From a virus (Duplodnaviria > Caudoviricetes), in IMG/VR virus record IMGVR_UViG_3300020281_000001, positions 1,442-65,441 of that record: DNA of 64,000 nucleotides. One strand, written 5' to 3'. The position numbers and the translations under genes are program-made. Below are positions 1 through 64,000 of this stretch, one piece after another (within the stretch, counting starts at the first letter, position 1; every line of letters starts with the position of its first letter). The notes beneath the pieces were generated by a model, which saw nothing but the letters and a program-made list of their open reading frames with translations, did no database searches and was not told the origin of the DNA.

Positions 1-2
1 GT

Positions 3-677
3 GCAATAGCAGATTCTAGCATACAAGACACTGGTAGTTTAGTTACTATTAGTAATCCTACAAATGTTACAGGAAAAATAACAGCACAAGCAGATTTAGA
101 ACTTGATGCAGATTTAATTGATATAAACGGAAACACAGGTACAGCTGGTCAATTATTATCATCACTTGGTACAGGTAATGGTGTTGATTGGATTGATGCT
201 CCAGTTAGTTATACTAATTGGGTATTAGAAGGAGATAATGTAACAACTGTAGATGTAACAGATGGTTTACGTGTAGATTTTCAAGGTGATACTGGAATTA
301 CAACAAGCGTAACTGCTGGTACACCTAATGTACTTAAAATAGATTTAGATGACACAGCTGTTACACCAGGTAGTTATACTAATGCAAGTATAACAGTTGA
401 TCAACAAGGTAGACTTACAGCTGCATCAACAGGTTCAGGTGGTGGGTTATCTACAAGAACAGTAATGAATTTTACAGGTGATGGTAGTGATACGGGTTCA
501 ACTGGAACTTTTGCATTAACACCAACACCTTCTAGTACAGCTTACACTGATGTATATATATCAGGTGTTTATCAACAAAAAAATAGTTATTCTTTAGCAA
601 ATGGAAACGAAATAGTTTTCAGCGCAGCACCACCTGTAACAGCAACAAATGGAATAGAAATAATTATATACTCATAA
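3..677 (+). CDS. Tail fibre protein, 5'-truncated by the window edge
   Basis: The frame of the listed 465..677 ORF is open from position 3 (AIADSSIQDTGS...NGNTGTAGQLLSSLG...VTPGSYTNASITVDQQGRLTAASTG). The G/T/S-rich repeats and C-terminal VYISGVYQ module are typical of fibres. Confidence 0.8.
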   Translation, partial: AIADSSIQDTGSLVTISNPTNVTGKITAQADLELDADLIDINGNTGTAGQLLSSLGTGNGVDWIDAPVSYTNWVLEGDNVTTVDVTDGLRVDFQGDTGITTSVTAGTPNVLKIDLDDTAVTPGSYTNASITVDQQGRLTAASTGSGGGLSTRTVMNFTGDGSDTGSTGTFALTPTPSSTAYTDVYISGVYQQKNSYSLANGNEIVFSAAPPVTATNGIEIIIYS

Positions 678-2381
678 ATGGCCATTACTAAAATAACAAC
701 AGATAATATAGATCTTAGTGGTAACACTACAGCTTTAACTTTTCCTTCAGGCGGCACTGTTGATGGTAATTTAAATGCAGTTGATTTTCTTATTGTAGCT
801 GGAGGTGGTGGGCTTGGAAGAGCTGACCAAGGTTGGTATGGCGGAGGCGGTGGAGGCGGAGGCTTTAGAACTTCTATATCTAGCGATGGTAATGGAGGTG
901 GACAAGCCGCTGATAATGCTTTAAGTCTTTCCACAGGTGTTGCTTATACTGTAACTGTTGGTGCTGGTGGTGGCGGTGGTGTAGGTGGCGATACTCCAGG
1001 AACTACAGGTGGAGATTCATCAATATCAGGATCAGGTATATCTACTATAACATCTAAAGGTGGAGGCGGTGGAGGTACATATGACCCCGGTACAAATAAA
1101 AATGGTTTAGATGGTGGTTCCGGTGGTGGTGGTGGTGGTAATGATGGAATTACTACTGGAGGTGCTGCATTAACAAGCCCAACTATTATGGGTTACGCAG
1201 GAGGTGATCACCCTGCAGGTAGTGGAACAAGTGGTGCTGGAGGTGGTGGTGCTGGAAGCGCAGGTCAAGATGGTGCGCAAGGATCTGGAGGAGGAACTGG
1301 TGGAGCTGGCGGTGCTGCTAAAGCTTCAAACATTACAGGTTCTGCTGTATATTATGCCGCTGGAGGTGGTGGAAGATATGGTTACTCTAGTCCAGTTAAT
1401 GGAGCTGCTGGTGCAAACGCAACTGGTGCAGCTAATTCTGGAGATGGTGGAACTGCTACAAGCGCCTCTGGTGACGGTAAAGCAGGTATAATAATATTAA
1501 AATATAGTTCAGCTTTTACAGCAACATACTCTGCAGGCGCAGGTGGTTCAGCTAATGCAGAGGTAACAATAGGTAATAATAAATATATAGAAATAACAGG
1601 TGGAACAGGTACTGTTACTTTTTCAGGTACAGAAGTAATCGGTAGACCAGGTGCACCTACAGAAGGAATATTAAGAGATAATGTAACAACTGGTGCTTTA
1701 GAGTTTTATAATGGATCTATATGGAAAAAAATAAGAGGTACACTTGTAAGAGCTTGTACAACATCAACGTGCAATTATCCTACAGGTGCTGGATGTCAAG
1801 CTTTATATCAATTTAATGATAATATAAATGACACTTGTGGAAATTATAATGGTGTATCAAGCAGTAATATAACATATGCAGCTGGTAAATATAGTAATGC
1901 AGCACAACTTAATGGATCAAGTTCTAATATATTTTTACCAGATAATTCTAATTTTGATTTAACAGCATCTCAAAGCATAAGTTTGTGGATTAACTCTAAT
2001 AACTCAGGTAATGCTTGGTTGTTTCAAAAAGGTAATCCTGAATCTTATGGACTTTGGACAAATGGTTCTATTTTATATTTTACATTATATAATCCTTCAT
2101 ATTCACAACTTACTACTTCATCAATTACTCTTAATACATGGTATCATGTTGTATTAACTGTTGATTCTGCAGGAACTGGTTGTATATTATATTTAAATGG
2201 AGTTGTAGCAGATTCAAACACTTTTGGTTCTGCTGTAAATACTAATACTAGCGATGTAAGAATAGGATCATATCAAGGTGGATCACTTTTTTGGAATGGA
2301 GCTATAGATCAACTTAGATATTTTAATACAACTTTATCTTCATCTCAAGTAACAGAATTATACAATGAAGTAGGGTGTTAA
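678..2381 (+). CDS. Virion fibre/receptor-binding protein: glycine-rich domain plus C-terminal LamG/ConA-like domain
   Basis: VDFLIVAGGGG...GGGGGG Gly-rich block; LamG-like tail (WYHVVLT, LYLNG, WNGAIDQLRYFNTTLS). Confidence 0.8.
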   Translation: MAITKITTDNIDLSGNTTALTFPSGGTVDGNLNAVDFLIVAGGGGLGRADQGWYGGGGGGGGFRTSISSDGNGGGQAADNALSLSTGVAYTVTVGAGGGGGVGGDTPGTTGGDSSISGSGISTITSKGGGGGGTYDPGTNKNGLDGGSGGGGGGNDGITTGGAALTSPTIMGYAGGDHPAGSGTSGAGGGGAGSAGQDGAQGSGGGTGGAGGAAKASNITGSAVYYAAGGGGRYGYSSPVNGAAGANATGAANSGDGGTATSASGDGKAGIIILKYSSAFTATYSAGAGGSANAEVTIGNNKYIEITGGTGTVTFSGTEVIGRPGAPTEGILRDNVTTGALEFYNGSIWKKIRGTLVRACTTSTCNYPTGAGCQALYQFNDNINDTCGNYNGVSSSNITYAAGKYSNAAQLNGSSSNIFLPDNSNFDLTASQSISLWINSNNSGNAWLFQKGNPESYGLWTNGSILYFTLYNPSYSQLTTSSITLNTWYHVVLTVDSAGTGCILYLNGVVADSNTFGSAVNTNTSDVRIGSYQGGSLFWNGAIDQLRYFNTTLSSSQVTELYNEVGC

Positions 2382-2391
2382 AAATTAAAAT

Positions 2392-3330
2392 ATGGCAACA
2401 ACAAAAGTAATAAACGATCTTATTGATTTAAATCAGACTGGTAATACACAAGGTTTAAAAGGTTGTGTAGGAACAACAGCTCAGCAACCAGCTTCAGATG
2501 AAGGTGCACTTAGAACAAATACAGATTTAACATCAGGTAATTCTAATAGTGCTATGCAATTTTATAAAAACCCAGGTAATTTAACAAATACTGGATGGGT
2601 TACACTTACTAACAACGATATAGTTCCAGATCCTGTAACAAGTAGTTTAGAAGTTTATTTAAGTGTGTTTGATTCTACATCTACAGCGAATTTTACAAGC
2701 GGTACTAATGCAGCAAATACTACATGGGTAGATATATCAAGTAGCGGTACAAGTAGAGATGGTTATTTTGATGTATTTAGTGGAACTAATGCATTTGATT
2801 GGGATGCTACAAATAAAATAATAACAACTAACAGTACAACAAAATTATATCACTCTATGCCAAGTGGTTATGGAAGTAGTTTTACTACAGAACTTTGGTT
2901 TAAAATACCAGCATCATCAACTGATGGTTATGTTCAAAGCGATACTCAATATTATTCAGCTGGTTATGCAAACTACATACAAGCGCCAGGTGGTGCTGAT
3001 ATGCAATGGGCTAGTTATACTGGAGGACCTGATTATTATAATCCAGGTATTGATGTAACTACTGGAGTTTGGCATCAACTAGTGATGAGTTATGATAGCA
3101 ATAGTAGATATGGTTGGATTGATGGCGCATTAGTTGCAAGTGATACTAGAGGATCTGGTAAAACAGCTGCAGGAGCTAATGCACAAATAAATTGGGGATG
3201 GTTTAGTTGGGCAAGTAGCACTACTTTTGTAGGTGATTTAGGAATAATAAGGGTTTATACAGATAAATTAACAGATGCAGAAGTTTTACAAAACTGGAAT
3301 GCAAACAAAGGAGATTTTGGATTAAGTTAA
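2392..3330 (+). CDS. Virion fibre protein with LamG/ConA-like domain
   Basis: FTTELWFK, WHQLVMSYD, GDLGIIRVYTDKLTDAEVLQNW; N-terminus shared with neighbouring fibres. Confidence 0.75.
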   Translation: MATTKVINDLIDLNQTGNTQGLKGCVGTTAQQPASDEGALRTNTDLTSGNSNSAMQFYKNPGNLTNTGWVTLTNNDIVPDPVTSSLEVYLSVFDSTSTANFTSGTNAANTTWVDISSSGTSRDGYFDVFSGTNAFDWDATNKIITTNSTTKLYHSMPSGYGSSFTTELWFKIPASSTDGYVQSDTQYYSAGYANYIQAPGGADMQWASYTGGPDYYNPGIDVTTGVWHQLVMSYDSNSRYGWIDGALVASDTRGSGKTAAGANAQINWGWFSWASSTTFVGDLGIIRVYTDKLTDAEVLQNWNANKGDFGLS

Positions 3331-3334
3331 AATT

Positions 3335-4483
3335 ATGGCAAACACAAAAATATTAACACCGGATTTAATAGATCTTACAGCGGTTAATAATAGCGCTGGT
3401 ACAGTATTACCAAAAGGACTTACTGCAGGAAGACCTAGCAGTCCTTCTAATGGTGAGTTTAGATATAATACTACAAATAAATTAATAGAGTTTTATGATG
3501 GTGTTCAGTGGGTAGAACTTAGTGATACTATTTATGCTGATAATTTTTTTAATACAGTATTATATGGAGGTACAGGTTCTGCTCAATCTATCACAGGAGC
3601 AGGTTTTCAACCGGATTTTGTTTGGACAAAAAATTATCTTGCTACTGCTTCTCATTATTTGTTTGATAGTGTTAGAGGTGTAGGAAAAGAAATTTACTCT
3701 GATTTAACCGCTGTTGAGTACACTGATTCTACAACAGTAACTTCTTTTGATTCAGATGGATTTAGTGTAGGAACAGGCACTGGTGTTAACAATAGTAGTA
3801 ACTCTTACGTTGCCTGGCAATGGAAAGCCGGAGGAGCTGCAGTGTCAAATCCAAATGGATCTACAAGTTCAACTATATCTGTTAATACAGACTCTCAATT
3901 TAGTATAGTTAAAAGCTCAAGTGCAGCAAATTTTTTAGAACTAGGTCATGGTTTAAATGGTAGACCAGATATGATTTTTGTTAAAAGTCTTACATCTACC
4001 GCTTATTGGATGGTTTATCATAGTGCAATAGGTGAAGGAAGAAGATTAAAATTAAATGATACAGATGCCGCTACAGCTGACACATACGCTTTTCCTAAGG
4101 TAACTAATACAACTTTTAATTTTAATATTAGTAGTTCAAATCAAGAATATATTTGTTATTGTTGGAAAGCGGTAACAGGTTATTCTGCTTTTGGTTTTTA
4201 TACTGGAAATGGTTCAACAACAGGGCCAGTTGTAACAACAGGCTTTGAGCCTGCTTGGGTATTAATAAAAAATACTGCAGTAGTTAGTGATTGGGCTATA
4301 TTTGATGATAAAAGAAATACATCTAATCCTCGAGACACGGCACTTTGGCCTAATGATAATTTACAGCAAGGTACTTATACGTACGGAATAAACTTTACTG
4401 ATACAGGTTTTGAAGTTATAGATAGTGATAGTGATTTAAATGGATCAGGTAATCAAATAGTATATATGGCTTTTGCTAAATAG
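3335..4483 (+). CDS. Virion fibre/structural protein with duplicated YxGxG...GFxPxxVxxK domain
   Basis: YGGTGSAQSITGAGFQPDFVWTK and YTGNGSTTGPVVTTGFEPAWVLIK repeats, common in marine phage tail proteins. Confidence 0.7.
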   Translation: MANTKILTPDLIDLTAVNNSAGTVLPKGLTAGRPSSPSNGEFRYNTTNKLIEFYDGVQWVELSDTIYADNFFNTVLYGGTGSAQSITGAGFQPDFVWTKNYLATASHYLFDSVRGVGKEIYSDLTAVEYTDSTTVTSFDSDGFSVGTGTGVNNSSNSYVAWQWKAGGAAVSNPNGSTSSTISVNTDSQFSIVKSSSAANFLELGHGLNGRPDMIFVKSLTSTAYWMVYHSAIGEGRRLKLNDTDAATADTYAFPKVTNTTFNFNISSSNQEYICYCWKAVTGYSAFGFYTGNGSTTGPVVTTGFEPAWVLIKNTAVVSDWAIFDDKRNTSNPRDTALWPNDNLQQGTYTYGINFTDTGFEVIDSDSDLNGSGNQIVYMAFAK

Positions 4484-4485
4484 TT

Positions 4486-4512
4486 AAAAACCAAAAAAAA
4501 CAAGTAACTATA
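4486..4512 (+). promoter_or_regulatory. Candidate late promoter AAAAAC-N11-AGTAA
   Basis: Same arrangement at 21114-21134 (N10) and 59004-59025 (N11), each upstream of a rightward gene block. Confidence 0.4.
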
Positions 4513-4553
4513 TATTTTATAACCAAATGTCAAACAATTAAAACCCAAACCTT

Positions 4554-4841
4554 ATGACACTATATTACCAGACTAGTTCGTGGAGTAGTCAACCACAAGT
4601 TTCAGAAAAAACAAAAACCCTTTGGAAACATGTAGCCGAAAAGAAAAATTGGCGAATAACCCAACTACCTAACGGTTTTTATCAAACTGAATACCAAGAT
4701 CCTGAAGCTGAAGAGTGGATAGATGTAACCCGTAGAGAAACACTTGAAGGTGCAGAAGAAGCGGTAATAGCTTCTGTAGACCATTACAAGAAAAAAATAG
4801 AGTTTTTAAACGGACCAAAAGTCGTTAAAACCTTTAAATAA
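4554..4841 (+). CDS. Hypothetical protein
   Basis: 95-aa ORF with A-rich leader, first gene of the chaperonin block. Confidence 0.7.
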   Translation: MTLYYQTSSWSSQPQVSEKTKTLWKHVAEKKNWRITQLPNGFYQTEYQDPEAEEWIDVTRRETLEGAEEAVIASVDHYKKKIEFLNGPKVVKTFK

Positions 4842-4873
4842 AATTCAATAAATAAAATTAAATTTAATTAAAT

Positions 4874-6436
4874 ATGTCAGACTTAATAGTCAAAAATCTT
4901 AATTTTGGGCAGGTAGCTCAAAGTCAAGTATTTAAAGGAATTGATAAACTAACACAAGCCGTTAGCTCTACTTTAGGAGCTAGCGGTAAATGTGTGTTAC
5001 TTGAAGATGATCAAGGTAATCCTATAATAACAAAAGATGGTGTTACTGTTGCTAATTCAATAACTTTATTAGATCCAGTAGAAAATATGGGCGCAAGGCT
5101 TTTAAAAGAAGCTGCACGTAAAACAGTAAATGAAGCTGGTGATGGAACAACAACAGCCACCGTTTTAGCTCACGCTATATTAAAAGAAGCAGAAAATTTA
5201 GAAATAAATACTAGAGAATTAAAACAAGGTATAAATTCTGCTCTTATAAAAGTATTAAAATATTTAGAAAAAAATACTTTACCTGTAAAAGGTGATATGA
5301 TAGATCAAATAGCTACTATATCTACAAATAATGAACCTAAACTTGGTAAAATAATTGGTGATGCTTTTAGATCTGTTGGTCAAACAGGTGTTGTAATGAT
5401 GGAACATTCATCACTTCCTGAAACAAATGTTGATTTAGTTGATGGTGTTCAATATGATAAAGGTTTAACAAACCAACATTTTATTACAAATAAAGCTAAA
5501 AAAACTGCAGAGTTAGAAAAACCTGCTGTTTTACTTATAGAATCACCAGTTGAAAATATCAGACAAATACAGTCTGTATTAGAACATGTTATAAAAAAGA
5601 ACATACCTTTATTAATTATTGCTGATGTAGAAGCGCCTGTCATGGCAACACTTGCTATGAACAAAACAAAAGGTAATATTAAAGTTAATATTATTAATGC
5701 GCCTACATTTGGTGTTAATAAACGTGAAACATTAGATGATTTAGCTATGCTTACTGGAGCTACTGTCATCAATGAAGATCTTGGAGATGATATGGATTTA
5801 ATTCAACCTGAATTTTTAGGTAGTTGTTTAAAATCTATAACTAATGAAAAAGATACCATAATACAAGTTGGTGAACCAAATGAAGCTGTAACAAAAGCTA
5901 TTGAAGCAGTAAAAAAAGAACTCGCTAATAAACCTAATCCAGCACATGTAATAAGATTAGAAAAAAGATTAGCAAGGCTATCAGCTAAAATTGCAGTAGT
6001 TAAAGTTGGTGCAAACTCTGATATAGAGTTAAAAGAAAAAGCAGATAGAATAGAAGACGCAATATGTGCTACAAAAGCAGCTATTAAAGAAGGTATTGTA
6101 CCTGGTGGTGGTATTGCTTTGCTAAATGCTTCAGAAGAAATTAAAACAAAAAATATAGCTGAACAAGTACTTTTAAATGCTATAACATATCCTTTTAAAG
6201 TTATTTTAAATAATGCTGGTATTGATTGTAAAAGTTTACCTGAATTAATTGGTAAAATACAAGGTAGAGGATTAAATGTAGTTACAGGTGAAAATGTAGA
6301 TATGATTAAAGCTGGAATTATAGACCCATTACTTGTAACAAAAAGTGCTTTAACAAATGCTGTATCAGTAGCAACAACAATATTATCAACCGATTGTGTA
6401 ATTAATAACATAAGAACTAATGAAAGCAATAGGTAA
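4874..6436 (+). CDS. groEL: Phage chaperonin GroEL (Cpn60)
   Basis: [49 protein letters not shown] motifs; 520 aa, no GGM tail. Confidence 0.97.
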
Positions 6437-6680
6437 TAATATAATTATTAAACCAGAAAAAGTAACTACTGAAAAAACAAAAGGTGGTTTATTAATAGTT
6501 GAAAAAGACAGAGAAGATTTAAGATATAGAAAAGCTCAAATTGTTTCTGTTAGTGATGAAATTAAAGTATTAAAAAAAGACAATATAATATATTATGATA
6601 AAGCTGCTGGTCATGGTATAGAGTTTAATAAAGAAAAATTTATTGTTATTAAGTTACAAGATGTTGTAGTTGTATTATGA
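6420..6680 (+). CDS. groES: Co-chaperonin GroES (Cpn10)
   Basis: [12 protein letters not shown]...KTKGGLLI mobile loop; overlaps the groEL end. Confidence 0.9.
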   Translation: MKAIGNNIIIKPEKVTTEKTKGGLLIVEKDREDLRYRKAQIVSVSDEIKVLKKDNIIYYDKAAGHGIEFNKEKFIVIKLQDVVVVL

Positions 6681-7123
6681 AAAAAGTTAATGCAAGTGAC
6701 ATCAGGGATTTAAACTTATTAAAACATTATAGGTTAATCCGTAAATGGGCTTGCAGAAACAATAATTTAAACGATGCAGATTTAGAGTTATTGATATACT
6801 TTGACTGTATGGATTTATTTACTAAACAAGATTTTAAAATCGGTACTTATGCGTATAGTTGGGATAACAGGCGCTGGAACAAAATGGTAAAAAACAATTG
6901 GATTGTGACGTGGAGACAACGAAACAGAACAACACAAAAGTACAATATCTATAAAGTTTCTTTCAAGTGTAAACAACTAATTGCTAGAATGTACCGTATT
7001 ATGTTAGGTGAAGAAGATTTACCTACAAGTAAAAGAAGAAACCCTATAATGAGGGGAAAAACATACACAGATAAAGTTTTAATAACTGCAATACATAATC
7101 TTAATAAAGACAAAACAAGATGA
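6677..7123 (+). CDS. Hypothetical protein, possible winged-helix DNA-binding protein
   Basis: Basic protein with LNDADLELLIYF helix and a later wing-like NIYKVS segment; ATGA coupling. Confidence 0.55.
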   Translation: MKKVNASDIRDLNLLKHYRLIRKWACRNNNLNDADLELLIYFDCMDLFTKQDFKIGTYAYSWDNRRWNKMVKNNWIVTWRQRNRTTQKYNIYKVSFKCKQLIARMYRIMLGEEDLPTSKRRNPIMRGKTYTDKVLITAIHNLNKDKTR

Positions 7124-7464
7124 AAAAAGACGCACTTTTACAAATGGGTATGGTAGATCCAAGTAAAGAAATAAACCCCATAAGTACTGTTAATCCAAAT
7201 ATACAAACCCAACTGCCACCCCAGTCAAACACTATGGGTAGTGCTAATCCAGTTTTTAGTGATAAAACACAATTTGCTGCTAATGCAATTTATGGTAATG
7301 ATGTAAATAGACAAGCATCTATGTCTAATTTAAGTTCAATGAGTGGATTAACAAAGTTAGATGATTCTTCAGACTCTCCATTAGAAGGTAATGCTTTTAC
7401 AAAAGCTATGGCAGATACTGGTGGTGATTACGAAAAAGCACAAGAAATATTAAAAAATAAATAA
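7120..7464 (+). CDS. Hypothetical low-complexity protein, probable virion internal protein
   Basis: ATGA-coupled ORF containing an SPL motif. Confidence 0.65.
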   Translation: MKKDALLQMGMVDPSKEINPISTVNPNIQTQLPPQSNTMGSANPVFSDKTQFAANAIYGNDVNRQASMSNLSSMSGLTKLDDSSDSPLEGNAFTKAMADTGGDYEKAQEILKNK

Positions 7465-7466
7465 TT

Positions 7467-7682
7467 ATGAACTCACCACTTAATAAAGAAGGATTTCCAG
7501 AAGTACCAAAAGCAAAACAAGGTAAGTTTACTAAATGGGTAAAAAGCAACATGCCTGGTAAAGATACTTGTAGTGCTGCTTCATCAATAATGCAAAACAA
7601 AGATAAATATTCTAAAAATGTAGTAGCTATGGCAAACTATGCTAACAATTTTGGATGTAAAAATAAAAAATCAAAAAAATGA
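7467..7682 (+). CDS. Small basic hypothetical protein
   Basis: MNSPLNK...GKFTKW...ANYANNF; tightly packed in the operon. Confidence 0.7.
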   Translation: MNSPLNKEGFPEVPKAKQGKFTKWVKSNMPGKDTCSAASSIMQNKDKYSKNVVAMANYANNFGCKNKKSKK

Positions 7683-7894
7683 AACACGATCCAGGTTATA
7701 ACAAAGCAAGTAAAAACAAAAAAGTTGGTATAGTTGGAGAATCTCATATATGGGATGGCCCTTTAAATCAAACAGGTAGAATACATGGAGTAGGTTCTAG
7801 TTCAGGTATTACTGGTATGGAAGTATCTAAAGCTCCTTGTGGCCCAAATGCTTATCAAGTAAAGTTTCCTATAACTAAGTTAGTACAAGGATAA
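7679..7894 (+). CDS. Small hypothetical protein
   Basis: ATGA-coupled ORF. Confidence 0.65.
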   Translation: MKHDPGYNKASKNKKVGIVGESHIWDGPLNQTGRIHGVGSSSGITGMEVSKAPCGPNAYQVKFPITKLVQG

Positions 7895-7895
7895 A

Positions 7896-8051
7896 ATGGC
7901 AATTTCAGATATTAAACTATTAGCTATTAATGGTATAGCTCTTGCTGTATCAATGACACATATAGAAGTTTCACTTAAAATAATTCTTTTATTAGTAACT
8001 ATAGGATACACTGTATCTAAATGGGTAAAATTAAAAGACAATAAAAAATAA
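7896..8051 (+). CDS. 51-aa membrane protein (holin/antiholin-like); not in the ORF track
   Basis: MAISDIKLLAINGIALAVSMTHIEVSLKIILLLVTIGYTVSKWVKLKDNKK: two hydrophobic stretches and a basic tail; fills the gap exactly. Confidence 0.7.
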   Translation: MAISDIKLLAINGIALAVSMTHIEVSLKIILLLVTIGYTVSKWVKLKDNKK

Positions 8052-8054
8052 ATT

Positions 8055-8291
8055 ATGGAAAAAGGACACTATGGCCATTACACAGGTAATGCTAGACACT
8101 CACACACCCCAATAACAAAAACAAATGTTCATGCTGCTGAAAGAGATGATGCAGCTCATATTTCTTATTTAAAAAGAGATATTGATTATGATGCAAAACA
8201 CGGTCATAGTGATATTGACATGACAGCTGATGAAAAGCATATTTCTAAGTTGGCTGGTGATATAAAATATGATTCTAAAAAATACAAATAA
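8055..8291 (+). CDS. His/Asp-rich hypothetical protein with internal repeat
   Basis: DDAAHISYLKRDIDYD / ADEKHISKLAGDIKYD repeat. Confidence 0.7.
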   Translation: MEKGHYGHYTGNARHSHTPITKTNVHAAERDDAAHISYLKRDIDYDAKHGHSDIDMTADEKHISKLAGDIKYDSKKYK

Positions 8292-8293
8292 TC

Positions 8294-9172
8294 ATGCCAA
8301 AACAACCATTTTATAAAATAGGTAGCGTTTTTAATCAAATAGGTAATACTAAACAAGATCCAAACAAAGGTGAAGGTCCTGATTACAAAACATATACTGA
8401 TCCTAAAACAAACACAAAAGGTAAATTAGATTCCGGTAGATCTTATGCTGAAGCATATAAAATTGCTAAAGATAAAGGCTTAACTGTTCCTGGTGAAAGT
8501 CAAAAACAATATAGTGATTTTGCTAAAAAACAATTAGCTAATTATAGAGAAACAGGTGTATGGATGAGTAGAAAAGATTTAGGATTTCAAGATAGATATG
8601 ACACCGATGGTAGAAACACTACTAGTTCTTCAGGTGGAAACGCAAGCAATAAAGCTATTGATTCTTCAAGTAAAGTAAACATTGATCCTTCTAAATATAT
8701 GAAAGATTATTCTAAAAACTTAATTGGTCCTGATCCTATGAAAGTAAAAACCAACTTAACTAGTGGTAAAGAAAAAGGTTTAGTACGTAGAGCTTTACAA
8801 GGTAAATTTGAAGGTGAATTAGTTGATAAAAACTTAGCTAGACTAGGAACTGGAAGAGCTGGAAAACAATTTATAAGATCTCTAAAAAAAGAAAGTGCAG
8901 CAGAGGGAATGACTGGAAGAGAAAGAAGATTACAAAAACAATTAGCTAAAGCTACAGCTAATATGGCAGCCGCTGGCGGATCTGTAACTAAATCAAGAGA
9001 TGGTAAAGTTATAAATAGATCAAATACTGGTAATATAGGTATTAATGCTGATGCTGCTTTTAAAGGTAGAGCTAGAAGAAAAGCTTTTAGAGCTGTAAAA
9101 AGAGCAAACAGAATATCTAGTAGAATGAAAGCTTACGAAGGAGATAATTATTCTAGAGCTTTTGAAAAATAA
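8294..9172 (+). CDS. Basic hypothetical protein, possible DNA-condensing internal protein
   Basis: 292 aa with an Arg/Lys-rich C-terminus. Confidence 0.7.
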   Translation: MPKQPFYKIGSVFNQIGNTKQDPNKGEGPDYKTYTDPKTNTKGKLDSGRSYAEAYKIAKDKGLTVPGESQKQYSDFAKKQLANYRETGVWMSRKDLGFQDRYDTDGRNTTSSSGGNASNKAIDSSSKVNIDPSKYMKDYSKNLIGPDPMKVKTNLTSGKEKGLVRRALQGKFEGELVDKNLARLGTGRAGKQFIRSLKKESAAEGMTGRERRLQKQLAKATANMAAAGGSVTKSRDGKVINRSNTGNIGINADAAFKGRARRKAFRAVKRANRISSRMKAYEGDNYSRAFEK

Positions 9173-9173
9173 T

Positions 9174-9234
9174 CCCGTGTGGACTGGGTTATAATATAGT
9201 CGCGGGTGGAGAGAACGCACCCGGATCAATCGTT
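9174..9234 (+). ncRNA. Candidate cis-regulatory structured RNA
   Basis: GC-rich island with two overlapping, mutually exclusive hairpins upstream of a small ORF. Confidence 0.4.
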
Positions 9235-9264
9235 ACATGTTTTTAGATTTTTAAATATAAAGAT

Positions 9265-9333
9265 ATGAGCAAATACGAATATATATATAGAGGTATTAGT
9301 TATACTCCTAAAAACAATAAAAAACAGAATTAG
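9265..9333 (+). CDS. 22-aa peptide with YRGxxY motif (DUF4278-like)
   Basis: MSKYEYIYRGISYTPKNNKKQN with an A-rich leader. Confidence 0.55.
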   Translation: MSKYEYIYRGISYTPKNNKKQN

Positions 9334-9390
9334 AACTGTATAAATCTAACCAATAACAATAACAACAACAATAACAAAAACAAAAACAAA

Positions 9391-9786
9391 ATGGCAAAAT
9401 TTATAAAATTTCCAATAGTTAAAGATAGCGCGGCTCAGCCACTAGGCCCATCTTATGATGTTTTAATTAACATTGAAGATATAGCTAAAATCGCAGCTAC
9501 AGGTAACACTGGACAAAATGCAAAAACTTTAGTTGTTAGCTACAAGCAATCAGCTATTGGCACACCAGACGCTACAAATCCAAAAACAGCTACGTTTGCT
9601 GTTCATGCAGATACTGATGGATCTGTAAACCCAACGCTTACTACTGGTCAACCTAATACTATTTACAATGCGGTAAATAAAGCATTAACTGCTAACCCAG
9701 GTGGTGTTTCTTCTACTGTACAACTAGGTAAAGATCAAGCGGCTACTCCGCTACAAATGTACTTTAGTGCAGTAACATACGCATAG
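9391..9786 (+). CDS. Hypothetical protein, probable abundant virion (capsid decoration-like) protein
   Basis: A/T/G-rich composition, capsid-like codon usage, long CAA-repeat leader. Confidence 0.65.
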   Translation: MAKFIKFPIVKDSAAQPLGPSYDVLINIEDIAKIAATGNTGQNAKTLVVSYKQSAIGTPDATNPKTATFAVHADTDGSVNPTLTTGQPNTIYNAVNKALTANPGGVSSTVQLGKDQAATPLQMYFSAVTYA

Positions 9787-9790
9787 TATT

Positions 9791-9946
9791 ATGAAGTCAC
9801 AAGGATTAGGCGATTCAATAGAAAAGTTTACTACTAAAACAGGTATTAAGACCATTGTTGATAAAGTCAGCGAAGGTCTTAATATTCCTTGTGGTTGTCA
9901 ATCACGTAAAGAAGCGTTGAATAAAATGTTTCCATATAAACAATAA
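9791..9946 (+). CDS. 51-aa phage protein with GLGD...CGC..R...LN motif; not in the ORF track
   Basis: MKSQGLGDSIEKFTTKTGIKTIVDKVSEGLNIPCGCQSRKEALNKMFPYKQ; TAATG coupling to the next gene. Confidence 0.75.
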   Translation: MKSQGLGDSIEKFTTKTGIKTIVDKVSEGLNIPCGCQSRKEALNKMFPYKQ

Positions 9947-10251
9947 TGGCTTTTAAAATAAATAGACCTTATCCTAATTATTCTACTCCAATACATGAAG
10001 TAGCTTTAGAAGAAGGTGTTTTAGGTAAAGCGGATAGAAATGGAAATATATTAATTAATAAAAAAATAACAGATCCAAAGCAAAGAGAAGATGTTATCAA
10101 ACATGAAGAAGTACATATCAAACAAATGAAAGATGGTATTTTAGATTATGACGATAAATATGTTTATTATAGAGGTAAACGTTATGCCAGATCAAAAATG
10201 AAAGAGGGTAGTCCAACTTTGCAATGGGAAAAAGATGCAAATAAAAAATAA
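9946..10251 (+). CDS. Small zincin-like metallopeptidase
   Basis: GNILINK...VIKHEEVHIKQ (HExxH) with a downstream WEKDA glutamate. Confidence 0.7.
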   Translation: MAFKINRPYPNYSTPIHEVALEEGVLGKADRNGNILINKKITDPKQREDVIKHEEVHIKQMKDGILDYDDKYVYYRGKRYARSKMKEGSPTLQWEKDANKK

Positions 10252-10255
10252 TAAA

Positions 10256-10543
10256 ATGGGAAAAGGAAATAAATCAGTAAGTCAAGTACATCCTATAATG
10301 AAGCACATGAGTAACAGTGCTTTTAGACAAGAAGGTGTAGCTCAAGAAAAAAAAGATCTTATGGAAGATATGCCAGTAGATAAAGATGCAACTAGCAGAG
10401 GTATGTCTAAATATGGTCCACTTAAAGCTCATCATCCTATGAAAAAAATGGGTAGTATGAAAAAAGATGGTCTGCCTAAACACGGTCAACCATTTCATGC
10501 TTATGGAAAACCACCTATGAATAAATTAGGTTATAAAGAATAG
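10256..10543 (+). CDS. Met/Lys-rich small protein with repeated x-P-hydrophobic motifs
   Basis: Likely start MGKGNK at 10256; HPIMKH, GPLKAH, HPMKKM, QPFHAY, PPMNKL. Confidence 0.65.
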   Translation: MGKGNKSVSQVHPIMKHMSNSAFRQEGVAQEKKDLMEDMPVDKDATSRGMSKYGPLKAHHPMKKMGSMKKDGLPKHGQPFHAYGKPPMNKLGYKE

Positions 10544-10545
10544 AC

Positions 10546-10926
10546 ATGTGGAAATTACTACTAGGTCTTCTTAAAGGAGGTGATGGTAGAAAATCTGTCG
10601 CTGGAGGTTTAGCTTGGGAAATAAGAGAAGCCATTAAAGGTAAAGAACTTGATCCAGAAAAATTAATAGAATTACAAACAAAAATCAATATGGTTGAAGC
10701 CTCGCATAGAACTTTATTTGTTGCGGGGTGGCGACCTTTTGTAGGTTGGATATGTGGTTTTGCTTTAGCGTATAATTTTGTTATTCGTGATTTATTTATA
10801 TGGATTACAAAATCAACAGACGTACCACCACCACTACAAATGGAACATTTAATGACTGTACTATTAGGTATGTTAGGATTAGGTGGACTTAGAACTTATG
10901 AAAAAATAAAAGACAAAGTAAAATAA
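10546..10926 (+). CDS. Holin (3TM/DUF3154-like family)
   Basis: FVAGWRPFVGWICG...LLGMLGLGGLRTYEK signature. Confidence 0.85.
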   Translation: MWKLLLGLLKGGDGRKSVAGGLAWEIREAIKGKELDPEKLIELQTKINMVEASHRTLFVAGWRPFVGWICGFALAYNFVIRDLFIWITKSTDVPPPLQMEHLMTVLLGMLGLGGLRTYEKIKDKVK

Positions 10927-10928
10927 AA

Positions 10929-11540
10929 ATGGGATATTATCAAAATAATTTAAGTGATTTTGCAACCGGTGGAATAGAGTTGCAAGAATCTAAAACACTA
11001 AAAGCAGCTGCATTAAGTAATTTATCTACTAATACTATAGCTGGTTTACCAGCAAGTAGTAGCGCTATTGTATATGCCACTGGAGGTACATATCCTGGAG
11101 CTGCTAGTCTTGAAACAGTAAGTATACCAAGAGGTGTTACTTTAGGCGCAACGTTTTTAGTTGCTACAGATGGAGCTGGTGCGGTAACTAGTGTTACTGT
11201 TGCAAACCAAGGACCAAATGTTGGTGGTTCTGGACAAACAATAGAATTTAGTTTAGCCTCATTAAATTTAGCTTTTGGTTCAACAGGAATAACAGGAGCT
11301 CTTACAGCTACTATTGCTGGAGGTGATTTAGAAAGACCAAGCGGTATATTTAATGAGAAAAAACCTGCTTTATATGTAGGAGGTACAGGTGATATAAAAT
11401 TAACGTTAGCGTCTGACTCACAACCTATAATAGTAAAAAGTATAGCAGCAAGCACAATTTTACCCTTTGCTGTATCAAGGGTATATAATTTAACAAGTGA
11501 TACAGAAACAACAGCAACAGAAATTATAGCGCTGTTATAA
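10929..11540 (+). CDS. Virion structural protein
   Basis: LYVGGTGDIKLTL...ILPFAVSRV...TTATEIIAL module with an inserted G/A/T-rich domain. Confidence 0.65.
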   Translation: MGYYQNNLSDFATGGIELQESKTLKAAALSNLSTNTIAGLPASSSAIVYATGGTYPGAASLETVSIPRGVTLGATFLVATDGAGAVTSVTVANQGPNVGGSGQTIEFSLASLNLAFGSTGITGALTATIAGGDLERPSGIFNEKKPALYVGGTGDIKLTLASDSQPIIVKSIAASTILPFAVSRVYNLTSDTETTATEIIALL

Positions 11541-11568
11541 CAATAATTATTAATTTAAATTTAATCAA

Positions 11569-11835
11569 ATGACAAAAAAAACAAAAGAAGCTAAAAAGCT
11601 TACAGATAATCAACTAGCTACTATTAGAAAACAACAAGAAGAAATTGCTCAAATATTAAAAGATGTGGGGTTTTTAGAAACTCAAAAACACGGATTACTA
11701 CACAAATATGCAGGCGTTGTGGAAAAAGTAGAAGAGTTTAAAGTAGAATTAGAAAAAGAATATGGTGCTGTAAATATTAACTTAGAAGACGGTACATGTA
11801 CGCCTATAGAAGAAAAAACAAAAAAAAGTGAGTAA
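11569..11835 (+). CDS. Coiled-coil hypothetical protein
   Basis: Helical, ending LEKEYGAVNINLEDG. Confidence 0.7.
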   Translation: MTKKTKEAKKLTDNQLATIRKQQEEIAQILKDVGFLETQKHGLLHKYAGVVEKVEEFKVELEKEYGAVNINLEDGTCTPIEEKTKKSE

Positions 11836-12055
11836 TGTTATAAGAAAAATCAGTATTGGATCTGATTATAAAAATGACGCTATGCACTATGCTGTAGGCC
11901 AACAAGTATATGGTGGTCATACTATTTCACATATATTATGTGATGAAGAAAGTCAATCATATAATATTTTTATAAAAAAAGACGATGAGGTATTGCCTTG
12001 GAAAAAATTTAATTCTCAAATGGCAGTATCTGTTGAATATGATTTAGAATATTAA
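11828..12055 (+). CDS. Hypothetical protein
   Basis: GTG start, coupled to both neighbours. Confidence 0.7.
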   Translation: MSNVIRKISIGSDYKNDAMHYAVGQQVYGGHTISHILCDEESQSYNIFIKKDDEVLPWKKFNSQMAVSVEYDLEY

Positions 12056-12657
12056 TGAATAGTATATATCAATTTATTATAAAACCTGTAGGTGAAAGAT
12101 ATAATAATAAATTAAAAATAAACAATACAGAACTTATACTTAATTCAAGCATATCAAATCATAAATTTATAAATAGACACGCTGAAGTAGTTTCTGTTCC
12201 TCTTGCTTATAAAACAAACATAAAAAAGGGTGACACAATTATAGTACATCATAATTTATTTAGAAGATATTATAATTTAAAAGGCAAATCAGTAAATAGC
12301 ACTAAGTTTTTTAAGGACGATTTATATTTTGCACACCCATCTCAAGTTTATATGTATTATAAAAAAGAGTGGAAAACAAACGCTGATTATTGTTTTGTAA
12401 AACCAGTATTAGAAAAAGATACATATAAAAATACTAAATTAGTAAAAAATACTGGAATATTAAAATATACAAATAGCACATTAGAAGCCCTTAAAATTAA
12501 TACAGGAGATCTCGTTGGGTTTAAAAGTAATAGAGAGTTTGAGTTTATTATAGATAATGAACTTTTATATTGTATGGAATCAAATGATATTTTATTTAAA
12601 TATGGAAACAAACAAAACAAAAAAACGTATAATCCAAGCTGGGCAAAAAGCAGTTGA
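12055..12657 (+). CDS. Tandem GroES-like (double Cpn10) protein
   Basis: Two repeats of FIIKP/FVKP...KKGD/NTGD.V; C-terminal EFIIDNELLYCMESNDIL resembles the GroES end. Confidence 0.6.
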   Translation: MNSIYQFIIKPVGERYNNKLKINNTELILNSSISNHKFINRHAEVVSVPLAYKTNIKKGDTIIVHHNLFRRYYNLKGKSVNSTKFFKDDLYFAHPSQVYMYYKKEWKTNADYCFVKPVLEKDTYKNTKLVKNTGILKYTNSTLEALKINTGDLVGFKSNREFEFIIDNELLYCMESNDILFKYGNKQNKKTYNPSWAKSS

Positions 12658-12874
12658 AGAATTAATAAAAGTAGCTAAAGAAAAAATTGTAGATTCAGAA
12701 GATGATGTATCAGCTGATAGATTAAAAAACGCAGCTGCTACAAAAAAACTAGCTATATTTGATGCTTTTGAAATATTATCAAGAATTGAAGAAGAAGAAA
12801 ATATAATTAATTCTATTAATAAAAACACTAAAGCTTCTAGTTTTGGAGGCTTTGCTGAAGGAAGATCAAGATAA
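12602..12874 (+). CDS. Probable terminase small subunit
   Basis: Helical 90-aa protein directly upstream of and coupled to terL; likely start METNKTK. Confidence 0.55.
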   Translation: METNKTKKRIIQAGQKAVEELIKVAKEKIVDSEDDVSADRLKNAAATKKLAIFDAFEILSRIEEEENIINSINKNTKASSFGGFAEGRSR

Positions 12875-15096
12875 TGTATACAAACACTTTATATAAAATT
12901 TTACCTGATCATATAAAACCTAAAATTATAAAAAATAATAATAGGTATAAAAAATGGAAACCAGGTTATAACAAAGAACATGATGTTGTTGTTATAAGTA
13001 AAACAGGTAAAATAGGTGAGATATATGAAGTACAAAATTTAAAAATAGCTTTACCTTTAGTTGAAAAAGCTTATAAAAGATCTAAAAATAAAACAGATCA
13101 ATACTGGGAAATATTTGAATACCCTAAAGAATTATCAAAACTTAAAACAGTTTTTGATTGGAATCAAACATCATTAGATTTTAAAAACACTTGGTATGAC
13201 TATATTGATGAAGAATTTAAAAGACGTGAAGAAGGCTTTTGTTTCTATAACAATGGTGTTCCTACTTATATTACTGGTTCTCATTATATGTACTTGCAGT
13301 GGACAAAAATTGATGTTGGGAACGCAGAGTTTAGAGAAGCCAACAGAATTTTCTTTATCTTCTGGGAGGCATGTAAGTTGGATACCAGGTCATATGGATT
13401 GTGCTATCTCAAGAATAGAAGATCCGGATTTTCATTTATGGCTTCGTCAGAATTGGTACATCAGGCAACAATATCAAGTGATTCACGGTATGGGATACTT
13501 TCAAAGACTGGAGCTGATGCAAAGAAAATGTTTACAGACAAAGTTGTACCAATATCTGTCAACTACCCATTTTTCTTTAAACCCATTCAGGACGGTATGG
13601 ATCGCCCCAAAACTGAATTGGCATACAGGGTACCGGCCTCAAAATTCACAAGGCGAAAGATTGATCAGAACGAACGTCCCGAGGAACTCGTTGGGCTCGA
13701 CACCACGATCGACTGGAAGAACACCGGTGATAACTCGTACGACGGGGAGAAACTCAAATTACTCGCCCATGATGAATCGGGTAAATGGGAGAGACCAGAC
13801 AACATCCTCAACAACTGGAGGGTCACGAAGACGACATTAAGATTAGGTAGTAGAATTATAGGTAGATGTATGATGGGTTCTACATCTAATGCTTTAGATA
13901 AAGGAGGTAATAATTTTAAAAAACTGTATGATGCATCAGATGTCACAAAAAGAAACCGCAACGGACAGACTAATTCAGGATTATATAGTTTGTTCATACC
14001 TATGGAATGGAATTACGAAGGATACCTTAACGCTTATGGGTTTCCTGTATTCGAAACTCCAAAAAAACCAGTCAAAAGTATTGATGGATCCAACATTGAC
14101 ATCGGTGTTATCTCACACTGGGAAAATGAAGTTGAAGGATTAAAAAACGATCAAGATGGTTTAAACGAATTTTATCGTCAGTTTCCACGAACAGAAAAAC
14201 ATGCTTTTAGAGATGAAGCAAAACAATCTTTATTTAATCTAACTAAAATTTATGAACAAATTGATTATAATGAAGATTTAAAAAACACTAATGTAATTAC
14301 AAAAGGTAATTTTCAATGGGAAAATGGAATTAAAGATACTAGAGTTATATTTATACCTAATAATAATGGTAGGTTTTTAATTTCATGGGTACCAAACAGT
14401 GATTTACAAAATAAATATATTATAAAAAACGGTATAAAATATCCAGGAAATGATCATACAGGCGCATTTGGTTGTGATCCATATGATATTTCAGGAACTG
14501 TTGATGGTAGAGGATCTAAAGCTTCTTTACACGGTTTAACTAAGTTTTCAATGGAAGATGTACCACCTAATTTATTTTTTTTAGAATATATTGCAAGGCC
14601 TCAAACAGCGGAAATATTTTTTGAAGATGTTTTAATGGCTTTAGTTTTTTATGGTATGCCATTACTTGCAGAAAATAATAAACCTAGATTATTATATTAT
14701 TTAAAAAGAAGAGGTTATAGAGGATATTCTATGAATCGTCCTGATAAAGTATATAATAAATTATCTATTACCGAAAGAGAAATAGGTGGTATACCTAATT
14801 CAAGTGAAGATATAAAACAAGCACATGCTGCTGCAATAGAAGACTATATTGAAAATTTTATTGGATTTAACAATGAAAGATATGGTGATATGTATTTTCA
14901 AAGAACACTAGAAGATTGGGCTAAGTTTAATATGAATAATAGAACTAAACATGATGCTTCAATAAGTTCTGGTTTAGCTATTATGGCTTGTAATAAAAAT
15001 AGATACACGCCTACAGTAAAAAGAACTATAAATAATTTACCTTTAGACTTTAAAAAGTATAATAATAAAGGAGTAACTTCAAAAATACTAAATTAA
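12874..15096 (+). CDS. terL: Terminase large subunit
   Basis: Walker A-like KNRRSGFS, Walker B LLAHDESGKW, GSTSN coupling motif, nuclease FGCDPYD, LAENN, HDASIS. Confidence 0.93.
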   Translation: MYTNTLYKILPDHIKPKIIKNNNRYKKWKPGYNKEHDVVVISKTGKIGEIYEVQNLKIALPLVEKAYKRSKNKTDQYWEIFEYPKELSKLKTVFDWNQTSLDFKNTWYDYIDEEFKRREEGFCFYNNGVPTYITGSHYMYLQWTKIDVGNAEFREANRIFFIFWEACKLDTRSYGLCYLKNRRSGFSFMASSELVHQATISSDSRYGILSKTGADAKKMFTDKVVPISVNYPFFFKPIQDGMDRPKTELAYRVPASKFTRRKIDQNERPEELVGLDTTIDWKNTGDNSYDGEKLKLLAHDESGKWERPDNILNNWRVTKTTLRLGSRIIGRCMMGSTSNALDKGGNNFKKLYDASDVTKRNRNGQTNSGLYSLFIPMEWNYEGYLNAYGFPVFETPKKPVKSIDGSNIDIGVISHWENEVEGLKNDQDGLNEFYRQFPRTEKHAFRDEAKQSLFNLTKIYEQIDYNEDLKNTNVITKGNFQWENGIKDTRVIFIPNNNGRFLISWVPNSDLQNKYIIKNGIKYPGNDHTGAFGCDPYDISGTVDGRGSKASLHGLTKFSMEDVPPNLFFLEYIARPQTAEIFFEDVLMALVFYGMPLLAENNKPRLLYYLKRRGYRGYSMNRPDKVYNKLSITEREIGGIPNSSEDIKQAHAAAIEDYIENFIGFNNERYGDMYFQRTLEDWAKFNMNNRTKHDASISSGLAIMACNKNRYTPTVKRTINNLPLDFKKYNNKGVTSKILN
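13196..13840 (+). CDS. Nested +1-frame ORF in terL: predicted lipoprotein
   Basis: 214 open codons; signal-peptide-like MKNLKDVKKAFVSITMVFLLILLVLIICTC; local GC about 52% (13621-13800). Confidence 0.6.
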   Translation: MTILMKNLKDVKKAFVSITMVFLLILLVLIICTCSGQKLMLGTQSLEKPTEFSLSSGRHVSWIPGHMDCAISRIEDPDFHLWLRQNWYIRQQYQVIHGMGYFQRLELMQRKCLQTKLYQYLSTTHFSLNPFRTVWIAPKLNWHTGYRPQNSQGERLIRTNVPRNSLGSTPRSTGRTPVITRTTGRNSNYSPMMNRVNGRDQTTSSTTGGSRRRH

Positions 15097-17513
15097 TGGT
15101 TAATATTAACTATAACAGTGCTTTTCCAGATCAGGTGGTACCTGAAGAAGAGAAAAAGTCAAAAGAGTATGGTTTACAAGTAGCCCAAGCAATTGAATAT
15201 GAGTGGTTTAAAAACTCTAGTGGTCAAAATAGATATATTAATAATTTTCAAAATTTTAATAGATTAAGACTTTATGCTAGAGGAGAACAACCAGTACAAA
15301 AATATAAAGATGAATTAGCTATAAATGGTGATTTATCTTATTTGAATTTAGATTGGAAACCTGTTCCTATATTATCTAAGTTTGTAGATATAGTAGTAAA
15401 TGGTATGACACAAAAAGGTTATGAAATAAAATCTTTTGCTCAAGATCCATTTGCTATAAAAAATAAAACTACATTTGCTCAAAACGCTATAAGAGATATT
15501 GAAAATAAAGAAATGATTGAAGCATTACAAGCTCAATTAGGTCCTAATGCTAATTTGTTTGCGTCAGCATCACCAGATGATTTACCTGGAACCACAGAAG
15601 AATTGGATCTTTATTTACAATTAAACTTTAAACAAAGTGTTGAAGTAGCAGAAGAAGAAGTTATAAATAATATTTTAGATTATAACAAGTATGATCAAGT
15701 AAAAAAACAATTAGCTTATGATCTTACTGTTTTAGGTATAGGTTGTGTTAAAACTGATTTTAATTTATCAGAAGGAATAACTATAGACTATGTAAATCCA
15801 GCTAATTTAGTATATTCATATACTGATGATCCTAACTTTGAAGATATATATTATGTAGGTGAAGTTAAAAGTATGTCTTTGTCAGAAGTTAAAAGACAGT
15901 TTCCTTATTTAACAGATGCAGAATTAGAAGAAATACAAAAATATCCAGGTAGAAATACATATTTAGAAAATACTTGGTGGGGTCAAGATACTAAAGATCA
16001 AGTACAAATACTTTATTTTGAATATAAAACATATCAAGATCAAGTTTTTAAAATAAAACAAACTGAACAAGGTTTAGAAAAAACATTAGAAAAACCAGAT
16101 ACATTTAATCCTCCACCTAGTGATAATTTCAATAGAATATCAAGATCAATAGAAGTATTATATAGTGGTGCTAAAGTTTTAGGATTAGGTAATAATATTT
16201 TAAAATGGGAGTTAAGTGAAAACATGACTAGACCTTTTGGTGATACAACTAAAGTTAATATGAATTATGTTATTAGCTCACCTAGAATGTATCAAGGTCG
16301 TATAGAATCTATTGTAAGTAAAACTGTTGGTTTTGCAGATATGATTCAGTTAACTCATTTAAAATTACAACAAGTAATATCAAGATTAGTACCTGATGGT
16401 GTTTATTTAGATGTTGATGGATTAGCAGAAGTTGATTTAGGTAATGGAACAAATTATAATCCTGCTGAAGCATTAAATATGTATTTTCAAACAGGTAGCG
16501 TAGTAGGAAGATCTTTAACTCAAGATGGTGATTTAAATAGAGGTAAGGTGCCTGTACAAGAATTACAAACCTCTTCCGGTATGTCTAAAATACAGTCGAT
16601 GATACAAACTTATCAATATTATTTACAAATGATAAGAGATGTAACCGGACTTAATGAAGCAAGAGATGGCAGTACACCTGATAAAAACGCTTTAGTTGGG
16701 TTACAAAAACTAGCAGCTGCTAATTCTAATACAGCTACTAGACATGTATTACAAGCTTTAATGTATTTAACTGTAAGAATTTGTGAAAATATTAGTTTAA
16801 GAGTATCAGACATGTTACAGTTTCCAACAACTAAACAGTCTTTGATAAACAGTATAAATGGTTTTAATACATCAACATTACAAGAAATTGAAAAATTATC
16901 TTTACATGATTTTGGAATATTTTTAGAACTTGAACCTGATGAAGAAGAAAAAGCTCAACTAGAACAAAGTATACAAATTGCATTGCAAGCTAAAAATATA
17001 GGTTTAGAAGATGCTATAGATTTAAGAGAAATAAAAAATATTAAACTTGCTAATCAAATGCTTAAATTAAGACAAAAACAAAAGCAAGAAAAAGATAGAG
17101 CTCAACAATTAGAAAATATACAAGCACAAGCAAATGCTAACGCCCAGTCAGCTGAAAAAGCAGCCATGGCAGAAGTACAAAAAAATCAAGCATTAGCTGA
17201 TACAGAGGTTCAAATAGAACAAGCAAAATCTCAATTTGAAATACAACGTATGGAGCAAGAAGCATTAATTAAAAAACAATTAATGGCTGAAGAATTTAGA
17301 TATAACATACAACTTGAAGAAATGAGATCTCAAACAAAACGTCAAAAAGAAACGGAAATAGAAGATAGAAAAGATAAACGCATACAAATGCAAGGAACTC
17401 AAGAGAGTGAATTAATAAATCAAAGACAAAATGATACATTACCTATAAATTTTGAAAGTGCTGGTAATGATAATTTAGATGGGTTTGGTTTAGAGCAGTT
17501 TGCTCCACAATAG
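15096..17513 (+). CDS. Portal protein
   Basis: 805 aa directly after terL; RDVTGLNEARDG motif and Q/E-rich coiled-coil C-terminus of podovirus-type portals. Confidence 0.88.
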   Translation: MVNINYNSAFPDQVVPEEEKKSKEYGLQVAQAIEYEWFKNSSGQNRYINNFQNFNRLRLYARGEQPVQKYKDELAINGDLSYLNLDWKPVPILSKFVDIVVNGMTQKGYEIKSFAQDPFAIKNKTTFAQNAIRDIENKEMIEALQAQLGPNANLFASASPDDLPGTTEELDLYLQLNFKQSVEVAEEEVINNILDYNKYDQVKKQLAYDLTVLGIGCVKTDFNLSEGITIDYVNPANLVYSYTDDPNFEDIYYVGEVKSMSLSEVKRQFPYLTDAELEEIQKYPGRNTYLENTWWGQDTKDQVQILYFEYKTYQDQVFKIKQTEQGLEKTLEKPDTFNPPPSDNFNRISRSIEVLYSGAKVLGLGNNILKWELSENMTRPFGDTTKVNMNYVISSPRMYQGRIESIVSKTVGFADMIQLTHLKLQQVISRLVPDGVYLDVDGLAEVDLGNGTNYNPAEALNMYFQTGSVVGRSLTQDGDLNRGKVPVQELQTSSGMSKIQSMIQTYQYYLQMIRDVTGLNEARDGSTPDKNALVGLQKLAAANSNTATRHVLQALMYLTVRICENISLRVSDMLQFPTTKQSLINSINGFNTSTLQEIEKLSLHDFGIFLELEPDEEEKAQLEQSIQIALQAKNIGLEDAIDLREIKNIKLANQMLKLRQKQKQEKDRAQQLENIQAQANANAQSAEKAAMAEVQKNQALADTEVQIEQAKSQFEIQRMEQEALIKKQLMAEEFRYNIQLEEMRSQTKRQKETEIEDRKDKRIQMQGTQESELINQRQNDTLPINFESAGNDNLDGFGLEQFAPQ

Positions 17514-17538
17514 ATTATTAATTTTATATTATTATATT

Positions 17539-18819
17539 ATGTCACAAAAAGAAGAAACAATGGTTGAAGAACCTGTAAAAGAAACTAAACAAGAACAAAT
17601 TGTAGATACTACACCTCCAAAAGAAGAAGGTAGTTTTAAAATAAAAAAAGTTGTTAAACCAAAACAATTAGGTGAAGAAAAAATAATCCCTGATTTAATA
17701 AAAGTAGATTTAACTAAAAAACCAAAAGAAGATGCCATTCCAGTCGGAGAAACAAAGAAGGTGGATGTGGGCGAACAAGCCGGAGATAGCTCTAAGGTGG
17801 ACGAACAAATACAAAGCACCAACGAAAATGTTACAGATAAAAAAGAATCTGAAGAAATAAAAGAAGAGTCTGATTCACCTTTACAATTAATAACAGATGA
17901 AGAAGATAACACTGACGAGACAAGAGTGGCAGGAAGCGATGAAACTACCACTACCTCACAGGAACAAGAAAAAGTATTACAGGAAACTGAAACACAAAAG
18001 TTACCTGAAAACATAGAAAAATTAATAAAATTCATGGAAGAAACAGGTGGTAATATACAAGATTACGCCCGTTTAAATGCTGATTATACAAATATAAATA
18101 ATGATGTATTACTTCATGAATATTATAAACAAGCTAAACCTCATTTAGATGCTGAAGAAAGAAACTTTATAATTGAAGATTCTTTTAGATTTGACGCTGA
18201 GGTGGATGATGAGCGAGATATAAAAAAGAAAAAACTTGCTTATAAAGAAGAGATAGCGAAAGCCAAAAACTATTTAGAGGGCCTAAAAACAAAGTATTAT
18301 GACGAAATCAAGTTGAGACCCGGCATAACACAGGACCAACAAAAAGCGACTGACTTTTTTAATCGCTATAATGAAGAACAAAAAGTACGTAAAGCTAGTC
18401 ATGAAAGGTTTGTATCTGAAACAAAAAACCTTCTCAACGAAGAATTCAAAGGTTTTGATTTTAAATTAGGAGATAAAAAATTCAGATATGGTATTAAAGA
18501 CCCTTCATCAGTGGCCAAAAGTCAAAGTGATATATCAACCTTTATTAAGACGTTCTTAAATGAAAAAGGTGATGTAACTGACGCAAAAGGATACCACAAA
18601 GCTTTATTTACCGCACGTAATGCTGATACTATTGCTAATCACTTTTATGAGCAAGGAAAAACCGATGCAATAAAAGAACAAATAGCTAAATCAAAAAATA
18701 TATCAACTGAACCTCGTAAAACAGCTTCAGGTGAATTATTTGTTAATGGTTTAAGAGTAAAAGCAATTAGTGGCGTTGATTCTTCAAAATTAAAAATAAA
18801 GAAAAGAACGTTTAATTAA
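17539..18819 (+). CDS. Capsid scaffolding protein
   Basis: Acidic disordered N-half and helical C-half, between portal and capsid; likely start MSQKEE at 17539. Confidence 0.75.
   Translation: MSQKEETMVEEPVKETKQEQIVDTTPPKEEGSFKIKKVVKPKQLGEEKIIPDLIKVDLTKKPKEDAIPVGETKKVDVGEQAGDSSKVDEQIQSTNENVTDKKESEEIKEESDSPLQLITDEEDNTDETRVAGSDETTTTSQEQEKVLQETETQKLPENIEKLIKFMEETGGNIQDYARLNADYTNINNDVLLHEYYKQAKPHLDAEERNFIIEDSFRFDAEVDDERDIKKKKLAYKEEIAKAKNYLEGLKTKYYDEIKLRPGITQDQQKATDFFNRYNEEQKVRKASHERFVSETKNLLNEEFKGFDFKLGDKKFRYGIKDPSSVAKSQSDISTFIKTFLNEKGDVTDAKGYHKALFTARNADTIANHFYEQGKTDAIKEQIAKSKNISTEPRKTASGELFVNGLRVKAISGVDSSKLKIKKRTFN
17732..17860 (+). CDS. Nested +1-frame 42-aa basic peptide in the scaffold gene
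   Basis: MPFQSEKQRRWMWANKPEIALRWTNKYKAPTKMLQIKKNLKK; local codon anomaly. Confidence 0.7.
   Translation: MPFQSEKQRRWMWANKPEIALRWTNKYKAPTKMLQIKKNLKK
17897..18016 (+). CDS. Nested +1-frame 39-aa ArfA-like basic peptide in the scaffold gene
   Basis: MKKITLTRQEWQEAMKLPLPHRNKKKYYRKLKHKSYLKT. Confidence 0.6.
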   Translation: MKKITLTRQEWQEAMKLPLPHRNKKKYYRKLKHKSYLKT

Positions 18820-18836
18820 AAATAAATAAATAAATT

Positions 18837-20285
18837 ATGGGAATTTTAACTCCACAATTTGGTTCAATAGTTCCTGCTCCTAATCAGCAGCTATTAGCCA
18901 GTAATTACTTATCTTTTACAGATGGTAATAATGATTTTGCGCAGCAATATCTACCTGAGATATATGAGCAAGAAGTAGAAAGATATGGAAATAGAACTCT
19001 TTCTGGTTTTTTACGTATGGTAGGTGCTGAAATGCCTATGACTTCAGATCAAGTTGTTTGGTCAGAACAAAATAGACTACATATTGCGTATGATAATTGT
19101 ACTCACAACGGAACAAGAAGAGTAACTGTTCCAGCTCCTACTTCTCCAGGTGTAACTAGAAATGTTATTTCACCCGGTTCAACAGTAGTTTTATTAGATG
19201 ATCAAGGTGCAGAGCTTAAAGGTGTTGTAACTGATTCAGATACTGCAAACGGTCACGTTGACGTAGCTCCTTACACAGCACAAACTTTAGCTAGCATTAA
19301 TGCAAATAAATTTAAAATATTTGTATATGGTTCAGAGTTTCTTAAAGGTGCATCTACATCTAATGCCGCTGCAGGTGCTATAACAGGTAATACTTCTGTT
19401 CAACCACAAATAACTGTAACTCCTGCTTTTCAACAATACAACAATTCACCTATCATAATTAGAAACGTTTATACAATAAACGGATCTGATATGGCTCAAA
19501 TAGGTTGGGTTGAAGTTGCTACAGAAGACGGAACTACAGGTTATTTATGGTATTTAAAAGCTGAGTCTGAAACAAGACTTAGATTTGAAGATTATTTAGA
19601 AATGGTATGTGTTGAAGGTGAAAAAGCTGTTAACATTGGAGCTGGTGATGCATTTGCTGCTGGTTTCAAAGGTACTGAAGGTCTTTTTGCTGCTATCTCT
19701 ACAAGAGGTAACGTAGAAGTAGGATTTTCTGCGGCTTCTGGTTTAGATGACTTTGATGCAATACTTAAAAACCTAGATACTCAAGGTGCTATTGAAGAAA
19801 ATATGTTATTCTTACAAAGATCTACAGCTTTAGATTTTGATAATATGTTATCTAATGTATCTTATGGTAGCAACGGTGGTACTGCTTATGGATTATTTGA
19901 AAACTCAGAAGAAATGGCTTTAAATCTTGGATTTAGTGGTTTCAGAAGAGGTTCATATGACTTCTACAAAACTGATTGGAAATACTTAAATGATGCTTCT
20001 ACAAGAGGTGCTATTGATGGTACTCAATCAATTGAAGGTGTATTAATCCCCGCTGGTACTTCAACTGTTTATGACCAAATTTTAGGTACCAACATTAGAA
20101 GACCATTCTTACACGTTAGATATAGAGCTTCTCAAACAGAAGACAGACGTATGAAGTCTTGGTTAACTGGATCAGCTGGAGGTGCTTACACTTCTAATCT
20201 TGATGCTATGGAAGTAAACTTCCTATCAGAAAGATGTTTAGTAACTCAAGCTGCAAATAACTTTGTATTATTCAAAGGTATTTAA
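18837..20285 (+). CDS. Major capsid protein
   Basis: 482 aa after the scaffold, strongly optimised codons, followed by a hairpin. Confidence 0.88.
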   Translation: MGILTPQFGSIVPAPNQQLLASNYLSFTDGNNDFAQQYLPEIYEQEVERYGNRTLSGFLRMVGAEMPMTSDQVVWSEQNRLHIAYDNCTHNGTRRVTVPAPTSPGVTRNVISPGSTVVLLDDQGAELKGVVTDSDTANGHVDVAPYTAQTLASINANKFKIFVYGSEFLKGASTSNAAAGAITGNTSVQPQITVTPAFQQYNNSPIIIRNVYTINGSDMAQIGWVEVATEDGTTGYLWYLKAESETRLRFEDYLEMVCVEGEKAVNIGAGDAFAAGFKGTEGLFAAISTRGNVEVGFSAASGLDDFDAILKNLDTQGAIEENMLFLQRSTALDFDNMLSNVSYGSNGGTAYGLFENSEEMALNLGFSGFRRGSYDFYKTDWKYLNDASTRGAIDGTQSIEGVLIPAGTSTVYDQILGTNIRRPFLHVRYRASQTEDRRMKSWLTGSAGGAYTSNLDAMEVNFLSERCLVTQAANNFVLFKGI

Positions 20286-20292
20286 TTTTTTA

Positions 20293-20331
20293 GTAAAGAA
20301 AGGAGCATCTTAATGGTGCTCCTGCCTTTAC
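20293..20331 (+). terminator. Stem-loop after the capsid gene (terminator or mRNA stabiliser)
   Basis: AGGAGCATC-TTAAT-GGTGCTCCT flanked by GTAAAG/CTTTAC; weak U-tract. Confidence 0.55.
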
Positions 20332-20356
20332 ATTAACTATTTAATTATATTATATC

Positions 20357-21127
20357 ATGAAAACAAAAATTGAAAAATCAGCTGTTAAAGATAGCTGGGA
20401 AGTAAAAGATAGAACATATGTTTTAACTGGACCTTATAGTCCTTTAACATACAAAATACCATCAAGACACACAACTAGGCATTCACTATTGTGGTATGAT
20501 GAAAAAAATAAAGAACAAAGAGAAATTAGATATGCAACTAATCAAAACTCTCCTTTTAAAGATGAACAAAAAGGAGAAGCAACATTAGGCCATATAATAT
20601 TTAGAGATGGTTCTTTATTTGTAAAAAAAGAAGATCAAGCTCTTCAAAAAATATTATCTTTATATCACCCTTTAAAAAATAAAAGATATAGAGAAGTTGA
20701 TGAAGTAATAGAAGCTGAAGATGATTTAATAGATCTTGAAATGGAAATAGATGCTTTAAATATGGCAAGAACAGTTGATATTGATCAAGCAGAAGCTATA
20801 TTAAGAGTAGAGGTTGGATCTAAGGTATCTGAAATGAGTTCTAAGGAAATTAAAAGAGATTTATTAGTGTTTGCTAAAAAGAACGCAAAGCTGTTTTTAG
20901 ATTTAGCTAACGATGATAATGTTCAATTAAGAAACTTTGCAATAAAAGCAACTGAAGCAGGTATAATAACCTTAAGTTCAGATCAAAAAACTTTCCACTG
21001 GGCATCTAATAATAAAAAATTAATGACCGTACCATTTGATGAACACCCATATTCAGCAATGGCACAATTTTTTAAGACAGATGAAGGACTTGATATATAC
21101 AAGTCTATAGAGAAAAAACTTTCTTAA
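20357..21127 (+). CDS. Hypothetical protein of the head module
   Basis: 256 aa between the capsid and tail adaptor genes. Confidence 0.75.
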   Translation: MKTKIEKSAVKDSWEVKDRTYVLTGPYSPLTYKIPSRHTTRHSLLWYDEKNKEQREIRYATNQNSPFKDEQKGEATLGHIIFRDGSLFVKKEDQALQKILSLYHPLKNKRYREVDEVIEAEDDLIDLEMEIDALNMARTVDIDQAEAILRVEVGSKVSEMSSKEIKRDLLVFAKKNAKLFLDLANDDNVQLRNFAIKATEAGIITLSSDQKTFHWASNNKKLMTVPFDEHPYSAMAQFFKTDEGLDIYKSIEKKLS

Positions 21128-21138
21128 TATGTAATACT

Positions 21139-21167
21139 AATAAGGGAGGTGTAACGCCTCCTTTATT
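21139..21167 (+). terminator. Intrinsic terminator-like hairpin
   Basis: AATAAGGGAGGTG-TAA-CGCCTCCTTTATT. Confidence 0.65.
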
Positions 21168-21183
21168 ATAATAAAAAATACAC

Positions 21184-21942
21184 ATGGCTATAAACGTAAA
21201 TACGGTATATCAAACTGTTTTACTTATACTAAATAAAGAACAAAGAGGTTATATAACACCAACTGAGTTTAATAGTTTAGGAACACAAGTACAACTAGAA
21301 ATATTTGAAAAATATTTTGAAGACATGAACCAGCAAATACGTGTTCCACAAACAGACACAGATTATGCTGATAGAGTAAAAAATTTAGATGAAAAAATAG
21401 CTATATTTAAAACATTTGGTAACGCTTCTTATGTTACCTCAGGTACACTTTCTTATTGGGTACCACCAACTTCAGACTCATATGGTAACACTGTAGATCT
21501 TTATAGATTAGGTACAGTTTTATATAATAATGAAACAGAAGTACAAAGATTAGATAGACAAGAGTTTTATCAAGTAGACAAGTCTTTGTTAACAAAACCT
21601 TCAACAACTTTTCCTGCATATTTATATGAAGATAATAAACTATATGTTAAACCAACAACTATAGTTACAGATGGTGATATACAGTTAGATTATATTAGAA
21701 AACCTAATAATCCAATATGGGGTTTTGATGTAGGTACTCTGGGTCAATATGTATATAATAACGCTGATTATAATCCAACAAACGCACCAACAGGTTCTCG
21801 TAATTTTGAGTTACATGAATCAGAACAAACTAATGTTATACTTCAAATTTTAAAATATGCTGGAGTTATAATAAGAGATCCACAAATAGTACAAGATGCT
21901 TCACAGCAAGTTGCTATAAATGAACAGAACGAAAAAATATAA
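21184..21942 (+). CDS. Head-tail adaptor / tail ring protein
   Basis: Gene position and LDYIRKPNNPIWG motif of podovirus-type tubular tail proteins. Confidence 0.65.
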   Translation: MAINVNTVYQTVLLILNKEQRGYITPTEFNSLGTQVQLEIFEKYFEDMNQQIRVPQTDTDYADRVKNLDEKIAIFKTFGNASYVTSGTLSYWVPPTSDSYGNTVDLYRLGTVLYNNETEVQRLDRQEFYQVDKSLLTKPSTTFPAYLYEDNKLYVKPTTIVTDGDIQLDYIRKPNNPIWGFDVGTLGQYVYNNADYNPTNAPTGSRNFELHESEQTNVILQILKYAGVIIRDPQIVQDASQQVAINEQNEKI

Positions 21943-21948
21943 TAAACT

Positions 21949-23172
21949 ATGTCACAACCAAACGGAGGTTTAATTACTGAGACAAACGCACAATATTATG
22001 CAGGAAGTCAAATTTTTATTGCTACTGAAAATCAAACTATTTTTAAAGCTACTTTTGATACAGATATAACATTTGGAAGTTCTGATCCTACAAAAGAAGC
22101 ATATAATGATAATAATTTTAGATTATATACAAGTTCAACAGGAGCAACAGGTACGTTTACAGAATATACAACAGATTATACAGTAGTAAATAATACATTT
22201 ACGTTACCAGCTCAAGCTGCTGGTACTTATGTAGTTATACAGCTTTTAACTCAAGGTGGTGGTAATTATGGTAACAAAGATGCTTTAGGTAAAGTTGTAC
22301 AAGAAAATTATAATAGTTATTCATACATAAGAGTTGCAGAGCTTGTAACAAATTTTTTAGTAGCTTATGTAGGGGCTGGTAAGCTTATACCTAGTGTTAA
22401 AAGAACAGATGTTATTTTTCACACTAAAAGAGCTTTACAAGAATTTAGCTATGATACTTTAAGAAGTATTAAATCTCAAGAACTTACTATACCAGATAGT
22501 TTAAGTGTTCCAATACCTCAAGACTACGTTAATTATGTTAATGTTTCTTGGATAGATGAAAACGGTTTAAAACACCCTATTTATCCTAATTCATTAACAA
22601 TTAATCCTTATAGTAAACCTATTCAAGATACTAATGGTGTTGCCACACAAGATAATGATGGTAGAAATTTAAGTGGTACTTCATTAACAGAAGAAAGATA
22701 CAGAGAACAAAATAATGAAATATTACAAGAAATAAGAGATGATATAACAGGTAGACTTATATCAGATGGTTTATATGGTTATTACGGATATGGTTTATAT
22801 GGTTATGGTCAAATGTATGGATTACAACCAGAAAGAGCTCAAATGAACGGTTGGTTTACTATTAATGATAGAGATGGTAAGTTTTCTTTTTCTAGTGATT
22901 TAAAAGAAAAATTAATTGTTTTAGAATATGTTTCAGATGGTCTTGCATATGATCAAGACATGCGAGTTCCAAAGCTAGCAGAAGAAGCTGTATACGCTTA
23001 TTTAAGTCACGCAATATTAGCAAGTAGAATAAATCAACCTGAATATATAATAAGAAGATTACAAAAAGAAAAAAGTGCAAAACTAAGAAACGCAAAAATA
23101 AGATTATCTAATATAAAATCTAATGAGTTTATTCAGATTATGAGAGGTAAATCTAAATGGCTTAAAAACTAA
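21949..23172 (+). CDS. Second tail ring/adaptor protein
   Basis: IPQDYVNYVNVS and IVLEYVSDG motifs; gene position. Confidence 0.6.
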   Translation: MSQPNGGLITETNAQYYAGSQIFIATENQTIFKATFDTDITFGSSDPTKEAYNDNNFRLYTSSTGATGTFTEYTTDYTVVNNTFTLPAQAAGTYVVIQLLTQGGGNYGNKDALGKVVQENYNSYSYIRVAELVTNFLVAYVGAGKLIPSVKRTDVIFHTKRALQEFSYDTLRSIKSQELTIPDSLSVPIPQDYVNYVNVSWIDENGLKHPIYPNSLTINPYSKPIQDTNGVATQDNDGRNLSGTSLTEERYREQNNEILQEIRDDITGRLISDGLYGYYGYGLYGYGQMYGLQPERAQMNGWFTINDRDGKFSFSSDLKEKLIVLEYVSDGLAYDQDMRVPKLAEEAVYAYLSHAILASRINQPEYIIRRLQKEKSAKLRNAKIRLSNIKSNEFIQIMRGKSKWLKN

Positions 23173-23177
23173 ATTAA

Positions 23178-26100
23178 ATGGCAGAAGTTAAAAATGCTTT
23201 TATTAAGTCCAAAATGAATAAAGACCTGGATGCCAGGCTTTTACCAAATGGTGAATATCGTGAAGGAGTTAATATACAAGTAAGTAAATCAGAAGGTGCC
23301 GACGTTGGAGCGTTAGAAAATGTATTAGGTAATATTGAAATACAAGATTATAGAACTTTAAGTGGTTGTAACTGTGACTTAGAAACAATTGGTTTTTATA
23401 CAGACGAAGTGAGTACGAACATATATATATTCCTAACTGACTATGATGAAACAGTAAACACAAATACATATACATATACACCACAATCACTTAATTATTC
23501 TACTACAGCTAATAATTATGTGTATGTTTATAACGTAGCTACAGGTGTTTCTACTAAATTATTAAGTGGTGCGTTTTTAAATTTTTCTAAAAACAAACCA
23601 ATTATAGGTGTTAACTTGTTAGAAAATATTTTATTTTGGACTGACAATAGAAATCAACCAAGAAGAATAGATGTAACTAAAGAAGCAGGATATTATACAA
23701 CAGAAGACCAAATATCTGTTGCAACGTATGCTCCTTTTCAACCTATAAATTTATATTACAAAAGAGAATCAGCATTTTTACCTAATGGAGGTTCAGCTAT
23801 CACAGATGGTATAACTTCTACAGGAAGTAGTACTATATTAATAACATCTGATAATCGTTTAGGTATTGCTGCTACATTAGGAACAGATCCTAAAACTTTA
23901 GTAGGAGCTACTATTACAGCTGTAGATGCAAACGGTGCAACTGTACCTGGTATACCAGCTAACTCAGTATTACAAAGTTTTGCTAATGGTAATCAAATGA
24001 CTATAATTGATGTTGCTAACATAGCGGCTGGTACACCTTTAGCAACTGTAACTCAAGATATACCTTCTGGTACTACTATATATTTTAATCAGAACACTCT
24101 TACCAATATATCTACACCTAACTATTATGTAACCAGCATGTTAGATGCTAGTAGTAAAATGAATCCAGGTGGAACATATAATGCAGATTATCCTGGTCTA
24201 ACAACAAATCCTAATTATAACCCTAAGTTTAATGGAGATCCTGATTTTTTAGAGGATAAATTTGTAAAGTTTAGTTATAGATTTAAATATGATACAGGTG
24301 AATATTCTATTATGGCACCATTTACGCAAGCTGCTTTTATACCTAAACAAGATGGTTATTTTTTAAATAATACAACTCCTACAGGTATGACTACTGATGA
24401 ACAATCTACGTTCAGAAGTACGGTAGTTGATTTTATGGAAAATAAAGTTAATAATATTATATTACAAATACCTACACCATTAGATGAAAACAATAATCAT
24501 ATACCTGCTAATGAGCTGTTTACAAAGTTAAAAATTGAAGAAATAGAAATACTATATAAAGAATCAGATGCTTTAGCTGTTCAAGTAGTAGATGCTATAT
24601 CCTGGGAAGGAACTGGTGGTTATGCAGAACTTGGTGGTGCTGGTAATGTAATACCTTTTAATTATCAAAGTACTAAACCTTATAAAACTTTACCTGAAAG
24701 CGAATTAATAAGAGTTTATGATAAAGCACCTGTTAGAGCTTTAGGACAAGAAATAATAAGTAATAGAGTTGTATATAGTAACTTTCAAAACAAACACACG
24801 CCGCCAGAAACTTTAAACTATAATGTAGCTGTATCAGAAAAATATACAAATTTTGTAACAGATGATCCTACTGTTCCGGCTCCTCTTTATAAAACATCAT
24901 CTAGAGAGTATCCAATGCACACTATTAAACAAAATAGAAACTATCAAGTTGGTGTTGTTTTATCTGATAAATATGGTAGATCATCTACTACAATATTATC
25001 ATCAGCAACAAGTCAAGGAACAGATGAAGATAATTTAACTTTATTAGGTGATACAATATATTTTCCTTATAATACCGTATCTAGTACTAATAATGCAGAT
25101 AATAATATAAACACATGGCCAGGAGATTCTATTAAAGTATTATTTAATGAGATCATACCTGAATTTCAAGCTAACACACAAAGCGGTTGGCCAGGTTTAT
25201 ATAATGGTGATCCTACAAGTGCAAGTTATAATCCTTTAGGTTGGTATAGTTATAAAATAGTGGTTAAACAAACAGAGCAAGATTATTATAATGTGTATCT
25301 TCCTGGTTTAATGAATTTTTATCCTCCTGTTACAGATGATCCAGATGTAGCTGGATCTGTGTCTTATATAACTTTATTAAATGATAATATAAATAAAGTA
25401 CCAAGAGATCTTACAGAAGTAGGTCCAGAACAAAAACAATTTAGAAGTTCTGTTCGTTTATTTGGTAGAGTAGCACCTTCTTCAATAGCTCAACCTTTAA
25501 ATAATTATCAATTTAACCCTATAAACACAGCTACAAATATTGCTTTACCTGATACAGTTGCTACAATTAGTGATCAAAATGATTTGTTTGATAATACTAC
25601 CAATATAAAGTTTGGATCTATATATCAAACAGCTTCTAACCCATCAATGGCTAGAGTATCTATAAATCAAGCTGTTGGATCTACAGTTCCTGCTTCAGGT
25701 ACAACAGCTGTTAATACTTGGTTAAGTATATATGAAACAATACCTACTGAATCAAGATTAGATATATATTGGGAAACATCTACAACAGGTACAATAGCCG
25801 AGCTAAATGAAGCTATACAAACAACAGCAGGTATAAAAGGATTTACAACAGATACAAGTAGTAATCCACCATCTAGCTGGACATTTAATTTATTTGAAGA
25901 TATAGCTCCTGGTCAATCTCCTAATGTGGTTTATAGTGGAAGTTATGCTACAGCTGTGGCTAAACCATTTTTCCCTTATACTGAAGATGCTGCAGGATTA
26001 AAAACAGTAGTACAAAACAGTAATATAGCTGGAGCAGTTGCTACATCTGGAACTGCTATGCCAACAACACAACAACCTGGTTTTCAAGTTGTTAATAACA

Positions 26101-28700
26101 ACGGTGAAGATGTTTCTAATAAATTTAAATTAGTAAAAAACTCAAGCGTATCGCCTGTTAGTTATCAAATATTTATAAACGATTCTTATTTTTATTTTGG
26201 TGAAGAATCTATTGATAATGATAGCTTTACTTTTACTTTTGAAGTAGAAAATTTAGATGGTAATGCTTCAACAAACCCTAACTTTGGAACTAAAACAATA
26301 TTAACCTTTGATCAAAGATTATTAAACAAATCTCCTATAATACAAAATTGTCCTGCAACAGGTGTAGTAGGAACAGATGCTGGTATTATAGACTTATTTA
26401 CATTAAATGCTGTAAACGGTACAGCTGATGTGTCTAAACAATATGATGATCTTACTTGGGGTATTGCATATGGTTTAAATCAAACAAGCGGTTTTGCACC
26501 AACTATACCAGCATCAGCTACAGATGGTTTACCTGAAATAAAAATTGTACCAGGTAGTAATGGATCTGCAACAATAAAAGATGAATCTGGTTTATTAAAC
26601 ATAAGTTATCCTATAACAGTGGCTGTTACAGACGCAGGCGCTACAGATAATACATATCCATTACCAAATGGTAATCCTACAACTACTTGTTCGTTTACAA
26701 TAAATGGTAGTAATGGTTACGAATCAGATGTTTTAAATGCTGACTTTTTTGCTGCTAAAAATGTAGCTATTAATTTAGGCTCTGAATCATCTATTTTTGG
26801 TTGGGGTCAGTCTACTAGTCAAGGGTTTTTTGATCCAGACACTATTGGTTGGCAACAAAACGTAGGAAGTTTAACACCTAAATTTGAAGGTAGTGGAGCT
26901 AATCCTACTACAAGTGGTGCTGTATATGAGCTTACTACAAGTGTTAGTAATTGTCCTGTTTCTGCAATGTTAGATTCATGGAATTTTTATAATACAAACA
27001 GAAACGCTAATATAAGACCTGGTTCAGGTATTAGAAATGGTTTAGCTGGATCTGCTGCTGGAGAAAGAAATGATCAAACCTCAAGCGCTACAGGTGGTAC
27101 ACCCGCTGTAGGATTAACATCAGGAACAGCTTATATAATTGTAGATTATGAATTAAATAATTATTTAGATGTACCAACTGGTGGATCTGGAAGGTATCAA
27201 CCATCAGTTATATGGCCTACTAAATTACAATATAGAGAAAATGGTAATGATCCTTGGTCAGATGCATATGATGTTGAAGGAAAATTAATTAAATTTGGTG
27301 GTTCACAAATAAATAATGAGAATATAACTACAAGTGTAGATTCTTTATTTAGAAATACAGGTATTATAGATAAATCAAATGAAGCAAGAGATTCAGATAA
27401 TTTTTTCAATGTTACCGATGCATTTCAATGTACATATACAGGTCAACAAAATAGTGGTAATATTGCTGTTAACACAACAGGTAGAAAAATATTTGCAATA
27501 GGTAGAAACTCAGCTTATAGAGAAAGTAATGGTCAAGCGCCATCAAATGCTCCAGATAGATATGGAGAATATAGATTAGTTGTAAGATACCCTTATGGAG
27601 ATAATATAAAATCAGATTTAGCTTCTGCACCTCCTTTTAATATGCCTGGATTTAACGCAGGTAATAAAATTATACCTACTTTCTCTCAATTTAATACATG
27701 TCCTGGTGTATTTAGTGGTAATGTAGAAGTTACACAATATATGTCGTACAATCAAGCAACTAAAAATCAACAAGTTTATTTAAGTTATGGAGATTTTTAT
27801 AATCCTGAGCAATTATTAAATACATATGTAAATATAGGTGGCACTTCAACCAAAACAACAAATATTAGTAATCCAGTATCTTATGAATATAGAATAAGTG
27901 AAGCATATGACACAAGAGAAATGGCTGCTTGTCAAACACCTAGTATATTAGTATATGCAAGAGAGTGGGCATTTAGATATATATCTCAACTGTTTACTGA
28001 TCCTGCATTAACTTCGCCTTATATTCCTGGTACTTCAGGGGATAAATATTTTTCATACAGCGGTGTTAATAATGATGATTTAAATGTAGTTTGGGGTAAT
28101 GAAAATGCTAATTCAGAAAATGGTGGATCACCAACTCCAACAAGCTCTTCATCATCTACATCACAATATAGTAGAACAGGTCAACCTTTTACAAGAAAAT
28201 GGACAGCTCAATTTAGTAATACAGGTAAAAAAGTAATGCAAACAGCTGAACCTTGTATTGGTAATAGCTCATTAAACACAGCAACTAATTTTAGGTCGTT
28301 AAGTGATGCACAAAGATTACCGTGTAGCACGCCTGCAGGTGGTGTTCAATATGGTAAAATGAATTTATACAACATGAGTAATTTAGGTAATAACCAATTT
28401 TTTGTTGTATTTTCTGATACTACATCAAGCGGACAAGTATTAATGAATTTTTTAACCGGTGTATCAGCTGTAAAAAATGTATCTTATTCTGTTACTAGTT
28501 CTACAGATTCGTTAGTAGTTTTTGATGGTGATAGTCCATATGCTCAATTGTTAGATATTGCTTTAGATGTAAATAATACAACTGTTTTATGGCAAACTTT
28601 TAATGGTTTTGATAGAATTACTTTTGATAATACAACAACTGACTTATCAGGTGTTGGTTTTCCTCAAAATCCATCTAACTTTTATTGGGTAATAACCTAA
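23178..28700 (+). CDS. Large tail nozzle/stabilisation protein with variable C-terminal extension
   Basis: MNKDLDARLLPNGEYREGVN, LFWTDNRNQPRRID, FSYRFKY, NRVVYSNF and YQVGVVLSDKYGR motifs of beta-propeller nozzle proteins. Confidence 0.75.
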   Translation: MAEVKNAFIKSKMNKDLDARLLPNGEYREGVNIQVSKSEGADVGALENVLGNIEIQDYRTLSGCNCDLETIGFYTDEVSTNIYIFLTDYDETVNTNTYTYTPQSLNYSTTANNYVYVYNVATGVSTKLLSGAFLNFSKNKPIIGVNLLENILFWTDNRNQPRRIDVTKEAGYYTTEDQISVATYAPFQPINLYYKRESAFLPNGGSAITDGITSTGSSTILITSDNRLGIAATLGTDPKTLVGATITAVDANGATVPGIPANSVLQSFANGNQMTIIDVANIAAGTPLATVTQDIPSGTTIYFNQNTLTNISTPNYYVTSMLDASSKMNPGGTYNADYPGLTTNPNYNPKFNGDPDFLEDKFVKFSYRFKYDTGEYSIMAPFTQAAFIPKQDGYFLNNTTPTGMTTDEQSTFRSTVVDFMENKVNNIILQIPTPLDENNNHIPANELFTKLKIEEIEILYKESDALAVQVVDAISWEGTGGYAELGGAGNVIPFNYQSTKPYKTLPESELIRVYDKAPVRALGQEIISNRVVYSNFQNKHTPPETLNYNVAVSEKYTNFVTDDPTVPAPLYKTSSREYPMHTIKQNRNYQVGVVLSDKYGRSSTTILSSATSQGTDEDNLTLLGDTIYFPYNTVSSTNNADNNINTWPGDSIKVLFNEIIPEFQANTQSGWPGLYNGDPTSASYNPLGWYSYKIVVKQTEQDYYNVYLPGLMNFYPPVTDDPDVAGSVSYITLLNDNINKVPRDLTEVGPEQKQFRSSVRLFGRVAPSSIAQPLNNYQFNPINTATNIALPDTVATISDQNDLFDNTTNIKFGSIYQTASNPSMARVSINQAVGSTVPASGTTAVNTWLSIYETIPTESRLDIYWETSTTGTIAELNEAIQTTAGIKGFTTDTSSNPPSSWTFNLFEDIAPGQSPNVVYSGSYATAVAKPFFPYTEDAAGLKTVVQNSNIAGAVATSGTAMPTTQQPGFQVVNNNGEDVSNKFKLVKNSSVSPVSYQIFINDSYFYFGEESIDNDSFTFTFEVENLDGNASTNPNFGTKTILTFDQRLLNKSPIIQNCPATGVVGTDAGIIDLFTLNAVNGTADVSKQYDDLTWGIAYGLNQTSGFAPTIPASATDGLPEIKIVPGSNGSATIKDESGLLNISYPITVAVTDAGATDNTYPLPNGNPTTTCSFTINGSNGYESDVLNADFFAAKNVAINLGSESSIFGWGQSTSQGFFDPDTIGWQQNVGSLTPKFEGSGANPTTSGAVYELTTSVSNCPVSAMLDSWNFYNTNRNANIRPGSGIRNGLAGSAAGERNDQTSSATGGTPAVGLTSGTAYIIVDYELNNYLDVPTGGSGRYQPSVIWPTKLQYRENGNDPWSDAYDVEGKLIKFGGSQINNENITTSVDSLFRNTGIIDKSNEARDSDNFFNVTDAFQCTYTGQQNSGNIAVNTTGRKIFAIGRNSAYRESNGQAPSNAPDRYGEYRLVVRYPYGDNIKSDLASAPPFNMPGFNAGNKIIPTFSQFNTCPGVFSGNVEVTQYMSYNQATKNQQVYLSYGDFYNPEQLLNTYVNIGGTSTKTTNISNPVSYEYRISEAYDTREMAACQTPSILVYAREWAFRYISQLFTDPALTSPYIPGTSGDKYFSYSGVNNDDLNVVWGNENANSENGGSPTPTSSSSSTSQYSRTGQPFTRKWTAQFSNTGKKVMQTAEPCIGNSSLNTATNFRSLSDAQRLPCSTPAGGVQYGKMNLYNMSNLGNNQFFVVFSDTTSSGQVLMNFLTGVSAVKNVSYSVTSSTDSLVVFDGDSPYAQLLDIALDVNNTTVLWQTFNGFDRITFDNTTTDLSGVGFPQNPSNFYWVIT

Positions 28701-28733
28701 GTAATAAGATAAATAAATAAGTAATAATAAGTT

Positions 28734-30209
28734 ATGGCAGCAACTATAGAGGTAAAATATTTTAATAGTTTTATACTTCGTAAAACCGCAACAGATGGAT
28801 CACAACCTTCTGCTGTAGGGTGGAATGGCTCTAGAGGTGATGCTACTTTAGGTACTTTACCTAACAATATGTATAACTGGGCAGTAGAAGAAGCAAGAAT
28901 TAGAGGTGGATATAATAATACTTATGTTGGCCAAGGAGTAAAAGCATTTTTAGTTGAAGACAGCCCTAATGCTTCATTTAGAATTAATTCACTTATTTAT
29001 TCAGGTATATTTAATTCAAGAACAGGTATAAACGATACTAATGTATTTTCAGTAGGTGAAGATATAATTAAAAGTGTAGATCCGGCAAATGGTAGTATAC
29101 AAAAAATTTATGCAGAAGATACTAACTTAATTATATTTCAAGAAAAGAAAATAAGTAGAGCATTAATAGATAAAGATGCTATTTATTCTGCAGAAGGTAA
29201 TGCAACTATAACATCTGGGCCTAATGTAATAGGCCAAATACAAGCTTATGTAGGTAACTTTGGTATAAGTAAAAACCCTGAAAGCTTTGCTGTATACGGT
29301 AGAAGAAAATATTTTACTGACAAAGATAGAAATGCTGTAATGAGATTATCACAAGATGGTTTAACCGAGATCTCTAATTATGGTATGATTGATTTCTTTA
29401 GAGATCAATTTGGTACATTAGGTACTACAGGTAAACTACAAGGTGGTTGGGATATATATAATAAGCAATATGTTTTATCTATACAACCATCTAATACTGA
29501 AATAGAATATAAAACATTATCTTTTGATGAAACAGTACAAGGTTGGACTAGTTTATATAGTTATAAACCTGGTATGATGTTAAGTTTAAGAAATAAATTT
29601 TATACAACAGGACCATCTGCTGTTGGTAGTTCAGATACAGCTGGTTTATATCAACATTATATAGATACACAACCTAGATGTAATTTTTATGGAACACAGG
29701 GTAAAGCATCTATAGAATTTATTTTTAATCCTAATGTTAGTGTATCTAAAGTATTTAAAACAATAAACTACGAAGGTAGTAACGGTTGGCAAGTAGATAG
29801 TTTTATATCAGATTCTACAGGTATAGGATATACTAATATTGATTTTGACAACTTTAGCACAGTAAATACTAATGATAGTATTAGTTTTATATATAGTTTT
29901 AACGAGGGTTCATATGATAATCATGGTAACACATTTGTTAATACTACAACTACACCTATTACAGCCAACACTACACCGCTTATACCACCAATTAACTATG
30001 CTGGTTTTACTAGAAAAGAAAATAAATACATGGCTAATTTAGTAAATAACAGTACAGCTGCTCCTGGAGAAGTTATATTTGGTAATAAAATGACGGGTAT
30101 TAAAGGGTATTTTGCAACAGTTAAAATATCTACAGATACTTTAACAGATCCAGGAGGTATGAAAGAACTTTTTGCAGCTTCTTCAGATTATGTAGAATCT
30201 GCATATTAA
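28734..30209 (+). CDS. Tail nozzle/stabilisation protein, C-terminal part as a separate gene
   Basis: GSIQKI, FGISKNPESFA, YFTDKDRNAVMRLS, GWTSLYSY, KVFKTINYEG. Confidence 0.7.
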   Translation: MAATIEVKYFNSFILRKTATDGSQPSAVGWNGSRGDATLGTLPNNMYNWAVEEARIRGGYNNTYVGQGVKAFLVEDSPNASFRINSLIYSGIFNSRTGINDTNVFSVGEDIIKSVDPANGSIQKIYAEDTNLIIFQEKKISRALIDKDAIYSAEGNATITSGPNVIGQIQAYVGNFGISKNPESFAVYGRRKYFTDKDRNAVMRLSQDGLTEISNYGMIDFFRDQFGTLGTTGKLQGGWDIYNKQYVLSIQPSNTEIEYKTLSFDETVQGWTSLYSYKPGMMLSLRNKFYTTGPSAVGSSDTAGLYQHYIDTQPRCNFYGTQGKASIEFIFNPNVSVSKVFKTINYEGSNGWQVDSFISDSTGIGYTNIDFDNFSTVNTNDSISFIYSFNEGSYDNHGNTFVNTTTTPITANTTPLIPPINYAGFTRKENKYMANLVNNSTAAPGEVIFGNKMTGIKGYFATVKISTDTLTDPGGMKELFAASSDYVESAY

Positions 30210-30218
30210 ACTAATTAA

Positions 30219-30626
30219 ATGAAATTTAATATACGTAAACTTACAGAAAACGATTGGGATACATTAGTATCTTGGTGGGATGCTTGGCCCACGTGGGTTA
30301 ATCCTCCTAAAGATTTTTTACCTGATAACGGAACAGGTGGATTAATAATAGAAAAAAATAATATACCTATAGTTGCAGGGTTTTTATATTTTACAAATTC
30401 TGCAGCTGTTTTATTAGAGTGGATTATATCTAATCCAGAATATAAAGAAAAAGATAGAAAAGAAGCTATTGAAACATTAATACAATCAGCAGAAATATTT
30501 TGTAAAAACAATAATAAAAAGTATATGTTTTCTATAGGTAGAAATAAGTCATTAATAAATATACATAAAAAACTTAATTGGAGTATAGATGAAAAAGCAT
30601 CTTACGAAATAACAAAACAAATATAA
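30219..30626 (+). CDS. GNAT-fold acetyltransferase-like protein
   Basis: FNIRKLTENDW start, VAGFLY, EWIISNPEY; usual position ahead of the ejection genes. Confidence 0.6.
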   Translation: MKFNIRKLTENDWDTLVSWWDAWPTWVNPPKDFLPDNGTGGLIIEKNNIPIVAGFLYFTNSAAVLLEWIISNPEYKEKDRKEAIETLIQSAEIFCKNNNKKYMFSIGRNKSLINIHKKLNWSIDEKASYEITKQI

Positions 30627-30627
30627 T

Positions 30628-31611
30628 ATGGGAGTAGTAACAGCAATAACCGCAGGGGCTGCTTTAGTTTCAGCAGGAACTGCTGTAGCAGGAGCAGTTA
30701 GCTCTGGTAAAAGAGCTAAAAGAGCAGGTAGAAAAGCAGCAAGATTAGAAGATAAACTTGAAAGTTTAGAAAAAAGCAGACAAGCTATTATAAACCCATT
30801 TGAAGGCGTAACTAGTTTATCTAGTATGATATATAATACTAGCAATGAACTTTCAAATCCTTATAATAATCTAGGTGTAGCAACTCAAGCAGCTGAATTT
30901 CAAGCAGAAGAAGCTGATATTGCTTTAGCAAATACGCTAGATGCGTTACAAGCTAGTGGTGCATCGGCTGGTGGAGCTACCGCTTTAGCGCAAGCTGCAT
31001 TACAAAGTAAAAGAGGTGTTAGTGCTAGTATAGAAAAACAAGAAGCTTATAATCAAAAACTAAGAGCTGATGGAGAAGTTAACTTACAATCAGCAAGAAT
31101 GAATGAAGCTATTAGAGTTCAAAGCCAACAACTAGGTGAAGCAAGAAGATTACAACAAGCAGATGTAGCGGGAAGAGAGTTTGTGTATGGTGAAAAAGAA
31201 AGAAGAGAAGGTGAACAATTAAATAGAGTACAAGCGCAAATAACCGGCGCTCAACAACAACAAGTTGCTGCGCGAGCTAGTAAAGCTGATTATATAAGCG
31301 CTGGAATTAGTTCTGTTGGAAATATAGCAACATCTTTAGCTGGTGCAGGTGGTAGCGGTGGATCTGATGGTCCTTTTGGTGTTAGCGGTGTGCCTTCTGA
31401 TAGAAGATTAAAAAAGAATATTAAATTAATTGGAATATCACCATCAGGTATTAATATTTATAATTTTAAATATAAAAATAATAAATTTGGTAAAGGTGTG
31501 TTTCAAGGTGTTATGTCTGATGAAATACCTGAAAATGCAGTAATTAAACATTCAAGTGGGTATGACAAAGTAGATTACTCAAAAATTGATGTTAATTTTA
31601 ATAAAGTATAA
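30628..31611 (+). CDS. Ejection (internal virion) protein with C-terminal peptidase S74-like domain
   Basis: Ala/Gly hydrophobic N-terminus, A/Q-rich helices, SDRRLKKNI...QGVMSDEI...VDYSKI. Confidence 0.7.
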   Translation: MGVVTAITAGAALVSAGTAVAGAVSSGKRAKRAGRKAARLEDKLESLEKSRQAIINPFEGVTSLSSMIYNTSNELSNPYNNLGVATQAAEFQAEEADIALANTLDALQASGASAGGATALAQAALQSKRGVSASIEKQEAYNQKLRADGEVNLQSARMNEAIRVQSQQLGEARRLQQADVAGREFVYGEKERREGEQLNRVQAQITGAQQQQVAARASKADYISAGISSVGNIATSLAGAGGSGGSDGPFGVSGVPSDRRLKKNIKLIGISPSGINIYNFKYKNNKFGKGVFQGVMSDEIPENAVIKHSSGYDKVDYSKIDVNFNKV

Positions 31612-31613
31612 CA

Positions 31614-33212
31614 ATGGCAAGACAATATTATAAATCAGGCGCTTATGAAAATCCAGTAGCAGTTATAGATAGAGAAGCAGATATGATCTATGCTAATACT
31701 ATTAGAAATATTGGTGCTGTTACAGCTGGTATTATTGATAAACAAGTAGAGCAAGAAACTGAAAGACAAAGAATTGCAAATGAACAAATGAAGTGGACTA
31801 TGGATTGGACAATGCAAAACCAAGACAAGTACTTAGATCAACTTCAAAAAGCTGGTAATAAAAACCCACAGCTTACTGCTATGTTTATGGAGCAAATAAA
31901 TATGATGGGTGATTTAGCCGGAAGAGCTAGACAAGCTTCTACACCTGAAGAACAAAGAGCATTGTTAAACGAAGTTGGTACATATAAACAACGTTTAAGC
32001 GCTGGAGCCACAAACGTACAACTTATGAACGACGCAATAAAAGTTTTTACAGATGATACTCAAGGAGCATTAAACACAGAGGGTAATTTAAATTTAAACA
32101 ATCCTAAAGCTTTAGAGTGGGGTAAAAAAATGGCTATTACAACAGGTATGAATCCAGGTACTATGACTTGGTTTGTAGATAAAGATGGTGATTGGTCTGT
32201 AAGACATGAAGGTGAAAGACTTGAATCTCCAACTGAAACTAAAGCATCTTTATTTTTTGGTTATGAGCCAGGTATTATACCTGAAAGCACAAATGAAATG
32301 CAAGATATTTTAGAAAACAAAATAAAAGCTATTAATGCTAAAACAGGTAAAGTTGATGATCAATTTTTAATGGGTCAAATGATTGATGGGGTAATGGCTC
32401 CTAGTGTAACATATGTTAAAACAAGCGAAGATGGTATGTTACAACCAGTTTATAAAACAAACATGGAAATGATCGCTCAACAATTAGCACCTCAAGCAGA
32501 AGCTGTAGCATTAAGTTATGCTAAAGAATATAACACAGCTGAAGCTTTTTGGGATAGTTTACCTAAAAGTATTAAAAATGAAATGATGAAAAAACATGGG
32601 GTAGGCGAAGATTTACAAGTGGGTAATTTTCAAATGCCTAATGGTGTAGCAACTAAACTAAATAGATCATCAACACAAGCTATTATAGAAGGTTTACAAT
32701 TAAAAGCATTAACTCAAGTACCTAAAATGAGGTTAGCTGGTAACCCAATAAAGGATCCTAATGTTAAATCTTCAAAAGGAGGTAGTATTACGGGTAATAA
32801 AATAACTTTACAAGACTTAGTAAATTTAGCTAATAAAACACCACAGCAACAAGTTGCACATATAGAGTCTGCGCTTGATTCTGATACTCAAGAAATAGCT
32901 TATAATCCGCAAAATAATACTATAACTGTTTCTGAAAAAGTAGAAGTTACAGAAGGAGAAGGAAGAGATAAAGTTACAAAAGAAGAATATCAAGATACTG
33001 TATATTATTTAAACGATCCAAGTGGTGATAGTATACCAGGTGCAACTGGAGACAGAGTAGAAGGTAGAAACCAGTGGTTAAACAGAATGGCTGAATTATA
33101 TGCAGGTAATACTGAAAATGGTAGAAAATTATTATTAGATTTTAGAAATAGTATTACAGGTGTAGATCCTAATTCTGGTGTTTTTATTAAAAGAGGATTT
33201 TTAGATAAATAA
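31614..33212 (+). CDS. Probable ejection (internal virion) protein
   Basis: Position between ejection genes; helical and Q-rich. Confidence 0.6.
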   Translation: MARQYYKSGAYENPVAVIDREADMIYANTIRNIGAVTAGIIDKQVEQETERQRIANEQMKWTMDWTMQNQDKYLDQLQKAGNKNPQLTAMFMEQINMMGDLAGRARQASTPEEQRALLNEVGTYKQRLSAGATNVQLMNDAIKVFTDDTQGALNTEGNLNLNNPKALEWGKKMAITTGMNPGTMTWFVDKDGDWSVRHEGERLESPTETKASLFFGYEPGIIPESTNEMQDILENKIKAINAKTGKVDDQFLMGQMIDGVMAPSVTYVKTSEDGMLQPVYKTNMEMIAQQLAPQAEAVALSYAKEYNTAEAFWDSLPKSIKNEMMKKHGVGEDLQVGNFQMPNGVATKLNRSSTQAIIEGLQLKALTQVPKMRLAGNPIKDPNVKSSKGGSITGNKITLQDLVNLANKTPQQQVAHIESALDSDTQEIAYNPQNNTITVSEKVEVTEGEGRDKVTKEEYQDTVYYLNDPSGDSIPGATGDRVEGRNQWLNRMAELYAGNTENGRKLLLDFRNSITGVDPNSGVFIKRGFLDK

Positions 33213-36200
33213 TGAAAGAACTATATAACTCGCTATATAATCAAGGTTTATATACAGGTACGTTTGAACAATTTCAATCAGACTATGGTGGTGAAAATTA
33301 TCAAGAGTTATATAATAAATTAAATGATAATGATTATTATACAGGTAGCTTTGATCAATTTAATATTGATTATGATCCAAATATAACTGAAAAAGAAGAA
33401 ACAATAACAGCTGAGGTAGATGATAAAACAAAAGATGGTGTATCTGAAATTAAAATAAATGGTAATATTACAACTCGTAATAGTGCTGCTAATACAATAA
33501 ATGCTATTGAAAATATAGAAGATTTTAATAAATTAAATATTGAAATTAACAACGATAATGAAATAAGTAATCTTTATACACAAAAACAAAAAGATTTAGA
33601 ACAAAAAGATATTAATATATTTAAAAGTTTTGGAGCTTATGCTGGAAGCGGAATATCCAAGTTCTTTGAAGGTTTAGGAGAAACACAAGATGCTTTAATT
33701 TACGGCGCAGCTACTCTTTTTAATCCAGACATGGATAAAGAAGAAAAGTTATTATTAAAAGATAGTATAAAAAAAGGTTATATAACGCCATCATATAGTG
33801 CTAGAATACCTACACAAGAATTAGAAAACGCAACAAAGTTTTTTGACAACTATAAAAGAAAAACAGAAAGTAAAAATATTTTAGACGCTGTTGATAAAGG
33901 TAATTATTTAGAAGCAGCAGAATTAACTGTAGGAGGAGCTTTAGAATCTATTCCTTCTATAGCTTTGGTTTTTGGTGGTGGTGGTGGTTTAACTCTTTTA
34001 GCAACAAGTGTTTCAGGTAATAAGTTTGCAGAAGAATTTGAAAACAACCCTGATGAATCATTAGGTACATTATATGCTAATGCTGCAGGTACAGGAATAG
34101 TAGAATCTTCTTTTGAATTAGTAACAAGAGGTTTGTTAAAACAAGCTGGTATAATTGGTGGTGTTAAAGGTAAAGATGTAGCTCAACAGTTTTTAAAAGA
34201 TGGTGCAAAAGATCTTGTTAAAAAAGTTGGTTGGTTTGCTGGAGCAACAGGGGCTGAGGGTTTATCAGAGGCTTCAACTGAACTCGCAACAATGTATATT
34301 GATGCATATGGTATACCAATAGCTGGTGGTCTTGGTAGTATAGGAGGTTTAAACAGAAAATCTGATTTTACTGTTGATTTTTCTGAAGGTAAGTATGGAG
34401 AAGGAATAGTAAGACTTTTTGACTCTTTTATGATAGGTTCTTTTGTAGGAGGAAATTTTCAAAGTGTAGCTGCTGTAGGTAACACTAGGAGTGCAGCTAG
34501 AAATAGAGCAGAAACATTATTAACACCTGCTTCAATAAAAAAAATATATGCAGATGGTGCAACGCAACTTTCTGAAATATATAAAGATTTAAATAATCCT
34601 GATATATCGGTTCAAGCTAAAAAAATATTACAACAAAAAGCAGAACAAATAGAACAAGATATAGCTAGAGTTAAAAAAGAAACTTCAAAAGCTTTAAATA
34701 ATTTAACTAAAGATGAATTAATAGAAAATTTTAAATATGTAGAACAGATACAAAAAAATGTTGAAGCATATAATTCATTACCAGATAAAAGAAAATCAAC
34801 TGGTAGAATACTTAGAAAAAATATACAAGAAGCACAACAAGCGCAACAAGATTTATTTGAACAAGCGGCACAAAGAGAACTACAAAAAAATATAGAATTT
34901 GCTAAAACTCAAAGTGAAGAAGTAACTGGTAGAAAAACAAAAATTATAGAAACGTTTGAAGAAGTTAGAAAAGAATATGGAGATGAAGCTGCTGCTACTA
35001 ATGCTTTTTTTGATCCTTCTACAGGTGATATAGTTATTAATAAAGAAATTGCTTCTAAAACAAAAGCTGTTTCTGTTGGTAGCCATGAATTATTACATGG
35101 AATTTTGCAACAATTATCTTTATCTGATCCATCAATTATAACAGGTGAAGGAGGATTTTTAGAAACATTAAATGATAATCAAAGACAAGTTTTAGAAAAA
35201 AGAATTAAAGATAATGGATATACTAAAAAATATTTAAAAGCTAATCCTGATGAATATCTTACTCAGTTTTCTGATGCTATTAATGAAAACGAAATAGTTT
35301 TTGAAGAAAATTTATTTACTAAAATAGGAAATATTTTTACACCAATTTTAAGAAGATTAGGTTTTAATAAAATAAAGTTTAATACAGGTAAAGATGTATA
35401 TGACTTTATGAAAGAATATAATAAAAGTATTAAACAAGGTAAATTAACTGGTGCTATAAAAGAAGTATTACCAGATAAAACTAAAACTAAAAAAGGAGGA
35501 TTAAAGTTTTCAAGATCTGCAGATATAGATGCATTAGTAGGCCCTAAAACTGATGGCCAATATACATTAACTAAAGCTGAATGGGATGCGGGTAAAGCAG
35601 ATGAAACATTATCTAAAGTATTTCCTAAACTTCAGGGTTTAATTGAAAGTAAAATACCTATAGATAGGCCACCTGGTTTTTCACAAGAAGATTTTGTAAG
35701 CGGTACTGTAGAAGAATTAATACCACATATAAGAAACTTTAACCCAGAACAAAACAATAGTTTATCTGGTTGGATTAACTCACAGCTACAAAACAAAATA
35801 GGTAATGTATTTAAAAAAGGTGAAGCTGCTACTAAAGAAGTATTTGAAGACGATGTAACTGAAGCTAGAGGTGTAACTGAAGTACAGGAAACAGTTGAAG
35901 AGGTAACACCAGAAACACAAACGGCTTCTAAATTAAGAAAAATAGTTGGTGTAGAAAGAAAAAGAGGTTTAGAAATAGCACGTAATATTGTTAAAGGTAA
36001 ACTACCTGATCTTAGTGATAAAAAACTTAGAAGTCAAATAAACAGACAGGCAAGAGATGAATATCTTACTGAAATTAGAGATTTATTAAATGACTTAACT
36101 GATAATCAAAAACTTGAAATAGTTAAAACATTACCAATACAAGACTTAGTTAAGTTAGAAAGGTTACAAAAAGATAAAATATTTGCTAAATTAGTAGCAA

Positions 36201-39200
36201 ACAATATTAGCCCTACACAAGTTGATAAAGCAATTGAAGAGGGTAAATTACCTAAAGGTACAAATAGATTATCTGGGCCTAAACTATATGAAAGACTTGA
36301 TGTTACTGCAGAACAAGTTGCAGACTTTTTTACAAGTAAAAAACGTAATGCTTTTGCAGGTGTAATAGCTGAAAACTTAGTTAAAGACGCTTTACCAGAA
36401 GTTACAGCTGAAACAGAATCAAAACAAAGAAGAGCAAGAGCTGAAGAAGCACAAGGTAGAAAAGTATCAGAAAAAGATAGAGAACAATTATTAGAAAAAG
36501 TAGAACGAGATCCTGGTCTTAAATACTCTATAACTAAAGAAGCTAAAGAAATATTAAAACTAGCCGCTGTTAAAGATAAGTATAATGATTTTAAAACTAC
36601 AAATGATGTTGATATTTATATTGAAGATATAAAAAAATTAGCAAAATTATTTAAAACAGATGATTATAATATATTAAATAGTAGTGTTCTTCAGTTTACA
36701 AAAGATGTTATTAAAGATCCTAAAATAAGAAAAGATTTAAGAGAAAAATTAAAAAAATTAAAATTAAAAGCAACAATAGGTAGAACTGCACCTAGTAAAA
36801 CTTTTGGTAATAATCCTCAAACTTTATTAAAAAATATTAATAATTCAGAAAGAACTAAAAAATATAATGATAAACATCGTAAGGTTTTTATTGCTACAAT
36901 TAAACAAATGAAAAAACTTATTGATAGTGATAAAAGTTTAGCTTTACCTTTAGTATATTTTATGGAAAATTCTATAAATGAAAGAACAAATCCTCTTTCA
37001 TTAGGTGCAATGTTTTTAGGTGGAGATCTTAATGCTAAAAAAGTTAATAATAAGTTTTTTGAATATGATCATTCTTTTCCTCAAACACAAGCAATGAGGT
37101 TAATTATGGATGGTATTTTAACAAATAAAGGTAAAGATTTTCAAAAAAATTTAGACAGAGTTTTAGATAATTATTATTTAATAGCATTAAGTAAAGCTGA
37201 TCAAAATAAAGTAAATAAATCTGGTCAAAGTAGAAAGTTAAGTGAAAATGAAAGATGGTTTGATAGACTTATTAAAGCCGATGTAGATTTAAGTAAATAT
37301 AAGTATGCTGGGCCCGAATATGAAACCATACAAGATTTTATAAATGATGTTAAAATAACACCTGAATTAGCTAAATCAAAATTAGCTGCATCTAAATATA
37401 ATGATAAAATATTACCACCTACAGATAGACTAAAAGGTTTGTATACTAACAATATGGTATTAAATAAAATGGCTGAAGTTGATAACGCTAGTGTAAAAGA
37501 AGAATTACAGTTTAGTAAATCAGCTGATTTAAGTAAAGGTTTTAATGAAATACTAGAAAAGAAAACAGGTATTGCTGCAGATAAAACATATTCTAAAGTA
37601 AAAGCACAAGTAGTTGGTGCTAATAAAGGTAGATTTAATTTCTTTATACCACCATCAGCTGAAGATTTTGTAGGTTTATTATATAAAACATTAAGTAAAA
37701 ATAAACTTGGTGATAGCCAAATGGCTTGGTATAAGGCACATTTATTAAATCCTTTTGCAAGAGCAATGGATAACTTAACTAGAGATAGAGTTGCTTTAAT
37801 GAATGATTTTAAAGCATTAAAAAAAGAATTAAAAGTTGTACCTAAAACATTAAAGAAAAAAATACCAGGTGAAGGCTTTACACAAGAACAAGCAGTAAGA
37901 GTTTATATATGGGATCAACAAGCTATGGATATTCCAGGTATGGAAGAAGCAGATGTTAAAGAACTAGTAGACTTTGTAAATAGTAAACAAGATTTAAAAT
38001 TGTTTGCTGACCAGTTAATTGCATTACAAAAAGGTGATTTATATGCTGCACCACGAGAAGGTTGGAATGCTGGTACTATTACAACTGATTTAATAGAAGG
38101 TATTAATACAACTAAAAGAGCAAAATATTTAGAAGTATGGCAACAAAATGTAGATGAAATATTTAGCCAAGAAAACTTAAATAAGCTCGAAGCTATATAT
38201 GGTAAAGGATATAGAGGTGCATTAGAAAATATACTTAAACGTATGCAAACTGGAAGAAATAGAACTTTTCCAGGAGATTCATTAACAGGTAGATTTACAG
38301 ATTGGTTAAGTAACTCTATTGGTGCTATTATGTTTTTTAATATGAGATCAGCTGTACTTCAAACAATATCTACAGTTAACTTTATAAATTTTAGAGACAA
38401 TAATATTTTAGCAGCATCAAAAGCTTTTGCTAATCAACCACAGTTTTGGGCTGACTTTAAAAAATTATTTAATTCAGACTTTTTAGTAGATAGAAGAGCT
38501 GGTCTTAAGTTAAATGTACAAGAAGCTGATATTGCTGAGCTTGCTAAAAAAGGTGGTGTAAGAGGTGTTATTAGTGAATTATTAAGATTAGGATTTTTAC
38601 CTACACAATTAGCAGATAGTTTTGCTATTGCATCTGGTGGTTCTACTTTTTATAGAAATAGAATAAAAACTTTAGAAAAACAAGGGTTAACAGCTAAAGA
38701 AGCAGAAAAACAAGCATTTCAAGATTTTAGAGAAATTGCAGAAGAGTCTCAACAATCAAGTAGACCTGATAGAATTAGTCAACAACAAGCAGGACCATTA
38801 GGACGTATTATATTAGCTTTTCAAAATACTCCAATGCAATATGCTAGATTAATTAAAAAAGCCGCTAGTGATCTTAGAAATGGCCGAGGGGATGCAAAGA
38901 CTAATATATCTAAAATATTGTATTATGGTTTTGTACAAAACTTAATATTTAACGCATTACAACAAGCTGCTTTTGCTTTAGGTTTTGGTGATACCGAAGA
39001 AGAAGAAGAAAAAAGAGAGAAAAAATATAGTAGTATATTAAATAGTATGGCAGATAGTATTATAAGAGGTACCGGTGTTGCTGGTGTTGTATTTGCTACT
39101 ATAAAAAATACACTAATTAAATTAGAAAAAGAAAGTAAAAAGAAATCACCTAAATATCAAGATGCTGTATTAGAGCTAGCTCAAGCATCACCACCTTTAG

Positions 39201-39535
39201 GATCCAAAATAAGAAAAATACAGTCAGCAGGTAGATCTTATTCGTGGAATAAAAAAGAAATGTTAGAAAAAGGCTGGTCTATAGATAATCCAGCTTATTT
39301 AGCAGCAGGTCAAGTTATAGCTGCAACAACCAACATACCACTAGATAGAGCATTTAAAAAAATTGATAATATTAGAAACTCAAGTAGATCAGATTTAGAA
39401 GCTTGGCAAAGAATAGCTTTAATAGCAGGTTGGTCTGATTGGGATTTAGGTATTAAAGATGTTAAAACTAAGTCTAAAAAAACCAAAAAAACAAAACGTA
39501 TAATAAAGAAAAAATCTAAAAAGAAAAAATTTTAA
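33212..39535 (+). CDS. Giant ejection/polyvalent protein: zincin, sigma-region-2-like, HNH-like and helical C-terminal domains
   Basis: 2107 aa; HELLH at residue ~625; L-[KQ]-[FY]-S at ~764, ~1103 and ~1432; see findings. Confidence 0.75.
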   Translation: MKELYNSLYNQGLYTGTFEQFQSDYGGENYQELYNKLNDNDYYTGSFDQFNIDYDPNITEKEETITAEVDDKTKDGVSEIKINGNITTRNSAANTINAIENIEDFNKLNIEINNDNEISNLYTQKQKDLEQKDINIFKSFGAYAGSGISKFFEGLGETQDALIYGAATLFNPDMDKEEKLLLKDSIKKGYITPSYSARIPTQELENATKFFDNYKRKTESKNILDAVDKGNYLEAAELTVGGALESIPSIALVFGGGGGLTLLATSVSGNKFAEEFENNPDESLGTLYANAAGTGIVESSFELVTRGLLKQAGIIGGVKGKDVAQQFLKDGAKDLVKKVGWFAGATGAEGLSEASTELATMYIDAYGIPIAGGLGSIGGLNRKSDFTVDFSEGKYGEGIVRLFDSFMIGSFVGGNFQSVAAVGNTRSAARNRAETLLTPASIKKIYADGATQLSEIYKDLNNPDISVQAKKILQQKAEQIEQDIARVKKETSKALNNLTKDELIENFKYVEQIQKNVEAYNSLPDKRKSTGRILRKNIQEAQQAQQDLFEQAAQRELQKNIEFAKTQSEEVTGRKTKIIETFEEVRKEYGDEAAATNAFFDPSTGDIVINKEIASKTKAVSVGSHELLHGILQQLSLSDPSIITGEGGFLETLNDNQRQVLEKRIKDNGYTKKYLKANPDEYLTQFSDAINENEIVFEENLFTKIGNIFTPILRRLGFNKIKFNTGKDVYDFMKEYNKSIKQGKLTGAIKEVLPDKTKTKKGGLKFSRSADIDALVGPKTDGQYTLTKAEWDAGKADETLSKVFPKLQGLIESKIPIDRPPGFSQEDFVSGTVEELIPHIRNFNPEQNNSLSGWINSQLQNKIGNVFKKGEAATKEVFEDDVTEARGVTEVQETVEEVTPETQTASKLRKIVGVERKRGLEIARNIVKGKLPDLSDKKLRSQINRQARDEYLTEIRDLLNDLTDNQKLEIVKTLPIQDLVKLERLQKDKIFAKLVANNISPTQVDKAIEEGKLPKGTNRLSGPKLYERLDVTAEQVADFFTSKKRNAFAGVIAENLVKDALPEVTAETESKQRRARAEEAQGRKVSEKDREQLLEKVERDPGLKYSITKEAKEILKLAAVKDKYNDFKTTNDVDIYIEDIKKLAKLFKTDDYNILNSSVLQFTKDVIKDPKIRKDLREKLKKLKLKATIGRTAPSKTFGNNPQTLLKNINNSERTKKYNDKHRKVFIATIKQMKKLIDSDKSLALPLVYFMENSINERTNPLSLGAMFLGGDLNAKKVNNKFFEYDHSFPQTQAMRLIMDGILTNKGKDFQKNLDRVLDNYYLIALSKADQNKVNKSGQSRKLSENERWFDRLIKADVDLSKYKYAGPEYETIQDFINDVKITPELAKSKLAASKYNDKILPPTDRLKGLYTNNMVLNKMAEVDNASVKEELQFSKSADLSKGFNEILEKKTGIAADKTYSKVKAQVVGANKGRFNFFIPPSAEDFVGLLYKTLSKNKLGDSQMAWYKAHLLNPFARAMDNLTRDRVALMNDFKALKKELKVVPKTLKKKIPGEGFTQEQAVRVYIWDQQAMDIPGMEEADVKELVDFVNSKQDLKLFADQLIALQKGDLYAAPREGWNAGTITTDLIEGINTTKRAKYLEVWQQNVDEIFSQENLNKLEAIYGKGYRGALENILKRMQTGRNRTFPGDSLTGRFTDWLSNSIGAIMFFNMRSAVLQTISTVNFINFRDNNILAASKAFANQPQFWADFKKLFNSDFLVDRRAGLKLNVQEADIAELAKKGGVRGVISELLRLGFLPTQLADSFAIASGGSTFYRNRIKTLEKQGLTAKEAEKQAFQDFREIAEESQQSSRPDRISQQQAGPLGRIILAFQNTPMQYARLIKKAASDLRNGRGDAKTNISKILYYGFVQNLIFNALQQAAFALGFGDTEEEEEKREKKYSSILNSMADSIIRGTGVAGVVFATIKNTLIKLEKESKKKSPKYQDAVLELAQASPPLGSKIRKIQSAGRSYSWNKKEMLEKGWSIDNPAYLAAGQVIAATTNIPLDRAFKKIDNIRNSSRSDLEAWQRIALIAGWSDWDLGIKDVKTKSKKTKKTKRIIKKKSKKKKF

Positions 39536-39949
39536 ATGATAAAAAACGGAAGACAAAAAGACATAAGACATTACGTAGGTGCAATAGGTATATTTATATT
39601 TGTTGTAGGTATATTAACATTTTTATCGTTTCATGAAATACCTACAGTAAATAAAGATATTATTGTATCTATTATAGGTATGATCGTCGGTAGCTTGTCC
39701 GTTGTAATTATGACAGTTATAGGACGAAACCCAGATGAAGTTAACGAACTTAAAAAAGCTAACGAAGGTTTAACTTCTAAAGTTGAGCATTTAGTACAAC
39801 AAAAAGATGAGTTAGAAAAAATGCTTATAACAGTACAAACTAATATAATAGATCAATTAACTATGTTAGGATCAAATGCTTTTGATACTATATATCATCC
39901 GAAAAAATGTGTATGTGGTAAACAAAGCTGTAAATGTGAAGGAGAATAA
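39536..39949 (+). CDS. Membrane protein: two TM helices, coiled coil, Cys-rich tail; possible lysis accessory
   Basis: YVGAIGIFIFVVGILTFL and IIVSIIGMIVGSLSVVIMTVIG, then heptad repeats. Confidence 0.65.
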   Translation: MIKNGRQKDIRHYVGAIGIFIFVVGILTFLSFHEIPTVNKDIIVSIIGMIVGSLSVVIMTVIGRNPDEVNELKKANEGLTSKVEHLVQQKDELEKMLITVQTNIIDQLTMLGSNAFDTIYHPKKCVCGKQSCKCEGE

Positions 39950-39951
39950 TT

Positions 39952-40236
39952 ATGGCATATAAAAATCCAATAAATATTACAGAAAAAGCTTATGAAAAAT
40001 CTAATAGAAAGATGCGTAGTGAGCATAAAAAAGATACTGGTAGAACATTAGGTACTAGACAAACTAGTGGTAAAGGTAAACGTAGAGTTTCTTTTGCTTG
40101 TAGATTTGCAGGTATGAAAGCTAGTATGACAGATAAAAGTGGTGGACCGAGCAAATATGCTATGGCATTAAAAAAATGGGGTTTTGCTAATAGAAGTGAA
40201 GCTCGTAGTTTTTGTAATAAAAATAAAGAAAAATAA
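39952..40236 (+). CDS. Small basic protein
   Basis: RRVSFACRFAGM...ALKKWG motif seen in phage basic proteins. Confidence 0.7.
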   Translation: MAYKNPINITEKAYEKSNRKMRSEHKKDTGRTLGTRQTSGKGKRRVSFACRFAGMKASMTDKSGGPSKYAMALKKWGFANRSEARSFCNKNKEK

Positions 40237-40237
40237 A

Positions 40238-40381
40238 ATGGGAAAAATAAGTGGACCTTGTAAAGCAGCGGCTAAAAGAAAATTTAAAGTTTGGCCAAGT
40301 GCGTATGCTTCTGGATGGGGTGTAAGATGTACTAAAGCTGGTGGGCCTGGTAAAATGGGTAAATCAAAAAAGAAAAAGTAA
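40238..40381 (+). CDS. Small basic protein (WPSAYASG motif)
   Basis: Likely start MGKISGPC at 40238. Confidence 0.7.
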   Translation: MGKISGPCKAAAKRKFKVWPSAYASGWGVRCTKAGGPGKMGKSKKKK

Positions 40382-40500
40382 TGGATAAAAATTTAAAATC
40401 AGTTGTAGCTGAATTAAAAAAAGCATCACGTATGCATGCTGCTCAAGCAAAAAAAATTGAAAAGCATATTAAAGCTATGCAAAAATCATATAAAAAATAA
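40381..40500 (+). CDS. 39-aa basic helical peptide; not in the ORF track
   Basis: MDKNLKSVVAELKKASRMHAAQAKKIEKHIKAMQKSYKK; TAATG coupling at both ends. Confidence 0.65.
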   Translation: MDKNLKSVVAELKKASRMHAAQAKKIEKHIKAMQKSYKK

Positions 40501-40592
40501 TGGGATATAAAAGTGCTGCTCAACGAAAAGCTGTACACGCTAAGAAAGCCGAGCAAAAAAAGAAAAAGAAAAGAAAAAGAAAAAGAAAATAA
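40500..40592 (+). CDS. 30-aa highly basic peptide; not in the ORF track
   Basis: MGYKSAAQRKAVHAKKAEQKKKKKRKRKRK; TAATG coupling. Confidence 0.65.
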   Translation: MGYKSAAQRKAVHAKKAEQKKKKKRKRKRK

Positions 40593-40594
40593 TC

Positions 40595-40963
40595 ATGGCA
40601 TATAACCAACCGTCTTCACCTTTTACTTGTTGGGAAGGATACGAAAGAGTACCAGGTACGTCTGAGTTTTCTAAAGGTAGTTGTAGAAAAATATCTTCTA
40701 GTAATTCACCGGCTACAAAAAAACAAAAAGGTGGTGGTACAACTAAAACTTGTTTGCCTTACTCTAAAATTAAAAACATGAGTAAAGAACAAAGACAAAA
40801 GCTTATTAATGCTAAAAAAGCATCAGGAGCAAAAGGTAAATATAAAAGATCATCTAAAACAAATGTTAAAGGCGCAAGAAAAAAAGGTGCTACATTAAGA
40901 GATTGGTTTGAAAAAGAAGACTGGAGAAGAGTAGATGATCCTAGTAAAAAATGTGGAGAATGA
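40595..40963 (+). CDS. Basic hypothetical protein
   Basis: CWEGYERV...KGSC and LRDWFEKEDW motifs. Confidence 0.7.
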   Translation: MAYNQPSSPFTCWEGYERVPGTSEFSKGSCRKISSSNSPATKKQKGGGTTKTCLPYSKIKNMSKEQRQKLINAKKASGAKGKYKRSSKTNVKGARKKGATLRDWFEKEDWRRVDDPSKKCGE

Positions 40964-41313
40964 AATATTTTACAATAACAGAGTTTGATTCACCAGATGT
41001 AGTTGGTAGTGGTAAATTAATGAATGAAGATTTTTTAGAAAAATTAGATTTAGTAAGAGCTAAGTTTGATAAACCTATAAAAATAAACAGTGGTGTAAGA
41101 ACAGAAGAACATAATAAAAAAGTAGGAGGAAAATATAATTCTTCACATCTAACAGGTTATGCAGCTGATTTACATTGTAATAATTCTAAAGATAGATATG
41201 AATTGTTAATATGTTTATTAGATGTAGGTTTCAATAGAATAGGTATAGGTAATACCTTTATACATGTAGATTCAGATCCGGAAAAAACAAAAAATGTGAT
41301 TTGGACATATTAA
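40960..41313 (+). CDS. Endolysin, peptidase M15A family
   Basis: INSGVRTEEHNKKVGG..SSHLTGYAADL...FIHVD; likely start MKYFTITEFD. Confidence 0.88.
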   Translation: MKYFTITEFDSPDVVGSGKLMNEDFLEKLDLVRAKFDKPIKINSGVRTEEHNKKVGGKYNSSHLTGYAADLHCNNSKDRYELLICLLDVGFNRIGIGNTFIHVDSDPEKTKNVIWTY

Positions 41314-41363
41314 ATTAGAAAAAGGAACACGATAAAATGGGATTCCACCCCCAAAGTTCCTGC

Positions 41364-41395
41364 ATAAAGGGAGGTCTTAATTGATCTCCCTTTAT
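41364..41395. terminator. Bidirectional intrinsic terminator at the convergence of the two arms
   Basis: ATAAAGGGAGGTC-TTAATT-GATCTCCCTTTAT between convergent stop codons. Confidence 0.8.
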
Positions 41396-41399
41396 TATT

Positions 41400-43118
41400 T
41401 TAACCATCACAAGCTAAACAGTTTTCATCCATAGCAGAAGCAGCAATATCACCTCTAAGAACTGATTCAGTTCTCATATAATATAAAGTTTTAATACCTT
41501 TTTTCCATGCATCAAAATGTACTTTATTAATCCATTTAGGTGTTGCTTCAGAAGGAAAAGCTAAGTTTAAAGATACAGATTGATCAACATACTGTTGTCT
41601 TAGTCCTGCTTGATTAATTAATTCTAATTGATTTATTTCTTTAAATGTTTTAAAAACTTCTTTAGCCGATACGCCGTTAGTAAAGACAATAGAATCAAGC
41701 TCATCAATACCTTGGACTGAACCACCATCTTCCAAAATTTTATCCCAAACTTCACTTGTATTTAATTTATGTTTTCTTAATAACTTTATTAATGTAGGGT
41801 TTTTTCTTATAAATGTACCTTTAGCTGATTGTTCTGTAAAAACATTAGCTGCCCATGGTTCAACACCGGGTGATATATTACCAGATAATTTAGAATTACT
41901 TACTGTTGGGGCTATAGCTCTAAGATGAGTATTTCGCATACCAGTTCCTACACACCATAAAGGTTCTCCATAAGTTTCAGCTAAGTTTCTACTTGCTCGA
42001 TCAGATTCTATTTTTATTTGACTAAATATTTTTCTAGTTTCATACTGTGCTAACAAACCTTCAAAAGGTATATTTTTTTCTTGTAAATATGTATGCCAAC
42101 CTAATACACCTAAACCTAAAGCTCTACCTTTTTCAGCAGATCTTACAGAGTTTTCAAAACCTATTTTACCTTTAGCTTTTTGTATAAACTCTTCTAATAC
42201 ACCATCTAAAAACCATATTGAATCATATATAATATTAGTGTTTTTCCATTCATCATATTTTGCTAAGTTTAAACTAGATAAACAACAAACAAAACTATGA
42301 GATTCATCTGTTTGTAATACTATTTCACTACATATATTAGTCATATGTACTTTTAAACTGTTTTTCTTATATGCTTCTGGATTAGCTTTGTTTGTATTTC
42401 CTTTAAATAGGATATATGGCTCTCCAGTTGCTTTACGTTTTTGGAGTAACTTACTCCATTTATTTCTTGCTTGTTTATCTCCTTGTTCAAGTCTTCGCAT
42501 AAACTTATCCCCAATGACAGCACACTGGTGCAAGTTAAGAGATTGTCTATTGACATCTCCTTTAGGTTCTCTAATTTCCAACCACTCGAGGAAATCACTA
42601 TGTTCAATATTGATATTAACGCTTGCAGCTCCTCTTCTAACGGAGCCTTGATTGGTTGCGAGTATAGTTGAGTCGTATATTTTGCAAAAAGGGACAACAC
42701 CGTCAGAAGTTCCATTACCTGTAATTTTAGATCCGGCAGGGCGTATCATATTAATGCCTATACCTACACCGCCGCCGTGTTTTGCAAGTAGCATCATTTC
42801 TAAATTTTTCTTTCCTATATCATTTATACTATCAGCAACATCAATACCAAAGCAGCTTATTGGTAAACCTCTATCTGTACCTGTGTTTGATAATACAGGT
42901 GAAGCTAAACAAAGCCAACCGTTCCATATATATTCAAAAAATCTATCAGCTAGCTCTGGTTTATATAAACGTCTTGCTACTGTTTTAGCTACACGCATAT
43001 AAGCATCACGCGGTGATTCACCATTAAATAAATATCCTCCTGATATTGTTTGTTTGTATATATCATTATTACCCCAAGAAGGATAGTCTTCACCCTTTAC
43101 CCAATTATTATTCCACAT
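41400..43118 (-). CDS. nrdA: Ribonucleotide reductase class I alpha subunit (short, no obvious ATP cone)
   Basis: PISCF, GGGVG, TNICSEI, CCLSSLNL, AIAPTVSNS, KTLYY, C-terminal CLAC. Confidence 0.95.
   Translation of the reverse strand: MWNNNWVKGEDYPSWGNNDIYKQTISGGYLFNGESPRDAYMRVAKTVARRLYKPELADRFFEYIWNGWLCLASPVLSNTGTDRGLPISCFGIDVADSINDIGKKNLEMMLLAKHGGGVGIGINMIRPAGSKITGNGTSDGVVPFCKIYDSTILATNQGSVRRGAASVNINIEHSDFLEWLEIREPKGDVNRQSLNLHQCAVIGDKFMRRLEQGDKQARNKWSKLLQKRKATGEPYILFKGNTNKANPEAYKKNSLKVHMTNICSEIVLQTDESHSFVCCLSSLNLAKYDEWKNTNIIYDSIWFLDGVLEEFIQKAKGKIGFENSVRSAEKGRALGLGVLGWHTYLQEKNIPFEGLLAQYETRKIFSQIKIESDRASRNLAETYGEPLWCVGTGMRNTHLRAIAPTVSNSKLSGNISPGVEPWAANVFTEQSAKGTFIRKNPTLIKLLRKHKLNTSEVWDKILEDGGSVQGIDELDSIVFTNGVSAKEVFKTFKEINQLELINQAGLRQQYVDQSVSLNLAFPSEATPKWINKVHFDAWKKGIKTLYYMRTESVLRGDIAASAMDENCLACDG
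42353..42715 (-). CDS. Possible nested +1-frame ORF in nrdA
   Basis: 120 open codons on the same strand, local GC rise, amphipathic/coiled-coil product. Confidence 0.35.
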   Translation of the reverse strand: MELLTVLSLFAKYTTQLYSQPIKAPLEEELQALISILNIVISSSGWKLENLKEMSIDNLLTCTSVLSLGISLCEDLNKEINKQEINGVSYSKNVKQLESHISYLKEIQTKLIQKHIRKTV

Positions 43119-43482
43119 GGTTTAAATTTAAAGTTGCTTTTGTTAATTCTGCCATAGTATTTATATCACCAGTATAAGTAGCTATTATTTTTTTATTTTC
43201 TAACATGCGATATGTTATGTTTACTTTCCACCTATTATCATGATTTATAAGTTTAGTATCAATAGCGTAATCGCTTGTTATTTTAACTATTTTTTCTACT
43301 ACAGCTGAAGGATCTCCAAAACTAAAAGTGTATATTTCTAATATATCATCTTTTTCATTATATGTAAAAACTTTATACCAGTATGAATGTGGTGTAGACC
43401 ATATACCTTCAAACTTTTGTAAAGGACTTTGACTGAATAAAGTTGTTGTAAAAAATAAAAATAATATTATTAAATTTTTCAT
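43108..43482 (-). CDS. Secreted hypothetical protein
   Basis: Bacteroidota-type signal peptide MKNLIILFLFFTTTLFS-Q. Confidence 0.7.
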   Translation of the reverse strand: MKNLIILFLFFTTTLFSQSPLQKFEGIWSTPHSYWYKVFTYNEKDDILEIYTFSFGDPSAVVEKIVKITSDYAIDTKLINHDNRWKVNITYRMLENKKIIATYTGDINTMAELTKATLNLNHVE

Positions 43483-43709
43483 TATGTTTCTAATTTTTTT
43501 TCATTTGATTTATCTTGTAGTTTTTTCATTTTTTCTACAAGTTTATTCCACTCATCTTCACCCATAAACATTTGTAAAGAGCTTAGTGTTCCATTAGCTA
43601 AAGTTTCTAATTTAGAAACATCTTGTATTAATCTTTGTAATACCCTGCTAATAGCTTGTATTTTTTTATCTGTTTCATTTAATTTACCTATTAATTTACT
43701 TTCTTTCAT
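43482..43709 (-). CDS. Coiled-coil hypothetical protein
   Basis: Translationally coupled ORF. Confidence 0.7.
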   Translation of the reverse strand: MKESKLIGKLNETDKKIQAISRVLQRLIQDVSKLETLANGTLSSLQMFMGEDEWNKLVEKMKKLQDKSNEKKLET

Positions 43710-44056
43710 TGCATTGAATATATTGTGTAACCTACAATTACATTAACATTTACTAAAACTAAATTCCATTGTTTTGCTACCCACACTTGAGGTATGGAAA
43801 TTAAACCTCCTAAAATATAACAAACTACACCTATATTTCCTTGTGGTAATAAATAAGGGCCTATCATAATAAAAGCTGTACCCATATATCCTAATCTATT
43901 TGCTATTCTTTCTTTTGCACTTAATCTTCTATCATGCACTAATAATCTTAAAAAAGATCTTTTCCATCTAAACTCACAACGCATACAAGTTTTTTTATAT
44001 TCGTGTTTAAATTTAGAATCTTTTTTTGTTTTTTTACATATATTACAAGTTCTCAT
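43706..44056 (-). CDS. CxxC-CxxC zinc finger fused to a 3-TM membrane domain
   Basis: CNIC...CMRC followed by hydrophobic helices ending WNLVLVNVN. Confidence 0.65.
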   Translation of the reverse strand: MRTCNICKKTKKDSKFKHEYKKTCMRCEFRWKRSFLRLLVHDRRLSAKERIANRLGYMGTAFIMIGPYLLPQGNIGVVCYILGGLISIPQVWVAKQWNLVLVNVNVIVGYTIYSMQ

Positions 44057-44618
44057 ATTTATAAAACATTACAAAAACCTTTCTACTTTTTTTAAATTCA
44101 TTAGGATATTTACTATGAAAATAACTACATGGATAAGATAAAAGTCTATTTTTTTTACCTTCAATAACAGTTTTTAATTGCCATTTATTTATATCGTTTG
44201 CATCTTCTTGTAACATCCTATTAGCTTCTTCAACTCCTTTATTGTTTGGAAATTTATCTCCATATATATTGTGTGACCAAAATGCAGTACCGTTTAATTT
44301 TTTAGTAATATTATCAGATAAATATAAAACTAATGCTCTATCTGGTTTTTCTTTATATACTCCAGAATAACTATCATTGTGTATTCGCCAATCGTTATCT
44401 TGATTTTTTTTTGCTTCTCTAAAAAAAGAAAAACAATTAATTATTTTTTTATTTTCTATTAATTGTAATCTTTTACAAATATAATCTACAAACTCATTAG
44501 TAGCATTTTTTATCCAAAAGCTTTTACCTGGCGTATCTACTTTTTCAAAATTTTTAAGATCTTTTATTACAAAATTAAAAACTTTTTTGTCTAAAAAATC
44601 ATCTATAAAATAAATCAT
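44043..44618 (-). CDS. 2OG-Fe(II) oxygenase superfamily protein
   Basis: IDDFL start, IHND (HxD), LVLYLS, GTAFW, NRLLSY...FHS...R.VFVMF. Confidence 0.8.
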   Translation of the reverse strand: MIYFIDDFLDKKVFNFVIKDLKNFEKVDTPGKSFWIKNATNEFVDYICKRLQLIENKKIINCFSFFREAKKNQDNDWRIHNDSYSGVYKEKPDRALVLYLSDNITKKLNGTAFWSHNIYGDKFPNNKGVEEANRMLQEDANDINKWQLKTVIEGKKNRLLSYPCSYFHSKYPNEFKKSRKVFVMFYKYENL

Positions 44619-44773
44619 TTGTTATATATTTTTAAAGATTCTTTTTCTGATAAAGCTTTTTCATGATTAAATCCACCGTTTTTTAAATAAGGATAAAAAT
44701 GTTTTTCTTCCCAGTGATCTCTATATTCAACACCACTAGGAAACTCTGCATCACATTGACTACATTTTATCAT
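44615..44773 (-). CDS. 52-aa C2H2-type zinc-finger protein; not in the ORF track
   Basis: MIKCSQCDAEFPSGVEYRDHWEEKH...; fills the gap with ATGA coupling. Confidence 0.65.
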   Translation of the reverse strand: MIKCSQCDAEFPSGVEYRDHWEEKHFYPYLKNGGFNHEKALSEKESLKIYNK

Positions 44774-45095
44774 ATTTCTTTTTACCATATATCATCGAAG
44801 TCTTCACCTTCGTTAGCTTTTGAATAATCCGTTGGTCTAACAGCAAAAAAATCAGTGTGAGTATGACCACCAGTAAGATGATAAAACCAGTCGAGGTTTT
44901 TTGCTCCTGATTTATCATACGTAAAGTGCTCCCGTTCGTCCCTGTAACCGAGCTCCACGAGTTTTTCATTGAGTCTTTTTCTGATAAATTGTTTGAGATC
45001 GTATGATTTAAGGTTTTCAATGTCTCCTTGTTCAAACATTTTGTCGATATATTTTTCTTCTGCTTTAAGCATTGTGTGTGCTGCATTAATAACAT
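44760..45095 (-). CDS. Possible nested +1-frame membrane protein in nrdB
   Basis: 111 open codons; TM helix GFIILLVVILTLIFLLL; GC-rich codons at 44880-45000. Confidence 0.45.
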   Translation of the reverse strand: MLLMQHTQCLKQKKNISTKCLNKETLKTLNHTISNNLSEKDSMKNSWSSVTGTNGSTLRMINQEQKTSTGFIILLVVILTLIFLLLDQRIIQKLTKVKTSMIYGKKKYDKM

Positions 45096-45750
45096 CTTTT
45101 TTACATTTATTTAAAAGAGAATTATCTTCTTGACACATATGTCTAAATAATTTACAACCCATTTTAGAGTGTAATGATTCATCTCTTACAGACCATTTCA
45201 TTTGTTGACCTATACCTTTTAAAAGATTTCTGAGTTGAAAACTATATAAAACAGCAAATGCAGAATAAAGACTAACACCTTCAGCAAAGGCACTAAATAT
45301 TGCAATGCTTCTTGCAATTCCAGTAGTGTTGTTTCCATCATAACTAATTAAATTATCAAAGCGTTCCATAGTTGCTTCGTCTTGTAAAAATGCTTCAAAA
45401 TTTTCAAGACCTAACGTTTCATTTAAATAAGAATAAGCTACAGCATGTATTGTTTCTTGTGATCCAAACATCATAGCCATTTGTTGTATTTCATGTTTAG
45501 GAAACCAACTAACTACTTTCTGTGTCCAATAATCAGATACAGCACACTCTGTTTGTGCAAATCCTAATAATATATTACCTACTAAATTTTTTTCACTTTC
45601 AGTAAGTTTTTCTTGCCAATCTTTTACATCACTCGACATAGGTATTTCTGTGTGTAACCAAAAAGCTTGAGCTTGTTTTAACCACCCATCATTATAATAT
45701 TCAGGGTACTCAAAAGGTTTATAATGTACTCTTGGATCAAATAATCCCAT
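44782..45750 (-). CDS. nrdB: Ribonucleotide reductase class I beta subunit
   Basis: FWLHTEI, ETIHAVAYS (ExxH plus radical Tyr), EGVSLYSAF, RDESLH, DFFAVRPTDY. Confidence 0.95.
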   Translation of the reverse strand: MGLFDPRVHYKPFEYPEYYNDGWLKQAQAFWLHTEIPMSSDVKDWQEKLTESEKNLVGNILLGFAQTECAVSDYWTQKVVSWFPKHEIQQMAMMFGSQETIHAVAYSYLNETLGLENFEAFLQDEATMERFDNLISYDGNNTTGIARSIAIFSAFAEGVSLYSAFAVLYSFQLRNLLKGIGQQMKWSVRDESLHSKMGCKLFRHMCQEDNSLLNKCKKDVINAAHTMLKAEEKYIDKMFEQGDIENLKSYDLKQFIRKRLNEKLVELGYRDEREHFTYDKSGAKNLDWFYHLTGGHTHTDFFAVRPTDYSKANEGEDFDDIW

Positions 45751-45752
45751 AA

Positions 45753-45998
45753 TTATTTTTTTAATTTATATGGACGAGATTTTGGATAACGCTTGTTATC
45801 AAACAAATAATGTCTATATGTTAATCTAACTTGTGGATTAAATGGCCTTAAACCTTGATCAAAATTCATTTGATCTTGATCAAAATCTCCATCGTTATTT
45901 AACGGTATATCATATGTTGCTCTTGCTTCAACAAACATTTGTCCACCCGCACATGAGGTTAATAATGTTATTATACTTAAGTAAAATAATTTTTTCAT
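45753..45998 (-). CDS. Small lipoprotein, possible superinfection-exclusion factor
   Basis: Lipobox MKKLFYLSIITLLTS-C. Confidence 0.7.
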   Translation of the reverse strand: MKKLFYLSIITLLTSCAGGQMFVEARATYDIPLNNDGDFDQDQMNFDQGLRPFNPQVRLTYRHYLFDNKRYPKSRPYKLKK

Positions 45999-46008
45999 AA
46001 TATTTAAT

Positions 46009-46155
46009 TTAATCTTTAAAAATTTCTATACAAAGATCAACAAACGGTAAATAAATTACGTGCTGTGTTGAATCTGGTTGTGCGTAAGATCTTACTCCTA
46101 CTAATATTCCAGGATAAAAACCTAATGTTAATTCCCAACTTTTTCCTTTAAACAT
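46009..46155 (-). CDS. 48-aa hypothetical protein; not in the ORF track
   Basis: MFKGKSWELTLGFYPGILVGVRSY...HVIYLPFVDLCIEIFKD; fills the gap. Confidence 0.6.
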   Translation of the reverse strand: MFKGKSWELTLGFYPGILVGVRSYAQPDSTQHVIYLPFVDLCIEIFKD

Positions 46156-46156
46156 T

Positions 46157-46327
46157 TTAGTTACATTTTATATTAAACTTTTCTTGCATTTCAACAAGAT
46201 CCTTATATAGTACAAAACCTTTACATTCAATCCTCCATTTAACCCATTTATCTATTTGTCTTTCAGCATATTTACGTCTAGCTAATTGTTTTTGGTTTCT
46301 TGTATCAGCTTTATTGTTATATCGCAT
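46157..46327 (-). CDS. 56-aa hypothetical protein; not in the ORF track
   Basis: MRYNNKADTRNQKQLARRKYAERQIDKWVKW...; fills the gap. Confidence 0.5.
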   Translation of the reverse strand: MRYNNKADTRNQKQLARRKYAERQIDKWVKWRIECKGFVLYKDLVEMQEKFNIKCN

Positions 46328-46731
46328 TCTTTTTGATTTTGTGGTTTATACAGAGTAACACCAGGTAGATGATCTACTACATATCTTTTAAACATTTTCC
46401 AACGTAAAGGAAAGCTCTCATTAGCTCTACCTTTTGTTTCTATTATAAAACCTTTACCTATAAAATCTGGTGTATATTTAATATTAAGTATTTTTTTATT
46501 ACCTCTATTTTTATATTCTCCTTTACTATTACCACATCTTTCATAGGATTTATGAGGAAAATCAAATCCTGAAAATATTTCATATGTTTGACCCTCATAA
46601 ACTACAGGTATTTTAGCTTTTTTTAAAGCTAAATACATATACTTTTCAAGTCCTGAAGAAAAAGTAATACCATCAATAGATATTTTTTTAGACTGTACAG
46701 GACCTCTTTTTTTACGGCGAAACTTTTTCAT
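46282..46731 (-). CDS. T7 endonuclease I-like Holliday junction resolvase
   Basis: FSSGLE...YE...YTPDF...IETKG PD-(D/E)XK pattern. Confidence 0.85.
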   Translation of the reverse strand: MKKFRRKKRGPVQSKKISIDGITFSSGLEKYMYLALKKAKIPVVYEGQTYEIFSGFDFPHKSYERCGNSKGEYKNRGNKKILNIKYTPDFIGKGFIIETKGRANESFPLRWKMFKRYVVDHLPGVTLYKPQNQKECDITIKLIQETKNN

Positions 46732-46957
46732 AGTCTACTTCTATTTGATCTTGTAGACATTGTTTAGCTGCTTCAATATATAATAAAGCATCCATTATTT
46801 CCTCTTGTACATCTACTAAAAACTCGTGTAGTCCTTTTTTACCTTCTTTAACTTCAGACATCATTGTACGGCCGTATTTTTTTTGGCCAACTAAACTACG
46901 TTGATCCATTTTTCTAATAACAGATCTTACTATTTCATCTTTTGTATTTAATTTCAT
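46712..46957 (-). CDS. Small all-alpha NTP-pyrophosphatase-like protein
   Basis: GQKKYG...QEEIMDALLY (EExxD). Confidence 0.5.
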   Translation of the reverse strand: MKLNTKDEIVRSVIRKMDQRSLVGQKKYGRTMMSEVKEGKKGLHEFLVDVQEEIMDALLYIEAAKQCLQDQIEVDYEKVSP

Positions 46958-46958
46958 A

Positions 46959-47735
46959 TTATTTATCTTTTACAAATGTTCCATTAATCATTTTACCTGT
47001 TCTATTTTTTATTTCACTATAAGCTGTAGATATACAGGTTTCTATATCTACATTTCTCATGTGGGCTAAATTAGTTAACACAACAATTATATCACCTATA
47101 GCATCTATAACTTCTTTTTGATCATCTTTTAATAATGCTTTAGCTAGTTCACCCGACTCTTCCATTAACTTTATATATTGTGTATTAACATCACCTTTGT
47201 TATATAAACCTCTTTGTTTAGCCCAATCTCTTATAAGATCAAATACATAAGTATCTGTGTTACTTATATATAAAGGTGTATGATCAGTATTTAAAAAAGC
47301 TTCATAATAAGCTTTATTATAAATATAACTTCTTTGATCATTATACATAGATTTTTTAGAATTAGCTATTATCCACTTAATTGTTTTATCTGTAACATTA
47401 AACTCACCGTGTGAAGTAATCCATTTTAAATTATTTTTTACTTTTTCTAATTCATTGGGTAGTTCTTCTAACGAACAAGGAAAAGTAGAAGTTTGTTCTG
47501 TAATATTTACTTTCATTTTATTAGAATTAATTAAATTATTGTAGCCTTGTCTATCAATTTTATAGCCATAAGACTTTTGAAGTTCTATCTCCTTTTCAGA
47601 TATATAATCTATATCTTCACTAGTTTCAAGAACTTCATACTCTCCTTCTTTATATCCCTGTATAAGTGTAACTCTTGTATTAAGATTACGTGTTACACCT
47701 ATTTTTTTACCGGGTATATGATATAAGTAATACAT
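46959..47735 (-). CDS. GIY-YIG-like N-terminal domain fused to MazG-like nucleotide pyrophosphohydrolase
   Basis: N-terminal YYLYHI..KKIGVTRNLNTR...E; C-terminal WAKQRGL...KLMEESGELA...DAIGDIIVVL. Confidence 0.75.
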   Translation of the reverse strand: MYYLYHIPGKKIGVTRNLNTRVTLIQGYKEGEYEVLETSEDIDYISEKEIELQKSYGYKIDRQGYNNLINSNKMKVNITEQTSTFPCSLEELPNELEKVKNNLKWITSHGEFNVTDKTIKWIIANSKKSMYNDQRSYIYNKAYYEAFLNTDHTPLYISNTDTYVFDLIRDWAKQRGLYNKGDVNTQYIKLMEESGELAKALLKDDQKEVIDAIGDIIVVLTNLAHMRNVDIETCISTAYSEIKNRTGKMINGTFVKDK

Positions 47736-47740
47736 ACTTT

Positions 47741-48394
47741 TTATTTAATTTTATTGTTATATAAATGTAGGTTATGAGCAAAATGATAATATGTTCCAAC
47801 CGGTACATTAATACGTTGAGAAACAAGTTGTTGTAACATTGAAAAACAATACTGATCATTACAAAAACCATACCAAAGATCATTAGATCTCATAAGTACA
47901 GACATGTTTAATTTATTATTAACTATGCTAAATTGTACAGCATAAGTACAAGGTGTATCTTTTTGATATTTACTTATTTCTTTGCCATCATAAATACTTA
48001 TTGCTGCTTGTCTAGTATCTTTAACTTCTTTCAACATACCTACAACATGATCTAGTTGATAGTTTCTACTCCATTGATAACCATAATTAGATCTACACTT
48101 ACCTTCTGAGTCTTGCATTTTTTCCCATATGGGAGGTATTGAACCATATATTTCACCTAATTGAGATATATGAGGATCCTCTGTTAAATACCACTCCCAC
48201 TCAGCTTTCGCATAATCTTTATTCCATTTTCTTTCTTTATGAGTAATATCTACATCTGTTGGATTTTCTATATAAAACCCTATATTAAATAAAGCTTTAG
48301 TATCACCATATTTTATACCGTCTTTAATTATTTTTTTATAAAAATATTTAAAAACTTTGTCTGCATTTAAAAAACTATTTTTCACGTTTGTCAT
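47741..48394 (-). CDS. Thymidylate synthase-fold enzyme, dCMP hydroxymethylase/methylase type
   Basis: Catalytic PC, SNYG, MRSNDLWYGFCND (Asp where ThyA has Asn), HNLHLY. Confidence 0.8.
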   Translation of the reverse strand: MTNVKNSFLNADKVFKYFYKKIIKDGIKYGDTKALFNIGFYIENPTDVDITHKERKWNKDYAKAEWEWYLTEDPHISQLGEIYGSIPPIWEKMQDSEGKCRSNYGYQWSRNYQLDHVVGMLKEVKDTRQAAISIYDGKEISKYQKDTPCTYAVQFSIVNNKLNMSVLMRSNDLWYGFCNDQYCFSMLQQLVSQRINVPVGTYYHFAHNLHLYNNKIK

Positions 48395-48647
48395 AATAAT
48401 ATTTACACATTTGATAGTAAGCTTGCATTACATTGTCTTTAGTATAAATTGAAGGTGATACATGAGGTACTTCACCTTTTTTATACGGTCCTAAACTTAC
48501 TGTAATATACCACTTTCCTTTCTCACCATCAACAGGTTTATGTGATATTCTTATATTTTTATTAACACAATACCTGTACCATTCATTTTCTTTATTACTT
48601 GCTGAATAATTAGGTAGCGGGTTTGCGTATTTATTTTTTAATCCCAT
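48375..48647 (-). CDS. Hypothetical protein
   Basis: Overlap-coupled ORF. Confidence 0.65.
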   Translation of the reverse strand: MGLKNKYANPLPNYSASNKENEWYRYCVNKNIRISHKPVDGEKGKWYITVSLGPYKKGEVPHVSPSIYTKDNVMQAYYQMCKYYYDKREK

Positions 48648-50353
48648 GGCATTACATCTATTATATCTTTGTTTACTTCATGTGGTATAAAACAACCTGA
48701 TTTAGGTTCCCATTTAAATATAGCTTCAGCTCCATTTTCACCTAAATTTTGAAATTTAACTTTTAAAACTTTAGCTTTAACTGTTTTGTTTTCATAATCT
48801 CTATGAACTAGTATACCATGGTAACTAGCATCATACCATTCACCACCACCTTTTATGTTATACATATTAGGTTCTTCTATTTTACCGTCTTTATCTCTAT
48901 ACATTTTAGTTGGGTGTGCTACAATAAAAACTAATACATCAAATTTTTTAGCAAACACTTCTATTTTTGTAAGATATTCCATTGTATATTTATTAACATC
49001 ATCTGTTTTACAATCAACATCTCTTATTTTATTAAATGGATCTATAACTAAACATTTAATACCTTTTCTTTTTACAAGCTCTGCACCTTTTTTTAATACA
49101 GCTTCTAAAGTATATCTTTCCATATCAATAAAAAAGAAATTATCATTTATATGTTCTGATACTTTTTTCCATTGTTTTGTATTAATATCTCCAGGTGTTG
49201 GCATATCTTGCCATACTTTACGCATAAGTTTATGTGCGTGTAAATATGTAGGTGCATTTTCAGGTGATGCAAAAGCTGTTTTCCATTTATAATTTATATT
49301 GTATCCAACCACAAGTTGATCCACAAAATCAGACTTCCCAGAAGAAGGTATCCCAGTAACAGTAATAAACTGTCCGGTATAAGTTGAAAAAATTTTGTCA
49401 AAATTAGATAAACCGGCTTGATAACCAGGTTTAAAACCATGTTGTACAAAGTCTGTAATTTCTGTTTCAATATCTTTGAATGTTGTAACATTTTCCAAAG
49501 GAACGGGTTTTCCTTTTGAAATCGTGCTGAGAAAGTTTTCTTTTCCATGTTTTAATAAATATTCATTAGCGTCTTTACAATCTTTAAAATCTACTATAAA
49601 ACAAACTTCAGCACCTAAACGTCTAATAAGCTCTTGTTGTAAAGCTTGACCAGCTTCATCATTATCAACTGCTAATATTATTTTTTCTTTATTATCAAAA
49701 TAATCTATACAGTTGTCTAAATAATCTAAATTGTTTGAATTTAAAGTAGCTCCATTAGGAACAGATATAACGTTAGGTATACCGGCTTCGTGAAAAGATA
49801 AAACGTCCATTTCTCCTTCTACAATATAACATTCATTATATCCGATAACACTATCAATATTATAAAATATTTTTTCTGCTCCTTTATAAAGTTTAAAGTT
49901 TTTTCTACCATCTCTATATTTTATATTAACAAGCTCACCGCCCATCATATAATTAAATTTAATGGTGTTTTCTTTTTTGTTAGTTTGTGGCATATACTCA
50001 GGACCCTCAGAGACATTTAAGTCTTCAAGGGTTTTCTGAGATATACCTCTGCTTTTAAACCAATTAACTATTTTAGATCCTACAGGTTTATGGGTTTTTG
50101 TAGAGAAATCTGGACGAATATAATTTTTTTCACTATCACCTTTACGCTTGTAGGTATGTAGTTGATAAGTTTTATTGCAGTTATGACATGTACCAAGACC
50201 ACGTTCCCAATCATAGGAAGAACATTTTTTCTTTCTATTTTCAGGTTTTCTATGTTCGTGAGACCACGGGCATACGCCTTGTGTGGCCTTTGTGTCTAGA
50301 CTATATTGATTAAAGTTATCAATCAAAAATCCATTGATCTCTGTTGTCTGCAT
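48638..50353 (-). CDS. Primase-helicase (T7 gp4/Twinkle-like)
   Basis: Zn-binding CPWSH...CHNC; TOPRIM VEGEMD, DNDEAG, KDANE; Walker A TGIPSSGKS; LVIDP; VAHP. Confidence 0.93.
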   Translation of the reverse strand: MQTTEINGFLIDNFNQYSLDTKATQGVCPWSHEHRKPENRKKKCSSYDWERGLGTCHNCNKTYQLHTYKRKGDSEKNYIRPDFSTKTHKPVGSKIVNWFKSRGISQKTLEDLNVSEGPEYMPQTNKKENTIKFNYMMGGELVNIKYRDGRKNFKLYKGAEKIFYNIDSVIGYNECYIVEGEMDVLSFHEAGIPNVISVPNGATLNSNNLDYLDNCIDYFDNKEKIILAVDNDEAGQALQQELIRRLGAEVCFIVDFKDCKDANEYLLKHGKENFLSTISKGKPVPLENVTTFKDIETEITDFVQHGFKPGYQAGLSNFDKIFSTYTGQFITVTGIPSSGKSDFVDQLVVGYNINYKWKTAFASPENAPTYLHAHKLMRKVWQDMPTPGDINTKQWKKVSEHINDNFFFIDMERYTLEAVLKKGAELVKRKGIKCLVIDPFNKIRDVDCKTDDVNKYTMEYLTKIEVFAKKFDVLVFIVAHPTKMYRDKDGKIEEPNMYNIKGGGEWYDASYHGILVHRDYENKTVKAKVLKVKFQNLGENGAEAIFKWEPKSGCFIPHEVNKDIIDVMPWD

Positions 50354-50358
50354 GTATT

Positions 50359-50387
50359 TATTATCCTATTTGTATCGTATTTAATTA
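50359..50387 (-). promoter_or_regulatory. Phage promoter motif copy (TAATTAAATACG-N9-GGATAATA)
   Basis: Matches the 8-copy motif; ends 5 nt before the primase ATG. Confidence 0.65.
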
Positions 50388-50693
50388 GAATGGTAAGTCA
50401 TCTTCAACTGGAGCTGGTTCAGACTTTGGTTTACTAGGCTCAGTTTTAGGTGCGGCACTTACATTATCTCCATTTGTCCACACAACTTTGACATTACCTA
50501 AATAAACTTTATCTACTTTAGCTTCTCTTTCTTCTTTAGTTTGTTCAACTATTACAGGACCATTGTTTCCAAATTGATCGATCTCATCATTTATTGTTAT
50601 GCTTATAGGTAAATACTTACCTTTAGCTCCTACAATAATTTTATCCTTTGGGATATTATTTAAATTGATACTTGTTTTTAATATTGATGCCAT
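50385..50693 (-). CDS. Single-stranded DNA-binding protein-like
   Basis: Small beta-rich protein with acidic DDLPF tail, next to ERF and exonuclease. Confidence 0.7.
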   Translation of the reverse strand: MASILKTSINLNNIPKDKIIVGAKGKYLPISITINDEIDQFGNNGPVIVEQTKEEREAKVDKVYLGNVKVVWTNGDNVSAAPKTEPSKPKSEPAPVEDDLPF

Positions 50694-50902
50694 TATGCTG
50701 TTTTTAAATTTAAGTTTTGAAACATTTTACGTAATTTTCTTGTAGTTAAAGGAGTATCCTTTAATCTACGTCTAAAGTTATCTGCTACCTTTGAATAAGG
50801 GTGATAACCATCTAATGTACTCGGATTTTTATAGAACTCAGCTAAAGGAAACCGTCTACCTGTTAGTGTACAAAGCTTAGTACTTCTTTTTACTCTTGCC
50901 AT
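50693..50902 (-). CDS. Small basic protein with a degenerate Zn-finger (PLxEFY...DG)
   Basis: Likely start MARVKRS at 50902. Confidence 0.55.
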   Translation of the reverse strand: MARVKRSTKLCTLTGRRFPLAEFYKNPSTLDGYHPYSKVADNFRRRLKDTPLTTRKLRKMFQNLNLKTA

Positions 50903-50903
50903 A

Positions 50904-51635
50904 TTATAGAATTTCAGTTTTAAAAAATTGTTTAGGATCAAAATCTTTAGTTTTAAAAAATAGTTTATACTGCGCTACTGCCTCTTGTACTTTACGTTGA
51001 CCCTTTTCGTAAAATTCTTGAGAACATTCACAGATTTTAATTTGGTGAGTTACTTTATCTATAACTATAAATATCATTTCATAATTAAATAATTGATTAT
51101 AAATATAAGCTTGGCTATCATAATTATATCTTGATGCTGAAAATTTAAATTTATCTATATCAGAAGTAGTTTTTAAATCTACTATTAATCTTTCATCATG
51201 ATTAATTATATCTGCTTTACCTTTCCACATTTCACCTTCAATTTCTTTTATACCAGGTCTTTCATATTCTACTTTACCTGATCTTATAAGGTCTTGACAG
51301 ACTTTGTTATCCATTACTATTTTCACCATTAGCTCTATTTGATCAACTTCATGTTGTAATAAACAAAGTTCACCATTAGAGATCTCTTTATACGCTTTTG
51401 TGTTCCTTGTAGTAGACTCAACTATTTTAAATTTTTTTAGTTTGTCTGGTTCTAAAATAGCGGTATGAAAATAACCACCAATTAAAAAAGCTGGTCTAGC
51501 TACAGAGGGAGTATGTAACGCTAAAGGATTTTTTAATAAAGTAGAAATATCAGAGTTGCTTAAATACTGTTGGCCAAATGACCCGTAATAGTGTTCATCT
51601 ATTTCTAACTTTTTTAAAATATCACTTTCGTTCAT
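50904..51635 (-). CDS. PD-(D/E)XK exonuclease (RecE/DUF3799-like)
   Basis: LSNSDI, GGYFHTAILEP, KGKADII, IVDLKTT, YDSQAYIY. Confidence 0.85.
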   Translation of the reverse strand: MNESDILKKLEIDEHYYGSFGQQYLSNSDISTLLKNPLALHTPSVARPAFLIGGYFHTAILEPDKLKKFKIVESTTRNTKAYKEISNGELCLLQHEVDQIELMVKIVMDNKVCQDLIRSGKVEYERPGIKEIEGEMWKGKADIINHDERLIVDLKTTSDIDKFKFSASRYNYDSQAYIYNQLFNYEMIFIVIDKVTHQIKICECSQEFYEKGQRKVQEAVAQYKLFFKTKDFDPKQFFKTEIL

Positions 51636-52151
51636 TTATAAAGTTGTTAGTTCTTCTTCTAATTGTTTTGTTAAATTATATTTTGCTTTAATAGCTTCTA
51701 TTTTTCCACCGGATTTAATAAATTGTTTTGCTTTAGCAATTTGATCTATAGACATATTCTTAGAGTGATCGTTAACAGCATCACTATCTTGAGTATCATC
51801 TATTAAAAATAAATTACCTAACGCATATTTTTTACCGTAACTAGAAGCAGATCCAAATTGCTGAGGTGTTTGCATACCTTTTTGCATAAGATCTACACCA
51901 ACTAAAGCTGTAGCTGTAATTGTTTCTTCACCATCAGAAATAGTTGCTTGACTCTCAATAATAGGCATAGGATCACTAGCAATTAAATTTTCATTTAGTG
52001 TTACAGTAACTCCTAATTCTAATAAAAAGGGTTTTGTTGCTTCGAGAATGTCTTCGGCTGATCTAAAGTAGTATTTGCCGAATGAATTAAATCTTGATTT
52101 TTTAGATTTAAATTTAGTTTGTATGGTTGCTAACTTGTCGTTAATATTCAT
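51636..52151 (-). CDS. ERF-family single-strand annealing protein
   Basis: FNSFGKYYFRSAEDILEA...QQFGSASSYGKKYALGNLFLIDD..DSD. Confidence 0.88.
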   Translation of the reverse strand: MNINDKLATIQTKFKSKKSRFNSFGKYYFRSAEDILEATKPFLLELGVTVTLNENLIASDPMPIIESQATISDGEETITATALVGVDLMQKGMQTPQQFGSASSYGKKYALGNLFLIDDTQDSDAVNDHSKNMSIDQIAKAKQFIKSGGKIEAIKAKYNLTKQLEEELTTL

Positions 52152-52193
52152 AGGTTTTAAGGGTTTTAGTTAATAATATAATTATACTGTAAA

Positions 52194-52946
52194 TTACAAA
52201 TAATCAAGTACTTGTGAATGATCTACATTTTCTATAAGCTTCTGAACAGCTTGCTTTTTTATTTCTGAAATTCTAACATAAGCGCTAGTTCCTTCAATTT
52301 TAATTTTGCTTGCTATTTCTTTAGCAGAATGTTTATCACAATCAAGGCCATATGATAATCTTAAAACTTCATATTCATTTTTACTTAAATGTTTTTGCAT
52401 TAAGCTTTTTAAATATAAATTTAAAATTACTAAATTATATGGCTCTGATTGGTCAGGTATTTGGTAAACCATATCTTCATCGCTGGTTTGTGTTTTAGCA
52501 TCTATACTTAAAAATATAGAATTAAAAAACATTTCAACCATTTTTTTATCTCGAGGATTATTTCTTATCTCATTCATTTTATGCTCTGGTATCCTAATAT
52601 TTCCTCGGTTTGTATCGATAGCTCTTCTTATACTACCTTTAATTCGTTTAAAGAAAAAAGATTTTAAAGTTTTTTCTTTATCTTTTGAGTCTTTTAATAA
52701 AGTATAATCAAGCTTGTCAACTGCTTTAGTTAATCCAATTGAACCTTCCTGTATAAAATCTGTTATATCCATAACGCCTGATGCTTGTTGTGAAGTAGAA
52801 AACTTACGTGCTATATTTTCTACTAACGGTAAAAACTTTATTATTAATTCGTCTCTTGTATAGTCTAATATATTTTTATTTTTTGTTTGGCTGATCTTAA
52901 CATCTTGTTTATATCGAATATAATTTTGAACATTATATTTCTTCAT
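52194..52946 (-). CDS. Phage sigma-70-family RNA polymerase sigma factor
   Basis: Region 2 LPLVENIARKF...DFIQEGSIGLTKAVDK...RIKGSIRRAID, IRIPEH; region 4 LSKNEYEVLRLSYGL...SAKEIA. Confidence 0.9.
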   Translation of the reverse strand: MKKYNVQNYIRYKQDVKISQTKNKNILDYTRDELIIKFLPLVENIARKFSTSQQASGVMDITDFIQEGSIGLTKAVDKLDYTLLKDSKDKEKTLKSFFFKRIKGSIRRAIDTNRGNIRIPEHKMNEIRNNPRDKKMVEMFFNSIFLSIDAKTQTSDEDMVYQIPDQSEPYNLVILNLYLKSLMQKHLSKNEYEVLRLSYGLDCDKHSAKEIASKIKIEGTSAYVRISEIKKQAVQKLIENVDHSQVLDYL

Positions 52947-53547
52947 TTAATTTATGTTTTTCCAGCTTCAATTTATTACATACATTTCTGTATATAGTTC
53001 TTTTAGATACATTTAATAATTTAGATACAGCAGACCATGTTATTTTTTTACCTAAAAAATTAAGATCCAACATACATTGATATATATCTTGTTGGTTTAT
53101 ACTTTTTGATCTACCAACTAACCTACCTACAATTTTTAATTTTTCTATTGTGCTAAGACCTGTTGATTGTTTAAAAATAACTTTCCTAATTCTATTATTA
53201 GGAGGTCTATCAAAAACAACATCTAAATTATTAAGCATATCTAATAAAAATTTTTCTTTAATATCAAAGGTAATAAAATTATTTCTTTTATCTGTTATAT
53301 ACTCAGCTATTTTTTTAAACTTAGTTTTGTTCATATCAGGATTTAAATATCTTAAGACTAACAAATGCCATTTAAGTGATTTAAAACTATTTATTTTAGC
53401 TTTACTTTTAAAAAGCTGATAACATTCATAAGTACCATTTTCATAATACTTTCCCCAATTATAAACATGTGTTGGTTTATCATTTATAGGATCTCTATTA
53501 TATATAACCCTATTGTCATTTAAATATTTCATATTTCTATGTGACAC
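52933..53547 (-). CDS. DNA-binding protein with C-terminal HTH; candidate replication initiator/regulator
   Basis: KITWSAVSKLLNVSKRTIYRNV HTH; its 5' end overlaps a duplicated dyad. Confidence 0.65.
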   Translation of the reverse strand: MSHRNMKYLNDNRVIYNRDPINDKPTHVYNWGKYYENGTYECYQLFKSKAKINSFKSLKWHLLVLRYLNPDMNKTKFKKIAEYITDKRNNFITFDIKEKFLLDMLNNLDVVFDRPPNNRIRKVIFKQSTGLSTIEKLKIVGRLVGRSKSINQQDIYQCMLDLNFLGKKITWSAVSKLLNVSKRTIYRNVCNKLKLEKHKLNEEI

Positions 53548-53588
53548 TAGCTTATTACTCTTTATATACTACTATTACCTTTTGTCAC
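53541..53588. promoter_or_regulatory. Dyad GTGACACTAGCT-N23-TACCTTTTGTCAC (copy 1)
   Basis: Second copy at 58929-58974. Confidence 0.65.
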
Positions 53589-53809
53589 TTATTTAATTTC
53601 TCAAACTTTTTAAGTTTTTTAGAATATTTTTGTATTAATTCAGCTTTACGTTTCACATTATCCCAATGATATAGTTGGTCCATGCCAAACATATTTGTAT
53701 TATTACTAACATTTTTTAATACATAATTAGTTATGTCTAATCTAAGTTGATATATAGATTTCCATAAATATTCCCTATGTTCTGCTCTTCTGTTTCTTAT
53801 TTTTAACAT
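53585..53809 (-). CDS. Hypothetical protein
   Basis: ORF in the early cluster. Confidence 0.6.
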   Translation of the reverse strand: MLKIRNRRAEHREYLWKSIYQLRLDITNYVLKNVSNNTNMFGMDQLYHWDNVKRKAELIQKYSKKLKKFEKLNK

Positions 53810-53897
53810 TTTTTTTAGTTTTACGTTTATCGTTTATATTAAATAAATTTACTTTAATTAAATGTTTATATAATTGAGTTCTTGACATATAATAATT

Positions 53898-54146
53898 TTA
53901 TATATTATCTAACTTATTATTTAAGATTTCTAATTTTCTTTTAATAATCGTCGCTTTTTTATAATCTTCCTTATCAACATACTTACTAAGTAAATGATTT
54001 AATCTATCAATTTCCATAGCCAAGACCTCCTTTTCAGAAGGTCTATATATTTCTAAGGTTTCATGGTTGTCATAATAGTTAACTATTTTATCTAGTACTA
54101 TTTCTGCAACTCTATGAGCTAGAGTTTCTAACTCCTTGTTAGTCAT
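53898..54146 (-). CDS. Hypothetical protein with a UVR-like helical hairpin
   Basis: LLSKYVDKEDYKKATIIKRKLE resembles the UvrB/UvrC motif. Confidence 0.6.
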   Translation of the reverse strand: MTNKELETLAHRVAEIVLDKIVNYYDNHETLEIYRPSEKEVLAMEIDRLNHLLSKYVDKEDYKKATIIKRKLEILNNKLDNI

Positions 54147-54591
54147 TATTTTTTAATTTATATTTTTTAATTAATTCATCAGCTGTACCTACAAAGATAC
54201 ATTCTTTTTGCCATACATTATATATAGAGATGTAAGTTTCTTCACCATCTTTCGGATATAAAGTATAAATAAATTCTTCACCATAATCACCGATTTCACC
54301 ATCACACTCATATAAATATGAATTACCAACTCTATCTTTAAATTTGTTTACTAGTTGCGCCGCGAAACAACCCGGACCATTAGCAAACTCACCCATTTTA
54401 ACTTTGCCTGATATTCCATTACCCATTTTTATAGGCCCTGCAAACTCAGCAAGCTTGACACCTACCCATTCAGGATAACCATCATATTGTTGATACATAT
54501 TTACTATTGCTTTTTTAGGCATTTTATGGCCTTCTGCAAATGATATACCTTTTTGTCTTGGTATTACTCTAGTTAAACTTCTTGTTCCCAT
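54139..54591 (-). CDS. Conserved phage protein (MGTRS...YxxxDGYP family)
   Basis: True start is likely MGTRSLT at 54591; the longer listed ORF runs through the tRNA. Confidence 0.75.
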   Translation of the reverse strand: MGTRSLTRVIPRQKGISFAEGHKMPKKAIVNMYQQYDGYPEWVGVKLAEFAGPIKMGNGISGKVKMGEFANGPGCFAAQLVNKFKDRVGNSYLYECDGEIGDYGEEFIYTLYPKDGEETYISIYNVWQKECIFVGTADELIKKYKLKNND

Positions 54592-54611
54592 TATATTTGA
54601 TTTAAAATTAG

Positions 54612-54684
<73 letters not shown>

Positions 54685-54690
54685 ATATTT

Positions 54691-54850
54691 TGGAGACGAA
54701 TGAAACAGGAATGATTTCGTGGTCGCGACTATCACTACTTTCTGTTTATATCATCTTTCCGACCTACAACCTAATTCACTGTGGGCTCACTTCTGAACGA
54801 AGTTACATCGCCTCCCTTAGATTATCTACAGCCGTTCCTGACTATCTCCA
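54691..54850 (-). ncRNA. Candidate ~160-nt structured RNA between a promoter and the tRNA
   Basis: Closing helices TGGAGA/TCTCCA and CAGGAA/TTCCTG, internal hairpins, GC-rich, no credible ORF. Confidence 0.6.
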
Positions 54851-54865
54851 TATTTTTTACATTTA

Positions 54866-54894
54866 TATTATCTATTTATCTTCGTATTTACTTT
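54866..54894 (-). promoter_or_regulatory. Phage promoter motif copy (AAAGTAAATACG-N9-AGATAATA)
   Basis: 8-copy motif; upstream of the ncRNA and tRNA. Confidence 0.75.
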
Positions 54895-55153
54895 GAAGCT
54901 CATTCCAAACATCGTATTCAGGATTTTCTGGTTCATCGTTATGAAGTAAATTTAAAATATATTTCCATGTTTTAAGATCTCGTTTATATGAGTTTAAACC
55001 TTTTTCTAATAGTTCTATACTTATTCTTCCATCATCAGAGCCATTTGCTATCTCTTGCATTGTTCTTTGTATATCATCTTTTAAATAATATATTTTAGCA
55101 TGAGCTTTGTTTATTGCTCTGGTTTTTATTTCCTCATCTATATTTTTATCCAT
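54872..55153 (-). CDS. Helical hypothetical protein
   Basis: ORF in the early cluster. Confidence 0.65.
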   Translation of the reverse strand: MDKNIDEEIKTRAINKAHAKIYYLKDDIQRTMQEIANGSDDGRISIELLEKGLNSYKRDLKTWKYILNLLHNDEPENPEYDVWNELQSKYEDK

Positions 55154-55291
55154 GTTAGTCCTTTTAAATTAAACCATTTATTAATTCCTTTAATCTGAAT
55201 TACATTGTTTTCTTCATCTAATTCTTCTCTGATTTTATATCCAAACGATGGAGGTAAATCACCTAATAAATATCCTTTATATTTTCCTTTA

Positions 55292-55804
55292 TTAGTTTTT
55301 AGTATTGTTTTGTTTATCATTATATTTTTTATTCTTATCATCAACTATTGTTTTAAGCTGATCTCTGAGCCTTTTTTCAAACTTATGACCCATACTACCT
55401 AACTTAGTTAATATTGTGTTAGTGAACCTATAAAGCTCCTTATTTTGTAAAAGCTTTATCCTGTATCTATCTTTATAAAAACCTTCAGGTTCTTGATACT
55501 TTTTATTAGATTTAATTCTATTCTGTAAACGTGTTTTTAAAGTAGTATAGACTAAGAAATATTCTTTTTCCCAAAACTCATTAATGATATTGTCAAATGT
55601 TTTAAGGCCATGAAGCACTGTTGCATGATCTTTATTTACTTGTTTACCAATTGACTCTAATGACTCATAGGTCAAGTCTCTACATAATCTGTAATAAATA
55701 CACCTCATATAGATTACATCTCTTTTCCTAGTTTTAATGTCAATTGATCTATTAAATGCACTTTCAACAGACTTTTTAATTGTGATAGAGCTTATTGTTT
55801 TCAT
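55292..55804 (-). CDS. Stand-alone DnaA domain IV-like DNA-binding protein
   Basis: TRKRDVIYMR...SLESIGKQVNKDHATVLHG matches the DnaA C-terminal signature. Confidence 0.8.
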   Translation of the reverse strand: MKTISSITIKKSVESAFNRSIDIKTRKRDVIYMRCIYYRLCRDLTYESLESIGKQVNKDHATVLHGLKTFDNIINEFWEKEYFLVYTTLKTRLQNRIKSNKKYQEPEGFYKDRYRIKLLQNKELYRFTNTILTKLGSMGHKFEKRLRDQLKTIVDDKNKKYNDKQNNTKN

Positions 55805-56193
55805 TATTATATTTTCTATTTTTAATTTGATTTTTTATATATATTTCAGCTTGTGATTTAGTGCTGAAATCTTTATAACCGAAAAATATAGGACCATCTT
55901 TCCACATGGCCCTATATTCATTATTAATTGTTGTTTTAATACAATACCTCATAGCTTTACATCGCCTTCAGGTGGATACTCAAATTTATTTCTACGTCTT
56001 TTGCTCGGATCTTTTTCTTTAGGTATTTTATAACCTACAATTGGGTTGATACCTAGATCCCACCAATTATCCGGTAATTTTCTATTTGTCATTTTGTAAT
56101 TCTTTTAGTTTTTCTTTAAATATTATTATTATTTGTTCTCTTGACATTGTTGTATGTTCAAGCCAATATAAGACTTCTTGAATACAGTCTATT

Positions 56194-56448
56194 TCAGATC
56201 TCTCCATAGTCTTTACTTCTAATTAAGTTGTTAAACTCTATTGGATGCATTGATTTAATTGATTTGACAATAGCTCTGTTAAAGTCTCTTGATCTTCGCC
56301 TGTAGTCTTCACTTGTACACCACTTAATCCAAGATCTTGATCTAGTGCAAGAACGATACTTAGCCTCATAGGCCAAGCATCTATCTAATTGCTCTTGCAT
56401 TTCTTCTACGGTTTTACCGTTTGCATATTTGTTGTTGTCTACTTTCAT
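56194..56448 (-). CDS. Early hypothetical protein
   Basis: ORF in the early cluster. Confidence 0.6.
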   Translation of the reverse strand: MKVDNNKYANGKTVEEMQEQLDRCLAYEAKYRSCTRSRSWIKWCTSEDYRRRSRDFNRAIVKSIKSMHPIEFNNLIRSKDYGEI

Positions 56449-56569
56449 TATATACTTTTAACAACCTCAATCATTGCAATCAACCATAATGGTGATACAA
56501 TAATAAATGCTATGATTCTTATTTTATTTATTAGTTTATTCATATTTTATTTTATTTAATTTATATCTA

Positions 56570-56598
56570 TATTATCTATGTTGTAACGTATTTACTTT
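56570..56598 (-). promoter_or_regulatory. Phage promoter motif copy
   Basis: AAAGTAAATACG-N9-AGATAATA. Confidence 0.75.
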
Positions 56599-56757
56599 GA
56601 CTCAACCCAGTTTATTAATGTTCGTTTACAAGCTTCTCTTTGATCTTCATTGAGATCATAGTATCCATCACAATCAAATTTATGTTTTGCAATACCATGT
56701 AATCCTATTTCAATATAAGCTCTATAACTATTTAGATTTTTCAATTGTTCATTCATT

Positions 56758-56997
56758 TTATTTATTTTGAGGCCAATATTCATCTTTCCACTGACCGTTT
56801 TCAATTACAGTCAAACCAAGTTCACTTGCTGCATAATTAATATGCTTGGTAGTTGTTGGGCTTGACGTCATACCTCTTACATTCCATTTAAGTTTGTAAA
56901 GATAGTCTCCAATTATCTCAGCAACGTGTGTATCATATGAATATATGTCGTTACCGATTTGTTTTAAATTTACTTTATATCTATCAAAAGTTTTCAT
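56758..56997 (-). CDS. Early hypothetical protein (YSYxTxVA...SxTTxKHIN family)
   Basis: Motif common among small phage early proteins. Confidence 0.7.
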   Translation of the reverse strand: MKTFDRYKVNLKQIGNDIYSYDTHVAEIIGDYLYKLKWNVRGMTSSPTTTKHINYAASELGLTVIENGQWKDEYWPQNK

Positions 56998-57187
56998 ATT
57001 ATTTATATTTTTGAATTAATTTATTTATATCTTTTAAGTTTGAAAAATGATAATGATATATAATTTCTTTTTTATAATTGAAGACAGTGAAGTCATACAT
57101 TTTAAATTTTGATGAATAATATATTTCAAATGATGTTTGTGTTTTTGGGTTTGAGTTAAAGTAGTTGTTCATGTTTTTATTTTAACA

Positions 57188-57216
57188 TATTATCTACATT
57201 ATAACGTATTTAGTTT
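57188..57216 (-). promoter_or_regulatory. Phage promoter motif copy
   Basis: AAACTAAATACG-N9-AGATAATA. Confidence 0.8.
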
Positions 57217-57224
57217 GTATTGTT

Positions 57225-57599
57225 TTATATTATACCTTTATCTAATTTAACTTGTGTTTCATTTATATTTTCTTCTATCCACTCAAGGACTTCATCTTCA
57301 GGTAAAAACTTATCTAAATCTGATATATGTATTTTAACATCAAATCCAACATCTTGAACTGTTTCAACTATCCTTTTTATTACAGTTTCAAAACTAGGTT
57401 CATAGTAATAAACATCTGTTTCCCAATTAATATTAGTTGTGTCATTTGTTATTATATGCACTTCATAATCATCAGCTGTGTACCATGGCTCAACTGATAG
57501 ATTTCCAGCTCGCCAACCAAAAGATTGATCTGCTATTTGTATTTCATTTACTTCATAAACATCTTCTAGATGCTTTATTAATTTTTCTATATGATCCAT
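57225..57599 (-). CDS. Acidic early hypothetical protein
   Basis: 124 aa, D/E-rich. Confidence 0.7.
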   Translation of the reverse strand: MDHIEKLIKHLEDVYEVNEIQIADQSFGWRAGNLSVEPWYTADDYEVHIITNDTTNINWETDVYYYEPSFETVIKRIVETVQDVGFDVKIHISDLDKFLPEDEVLEWIEENINETQVKLDKGII

Positions 57600-57799
57600 T
57601 ATAATTCTATTTTATTTATTAATTTATATATTTTATCTATTTTTTCTATTAATTCTTCTTTAGTGTATATACTATCAACATATTTTATATCTTGTTTAAG
57701 ACATGATACTTTTGCTAATATTACACCAATTGCCTTACATCTTTCATAATTTTTTTCTGTTTCTTCGTAGTATAATTCTTGATAAATGTTTTTTTTCAT
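57599..57799 (-). CDS. Early hypothetical protein
   Basis: Downstream of a promoter copy; coupled to the next gene. Confidence 0.65.
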   Translation of the reverse strand: MKKNIYQELYYEETEKNYERCKAIGVILAKVSCLKQDIKYVDSIYTKEELIEKIDKIYKLINKIEL

Positions 57800-57816
57800 T
57801 GTGTTTTATTTAATTA

Positions 57817-57845
57817 TATTATCTTGTTATTTAAGTATTTAGTTT
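57817..57845 (-). promoter_or_regulatory. Phage promoter motif copy
   Basis: AAACTAAATACT-N9-AGATAATA. Confidence 0.75.
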
Positions 57846-57848
57846 GTA

Positions 57849-58019
57849 TTATCCTATTAATTCTAATTGTTTTTTAATTTGTTTTAAAGCTTTGTGACTT
57901 GCTTTTGCATTTTGCCAAATTTCATAATCCGCTTTTAATTTCTCTAGTTGGTGTATAGTAACTTTTGCATTTAATAATATGTCTTGTGCTTGTTTTCTAT
58001 TTATTTTTTTAGTTGTCAT
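57849..58019 (-). CDS. 56-aa early protein; not in the ORF track
   Basis: MTTKKINRKQAQDILLNAKVT...; A-rich leader. Confidence 0.55.
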   Translation of the reverse strand: MTTKKINRKQAQDILLNAKVTIHQLEKLKADYEIWQNAKASHKALKQIKKQLELIG

Positions 58020-58126
58020 ATTTTTATTTATTTATTAATTTTAATAATATATCTCTTAAATCTTCTCTATAATCATTAGTGTTTAAATAATCATATAAAT
58101 GTTCAATTAATATTTTTTTATCTTTT

Positions 58127-58285
58127 TTATTCATATATTCTAATGTCTTTAAGATGTATTTTAAATATATTTGACATTGTATCTGTTATTGTTTCTTTAG
58201 TGTTATCATTATAAATGAGATTTAAATTCCATTTGTTAATTAATAACGATCCAGTTATATTCCAATCAATTACTTTTTTATTCAT
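58127..58285 (-). CDS. Early hypothetical protein
   Basis: Likely start MNKKVIDWN at 58285; the longer listed ORF overlaps the tRNA-like RNA. Confidence 0.5.
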   Translation of the reverse strand: MNKKVIDWNITGSLLINKWNLNLIYNDNTKETITDTMSNIFKIHLKDIRIYE

Positions 58286-58300
58286 ATTATTATATTTTAG

Positions 58301-58364
58301 TGAGTGAGGTGGGAATCGAACCCACAAATCGCATGTCTGGTCGGCGTGCTCCAAGTGCTCACTC
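58301..58364 (-). ncRNA. 64-nt tRNA-like RNA (intact acceptor stem and T arm, reduced D/anticodon region)
   Basis: GAGTGAG/CTCACTC-A and GTGGG-TTCGATT-CCCAC; only 32 nt between them. Confidence 0.75.
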
Positions 58365-58369
58365 GTGTA

Positions 58370-58398
58370 TATTATCTAGTTGAAATCGTTTTTAGTTA
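58370..58398 (-). promoter_or_regulatory. Phage promoter motif copy
   Basis: TAACTAAAAACG-N9-AGATAATA; ends 5 nt before the tRNA-like RNA. Confidence 0.75.
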
Positions 58399-58536
58399 AA
58401 CTATTGAATAATATATTTCGTTTAAATTATAATATTCTTTTATTTCACTTTCGATCATTTCTTTGTCATTTGACCCAATTAAATATAATTCGTCAATATA
58501 ATTATTATTTTGTTGATTATAAATTTTAATAGTCAT
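58396..58536 (-). CDS. 46-aa first leftward early protein; not in the ORF track
   Basis: MTIKIYNQQNNNYIDELYLIG...; follows the promoter copy at 58564. Confidence 0.5.
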   Translation of the reverse strand: MTIKIYNQQNNNYIDELYLIGSNDKEMIESEIKEYYNLNEIYYSIV

Positions 58537-58563
58537 TTTATAATTTTTATTTATTTTCGTTTA

Positions 58564-58592
58564 TATTATCTTATATATTTCGTATTTAGTTT
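58564..58592 (-). promoter_or_regulatory. Phage promoter motif copy
   Basis: AAACTAAATACG-N9-AGATAATA. Confidence 0.8.
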
Positions 58593-58716
58593 AAAGGTGT
58601 AATTTTATTTATTAATATAAATTTATTAAATAGTATACCGCGTGACACATTGTCATATAAAATACTTTTTATTGTCATATTGTCATTACGAGATTTTAAA
58701 ACAAAATACATCTTTA

Positions 58717-58745
58717 TATTATCTACATAATATCGTTTTTAGTTT
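58717..58745 (-). promoter_or_regulatory. Phage promoter motif copy
   Basis: AAACTAAAAACG-N9-AGATAATA. Confidence 0.75.
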
Positions 58746-58766
58746 GTCGCCAGCCAAAAACCATGC

Positions 58767-58796
58767 CAAACCTATAAAATATGACAAATTGTCAAA
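58767..58796 (-). promoter_or_regulatory. Candidate Bacteroidota housekeeping promoter TTTG-N18-TAGGTTTG
   Basis: Matches the -33 TTTG / -7 TAnnTTTG consensus and points into the early arm. Confidence 0.45.
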
Positions 58797-58852
58797 ACTT
58801 TTTGTCAAAATGTCACAAAAAAGGGGGCCCTGGGCCAAAACAAAGTCGTTTA

Positions 58853-58881
58853 CGTAAAGTGTTGATAGTCAGTAAGTTACG
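58853..58881. promoter_or_regulatory. Palindrome CGTAA-N5-TGA-N3-TCA-N5-TTACG containing an IHF-consensus site
   Basis: Minus strand reads TATCAA-CACT-TTA = WATCAANNNNTTR. Confidence 0.5.
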
Positions 58882-58928
58882 CGGAATGCAAATACTCTAT
58901 GCTTATAACCACTAAATACGAGCAAGTG

Positions 58929-58974
58929 GTGACACTAGCTACTAATGATACTAAGAGTAACTACCTTATGTCAC
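58929..58974. promoter_or_regulatory. Dyad GTGACACTAGCT-N21-TACCTTATGTCAC (copy 2)
   Basis: Near-identical arms to 53541-53588. Confidence 0.65.
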
Positions 58975-59056
58975 CTTTATAGTAAATAAACTAGCTTTTG
59001 CGTAAAAACTGTGTGTTTTCTGTAAGTATATTAAGTATACACAAACGTAAAAAATT

Positions 59057-59161
59057 ATGGCGACAGATATATATATAGGAAGCATACAACCAACTGCATT
59101 TTACGTAGGTACAGATGCAATAAGTGAGATTTATATAGGTGACATACTAGTTTATTCATAA
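59057..59161 (+). CDS. 34-aa tail-fibre-associated peptide; not in the ORF track
   Basis: MATDIYIGSIQPTAFYVGTDAISEIYIGDILVYS: three IYxG repeats; abuts the next ATG. Confidence 0.7.
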   Translation: MATDIYIGSIQPTAFYVGTDAISEIYIGDILVYS

Positions 59162-61840
59162 ATGGCCATTATATATAAGTATCCTTCGGATGAAATTACT
59201 CTAAATGATTACCTAATTGGGACAGATCAAAGCGAAGAAAACGTAACACGTAGTTTTAAAGTATCTGAAGTGGTTAATACTATTTTAGCTTCACTGAATA
59301 ATAGCACAGTAACATCGGTAACTGGGGCTGATTCAAAATTTATATCATTTACAGGCGGGCCTATTACAACGTCGGGTACCCTTACTGCGAGTCTGTCTGC
59401 CACCGGCACTCCCTCATCACTCACCTACTTGAGAGGAGATGGGACTTGGGCACTACCGGGTCCCACGCCAACGGACATTACCACAATAACAAGTGGTAAT
59501 ACATTAACCACCGATACAGAATCTTGGAATTTTACTGGTACAGGCGTTACAGCTAATGTATCTAGTAATGATCAAGTAACTGTTGACATACCAGGTGTAG
59601 GTACTTTTGTAGATTCTGTTTTAGACGGAATAGGTATTACAACAACAGGTGATACAACAACAAACCCATCAACTGGTAATGTTACAATAACTAATAACTT
59701 GTATCAATTAAGAGCTGGTGGTAACACAACGTTGTCTAGCACAACAGGTAATATAACAATAAGTACGGTTAAAAATGCTGGTACTGTAATTTCTGTAAAT
59801 TCATCTATAGGTACAGAAGTAACAGATGCAACTACAAACGCAAAACTTGAAATTGATTTAACAGGTAGTAATAATTATATTAGAACAGTTAACGAAGAAG
59901 GTGGACAAGATGTTTTTGCAACAATAACAGAAGATGATTTATTACCATATAATCAATTAACATCTAGTAATGTTAAAACCAGTAGAGCAGGTAATATAAC
60001 ACAAGACATGCTTTCTGCAATCAAAACATATATTGATAACGCAGATAAAAATAAAGTGGCTAACGTAGAGCCAAGTGGTTATACAACTACAGCTAAGGCA
60101 ATGCAAATGGTAACGCTTACTATTACAGAATATAACCAAATAGTAACAAAAGATCCTAATACTATATATTTAATTGTAGGTGCAGGTACAGCACACACTG
60201 TAACACTTAATAGAATTTTAAATATAACAGATACAGGTACCGGTGGAACAGCAAGCCCATCAAATTATAATGTAAGTACAACAATTAATAGTAATCCAGG
60301 TACATCTATAACTGGTGTTAATGGTACGCCTTATAATTTTGCAACATCATTTACAGCTTTAAACGGATATAGCATTTCATCAGGCCCTACGTTTTCACCT
60401 ACAACACCTATAACAGGTACTATAAGTGGTAGTGCTACACTTAACCAAACAATAACAGCAAGTATAACTCCACCTATAAGTAGTTGTACAATGAGTGTAC
60501 AGGTAGTTAATGTAATCAGTGGTAATGCAGCAGGTACTGCAACAATAACCCCACCATCTCCATTAACAGATACTACGTCTTGTGGAGGTACAAGTACATT
60601 TAATGCATCAGCTTCTTTTAATGCATCAGTTGCAAGCGGAAGTGTTGGTTGGTCAACAAGTCCAACTGGTCCATTTGTAACCCCTGCTAGTTTATCGTTT
60701 ACTAATAATGGACAATCAAATGAACCTATATATGTAGGTGGTTCTTTAAATTATATAAACTATAGTGTTGATTTAGTTGTAACCAATAATGTTACTGTAA
60801 CAGGATCAGGCGCTGGAACACCAACTTATACATTAGGTTTTACTGGTAATTCATCTCAATCTTCTAGTATTTCACAAGCAGGTGGAACAATAAGTGCCGC
60901 ACTAAGTGGTTTAACACAAGGTGCTTCTTATTCCTTTACACTAAATTCAAATCAACCTAGTATTAATGAAGCAAATTATGCTTGGACAACACCAATCACA
61001 GCTACGTTTACCCCATCAAGTGGAACAATAAGTGGTGCAAATGCAACTGTAAACGTTACATTAACTGGACAAATAACATATACACAACCACCTCAACTAC
61101 AATACAGAAAATTAGATGCAACAGCTGTAATGAATGCAGCTATATCAGGTAGTCAATATAGTTTAGTAAGTGCTGTGCAAACACCATCGCCTGCATCTTC
61201 AGGTACGTATACATATACAACACCTTCGTTTCAAGCTAGTGGTGGGTATTTCTTTAATCCTAGTGCACCTACAGTAAGCATGTCACCTATAGGTAGTAAT
61301 GGTACTGTTACGTTTAATGTAACTGGTGGTCAAAGTGGTAGTGGAACAAGCAGTGGTGATCCATTAATAGAAAATAATCCTACAATAACAGGTTCAGCTA
61401 CAATGACACCTATAACAGTGACTATAAAAGTAACTTATACTTTAAATAGTAATGCTACATATTCTGTACAATTCAATGGTGCAACATCACCTCCACCGTT
61501 TACCGTATATGGAAGCGGTAGTCAACAAACAACAAGTTTTGCAGTAACATCATCTAACACAGTTAGTTTCTCACTAAGCAGAACAGGTTCTTCTTGGTGT
61601 GATAGTACTAATACTTGTGTTGGAGGTCAACTTTATACACCAACTTGTGGTGCACAATATCAATGTCCAGCTTCTGTTCCTGAAGGTAGTGGATCTTGGC
61701 AAGCTAAATTAAATGGCACAGGAGTAAATCCTTATCTTGAAACATGGACAGCAGGTAGTACTAATTTAAGTTATAGATCAGGTCAATTTGCAGCAATGAA
61801 TAATAATGATACGTGTGAAATAGTAATAATAGAAAATTAA
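59162..61840 (+). CDS. Tail fibre/spike protein (MAIIYxYP family, paralog 1)
   Basis: T/S/G-rich; YLRGDGTW and TLTITEYNQIVTKDPNTIYLI motifs; Ig-like repeats. Confidence 0.8.
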   Translation: MAIIYKYPSDEITLNDYLIGTDQSEENVTRSFKVSEVVNTILASLNNSTVTSVTGADSKFISFTGGPITTSGTLTASLSATGTPSSLTYLRGDGTWALPGPTPTDITTITSGNTLTTDTESWNFTGTGVTANVSSNDQVTVDIPGVGTFVDSVLDGIGITTTGDTTTNPSTGNVTITNNLYQLRAGGNTTLSSTTGNITISTVKNAGTVISVNSSIGTEVTDATTNAKLEIDLTGSNNYIRTVNEEGGQDVFATITEDDLLPYNQLTSSNVKTSRAGNITQDMLSAIKTYIDNADKNKVANVEPSGYTTTAKAMQMVTLTITEYNQIVTKDPNTIYLIVGAGTAHTVTLNRILNITDTGTGGTASPSNYNVSTTINSNPGTSITGVNGTPYNFATSFTALNGYSISSGPTFSPTTPITGTISGSATLNQTITASITPPISSCTMSVQVVNVISGNAAGTATITPPSPLTDTTSCGGTSTFNASASFNASVASGSVGWSTSPTGPFVTPASLSFTNNGQSNEPIYVGGSLNYINYSVDLVVTNNVTVTGSGAGTPTYTLGFTGNSSQSSSISQAGGTISAALSGLTQGASYSFTLNSNQPSINEANYAWTTPITATFTPSSGTISGANATVNVTLTGQITYTQPPQLQYRKLDATAVMNAAISGSQYSLVSAVQTPSPASSGTYTYTTPSFQASGGYFFNPSAPTVSMSPIGSNGTVTFNVTGGQSGSGTSSGDPLIENNPTITGSATMTPITVTIKVTYTLNSNATYSVQFNGATSPPPFTVYGSGSQQTTSFAVTSSNTVSFSLSRTGSSWCDSTNTCVGGQLYTPTCGAQYQCPASVPEGSGSWQAKLNGTGVNPYLETWTAGSTNLSYRSGQFAAMNNNDTCEIVIIEN

Positions 61841-61846
61841 AAAAAT

Positions 61847-63388
61847 ATGGCAATAATATATAGTTATCCAAACGCAGCAACGCCTACAACAAATGATGTT
61901 CTTCTTGGAACTAAAATGGATAATGATAAAGAAACAAAAGGTTTTACTATAGCTAGTTTAGCCGCGTTAGTTTCTGTTACATCAGGTACAGGTACAGTTA
62001 CAAGTGTAGCTACTGCCGACTCAACATTTATAAGTATAACAGGTGGACCTATAACAAGCAGTGGTACTTTAACTGCATCACTGTCTGCAACAGGTACTCC
62101 ATCTGATACAACATTTTTAAGAGGTGATAACACTTGGTCACCTGCAACAAGTACAGGATCACCTAATATTGCTGTGTTAGACGAAGGGTCAAGTATAACA
62201 AGCGCTGTAACTTCTTTAAATTTTACAGGTGGTGGTGTAACCGCAACTGTAGGTGCAAGCAATGATGTAACTGTAAACATACCTTCAGTAACAGGTGCTG
62301 TAACAAGTATTATAGGTGGTGATGGTATAAGCGTAGATCAAGCAACAGGTAATGTAACTGTTACAAACACAGGTGTATTATCTCTTGTAGCTGGATCAAA
62401 TATAAACTTATCACCAGTTAGTGGTTTAGGTAATGTAACAATAAATGCAGAAAACAATCCAGGTACAGTACAAAGTGTATTACCAGGTGATGGTTTGGTG
62501 TTAGGATCTGGAACAAATACATCTAATCCAAACATTGCTGTTAGTTATATAGGTTCTAATAACTACATACTTGTAGGTTCTTCTGCAGCAACACCTACAC
62601 AAGATGATTTTATACCATTTAACCAATTAAGTTCTAGTAATGTAAAAACAACTAGACTTTTAGACATACCAGAAACAGCATTACCTCTTGTAAAACAATA
62701 TGTAGATACAGGAGATAGTAATACTGTAAAAAACGATACTGATACATATACAACAACCGCAGTAGTAAATAACGTTGTAACATTAACACAAGCAGAGTAT
62801 ACAGCTTTAACCCCTAAAGATGTAAACACTTTATATGTAGTAGTTGCTAATGCTAGCGCAGGAACAGCATATACAGTTACTTTAAATACAACAAACAACA
62901 TTACTGGTGGAACAGCGGGTGTAGAATATGTATTATCAGGCGATGTAAACGGTGCAACACAAACCGGTATATCAGGTGAACCTTATTCTTTTACAACTAT
63001 AGCAACACCTGCAGCTGGTTATTATTTTTCAACACCAGCTGGTGGTTTAACTGAAACAGGTACAATAGCATCTACAACAAATGTTAATCAAACTTTAACA
63101 GGTGTTATAGCTGCTGTACCTACCCCAACAGTAACAGCTACACTTTTAGTTGTAACAGATATTCAAGGTGGACCATCTGATGGTTCAGGTTTTACATTAG
63201 GTGGTAGTTTAACAGGTGCAACACAAACAGGTACTTCACCTTTAACAGTTAACGCATTTTCAACAACATGTTCACCTGCAATGGGCTTTACATTTTCATC
63301 TGGACCTACAATAACAAATGCATCAGGAACAATAAATGGATCACAAACCGTAGTAACAACAATAACAGGTACACTACAATTAACATAG
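61847..63388 (+). CDS. Tail fibre protein (paralog 2)
   Basis: Colinear with paralog 1 over roughly 330 aa (FLRGDNTW, NQLSSSNVKT, TLTQAEYTALTPKDVNTLYVV). Confidence 0.8.
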   Translation: MAIIYSYPNAATPTTNDVLLGTKMDNDKETKGFTIASLAALVSVTSGTGTVTSVATADSTFISITGGPITSSGTLTASLSATGTPSDTTFLRGDNTWSPATSTGSPNIAVLDEGSSITSAVTSLNFTGGGVTATVGASNDVTVNIPSVTGAVTSIIGGDGISVDQATGNVTVTNTGVLSLVAGSNINLSPVSGLGNVTINAENNPGTVQSVLPGDGLVLGSGTNTSNPNIAVSYIGSNNYILVGSSAATPTQDDFIPFNQLSSSNVKTTRLLDIPETALPLVKQYVDTGDSNTVKNDTDTYTTTAVVNNVVTLTQAEYTALTPKDVNTLYVVVANASAGTAYTVTLNTTNNITGGTAGVEYVLSGDVNGATQTGISGEPYSFTTIATPAAGYYFSTPAGGLTETGTIASTTNVNQTLTGVIAAVPTPTVTATLLVVTDIQGGPSDGSGFTLGGSLTGATQTGTSPLTVNAFSTTCSPAMGFTFSSGPTITNASGTINGSQTVVTTITGTLQLT

Positions 63389-63401
63389 TAAAAAATAAAA
63401 A

Positions 63402-64000
63402 ATGGCAATAATATATAGCTATCCTCAAGAAACAAATCCACAAGCTGCCGATCTTTTAATTGGTACTTCTACTGTTACACAAGACGGTAAACAAACTAAT
63501 GTAACAAGAAGTTATTCAATTCAAACATTAACAGATTATATTAAATCACTTGGTGGTATAGGTGTCGAGTCAATAACATTTACAGCTCCACTTACAGGTG
63601 GTACAATAACAAAAGACGGCACAGTAAGTATTCCACAAGCCGATACATCAACAGATGGTTACTTAAGTTCTACTGATTGGACAACTTTTAATAATAAATT
63701 AGGTGGTATATCAGGTACACAATATTCTATACCAATATGGACTACAACCTCAGCTCTTGGTAATTCATCAATTGCAGAACCAGGCGGTGGCTCAACTATA
63801 ACAGTTGGTAAAACGCTTACACCATTAGCTGATGCTACTTATGATTTAGGTGTAACCGGTACAGGCAGGTGGAGAGATTTATTTTTATCAGGTACAGCTA
63901 ATGCTGTAAATGTAACAAGTACTAATATTACAATAACAGGTACATTATCAGCAAACGGTAGCACTGGTACATCAGGTTATGTATTAAGTTCTCAAGGTGC
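63402..64000 (+). CDS. Tail fibre protein (paralog 3), 3'-truncated by the window edge
   Basis: MAIIYSYPQETNP...DGYLSSTDWTTFNNK...YDLG...RWRDLFL...NGSTGTSGYVLSSQG; open to the window end. Confidence 0.8.
   Translation, partial: MAIIYSYPQETNPQAADLLIGTSTVTQDGKQTNVTRSYSIQTLTDYIKSLGGIGVESITFTAPLTGGTITKDGTVSIPQADTSTDGYLSSTDWTTFNNKLGGISGTQYSIPIWTTTSALGNSSIAEPGGGSTITVGKTLTPLADATYDLGVTGTGRWRDLFLSGTANAVNVTSTNITITGTLSANGSTGTSGYVLSSQG

What the first reader, a model, noticed from the sequence alone, without database searches (positions are those of the whole stretch)
13196..13840. A 214-codon lipoprotein-like gene overprinted inside the terminase ATPase domain
Seen: the +1 frame of terL is open for 645 nt, although TTA/ATA/GTA codons normally close that frame quickly in this genome. 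GC rises to about 52% at 13621-13800. The product has a basic-hydrophobic-Cys signal (MKNLKDVKKAFVSITMVFLLILLVLIICTC-SGQK), W-rich motifs (SWIPGH, VWIAP) and an R/T/S-rich tail. Known: nested lipoprotein genes exist for o-spanins (Rz1 in Rz); I know of none inside a terminase. Inference: an outer-membrane lysis or exclusion protein, noting that no stand-alone spanin is evident. It is the clearest of several +1 overprints in this genome.
Basis: partly seen in the sequence, partly recalled or inferred. Interest (0 to 1): 0.8.

Follow-up and report, generated by a model that had tools for sequence, protein, structure and literature searches.

The report
Hidden membrane-protein gene inside phage terminase
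A marine flavobacterial phage carries a second, selection-maintained gene for an exported membrane-tethered protein in another reading frame of its DNA-packaging motor gene, and related phages have either this hidden gene or an ordinary lipoprotein gene beside their lysis genes, never both.

Summary
ATG 13196 to stop 13840 is a 214-codon ORF in the +1 frame of terL (12874-15096). It is far longer than chance allows, even when local codon usage is kept.

It is almost certainly a real overprinted gene.
- The frame is open at the same place in 61 of 82 TerL homologues, and in a sister lineage with only about 66% TerL identity.
- terL third-codon-position GC is 0.45 inside the ORF and 0.13 outside. 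Across homologues the rise ends exactly where each ORF ends.
- Homologues with a closed frame show no rise.

The product has an N-terminal hydrophobic anchor followed by a polar, very basic remainder (pI 10.7). The sister lineage has a canonical lipoprotein signal instead, 15 residues upstream.

New here: in the records tested, the ORF and an unrelated stand-alone lipoprotein gene in the lysis cassette ("LipS") never occur together. All 19 LipS-bearing records that contain terL have the frame closed. None of 14 ORF-bearing records has LipS. Each of 9 near-complete genomes has exactly one of the two.

I read it as an envelope protein doing LipS's job, most likely the outer-membrane step of lysis. 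That function is inferred. Expression is untested, and synonymous variation is not suppressed.

This scan found the same gene earlier in another genome (e1-5854045).

The parts
12874..15096 (+). terL, the host gene (terminase large subunit, 740 aa)
   Evidence: phrog_6681, E 1.1e-163, covering residues 27-737. There is no Pfam or PDB sequence match. The portal gene follows at 15096.
13196..13840 (+). Overprinted ORF in the +1 frame of terL: 214 codons plus the stop codon
   Evidence: Open in 61 of 82 homologue rows and in 16 of 16 sister-lineage loci.
13196..13198 (+). Probable start codon (ATG, Met1). A second ATG lies at 13208-13210.
   Evidence: ATG at this alignment column in 46 of 49 full-length ORF rows, against 9 of 21 ORF-less rows. 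A +1 stop lies 6 codons upstream. In five homologues a stop sits directly before the second Met, so they must start there.
13196..13234 (+). Basic N-terminal stretch (residues 1-13, four Lys)
   Evidence: Translation.
13235..13288 (+). Hydrophobic segment (residues 14-31), read as a membrane anchor or signal core
   Evidence: Kyte-Doolittle 19-residue window over residues 10-28 averages 1.97. AlphaFold2 models a helix over residues 2-44 with pLDDT 60-76. The terL third base is T in 49 of 49 full-ORF rows at columns 13261, 13264, 13273 and 13279, which gives Leu in the +1 frame. ORF-less rows have T in only 10-15 of 19.
13289..13303 (+). Cys-Thr-Cys-Ser-Gly motif at the end of the hydrophobic segment
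   Evidence: The terL Leu codon at 13294 is NTG, giving Cys in the +1 frame, in 48 of 48 full-ORF rows against 3 of 19 ORF-less rows. TAC and CAG are kept beside it against the AT-rich norm. The motif does not fit the lipobox pattern, because residue -1 is Ile or Thr.
13304..13630 (+). Central part (residues 37-145) with conserved Gly57, Cys69, Trp82, Cys112, Tyr120 and Trp135
   Evidence: Alignments A1 and A2. It is more polar than the same frame in ORF-less alleles: Ile/Leu/Val/Phe/Met fraction 0.26 against 0.42. AlphaFold2 gives pLDDT below 50.
13631..13837 (+). Arg/Thr/Ser/Gly-rich basic tail (residues 146-214). Some relatives end the ORF earlier and lack all or part of it.
   Evidence: Mean net charge is about +4 for residues 146-170 and about +7 for residues 171-214; the polar-residue (Ser/Thr/Gly/Asn/Gln/Pro) fraction rises from 0.48 to 0.61. 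ORF ends cluster at 13660-13687 (12 rows), 13753 (16 rows) and 13822-13843 (33 rows).
13594..13833 (+). GC-rich stretch (0.50-0.53) caused by G/C at terL third positions, which are second positions of the overprinted frame
   Evidence: In homologues third-position GC is 0.60-0.68 here only while the ORF runs through it, and 0.20-0.26 once it has ended.
10546..10923 (+). Context: holin-like gene upstream in the same + strand late block
   Evidence: phrog_3427 holin, E 7e-26.
39536..41310 (+). Context: a two-helix membrane protein (39536-39946), three small basic ORFs, and an endolysin/peptidase (40951-41310). No spanin pair and no LipS here.

Best explanation
13196-13840 is a genuine gene created by overprinting the +1 frame of terL. 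It arose in the common ancestor of a clade of uncultured marine flavobacterial podophages.

How I think it works:
- It is transcribed with the late genes and translated from its own ATG inside the terL message. Both steps are inferred.
- Its N-terminus sends it through the cytoplasmic membrane, so the rest of the protein sits in the periplasm tethered to a membrane. In the sister lineage the tether is a canonical lipoprotein signal. In this window it is a long hydrophobic segment ending in Cys-Thr-Cys, so it is either an uncleaved anchor or an atypical lipoprotein.
- The exported part has about 110 residues with conserved Cys and Trp, then a strongly cationic, low-complexity tail.

In relatives this gene and an unrelated canonical lipoprotein gene in the lysis cassette (LipS) replace each other. 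I therefore infer that both do the same job. The most likely job is the outer-membrane step of lysis, like an o-spanin or another outer-membrane disruptor.

My odds: real protein-coding gene about 0.9; exported and membrane-tethered about 0.75; functional equivalent of LipS about 0.6; lysis role about 0.45.
For: SHOWN: the ORF is beyond chance. See the observation check.

SHOWN: it is conserved.
- Of 82 TerL rows (window, 80 viral contigs at 74-90% TerL identity, and MW202828), 49 keep at least 190 open codons at the same place, 12 keep 150-189, and 21 do not.
- A sister lineage with 60-69% TerL identity keeps 218-237 open codons in 16 of 16 loci. In the 10 of these loci that were tested there are 0 stops against 4.9-7.0 expected, and 0 of 300 local shuffles reach that in any of the 10.
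- A rooted tree of 112 TerL rows places all ORF-bearing rows in one clade of 108 (support 98). The basal branches are all ORF-bearing. MW202828 and three cultured phages lie outside without the ORF.

SHOWN: the composition is tied to the ORF.
- terL third-position GC is 0.445 inside and 0.125 outside.
- ORFs ending at or after 13801 (n=32) have third-position GC of 0.43, 0.68 and 0.61 in three successive segments, then 0.27 downstream.
- ORFs ending at 13753 (n=16) have 0.44, 0.60, then 0.25.
- ORFs ending by 13720 (n=11) have 0.33, 0.21, 0.26.
- ORF-less rows (n=19) have 0.21, 0.20, 0.24.
- High third-position GC alone does not open the frame. L055 and L058 have 0.52 in the region and still carry 11-12 stops.
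- In 8 phylogenetically independent pairs the GC excess goes with the ORF in a mean of 7.3 pairs and against it in none.

SHOWN: some sites are selected individually.
- 12 of 153 TerL-conserved columns hold at least 85% G/C at the third position in ORF-bearing rows. The figure is 4 of 275 outside the region and 0 of 142 in ORF-less rows.
- 8 of those 12 columns are shared with the sister lineage.
- The Leu codons of the hydrophobic core and the NTG codon that gives Cys are fixed.

SHOWN: the product looks selected as an exported protein.
- Compared with the same frame in ORF-less alleles it is much less greasy after the anchor. The Ile/Leu/Val/Phe/Met fraction is 0.26 against 0.42 in the core and 0.17 against 0.41 in the tail. 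Arg is 0.08-0.11 against 0.03-0.04.
- The anchor segment stays hydrophobic in both.
- The two lineages place the hydrophobic signal at different positions over the same TerL residues.
- In the sister lineage the lipobox Cys is invariant in 25 of 25 sequences.

SHOWN: mutual exclusivity with LipS.
- All LipS-bearing records that contain terL have the +1 frame closed, with 7-16 stops: 19 of 19.
- No ORF-bearing record has LipS: 0 of 14, made up of 5 near-complete genomes and 9 fragments. One fragment gave a weak hit at 6e-4 on the low-complexity part. The positive control scored 4e-88.
- 9 of 9 near-complete genomes have exactly one of the two, 5 with the ORF and 4 with LipS (Fisher p 0.008).
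- The two proteins are not homologous (hhalign probability 0.1%).
- LipS always sits beside the endolysin or overlaps a single-helix membrane-protein gene.
- On a tree of 11 core proteins that excludes TerL, the state switches at least twice.
- ORF-less alleles inside the clade are ordinary in-clade TerL sequences, not imports from the outgroup.
- In the sister-lineage genome G008 the lysis cassette lies directly upstream of terL. It comprises two holin-like genes, a weak Rz-like spanin match and an endolysin.

INFERRED: independent translation, export, equivalence to LipS, and the lysis role.
Against: No overall constraint on the overprinted protein's sequence was detected.
- Among ORF-bearing pairs, synonymous codon differences are higher inside the overlap than outside (0.477 against 0.382).
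- Close pairs give inside/outside ratios from 0.15 to 2.3 with no trend.
- My OLGenie-like dNN/dNS ratio is 0.98 for ORF-bearing rows and 0.91 for ORF-less rows, so it does not separate them.
- Invariant four-fold degenerate sites are not enriched: 1 of 44 inside against 3 of 81 outside.
- Saturation, unequal base composition and recombination blunt all of these tests.

The structure is not supported. AlphaFold2 gives mean pLDDT 41 and no confident fold beyond the N-terminal helix.

There is no evidence of transcription start, translation or lipidation. No promoter-like signal or initiation context stands out.

The window's own N-terminus fails the lipobox pattern.

The LipS association rests on few evolutionary events.
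- Two switches are forced and three occur on the best core tree.
- On a tree of the overlap region itself, only two changes of ORF state are forced.

MW202828 is complete and ORF-less, yet shows no LipS by tblastn.

Five ORF-less fragments show no LipS. They are 25-56% complete, so this is uninformative.

Adjacency of LipS to lysis genes does not prove a lysis role.

The protein departs from known o-spanins.
- The part after the anchor Cys has a median length of 183 residues and 6% Pro, against 12% in LipS.
- No i-spanin-like partner was found in this window.
Confidence: 0.45

Rival explanations
1. It is a real overprinted gene for an exported, membrane-tethered protein, but its job is not lysis. 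It could block superinfection, mask the receptor so that progeny are not lost on cell debris (as the T5 Llp lipoprotein does), or alter the cell surface in some other way. LipS would then be an analogue for that job.
For: This rival shares all the gene-level evidence of the best explanation.
- The gene is accessory. It is lost or truncated in sublineages, and its tail length varies.
- Patchy, recombining distribution is typical of exclusion genes.
- Phage lipoproteins that bind receptors are known. The abstracts of PMC9586334 and 10.64898/2026.03.26.714494 were seen in the listing.
- The protein is long and not Pro-rich, unlike known o-spanins.
- No i-spanin partner was found in this window.
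Against: - The gene sits in the late structural block with no separate promoter signal, whereas exclusion genes usually act early. That contrast is from general knowledge.
- Its substitute LipS is always inside the lysis cassette. In three of four near-complete LipS genomes it overlaps a single-helix membrane-protein gene by about 32 nt, a spanin-like layout.
- In G008 the lysis cassette abuts terL.
Confidence: 0.3
2. It is a real overprinted gene, but the protein stays on the cytoplasmic side. It would be a membrane-anchored, very basic protein that binds DNA or the packaging machinery.
For: - pI 10.7 and net charge +19, with an Arg-rich tail.
- It is encoded inside the packaging motor gene.
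- AlphaFold2 gives only an N-terminal helix.
Against: - The sister lineage has a canonical lipoprotein signal with an invariant Cys in 25 of 25 sequences. That implies export.
- The positive charges precede the hydrophobic segment, which favours an N-in, C-out topology (positive-inside rule from general knowledge).
- It is mutually exclusive with a canonical lipoprotein.
Confidence: 0.07
3. It is not a gene. The open frame would be a by-product of a GC-rich segment of terL, from recombination with GC-richer relatives or from some DNA- or RNA-level constraint.
For: - Synonymous variation is not suppressed.
- There is strong mosaicism within terL. For example, L072 and L078 differ at 0.035 of synonymous codons inside the region and 0.234 outside.
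- There is no expression evidence and no confident fold.
Against: - Local-codon shuffles still expect 5-7 stops.
- Only the +1 frame is depleted of stops.
- Third-position GC falls to baseline exactly where each ORF ends.
- GC-rich homologues without the ORF carry 11-12 stops.
- The start ATG, the hydrophobic-core Leu codons and the Cys codon are fixed.
- The sister lineage has a canonical signal peptide.
- The ORF is mutually exclusive with LipS.
Confidence: 0.07
4. The frame is reached by programmed ribosomal frameshifting from terL. This would give a fusion of the TerL N-terminus to the +1 sequence rather than a free-standing protein.
For: - The protein database holds TerL/+1 chimeras: P0033, P0035, P0036 and P0037.
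- In some homologues the stop-free stretch runs 40 or more codons upstream of the Met.
Against: - The chimeras switch frame at different places, and P0033 switches in the opposite direction. They look like assembly indels.
- In the window and the sister lineage, +1 stops lie 3-6 codons before the Met. In five homologues a stop lies directly before the second Met.
- A signal peptide buried behind about 100 TerL residues would not work. This is from general knowledge.
Confidence: 0.03

Closest known systems
Lambda Rz1 inside Rz, and T7 gene 18.7 inside 18.5: embedded o-spanin lipoprotein genes (recalled; also named as closest known in scan note e1-5854045)
   Same: An envelope lipoprotein-type gene lies wholly nested in the +1 frame of a late phage gene. 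The phage has no separate spanin gene. The product has conserved periplasmic Cys residues.
   Different: - The host gene is the terminase large subunit, not the i-spanin partner.
- The product is about 183 residues after the anchor, against a few tens (recalled).
- It has 6% Pro, so it is not Pro-rich.
- The window's own signal is not a canonical lipobox.
- No partner is shown.
- There is no sequence similarity to any PHROG, Pfam, NCBIfam or PDB entry.
phiX174 E inside D, and MS2 L: overprinted lysis proteins of small phages (recalled)
   Same: A membrane protein with one hydrophobic segment and a basic remainder, born by overprinting an essential structural or assembly gene.
   Different: Those act alone in phages that have no holin or endolysin. 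This phage has holin-like and endolysin genes, and the protein is two to three times longer.
LipS, the stand-alone lysis-cassette lipoprotein family defined here (alignment A4). It is unnamed in the databases, and the ESM Atlas holds a viral cluster of 1017 members.
   Same: - It occupies the complementary genomes.
- It has an N-terminal lipid or membrane tether, an aromatic-rich middle and a polar low-complexity tail.
- In the ESM Atlas it has the same three distant named neighbours as the +1 protein. This is a lead only.
   Different: - It is not homologous to the +1 protein (hhalign probability 0.1%).
- It has a canonical lipobox.
- It is Pro/Tyr/Asn-rich and only mildly basic.
- It is an ordinary non-overlapping gene beside the endolysin.
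phiKT gene 28 'disruptin', a cationic peptide that disrupts the outer membrane in a spanin-less phage (10.1101/515445; title and start of abstract seen)
   Same: The phage has no recognisable spanin. The candidate is strongly cationic.
   Different: That protein is described as an antimicrobial-peptide-like product. This one is 214 residues with an N-terminal anchor. No activity was tested here.
T5 Llp, a receptor-blocking lipoprotein for superinfection exclusion (PMC9586334 and 10.64898/2026.03.26.714494; abstracts seen)
   Same: A phage-encoded lipoprotein acting in the envelope, and an accessory gene.
   Different: Llp is made shortly after infection (abstract) from a stand-alone gene. This ORF lies in the late block inside terL, and its substitute sits in the lysis cassette.

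Membership tests
Overprinted (overlapping, de novo) protein-coding gene | Alternative-frame ORF much longer than chance, given the host protein and codon usage | tested here: met
   0 of 20,000 whole-gene shuffles and 0 of 300 local shuffles reach the observed value.
Overprinted (overlapping, de novo) protein-coding gene | The ORF is kept open in diverged homologues of the host gene | tested here: met
   61 of 82 rows, and 16 of 16 sister-lineage loci at about 66% TerL identity.
Overprinted (overlapping, de novo) protein-coding gene | Narrower phylogenetic range than the host gene, showing it is the younger frame | tested here: met
   Confined to one clade of 108 of 112 TerL rows. Absent in MW202828, elemo, phi19:3 and phi38:1. 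No stand-alone relative appears among 1.84 billion cluster representatives; the 158 hits all appear to be the same family or fragments of it.
Overprinted (overlapping, de novo) protein-coding gene | Reduced synonymous variation of the host gene across the overlap | tested here: not met
   The inside/outside ratio of synonymous differences is 1.25. There is no trend in close pairs. Four-fold invariant sites are 1 of 44 against 3 of 81. Only a few single columns are constrained. Saturation and recombination weaken the test.
Overprinted (overlapping, de novo) protein-coding gene | Evidence of translation | not testable with these tools
   Only assembled contigs of public runs were available. No ribosome profiling or proteomics was available.
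Bacterial lipoprotein (signal peptidase II substrate) | Basic n-region, hydrophobic h-region, and a lipobox with a small residue at -1 and Cys at +1. The pattern was recalled from PROSITE-type rules and applied as a regular expression. | tested here: not met
   For the window protein, residue -1 is Ile or Thr. None of 45 cluster representatives of the window's type match. The feature is met in the sister lineage: 16 of 16 loci, Cys in 25 of 25 and Ser at -1 in at least 90% of sequences.
Bacterial lipoprotein (signal peptidase II substrate) | Actual lipid modification and cleavage | not testable with these tools
   Needs globomycin sensitivity or lipid labelling. No SignalP or LipoP was on hand.
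o-spanin (outer-membrane subunit of two-component spanins) | Outer-membrane lipoprotein signal | tested here: inconclusive
   Canonical in the sister lineage, non-canonical in the window.
o-spanin (outer-membrane subunit of two-component spanins) | Gene embedded in, overlapping or adjacent to an i-spanin gene in the lysis cassette | tested here: not met
   It is embedded in terL. In the window the nearest lysis-type gene is a holin-like gene 2.3 kb upstream. In G008 a weak Rz-like match (phrog_7686, E 4e-4) lies about 1.4 kb upstream of terL.
o-spanin (outer-membrane subunit of two-component spanins) | Short, Pro-rich periplasmic part with Cys for disulfide-linked dimers (recalled) | tested here: inconclusive
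   Cys69 and Cys112 are conserved in at least 90% of sequences. However, the part after the anchor has a median of 183 residues and 6% Pro.
o-spanin (outer-membrane subunit of two-component spanins) | Binds an i-spanin partner | not tested
   No usable result was obtained, and no partner has been identified in this window.

The most novel reading that the evidence does not exclude
A gene born de novo inside the ATPase half of the terminase gene has taken over the job of an older, unrelated lysis-cassette lipoprotein (LipS). Living phages now carry one or the other. This would be non-orthologous displacement by an overprinted gene. It would also point to the missing outer-membrane lysis factor of a large group of marine Bacteroidota phages that have no recognisable spanin.
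Probability: 0.4. Interest if true: 0.9.

Novelty: new variant of a known kind. Interest (0 to 1): 0.8.

Why it matters
Long same-strand overprints are textbook cases in tiny ssDNA and RNA phages, and in the Rz/Rz1 pair. I know of none inside a terminase gene. Three full-text searches found none.

This case comes with a natural experiment across hundreds of environmental genomes. They hold full-length, truncated and decayed versions of the ORF. terL third-position GC tracks the ORF boundary in each. An unrelated gene appears wherever the ORF is gone.

That makes three questions directly testable:
- How does an essential motor gene tolerate recoding of about 45% of its wobble positions over 640 nt?
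- What is selected in a young, probably disordered protein: frame, composition, anchor, or a few residues?
- What performs the outer-membrane step of lysis in flavobacterial phages, where spanins are rarely found? In PMC8776804, passages seen, spanins were annotated in only two of the phage groups.

There is also a practical point. Standard gene callers mostly miss this gene, so lysis and envelope functions of marine phages are under-annotated.

Tried and rejected
Synonymous-rate tests
- Whole-set comparisons, close pairs, an OLGenie-like site classification and invariant four-fold sites gave no sign of general constraint.
- Synonymous sites are saturated, at 0.75 differences per site. Base composition differs inside and outside the overlap. 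Recombination is obvious. I therefore treat these results as weak evidence against strong sequence constraint, not against the gene.

Public sequencing runs
- Near-identical DNA occurs in marine and seawater metagenomes of several studies.
- The laid contigs were short and mixed, and only 40 of 73 variant places were printed. No microdiversity or transcript-end test was possible.

Promoter and initiation context
- The promoter and terminator scan found 6 promoter-like sites against 8.0 expected.
- A search for a Bacteroidota-type TAnnTTTG motif upstream showed no difference between ORF-bearing and ORF-less rows.

Family and structure searches on the +1 protein all found nothing
- Pfam, PHROGs, NCBIfam and PADLOC.
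- A PDB profile search.
- The ESM Atlas gave at best 0.88, to unnamed and 'putative Lipoprotein' clusters. That is below the level that counts.

AlphaFold2 on a 99-sequence alignment gave mean pLDDT 41 and pTM 0.17, so no fold search was made.

Complex prediction was run on the sister-lineage protein (residues 33-233) with the periplasmic part of the G008 Rz-like protein. The verdict was 'no answer', which is no evidence either way.

LipS searches
- The GenBank phage collection gave no match.
- ORF-less fragments gave no match, but they are incomplete.

The window's canonical 81-aa lipoprotein (45753-45998) was sought in five relatives and not found.

Import of ORF-less terL segments from the outgroup is rejected. 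Identity to the outgroup is 0.772 for ORF-less rows and 0.763 for ORF-bearing rows.

The claim of eight or more independent losses from the TerL flank tree is withdrawn. The tree of the region itself forces only two changes.

Full report
WHAT IS THERE

The window is almost the whole of a 65,441-base viral record with direct terminal repeats. GC is about 0.30.

Its + strand block holds these genes:
- tail fibre, GroEL and GroES-like genes
- a holin-like gene (10546-10923)
- terL (12874-15096; phrog_6681, E 1.1e-163)
- the portal gene and structural genes
- an endolysin/peptidase (40951-41310)

The minus strand holds replication genes.

Inside terL, in its +1 frame, ATG 13196 opens a 214-codon ORF ending at 13840. 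The stop-free stretch is 220 codons, in a frame that otherwise has a stop about every 19 codons.

IS IT MORE THAN CHANCE?

- Shuffling synonymous codons over the whole of terL never reaches 220 codons: 0 of 20,000 shuffles, maximum 182.
- The region has odd codon usage. Third-position GC is 0.445 inside and 0.125 outside. I therefore also shuffled only within the region. That expects 5.96 stops. The one observed is the ORF's own stop, and 0 of 300 shuffles are as low.
- Only this frame is spared. The +2 frame and the reverse frames carry 9-20 stops in the same stretch of ORF-bearing homologues.

HOMOLOGUES

The TerL search returned the best 80 of more than 600 viral-contig matches, at 74-90% identity. 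The nearest GenBank phage is MW202828 at 62%.

Of these 82 rows, including the window, the classes are:
- 49 keep at least 190 open codons at the same place.
- 12 keep 150-189.
- 21 have 9-17 stops.

The open-frame rows have regional third-position GC of 0.29-0.54, against 0.14-0.28 in the rest of the gene. In the closed-frame rows the two values are equal.

Two closed-frame rows, L055 and L058, have generally high third-position GC (0.52) and still carry 11-12 stops.

A second search, started from a database protein of the family, gave a sister lineage (L082-L097, TerL 60-69% identical). Its frame is open for 218-237 codons in 16 of 16 loci. Three of those loci are cut by contig ends. In the 10 loci tested, third-position GC is 0.44-0.50 inside against 0.24-0.26 outside. 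There are 0 stops against 4.9-7.0 expected, and 0 of 300 shuffles in each of the 10 reach that.

A FastTree of 112 distinct TerL rows of at least 650 aa was built with the overlap columns removed and rooted on three cultured phages. It puts every ORF-bearing row in one clade of 108 (support 98). The sister lineage and the other basal branches are all ORF-bearing. MW202828 and the cultured elemo, phi19:3 and phi38:1 phages lie outside without the ORF and without the GC hump.

The simplest history is one origin followed by later losses and truncations.

THE COMPOSITION FOLLOWS THE ORF

This is the most telling result (four partial or outgroup rows dropped). ORFs end at three groups of positions. 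Third-position GC in four successive segments is:

| ORF state | n | 13196-13690 | 13693-13770 | 13773-13837 | 13840-14140 |
|---|---|---|---|---|---|
| ends at or after 13801 | 32 | 0.43 | 0.68 | 0.61 | 0.27 |
| ends at 13753 | 16 | 0.44 | 0.60 | 0.25 | 0.28 |
| ends by 13720 | 11 | 0.33 | 0.21 | 0.26 | 0.32 |
| ORF-less | 19 | 0.21 | 0.20 | 0.24 | 0.31 |

The terL wobble base is the second base of the overprinted codon. G or C there turns Ile, Leu, Met, Lys and Asn codons into Thr, Ser, Arg, Pro and Gly codons.

Accordingly the product is far less greasy than the same frame read in ORF-less alleles. The Ile/Leu/Val/Phe/Met fraction is 0.26 against 0.42 in the core and 0.17 against 0.41 in the tail. 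The N-terminal hydrophobic segment is kept in both.

In eight phylogenetically independent pairs that differ in ORF state, the GC excess goes with the ORF in a mean of 7.3 and never against it.

SELECTION ON SINGLE RESIDUES, BUT NOT OVERALL

A few columns are clearly held.
- The Leu codon at 13294 is NTG, giving Cys in the +1 frame, in 48 of 48 full-ORF rows. ORF-less rows have NTG in 3 of 19 and mostly use TTA instead.
- The wobble base is T, giving Leu in the +1 frame, in 49 of 49 rows at four columns of the hydrophobic core. ORF-less rows have T in 10-15 of 19.
- The start ATG is present in 46 of 49 rows against 9 of 21.
- Eight of the twelve columns with at least 85% G/C wobble are shared with the sister lineage.

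Against this, overall synonymous variability is not reduced.
- It is higher inside the overlap than outside (0.477 against 0.382).
- Close pairs scatter.
- An OLGenie-like ratio does not separate ORF-bearing from ORF-less rows.
- Invariant four-fold sites are not enriched.

Saturation, composition and recombination explain part of this. I conclude that selection acts mainly on openness, composition, the anchor and a handful of residues. That fits a young and largely disordered protein. AlphaFold2 agrees in a weak sense: mean pLDDT is 41, and only a helix at residues 2-44 reaches 60-76.

THE PRODUCT

In the window, residues 1-13 are basic and residues 14-31 are hydrophobic, followed by Cys-Thr-Cys-Ser-Gly. 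The rest has pI 10.7 and net charge +19, with conserved Gly57, Cys69, Trp82, Cys112 and Trp135, and an Arg/Thr/Ser-rich tail.

The Cys motif does not fit a lipobox, because residue -1 is Ile or Thr. None of 45 cluster representatives of this type match.

In the sister lineage the same TerL residues (Tyr-Ile-Thr-Gly-Ser-His-Tyr) encode a polar +1 sequence. A different upstream stretch encodes a textbook lipoprotein signal: a basic start, about 15 hydrophobic residues, then Gly-Ser-Cys. The Cys is invariant in 25 of 25 sequences.

Two different sequence solutions to the same need, an N-terminal export or anchor signal, argue strongly that the protein is made and exported.

Database gene callers have called the ORF now and then: 37 clusters at 90% identity and 158 at 50% identity. 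All are unnamed, and no stand-alone relative is visible. Four database 'proteins' are TerL/+1 chimeras with different switch points, which I take to be assembly indels.

THE SUBSTITUTE GENE

The ORF-less complete genome G001 has no second copy of the family. It does have a canonical lipoprotein gene of 145 aa, which I call LipS.
- LipS overlaps by 32 nt a gene for a 96-aa protein with one membrane helix.
- It lies next to the endolysin.

A search for LipS gave 25 loci. Of the records that also contain terL, 19 of 19 have the +1 frame closed, with 7-16 stops. Two fragments had no terL.

Conversely, LipS is absent from all 14 ORF-bearing records tested. These comprise 5 genomes at least 91% complete, including the window's, and 9 fragments. 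One fragment gave a weak low-complexity hit at 6e-4. The positive control scored 4e-88.

Every one of the nine near-complete genomes has exactly one of the two genes (Fisher p 0.008). In each, that gene is the only credible lipoprotein-type ORF shared with others.

The two proteins are unrelated (hhalign probability 0.1%).

Position of LipS in the four near-complete LipS genomes:
- In three genomes, LipS overlaps the single-helix gene beside the endolysin.
- In G012, LipS directly follows the endolysin.

HOW INDEPENDENT IS THIS?

- On the TerL flank tree, LipS-bearing records sit in ten or more separate ORF-less placements, two of them beside MW202828.
- terL is mosaic, however. The region's own tree forces only two changes of state.
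- A tree of 11 core proteins without TerL, for the nine near-complete genomes, needs three switches, two of them forced. The most divergent genome is LipS-type. An inner clade mixes two ORF-type genomes (the window and G009) with three LipS-type genomes.
- The ORF-less alleles inside the clade are ordinary in-clade TerL sequences. They are not closer to the outgroup than ORF-bearing ones (0.772 against 0.763). The frame therefore decayed in place where LipS is present.

The association is thus perfect in the sample but rests on few events.

Misses:
- MW202828, which is complete and ORF-less, shows no LipS by tblastn.
- Five ORF-less fragments also show none, but they are only 25-56% complete.

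MECHANISM

Shown: a selection-maintained ORF with an export-type N-terminus, complementary to a lysis-cassette lipoprotein.

Inferred:
- It is translated from its own ATG on the late message. +1 stops lie just upstream, and the signal peptide must be N-terminal.
- It is exported and tethered in the periplasm.
- It does what LipS does.

Three further observations bear on function.
- LipS sits in a spanin-like layout.
- These phages have no recognisable spanin pair.
- In the sister-lineage genome G008, two holin-like genes, a weak Rz-like match (E 4e-4) and the endolysin lie directly upstream of terL.

The outer-membrane step of lysis is therefore my first choice, at about 0.45. An exclusion or receptor-masking role is the main rival, at about 0.3. 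The protein fails two defining o-spanin features: gene position, and a short Pro-rich periplasmic part. I say it may work like an o-spanin, not that it is one.

NOVELTY

Three full-text searches found no report of a gene nested in a terminase gene. I saw only listings and abstracts in those searches.

Spanins are annotated in few flavobacterial phages (passages of PMC8776804).

This scan had already reported the same overprinted gene in another genome (e1-5854045). My results agree with that note. They add the two signal types, the tracking of third-position GC with ORF length, and the exclusivity with LipS.

Noticed in passing
window 45753-45998 (-): A canonical 81-aa lipoprotein gene (lipobox Leu-Thr-Ser-Cys) lies between the two ribonucleotide reductase genes in the early module. 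It was not found in five near-complete relatives, so it is a singleton accessory gene.
   Followed up: partly
window 42356-42745 (-) and 44784-45110 (-): These are +1-frame open stretches of 130 and 109 codons inside the ribonucleotide reductase large and small subunit genes. They are outliers under whole-gene shuffling (z 14.6 and 6.4). They are weak under local shuffling, where the share of shuffles with no stop in the stretch is 0.006 and 0.11. Homologues were not examined.
   Followed up: partly
window 10929-11540, antisense: One antisense frame is open across the whole 203-codon gene (199 codons, z 5.1, equal to the shuffle maximum). The gene is Ala/Gly/Thr/Ser-rich, which may explain this.
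   Followed up: no
window 4874-6677 and 12055-12657: The phage encodes a GroEL-like chaperonin (phrog_5725, E 3e-132) and two GroES-like proteins, one of them just upstream of terL.
   Followed up: no
L145:8104-8797 (G001 68104-68800), and G010, G011, G012: LipS is a canonical lipoprotein of about 145 aa, Pro/Tyr/Asn-rich. Its gene overlaps by 32 nt a 96-aa single-helix protein gene beside the endolysin. This is a candidate unannotated spanin-like pair in reversed gene order. LipS belongs to an unnamed viral cluster of 1017 members in the ESM Atlas.
   Followed up: partly
proteins P0033, P0035, P0036, P0037: Public protein collections hold chimeras that start in TerL and continue in the +1 product, or the reverse (P0033). 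Their frame switches lie at different places. They are probably indel errors in metagenome assemblies.
   Followed up: partly
terL homologues, e.g. L072/L078 and L015/L018: There is strong intragenic mosaicism in terL. Synonymous differences inside against outside the overlap are 0.035 against 0.234 for one pair and 0.243 against 0.122 for another.
   Followed up: partly
G008 56750-58032 (L156): In the sister-lineage genome the lysis cassette lies immediately upstream of the GroES-like gene and terL. It comprises a phrog_3427 holin, a phrog_920 holin, a weak Rz-like match and an endolysin. In the window the endolysin is 26 kb away from terL.
   Followed up: partly

Follow-up and report, generated by a model that had tools for sequence, protein, structure and literature searches.

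At time zero a phage can take over its host's transcription in two known ways, through strong host-type promoters or through an injected RNA polymerase (N4, crAss-like, phiKZ-like and P23-45 phages). The locus described here raises the question of whether a phage could instead inject a sigma-like factor. The window, by which we mean the whole 64,000-nucleotide stretch of DNA that was analysed, comes from a genome of 65,441 bp that is complete and has terminal repeats; a scan of its ORFs found none for an RNA polymerase. A single giant gene in it encodes the protein P0001 (Table 1), which the original prediction, made from the letters alone, took for a candidate new system: an injected, self-cleaving polyprotein that delivers a sigma-like factor. 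Our best explanation of the whole, to which we give a probability of about one half, is that a widespread lineage of marine phages uses P0001 as a giant 'polyvalent' protein for cargo or ejection, whose freed sigma-like module would act on host RNA polymerase.

P0001 has a defined architecture that is conserved across a large family: more than 3220 of 8000 candidate homologues scored significant, with marine metagenomes as their main source, and module 1 is present in 201 clusters at 50% identity. The N-terminal part, whose Kyte-Doolittle profile peaks at 1.55 over aa 249–267, is covered to at least 80% in just 15 of 120 homologues; the C-terminal domain is covered in 118 of the 120 and was found in all 37 related near-complete genomes. 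Where P0001 has its module 2, other homologues carry an AAA_33/Zeta-toxin-type kinase or DUF6934. An HNH-like pattern in module 2 is a lead only, and the HNH profile PF13395 gave no match to this module at E ≤ 10. The Atlas look-alikes of module 2 are viral clusters without names. The confidently modelled second domain of module 1 could be assigned to none of the known folds: the best VIA match has a Z of 4.8, and Foldseek returned nothing at E ≤ 0.001.

Table 1. Features of the giant gene and of the early arm, with positions in the window.
Feature	Position	Strand	Remarks
PHROG virion structural protein, phrog_13704	18837-20285		at the place expected for the major capsid gene
Giant protein gene, P0001	33212..39535	+	ORF, 2107 aa; closes the structural operon as its last large gene
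Variable N-terminal part, aa 1-589	33212..34978	+	Gly-rich, moderately hydrophobic at 238-267, then coiled-coil-like
Predicted gluzincin-type metallopeptidase domain, aa 590-763	34979..35500	+	HELLH 625-629 (nt 35084), Y670, E681
Junction 1, LKFS	35501..35512	+	LKFSRSAD, aa 764; low-pLDDT linker
Sigma-factor region-2-like domain, aa ~770-880	35519..35851	+	by profile comparison, modelled fold and modelled docking
Second domain of module 1, aa 905-1102	35924..36517	+	pLDDT 92, pTM 0.87
Junction 2, LKYS	36518..36529	+	LKYSIT, aa 1103
Exchangeable module 2, aa 1107-1431	36530..37504	+	covered in 39/120 homologues
Junction 3, LQFSKSAD	37505	+	aa 1432
Conserved C-terminal domain with junction 3 (LQFS), aa 1432-2107	37505..39535	+	polybasic tail at end
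Free sigma-70-family gene, 250 aa	52194..52946	-	phrog_351; PF04542 27 bits
Eight early promoter-like motifs, AAAWACG-N9-RGATAATA	50359, 54866, 56570, 57188, 57817, 58370, 58564, 58717	-	enriched, conserved in related genomes
Single host-type (Bacteroidota-type) promoter match	58767..58795	-	head of early arm

The HELLH motif from which the original prediction started lies in the predicted metallopeptidase domain. H625, E626, H629, Y670 and E681 are invariant in a 51-sequence alignment, and among the 168 family rows that match the zincin HMM, 155 keep H-E-H, seven read E-E-H, four are gapped at the site and two are fragments; two relatives gapped in these rows (P0025 and G038) read EExxH by BLAST. 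The AF2 model places three strands (model residues 17–20, 39–42 and 47–51) before the HExxH helix (63–77) and E122 in a later helix (121–132), the predicted arrangement of a zincin-like MPTase. Its fold matches are weak: the catalytic domain of anthrax lethal factor (1yqy_A; Z 5.2, rmsd 5.0, 139 aligned) and 4fxq_A (Z 5.0).

Three similar junctions had been proposed to cut two modules out of the protein, and all three are in place, setting off modules of 339 and 329 aa. The strict motif occurs three times across the window's ORFs of at least 100 aa, every time in the giant ORF, and the pattern [LIVM][KQM][FY]S has 221 copies in 120 homologues, a count that takes in inherited sites, against 46.0±7.1 (maximum 62) in 100 shuffles; the extended consensus is h-K-F-S-K-S/T. 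Codons differ among the three junctions (serine is TCA, TCT and AGT), so conservation acts at the protein and not the DNA level. The linker around junction 1 has a pLDDT below 50 at model residues 184–211. At junction 2, the alignment of 51 sequences shows P, K, F and S each conserved to 90% or more, and one homologue (P0003) is 97% identical to P0001 through aa 1106 and unrelated from there to aa 1386. These data support a modular protein in which a conserved zincin is combined with conserved junction motifs at the borders of exchangeable modules. Relatives with EExxH retain three or four junction motifs and certain HExxH relatives have none, so the motif does not strictly depend on a canonical zincin in the same protein.

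The start of module 1 had been aligned without gaps to sigma-70 region 2.2–2.4 (35675–35800), and hhalign reproduced this register against a real primary-type sigma from a bacterial genome. Comparison of a 96-sequence family profile with 30 bacterial sigmas gave, across 77 columns from region 2.1 to region 2.4, a probability of 83.4% (P 8.4e-6), compared to 0.1% for the reversed profile, at most 0.4% for 20 column shuffles and at most 0.8% for four other domains. Pfam Sigma70_r2 (PF04542) matched model positions 21–63 of 71 at 35678–35806 with a score of 15.4 bits and a genome-wide E of 9.6e-4, short of the 24-bit gathering cut-off of this curated model; whole-protein hmmscan of P0001 listed no PF04542 match, and a six-frame search of the genome at E ≤ 10 returned two Sigma70_r2 matches, the free sigma and this segment. 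A VIA fold search of 48,161 chains returned mostly sigma domain 2 in its top rows, at Z scores (about 5–7.3, below 8 throughout) that the tool's own note calls common for helical domains. The top 20 rows, at Z 5.8–7.3 and typically rmsd 2.5–3.6 Å over 75–91 residues, comprise 13 that name a sigma factor, the two ECF sigmas BldN and CnrH, three complexes of initiating RNAP or RNAP holoenzyme, and two entries for SID1. Foldseek gave no match to the sigma-like domain at E ≤ 0.001. By profile-profile comparison and predicted fold, the latter with middling Z scores, the segment is thus sigma-70 region-2-like. As the original prediction had cautioned, no region-4 HTH is evident, and hhalign and Pfam showed no sigma-3 either: hhalign of aa 905–1107 against sigma alignments gave P values of 0.47–0.67, PF08281 had no match, the one PF04545 match was partial, at 11.8 bits, and fell within the zincin domain, and sigma-4 was not among the matches listed for a fold search of aa 905–1102.

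Predicted docking of the domain on the β′ clamp helices gave an ipSAE of 0.77, compared to 0.01 for the best of three controls; of 80 solved complexes 58 clear the mark for a pass, as do 2 of 110 mismatched pairs, and the partner was a clamp-helix fragment from a Flavobacteriaceae MAG, a stand-in genome. The runs share at least 74% of their contacts, with a partner pLDDT of at least 82, and join the clamp helices to aa 821–838, the region-2.2 equivalent. Such a pass may reflect mere likeness to solved sigma-RNAP complexes. The sequence profile, the predicted fold and the predicted docking all support a likeness between the domain at the start of module 1 and sigma region 2.

What reads the early promoters? 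With at most one mismatch, AAAWAC-N10-RGATAATA has eight matches, which span 50359–58740 and lie without exception on the minus strand, compared to 0.75±0.87 in shuffles, none of which (0/100) reached eight. The copies sit directly 5′ of gene starts, one of them immediately 5′ of the primase-helicase gene, and seven of the eight are upstream of the gene for the free sigma, which bears out the count and placement first proposed. Of 37 related genomes, 36 carry the motif, most with 3–9 copies on one strand. It is possible, if unlikely, that the free sigma reads these promoters: host holoenzyme would start at a host-type promoter and read through to the free sigma gene, whose product would fire the eight motifs, while the sigma-2-like domain of the giant protein would bind RNA polymerase for blocking the host sigma (shut-off) or tethering the polymerase to entering DNA. 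The free sigma matches PF04542 above the cut-off and region 4 weakly (PF04545, 15.8 bits, below cut-off), and a bipartite motif suits a sigma with two DNA-reading domains, whereas the giant protein shows no sigma-4. The one host-type promoter foreseen at 58767–58796 was found as a single match (58795–58767) upstream of the first motif copy; however, the Bacteroidota-type pattern is not enriched (7 matches in the window versus 9.6±2.9 in shuffles), so this match may be due to chance. A free sigma homologue marks 37 of 37 related genomes, which were chosen by that gene, and two genomes (G038 and G040, with nine and six motif copies) have no sigma-like segment detectable by HMM or hhalign. Yet the giant protein is likewise present in 37 of 37, so co-occurrence cannot separate the two readings. 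Moreover, seven of the eight motifs lie upstream of the very sigma gene that would need to read them, and the best-conserved residues of the sigma-like domain fall in its region-2.3/2.4 equivalent, the part that in real sigmas reads DNA.

We consider it improbable that P0001 is merely a structural or ejection protein, such as an internal core or tape-measure-like protein, whose resemblance to sigma-2 plays no part in transcription, being either a degenerate relic or the convergence of a helical bundle, and whose K-F-S motifs are assembly or docking linkers and not cleavage sites. The sigma evidence is all predicted or under curated thresholds, the predicted contact residues are not better conserved than the rest (0.51 versus 0.54, Mann-Whitney p 0.89), and relatives that lack a canonical HExxH still have the junction motif. 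The N-terminal Gly-rich region resembles a phage 'structural protein', as does the C-terminal domain, a 150-aa stretch of which weakly matches Gundel1_74, the 'structural protein' of a Tenacibaculum phage. Against this, four different tests with clean controls converge on the same ~110 residues; among 35 divergent related genomes, the sigma-like domain directly follows the zincin in 20 according to HMM (E ≤ 0.01) and in six further according to hhalign (26–95% probability), which makes at least 26; and the kinase-type enzymes among the middle modules of homologues fit an effector carrier.

The location of the gene bears on whether P0001 leaves the cell that makes it. Upstream lie genes for TerL, portal, the PHROG virion structural protein and muzzle-type proteins (Pfam crAss_MUZ_C), and the giant gene comes after the muzzle gene where the structural operon ends, the position of the crAss-like virion cargo block. 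In Cellulophaga phage phi14:2 this block consists of gp65 (a zincin), gp66 (a two-barrel RNA polymerase) and gp67, which in some crAss-like phages are fused to a polyprotein that is 'likely cleaved', according to Drobysheva et al. (bioRxiv 10.1101/2020.03.07.982082). The phi14:2 genes g067, g066 and g065, syntenic with the giant gene, encode virion proteins as determined by MS/MS. Both blocks end a TerL-portal-capsid-muzzle operon, are of similar size and include a zincin domain; the present phage, probably flavobacterial and crAss-like-related, also has a GroEL-like gene; and the proposed logic, in which cargo delivered with the DNA would start early transcription, is common to both. They differ in that P0001 has no D.D.D motif and no DFDxD or two-barrel polymerase (D[FY]D.D occurs once in six frames, at 45887 on the minus strand, outside the giant gene), with the sigma-2-like domain in the polymerase's place, and in genome size, 65 kb here versus 100 kb. 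Early promoters here share a strong motif, whereas phi14:2 early transcripts reportedly had none (bioRxiv 10.1101/2020.03.07.982082). None of gp65, gp66 (by HMM and hhalign) or gp67 showed sequence homology to P0001. From the gene position, the analogy with gp65–67 and the weak C-terminal match, we infer that P0001 is probably carried in the virion and may be injected. That it stays undelivered, made late and acting in the producing cell as, for example, a late-gene specificity factor or assembly protease, accords with its late operon but is highly unlikely given the MS/MS detection of its syntenic counterparts in virions, a polybasic tail and size that fit packaged cargo, and the absence of any motif copy 5′ of the late genes.

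As a cargo protein, P0001 would be packaged in the virion and ejected along with the DNA, then cut at its disordered h-K-F-S-K-S linkers, whether by the zincin it carries or by some other protease; once free, the sigma-like module would dock on the β′ clamp helices of host RNA polymerase and direct the enzyme to phage early promoters, or displace the host sigma. The combination of a zinc protease, conserved linkers and a sigma-like domain suggests that the cargo of this phage may be a sigma-like factor in place of the whole RNA polymerase that its relatives deliver. The most specific version, in which the lineage injects a module cut out at K-F-S linkers that reprogrammes host core polymerase to AAATACG-N9-RGATAATA as the first virion-delivered sigma, is tentative and, on balance, doubtful. 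The VIA fold matches include both the late-transcription complex of T4 and the non-virion polymerase holoenzyme of AR9; their factors are sigma-2-only or highly diverged sigma-like proteins, made as free proteins after infection. They share with P0001 a sigma-2-like domain lacking canonical sigma-4 and an A/T-rich −10-like promoter element, but the domain of P0001 is embedded in a giant late-operon protein.

In the available text of Iyer et al. (2017, PMC5512222), phage-type polyvalent proteins with a zincin-like MPTase include the N4 gp50 virion RNA polymerase, and autoproteolytic release and a jump-start of transcription are proposed for them. Like P0001, they combine many domains in one polypeptide encoded among virion genes, with a lethal-factor-like HExxH...E peptidase as hub and swappable effector modules. 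P0001 differs in matching no Pfam LPD or other polyvalent-protein family, and its conserved K-F-S-type linker motif is not among the features described in that text, the main part of which does not contain the word 'sigma' (PMC5512222). In Thermus phage P23-45 a tape-measure protein is reported to be fused to the virion RNA polymerase, so that here too a transcription component is joined to an ejected giant protein with a metallopeptidase, although its cargo is a DFDGD polymerase in a siphovirus tape measure (bioRxiv 10.1101/2022.12.01.518664). Since zincin-bearing virion polyproteins that start transcription are thus described for N4-like, crAss-like and P23-45 phages, calling this a new system was overstated; modularity, zincin, junctions and sigma-2 likeness in profile, predicted fold and predicted docking stand. 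A sigma-like cargo in a zincin-bearing virion polyprotein was not found in print.

If P0001 does deliver its sigma-like module, a virion-carried module of this kind would be a third and cheaper takeover route, would explain non-host-like early promoters in a 65-kb crAss-related phage with no polymerase gene, and would stand, at the genome position of the crAss and N4 virion polymerases, as an evolutionary alternative to them. If the K-F-S linkers are cleavage sites, they would provide a defined recognition sequence for polyvalent-protein zincins. The giant protein family is very common in marine metagenomes.

The giant protein is a modular carrier whose cargo is exchangeable. Searched as a whole, it returned only three chance-level rows from Pfam at E<=1 and no match in PHROGs, in PDB sequences or, by tblastn, in 50,697 phage records, and a profile of its full-length alignment returned nothing but coiled-coil noise from PDB sequences. 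Among 8000 candidates scored, more than 3220 were significant homologues, predominantly from marine metagenomes, and coverage by the 120 best of these defined the domain map (see table). The homologue P0003 is 97% identical through aa 1106, the second junction, and unrelated from there to aa 1386; in other homologues the middle region is occupied by a P-loop kinase (AAA_33/Zeta-toxin type) or DUF6934. Clustered at 50% identity, module 1 accounts for 201 clusters among 1.84 billion representatives, almost always within proteins of 1000–3658 aa, and each of the 37 near-complete related IMG/VR genomes, which had been selected via the free sigma gene, has a giant ORF that includes the C-terminal domain.

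Features of the window; for parts of the giant protein, the number of the 120 best homologues that cover at least 80% of the part
Feature	Nucleotides	Strand	Residues	Coverage	Remark
Tail-fibre-like proteins	678-3330, 59162-63388	+			Laminin_G_3 domains, Phage_tail_C tips
GroEL-type chaperonin gene	4874-6436	+			Cpn60_TCP1, E 1e-62
Intergenic region	9173-9390	+			late strand; may be a variant promoter
Giant-protein ORF	33212-39535	+	2107 aa		closes the rightward structural operon
N-terminal part			aa 1-560	15/120
Zincin domain			aa 590-760	104/120
HELLH motif	35084
Sigma70_r4 match	35159-35221	+			weak, partial; taken as chance
Module 1			aa 764-1100	74/120
Junction 1, LKFSRSAD	35501
Sigma70_r2 match	35678-35806				below cut-off
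Junction 2, LKYSIT	36518
Module 2			aa 1110-1380	39/120
LPxxVKFSKS site, degenerate	37400-37504		aa ~1397-1431
Junction 3, LQFSKSAD	37505
C-terminal domain			aa 1432-2080	118/120
DFDQD peptide	45887	-			probably chance
Free sigma gene	52194-52946	-	250 aa		sigma-70 family
Bacteroidota-type promoter pattern	58795-58767				head of early arm

In two of the related genomes (G023 and G044) the C-terminal-domain match holds one in-frame TGA apiece, for which sequencing error, gene splitting and recoding are candidate causes. A search for split forms among shorter proteins gave 8 matches, which are probably fragments because all lie on contigs of 754–3032 bp where a length is given. Some ORFs of 1204–1932 aa start just ahead of, or within, module 1, and several readable clusters with such ORFs also contain full-length giants; we do not claim natural splitting. 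Atlas look-alikes of the C-terminal domain suggested LPD38 and, in 28% of one cluster, LPD39; we rejected this assignment, since no match to PF18858 or PF18857 was obtained and the control for LPD38 matched nowhere. A resemblance of module 2 to HNH nucleases was likewise set aside, unconfirmed by profile and look-alike searches.

The likeness of aa ~770–880, early in module 1, to sigma region 2 is well supported by four converging tests on sequences and models. Firstly, Pfam Sigma70_r2 searched against six frames of the whole genome (E<=10) gave two matches, the free sigma (27 bits) and the giant-protein segment, the latter at 15.4 bits (E 9.6e-4) and thus under the 24-bit cut-off; secondly, in profile–profile comparison with 30 sigma factors from five bacterial genomes, a 51-sequence family profile scored P 5.8e-4 and an iterated 96-sequence profile reached 83.4% probability (P 8.4e-6) over 77 columns spanning regions 2.1–2.4, against 0.1% for the reversed profile, at most 0.4% for 20 column shuffles and at most 0.8% for the giant protein's four other domains; thirdly, a VIA fold search of 48,161 chains placed sigma domain 2 in most top rows (Z 5–7.3, all values below 8; model residues 211–319), among them ECF sigmas, sigma-28, sigma-32, sigma-S, pro-sigma-K and phage initiation complexes; fourthly, aa 767–881, docked on the beta' clamp-helix fragment of a Flavobacteriaceae MAG, reached a score of 0.77, compared with 0.01 for the highest of 3 controls. 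The docking mark is passed by 58/80 solved complexes and 2/110 mismatched pairs, and by the tool's own warning a pass possibly reflects likeness to solved complexes. Docking runs share at least 74% of contacts (partner pLDDT at least 82), and the predicted contacts join the clamp helices to the region-2.2 equivalent; in a conservation test of this interface, the predicted beta' contact residues were no more conserved than the remaining residues. Foldseek gave weak rows only, sigmas among them.

The second domain of module 1 (aa 905–1102) is modelled at pLDDT 92, shows no sigma-3 or sigma-4 likeness in profile, Pfam and fold searches, and matches no known fold (best Z 4.8, to type III secretion gatekeepers; Foldseek E at least 0.4). 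No special kinship of the family profile with the phage's own free sigma was evident (P 0.04–0.1). Among the 35 related genomes from which the giant ORF was retrieved, 20 have the sigma-like domain after the zincin by HMM (E<=0.01), and 6 more do by hhalign (26–95% probability).

In the zincin domain, H625, E626, H629, Y670 and E681 are invariant in 51 sequences, and HExxH is kept in 155/168 family rows, with EExxH in a small clade of relatives. The AF2 model (aa 560–1110, pLDDT 73) contains three strands, the HExxH helix and a later helix with E681; its only zincin fold matches, both weak, were lethal factor (Z 5.2) and Certhrax (Z 5.0). The polyvalent-protein paper unites the metallopeptidases (MPTases) of such proteins with the lethal-factor-type fold (Iyer et al., 2017, PMC5512222). 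The Sigma70_r4 match inside this domain reaches 11.8 bits over 20/50 positions.

The pattern [LIVM][KQM][FY]S occurs 221 times in the 120 homologues as compared to 46±7 in shuffles, a count that includes sites inherited among related sequences and so overstates independent events. The junction consensus is h-K-F-S-K-S/T, and many homologues hold 2–5 copies at differing module borders. Within the window the strict motif is confined to the giant-protein ORF, where the sites fall in low-confidence linkers of the AF2 model; the three differ in codons, which argues for selection on the peptide. These features are compatible with putative cleavage sites. EExxH relatives retain 3–4 junction copies, and several HExxH relatives lack any. 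A further K-F-S motif (LPxxVKFSKS) stands ~29 residues ahead of junction 3 in many homologues and is degenerate in the giant protein (LPPTDRLKGLYT); cleavage at these sites, should it occur, would free a ~29-aa peptide in relatives. The HELLH motif, the three junctions and a sigma-like stretch at 35675-35800, on which the original prediction was built, were all found where it had placed them.

The virus record is complete (65,441 bp, with direct terminal repeats), and the window is nearly all of it. The operon that ends with the giant protein starts with the large terminase, the portal and PHROG virion structural proteins, and includes 1840-aa and 491-aa proteins matching crAss 'muzzle' families (phrog_14478; Pfam crAss_MUZ_C). 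By terminase, the nearest cultured relatives among the rows listed are phages of Flavobacterium, Cellulophaga, Tenacibaculum and Maribacter (44% identity). The leftward arm encodes ribonucleotide reductase, thymidylate synthase, MazG, a primase-helicase, an exonuclease and the free sigma; none of the ORFs scanned was identified as an RNA polymerase gene. Phage phi14:2 likewise has a GroEL-type chaperonin gene. Since tail-fibre-like genes occupy the two ends of the linear map, the structural region wraps round the terminal repeat.

We infer that the giant protein is delivered with the virion. MS/MS identified the syntenic phi14:2 proteins g067, g066 and g065 as virion components. According to the phi14:2 authors, gp65 contains a zincin domain, and gp65–67 are fused in some crAss-like phages into a polyprotein that is 'likely cleaved' (10.1101/2020.03.07.982082). 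The giant protein has no detectable sequence homology to phi14:2 gp65, gp66 or gp67. Tenacibaculum phage Gundel_1 has a 'structural protein' of 2482 aa that matches a 150-residue stretch of the giant protein's C-terminal domain (27% identity, pairwise E 1e-10). In a freshwater relative the corresponding place holds a 3859-aa protein in which HExxH occurs twice, and the polybasic C-terminal tail of the giant protein is compatible with DNA-associated cargo.

The giant protein would be of a known type with new cargo, working like the known zincin-bearing, virion-delivered transcription starters; these are polyvalent proteins including N4 gp50 (PMC5512222), the crAss gp65–67 block (10.1101/2020.03.07.982082) and the P23-45 tape-measure polymerase (10.1101/2022.12.01.518664). 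Membership in the crAss polymerase family is ruled out, as the protein has no DFDxD. D[FY]D.D matches a single peptide across the six frames of the window, DFDQD, which falls in the stretch separating the gene for the small subunit of ribonucleotide reductase from its neighbour and in none of the listed ORFs of at least 100 aa. The apparent novelties are a sigma-2-like domain standing in for a polymerase as cargo, and the conserved linker motif that accompanies it. The literature searched yielded no virion-delivered or injected phage sigma (phrase matches were reovirus sigma proteins), and the polyvalent-protein paper (Iyer et al., 2017, PMC5512222) nowhere uses the word 'sigma' in its main text.

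The motif AAAWACG-N9-RGATAATA occurs in 8 copies on the minus strand as compared to 0.75 expected, directly 5' of gene starts; the original prediction had counted eight early copies, seven of them upstream of the free sigma, and count and positions hold. The motif is present in 36/37 related genomes, usually as 3–9 copies on one strand; one genome of 70.7 kb (G043) has 21. In G037, G046 and G058 the -10-like block begins with T or C. The original prediction further proposed that an injected, self-cleaving polyprotein delivers a sigma-like factor that redirects host RNA polymerase to these promoters. Modular architecture and sigma-2 likeness are both well supported; cleavage, injection and promoter reading are putative. 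Against the sigma reading stand the missed curated cut-off, the Z values under 8, predicted contact residues no more conserved than others, and the absence of sigma-3 or sigma-4 likeness and of a known fold in the second domain of module 1. The observation behind the prediction is confirmed and its interpretation partly supported.

A conventional cascade, in which a host promoter drives the free sigma and the free sigma the motif promoters, is possible because one Bacteroidota-type promoter copy heads the early arm. This pattern is not enriched in the window (7 matches against 9.6±2.9 expected). Since free sigma, giant protein and motif co-occur almost everywhere, comparison does not separate this cascade from delivery of the sigma-like module: dependence of the motif on the module, tested across the related genomes, gave no discrimination, nearly all carrying both. 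The module-less contigs first encountered lack the early region, and sensitive searches uncover divergent sigma-like segments in most genomes seemingly without one.

Visual inspection of 10 intergenic regions on the plus strand revealed no late-promoter motif. In one late-strand intergenic region, the early motif's upstream half (AAATACG) precedes an A/T-rich block that differs from that of the motif. The free sigma is very abundant and conserved: at least 8000 candidates scored, all at E<=0.001, and the 120 homologues listed are at least 67% identical. Copies also occur in MAGs labelled Aliivibrio, Clostridium, Woesearchaeota, Rickettsiaceae and others, probably as misbinned phage contigs.
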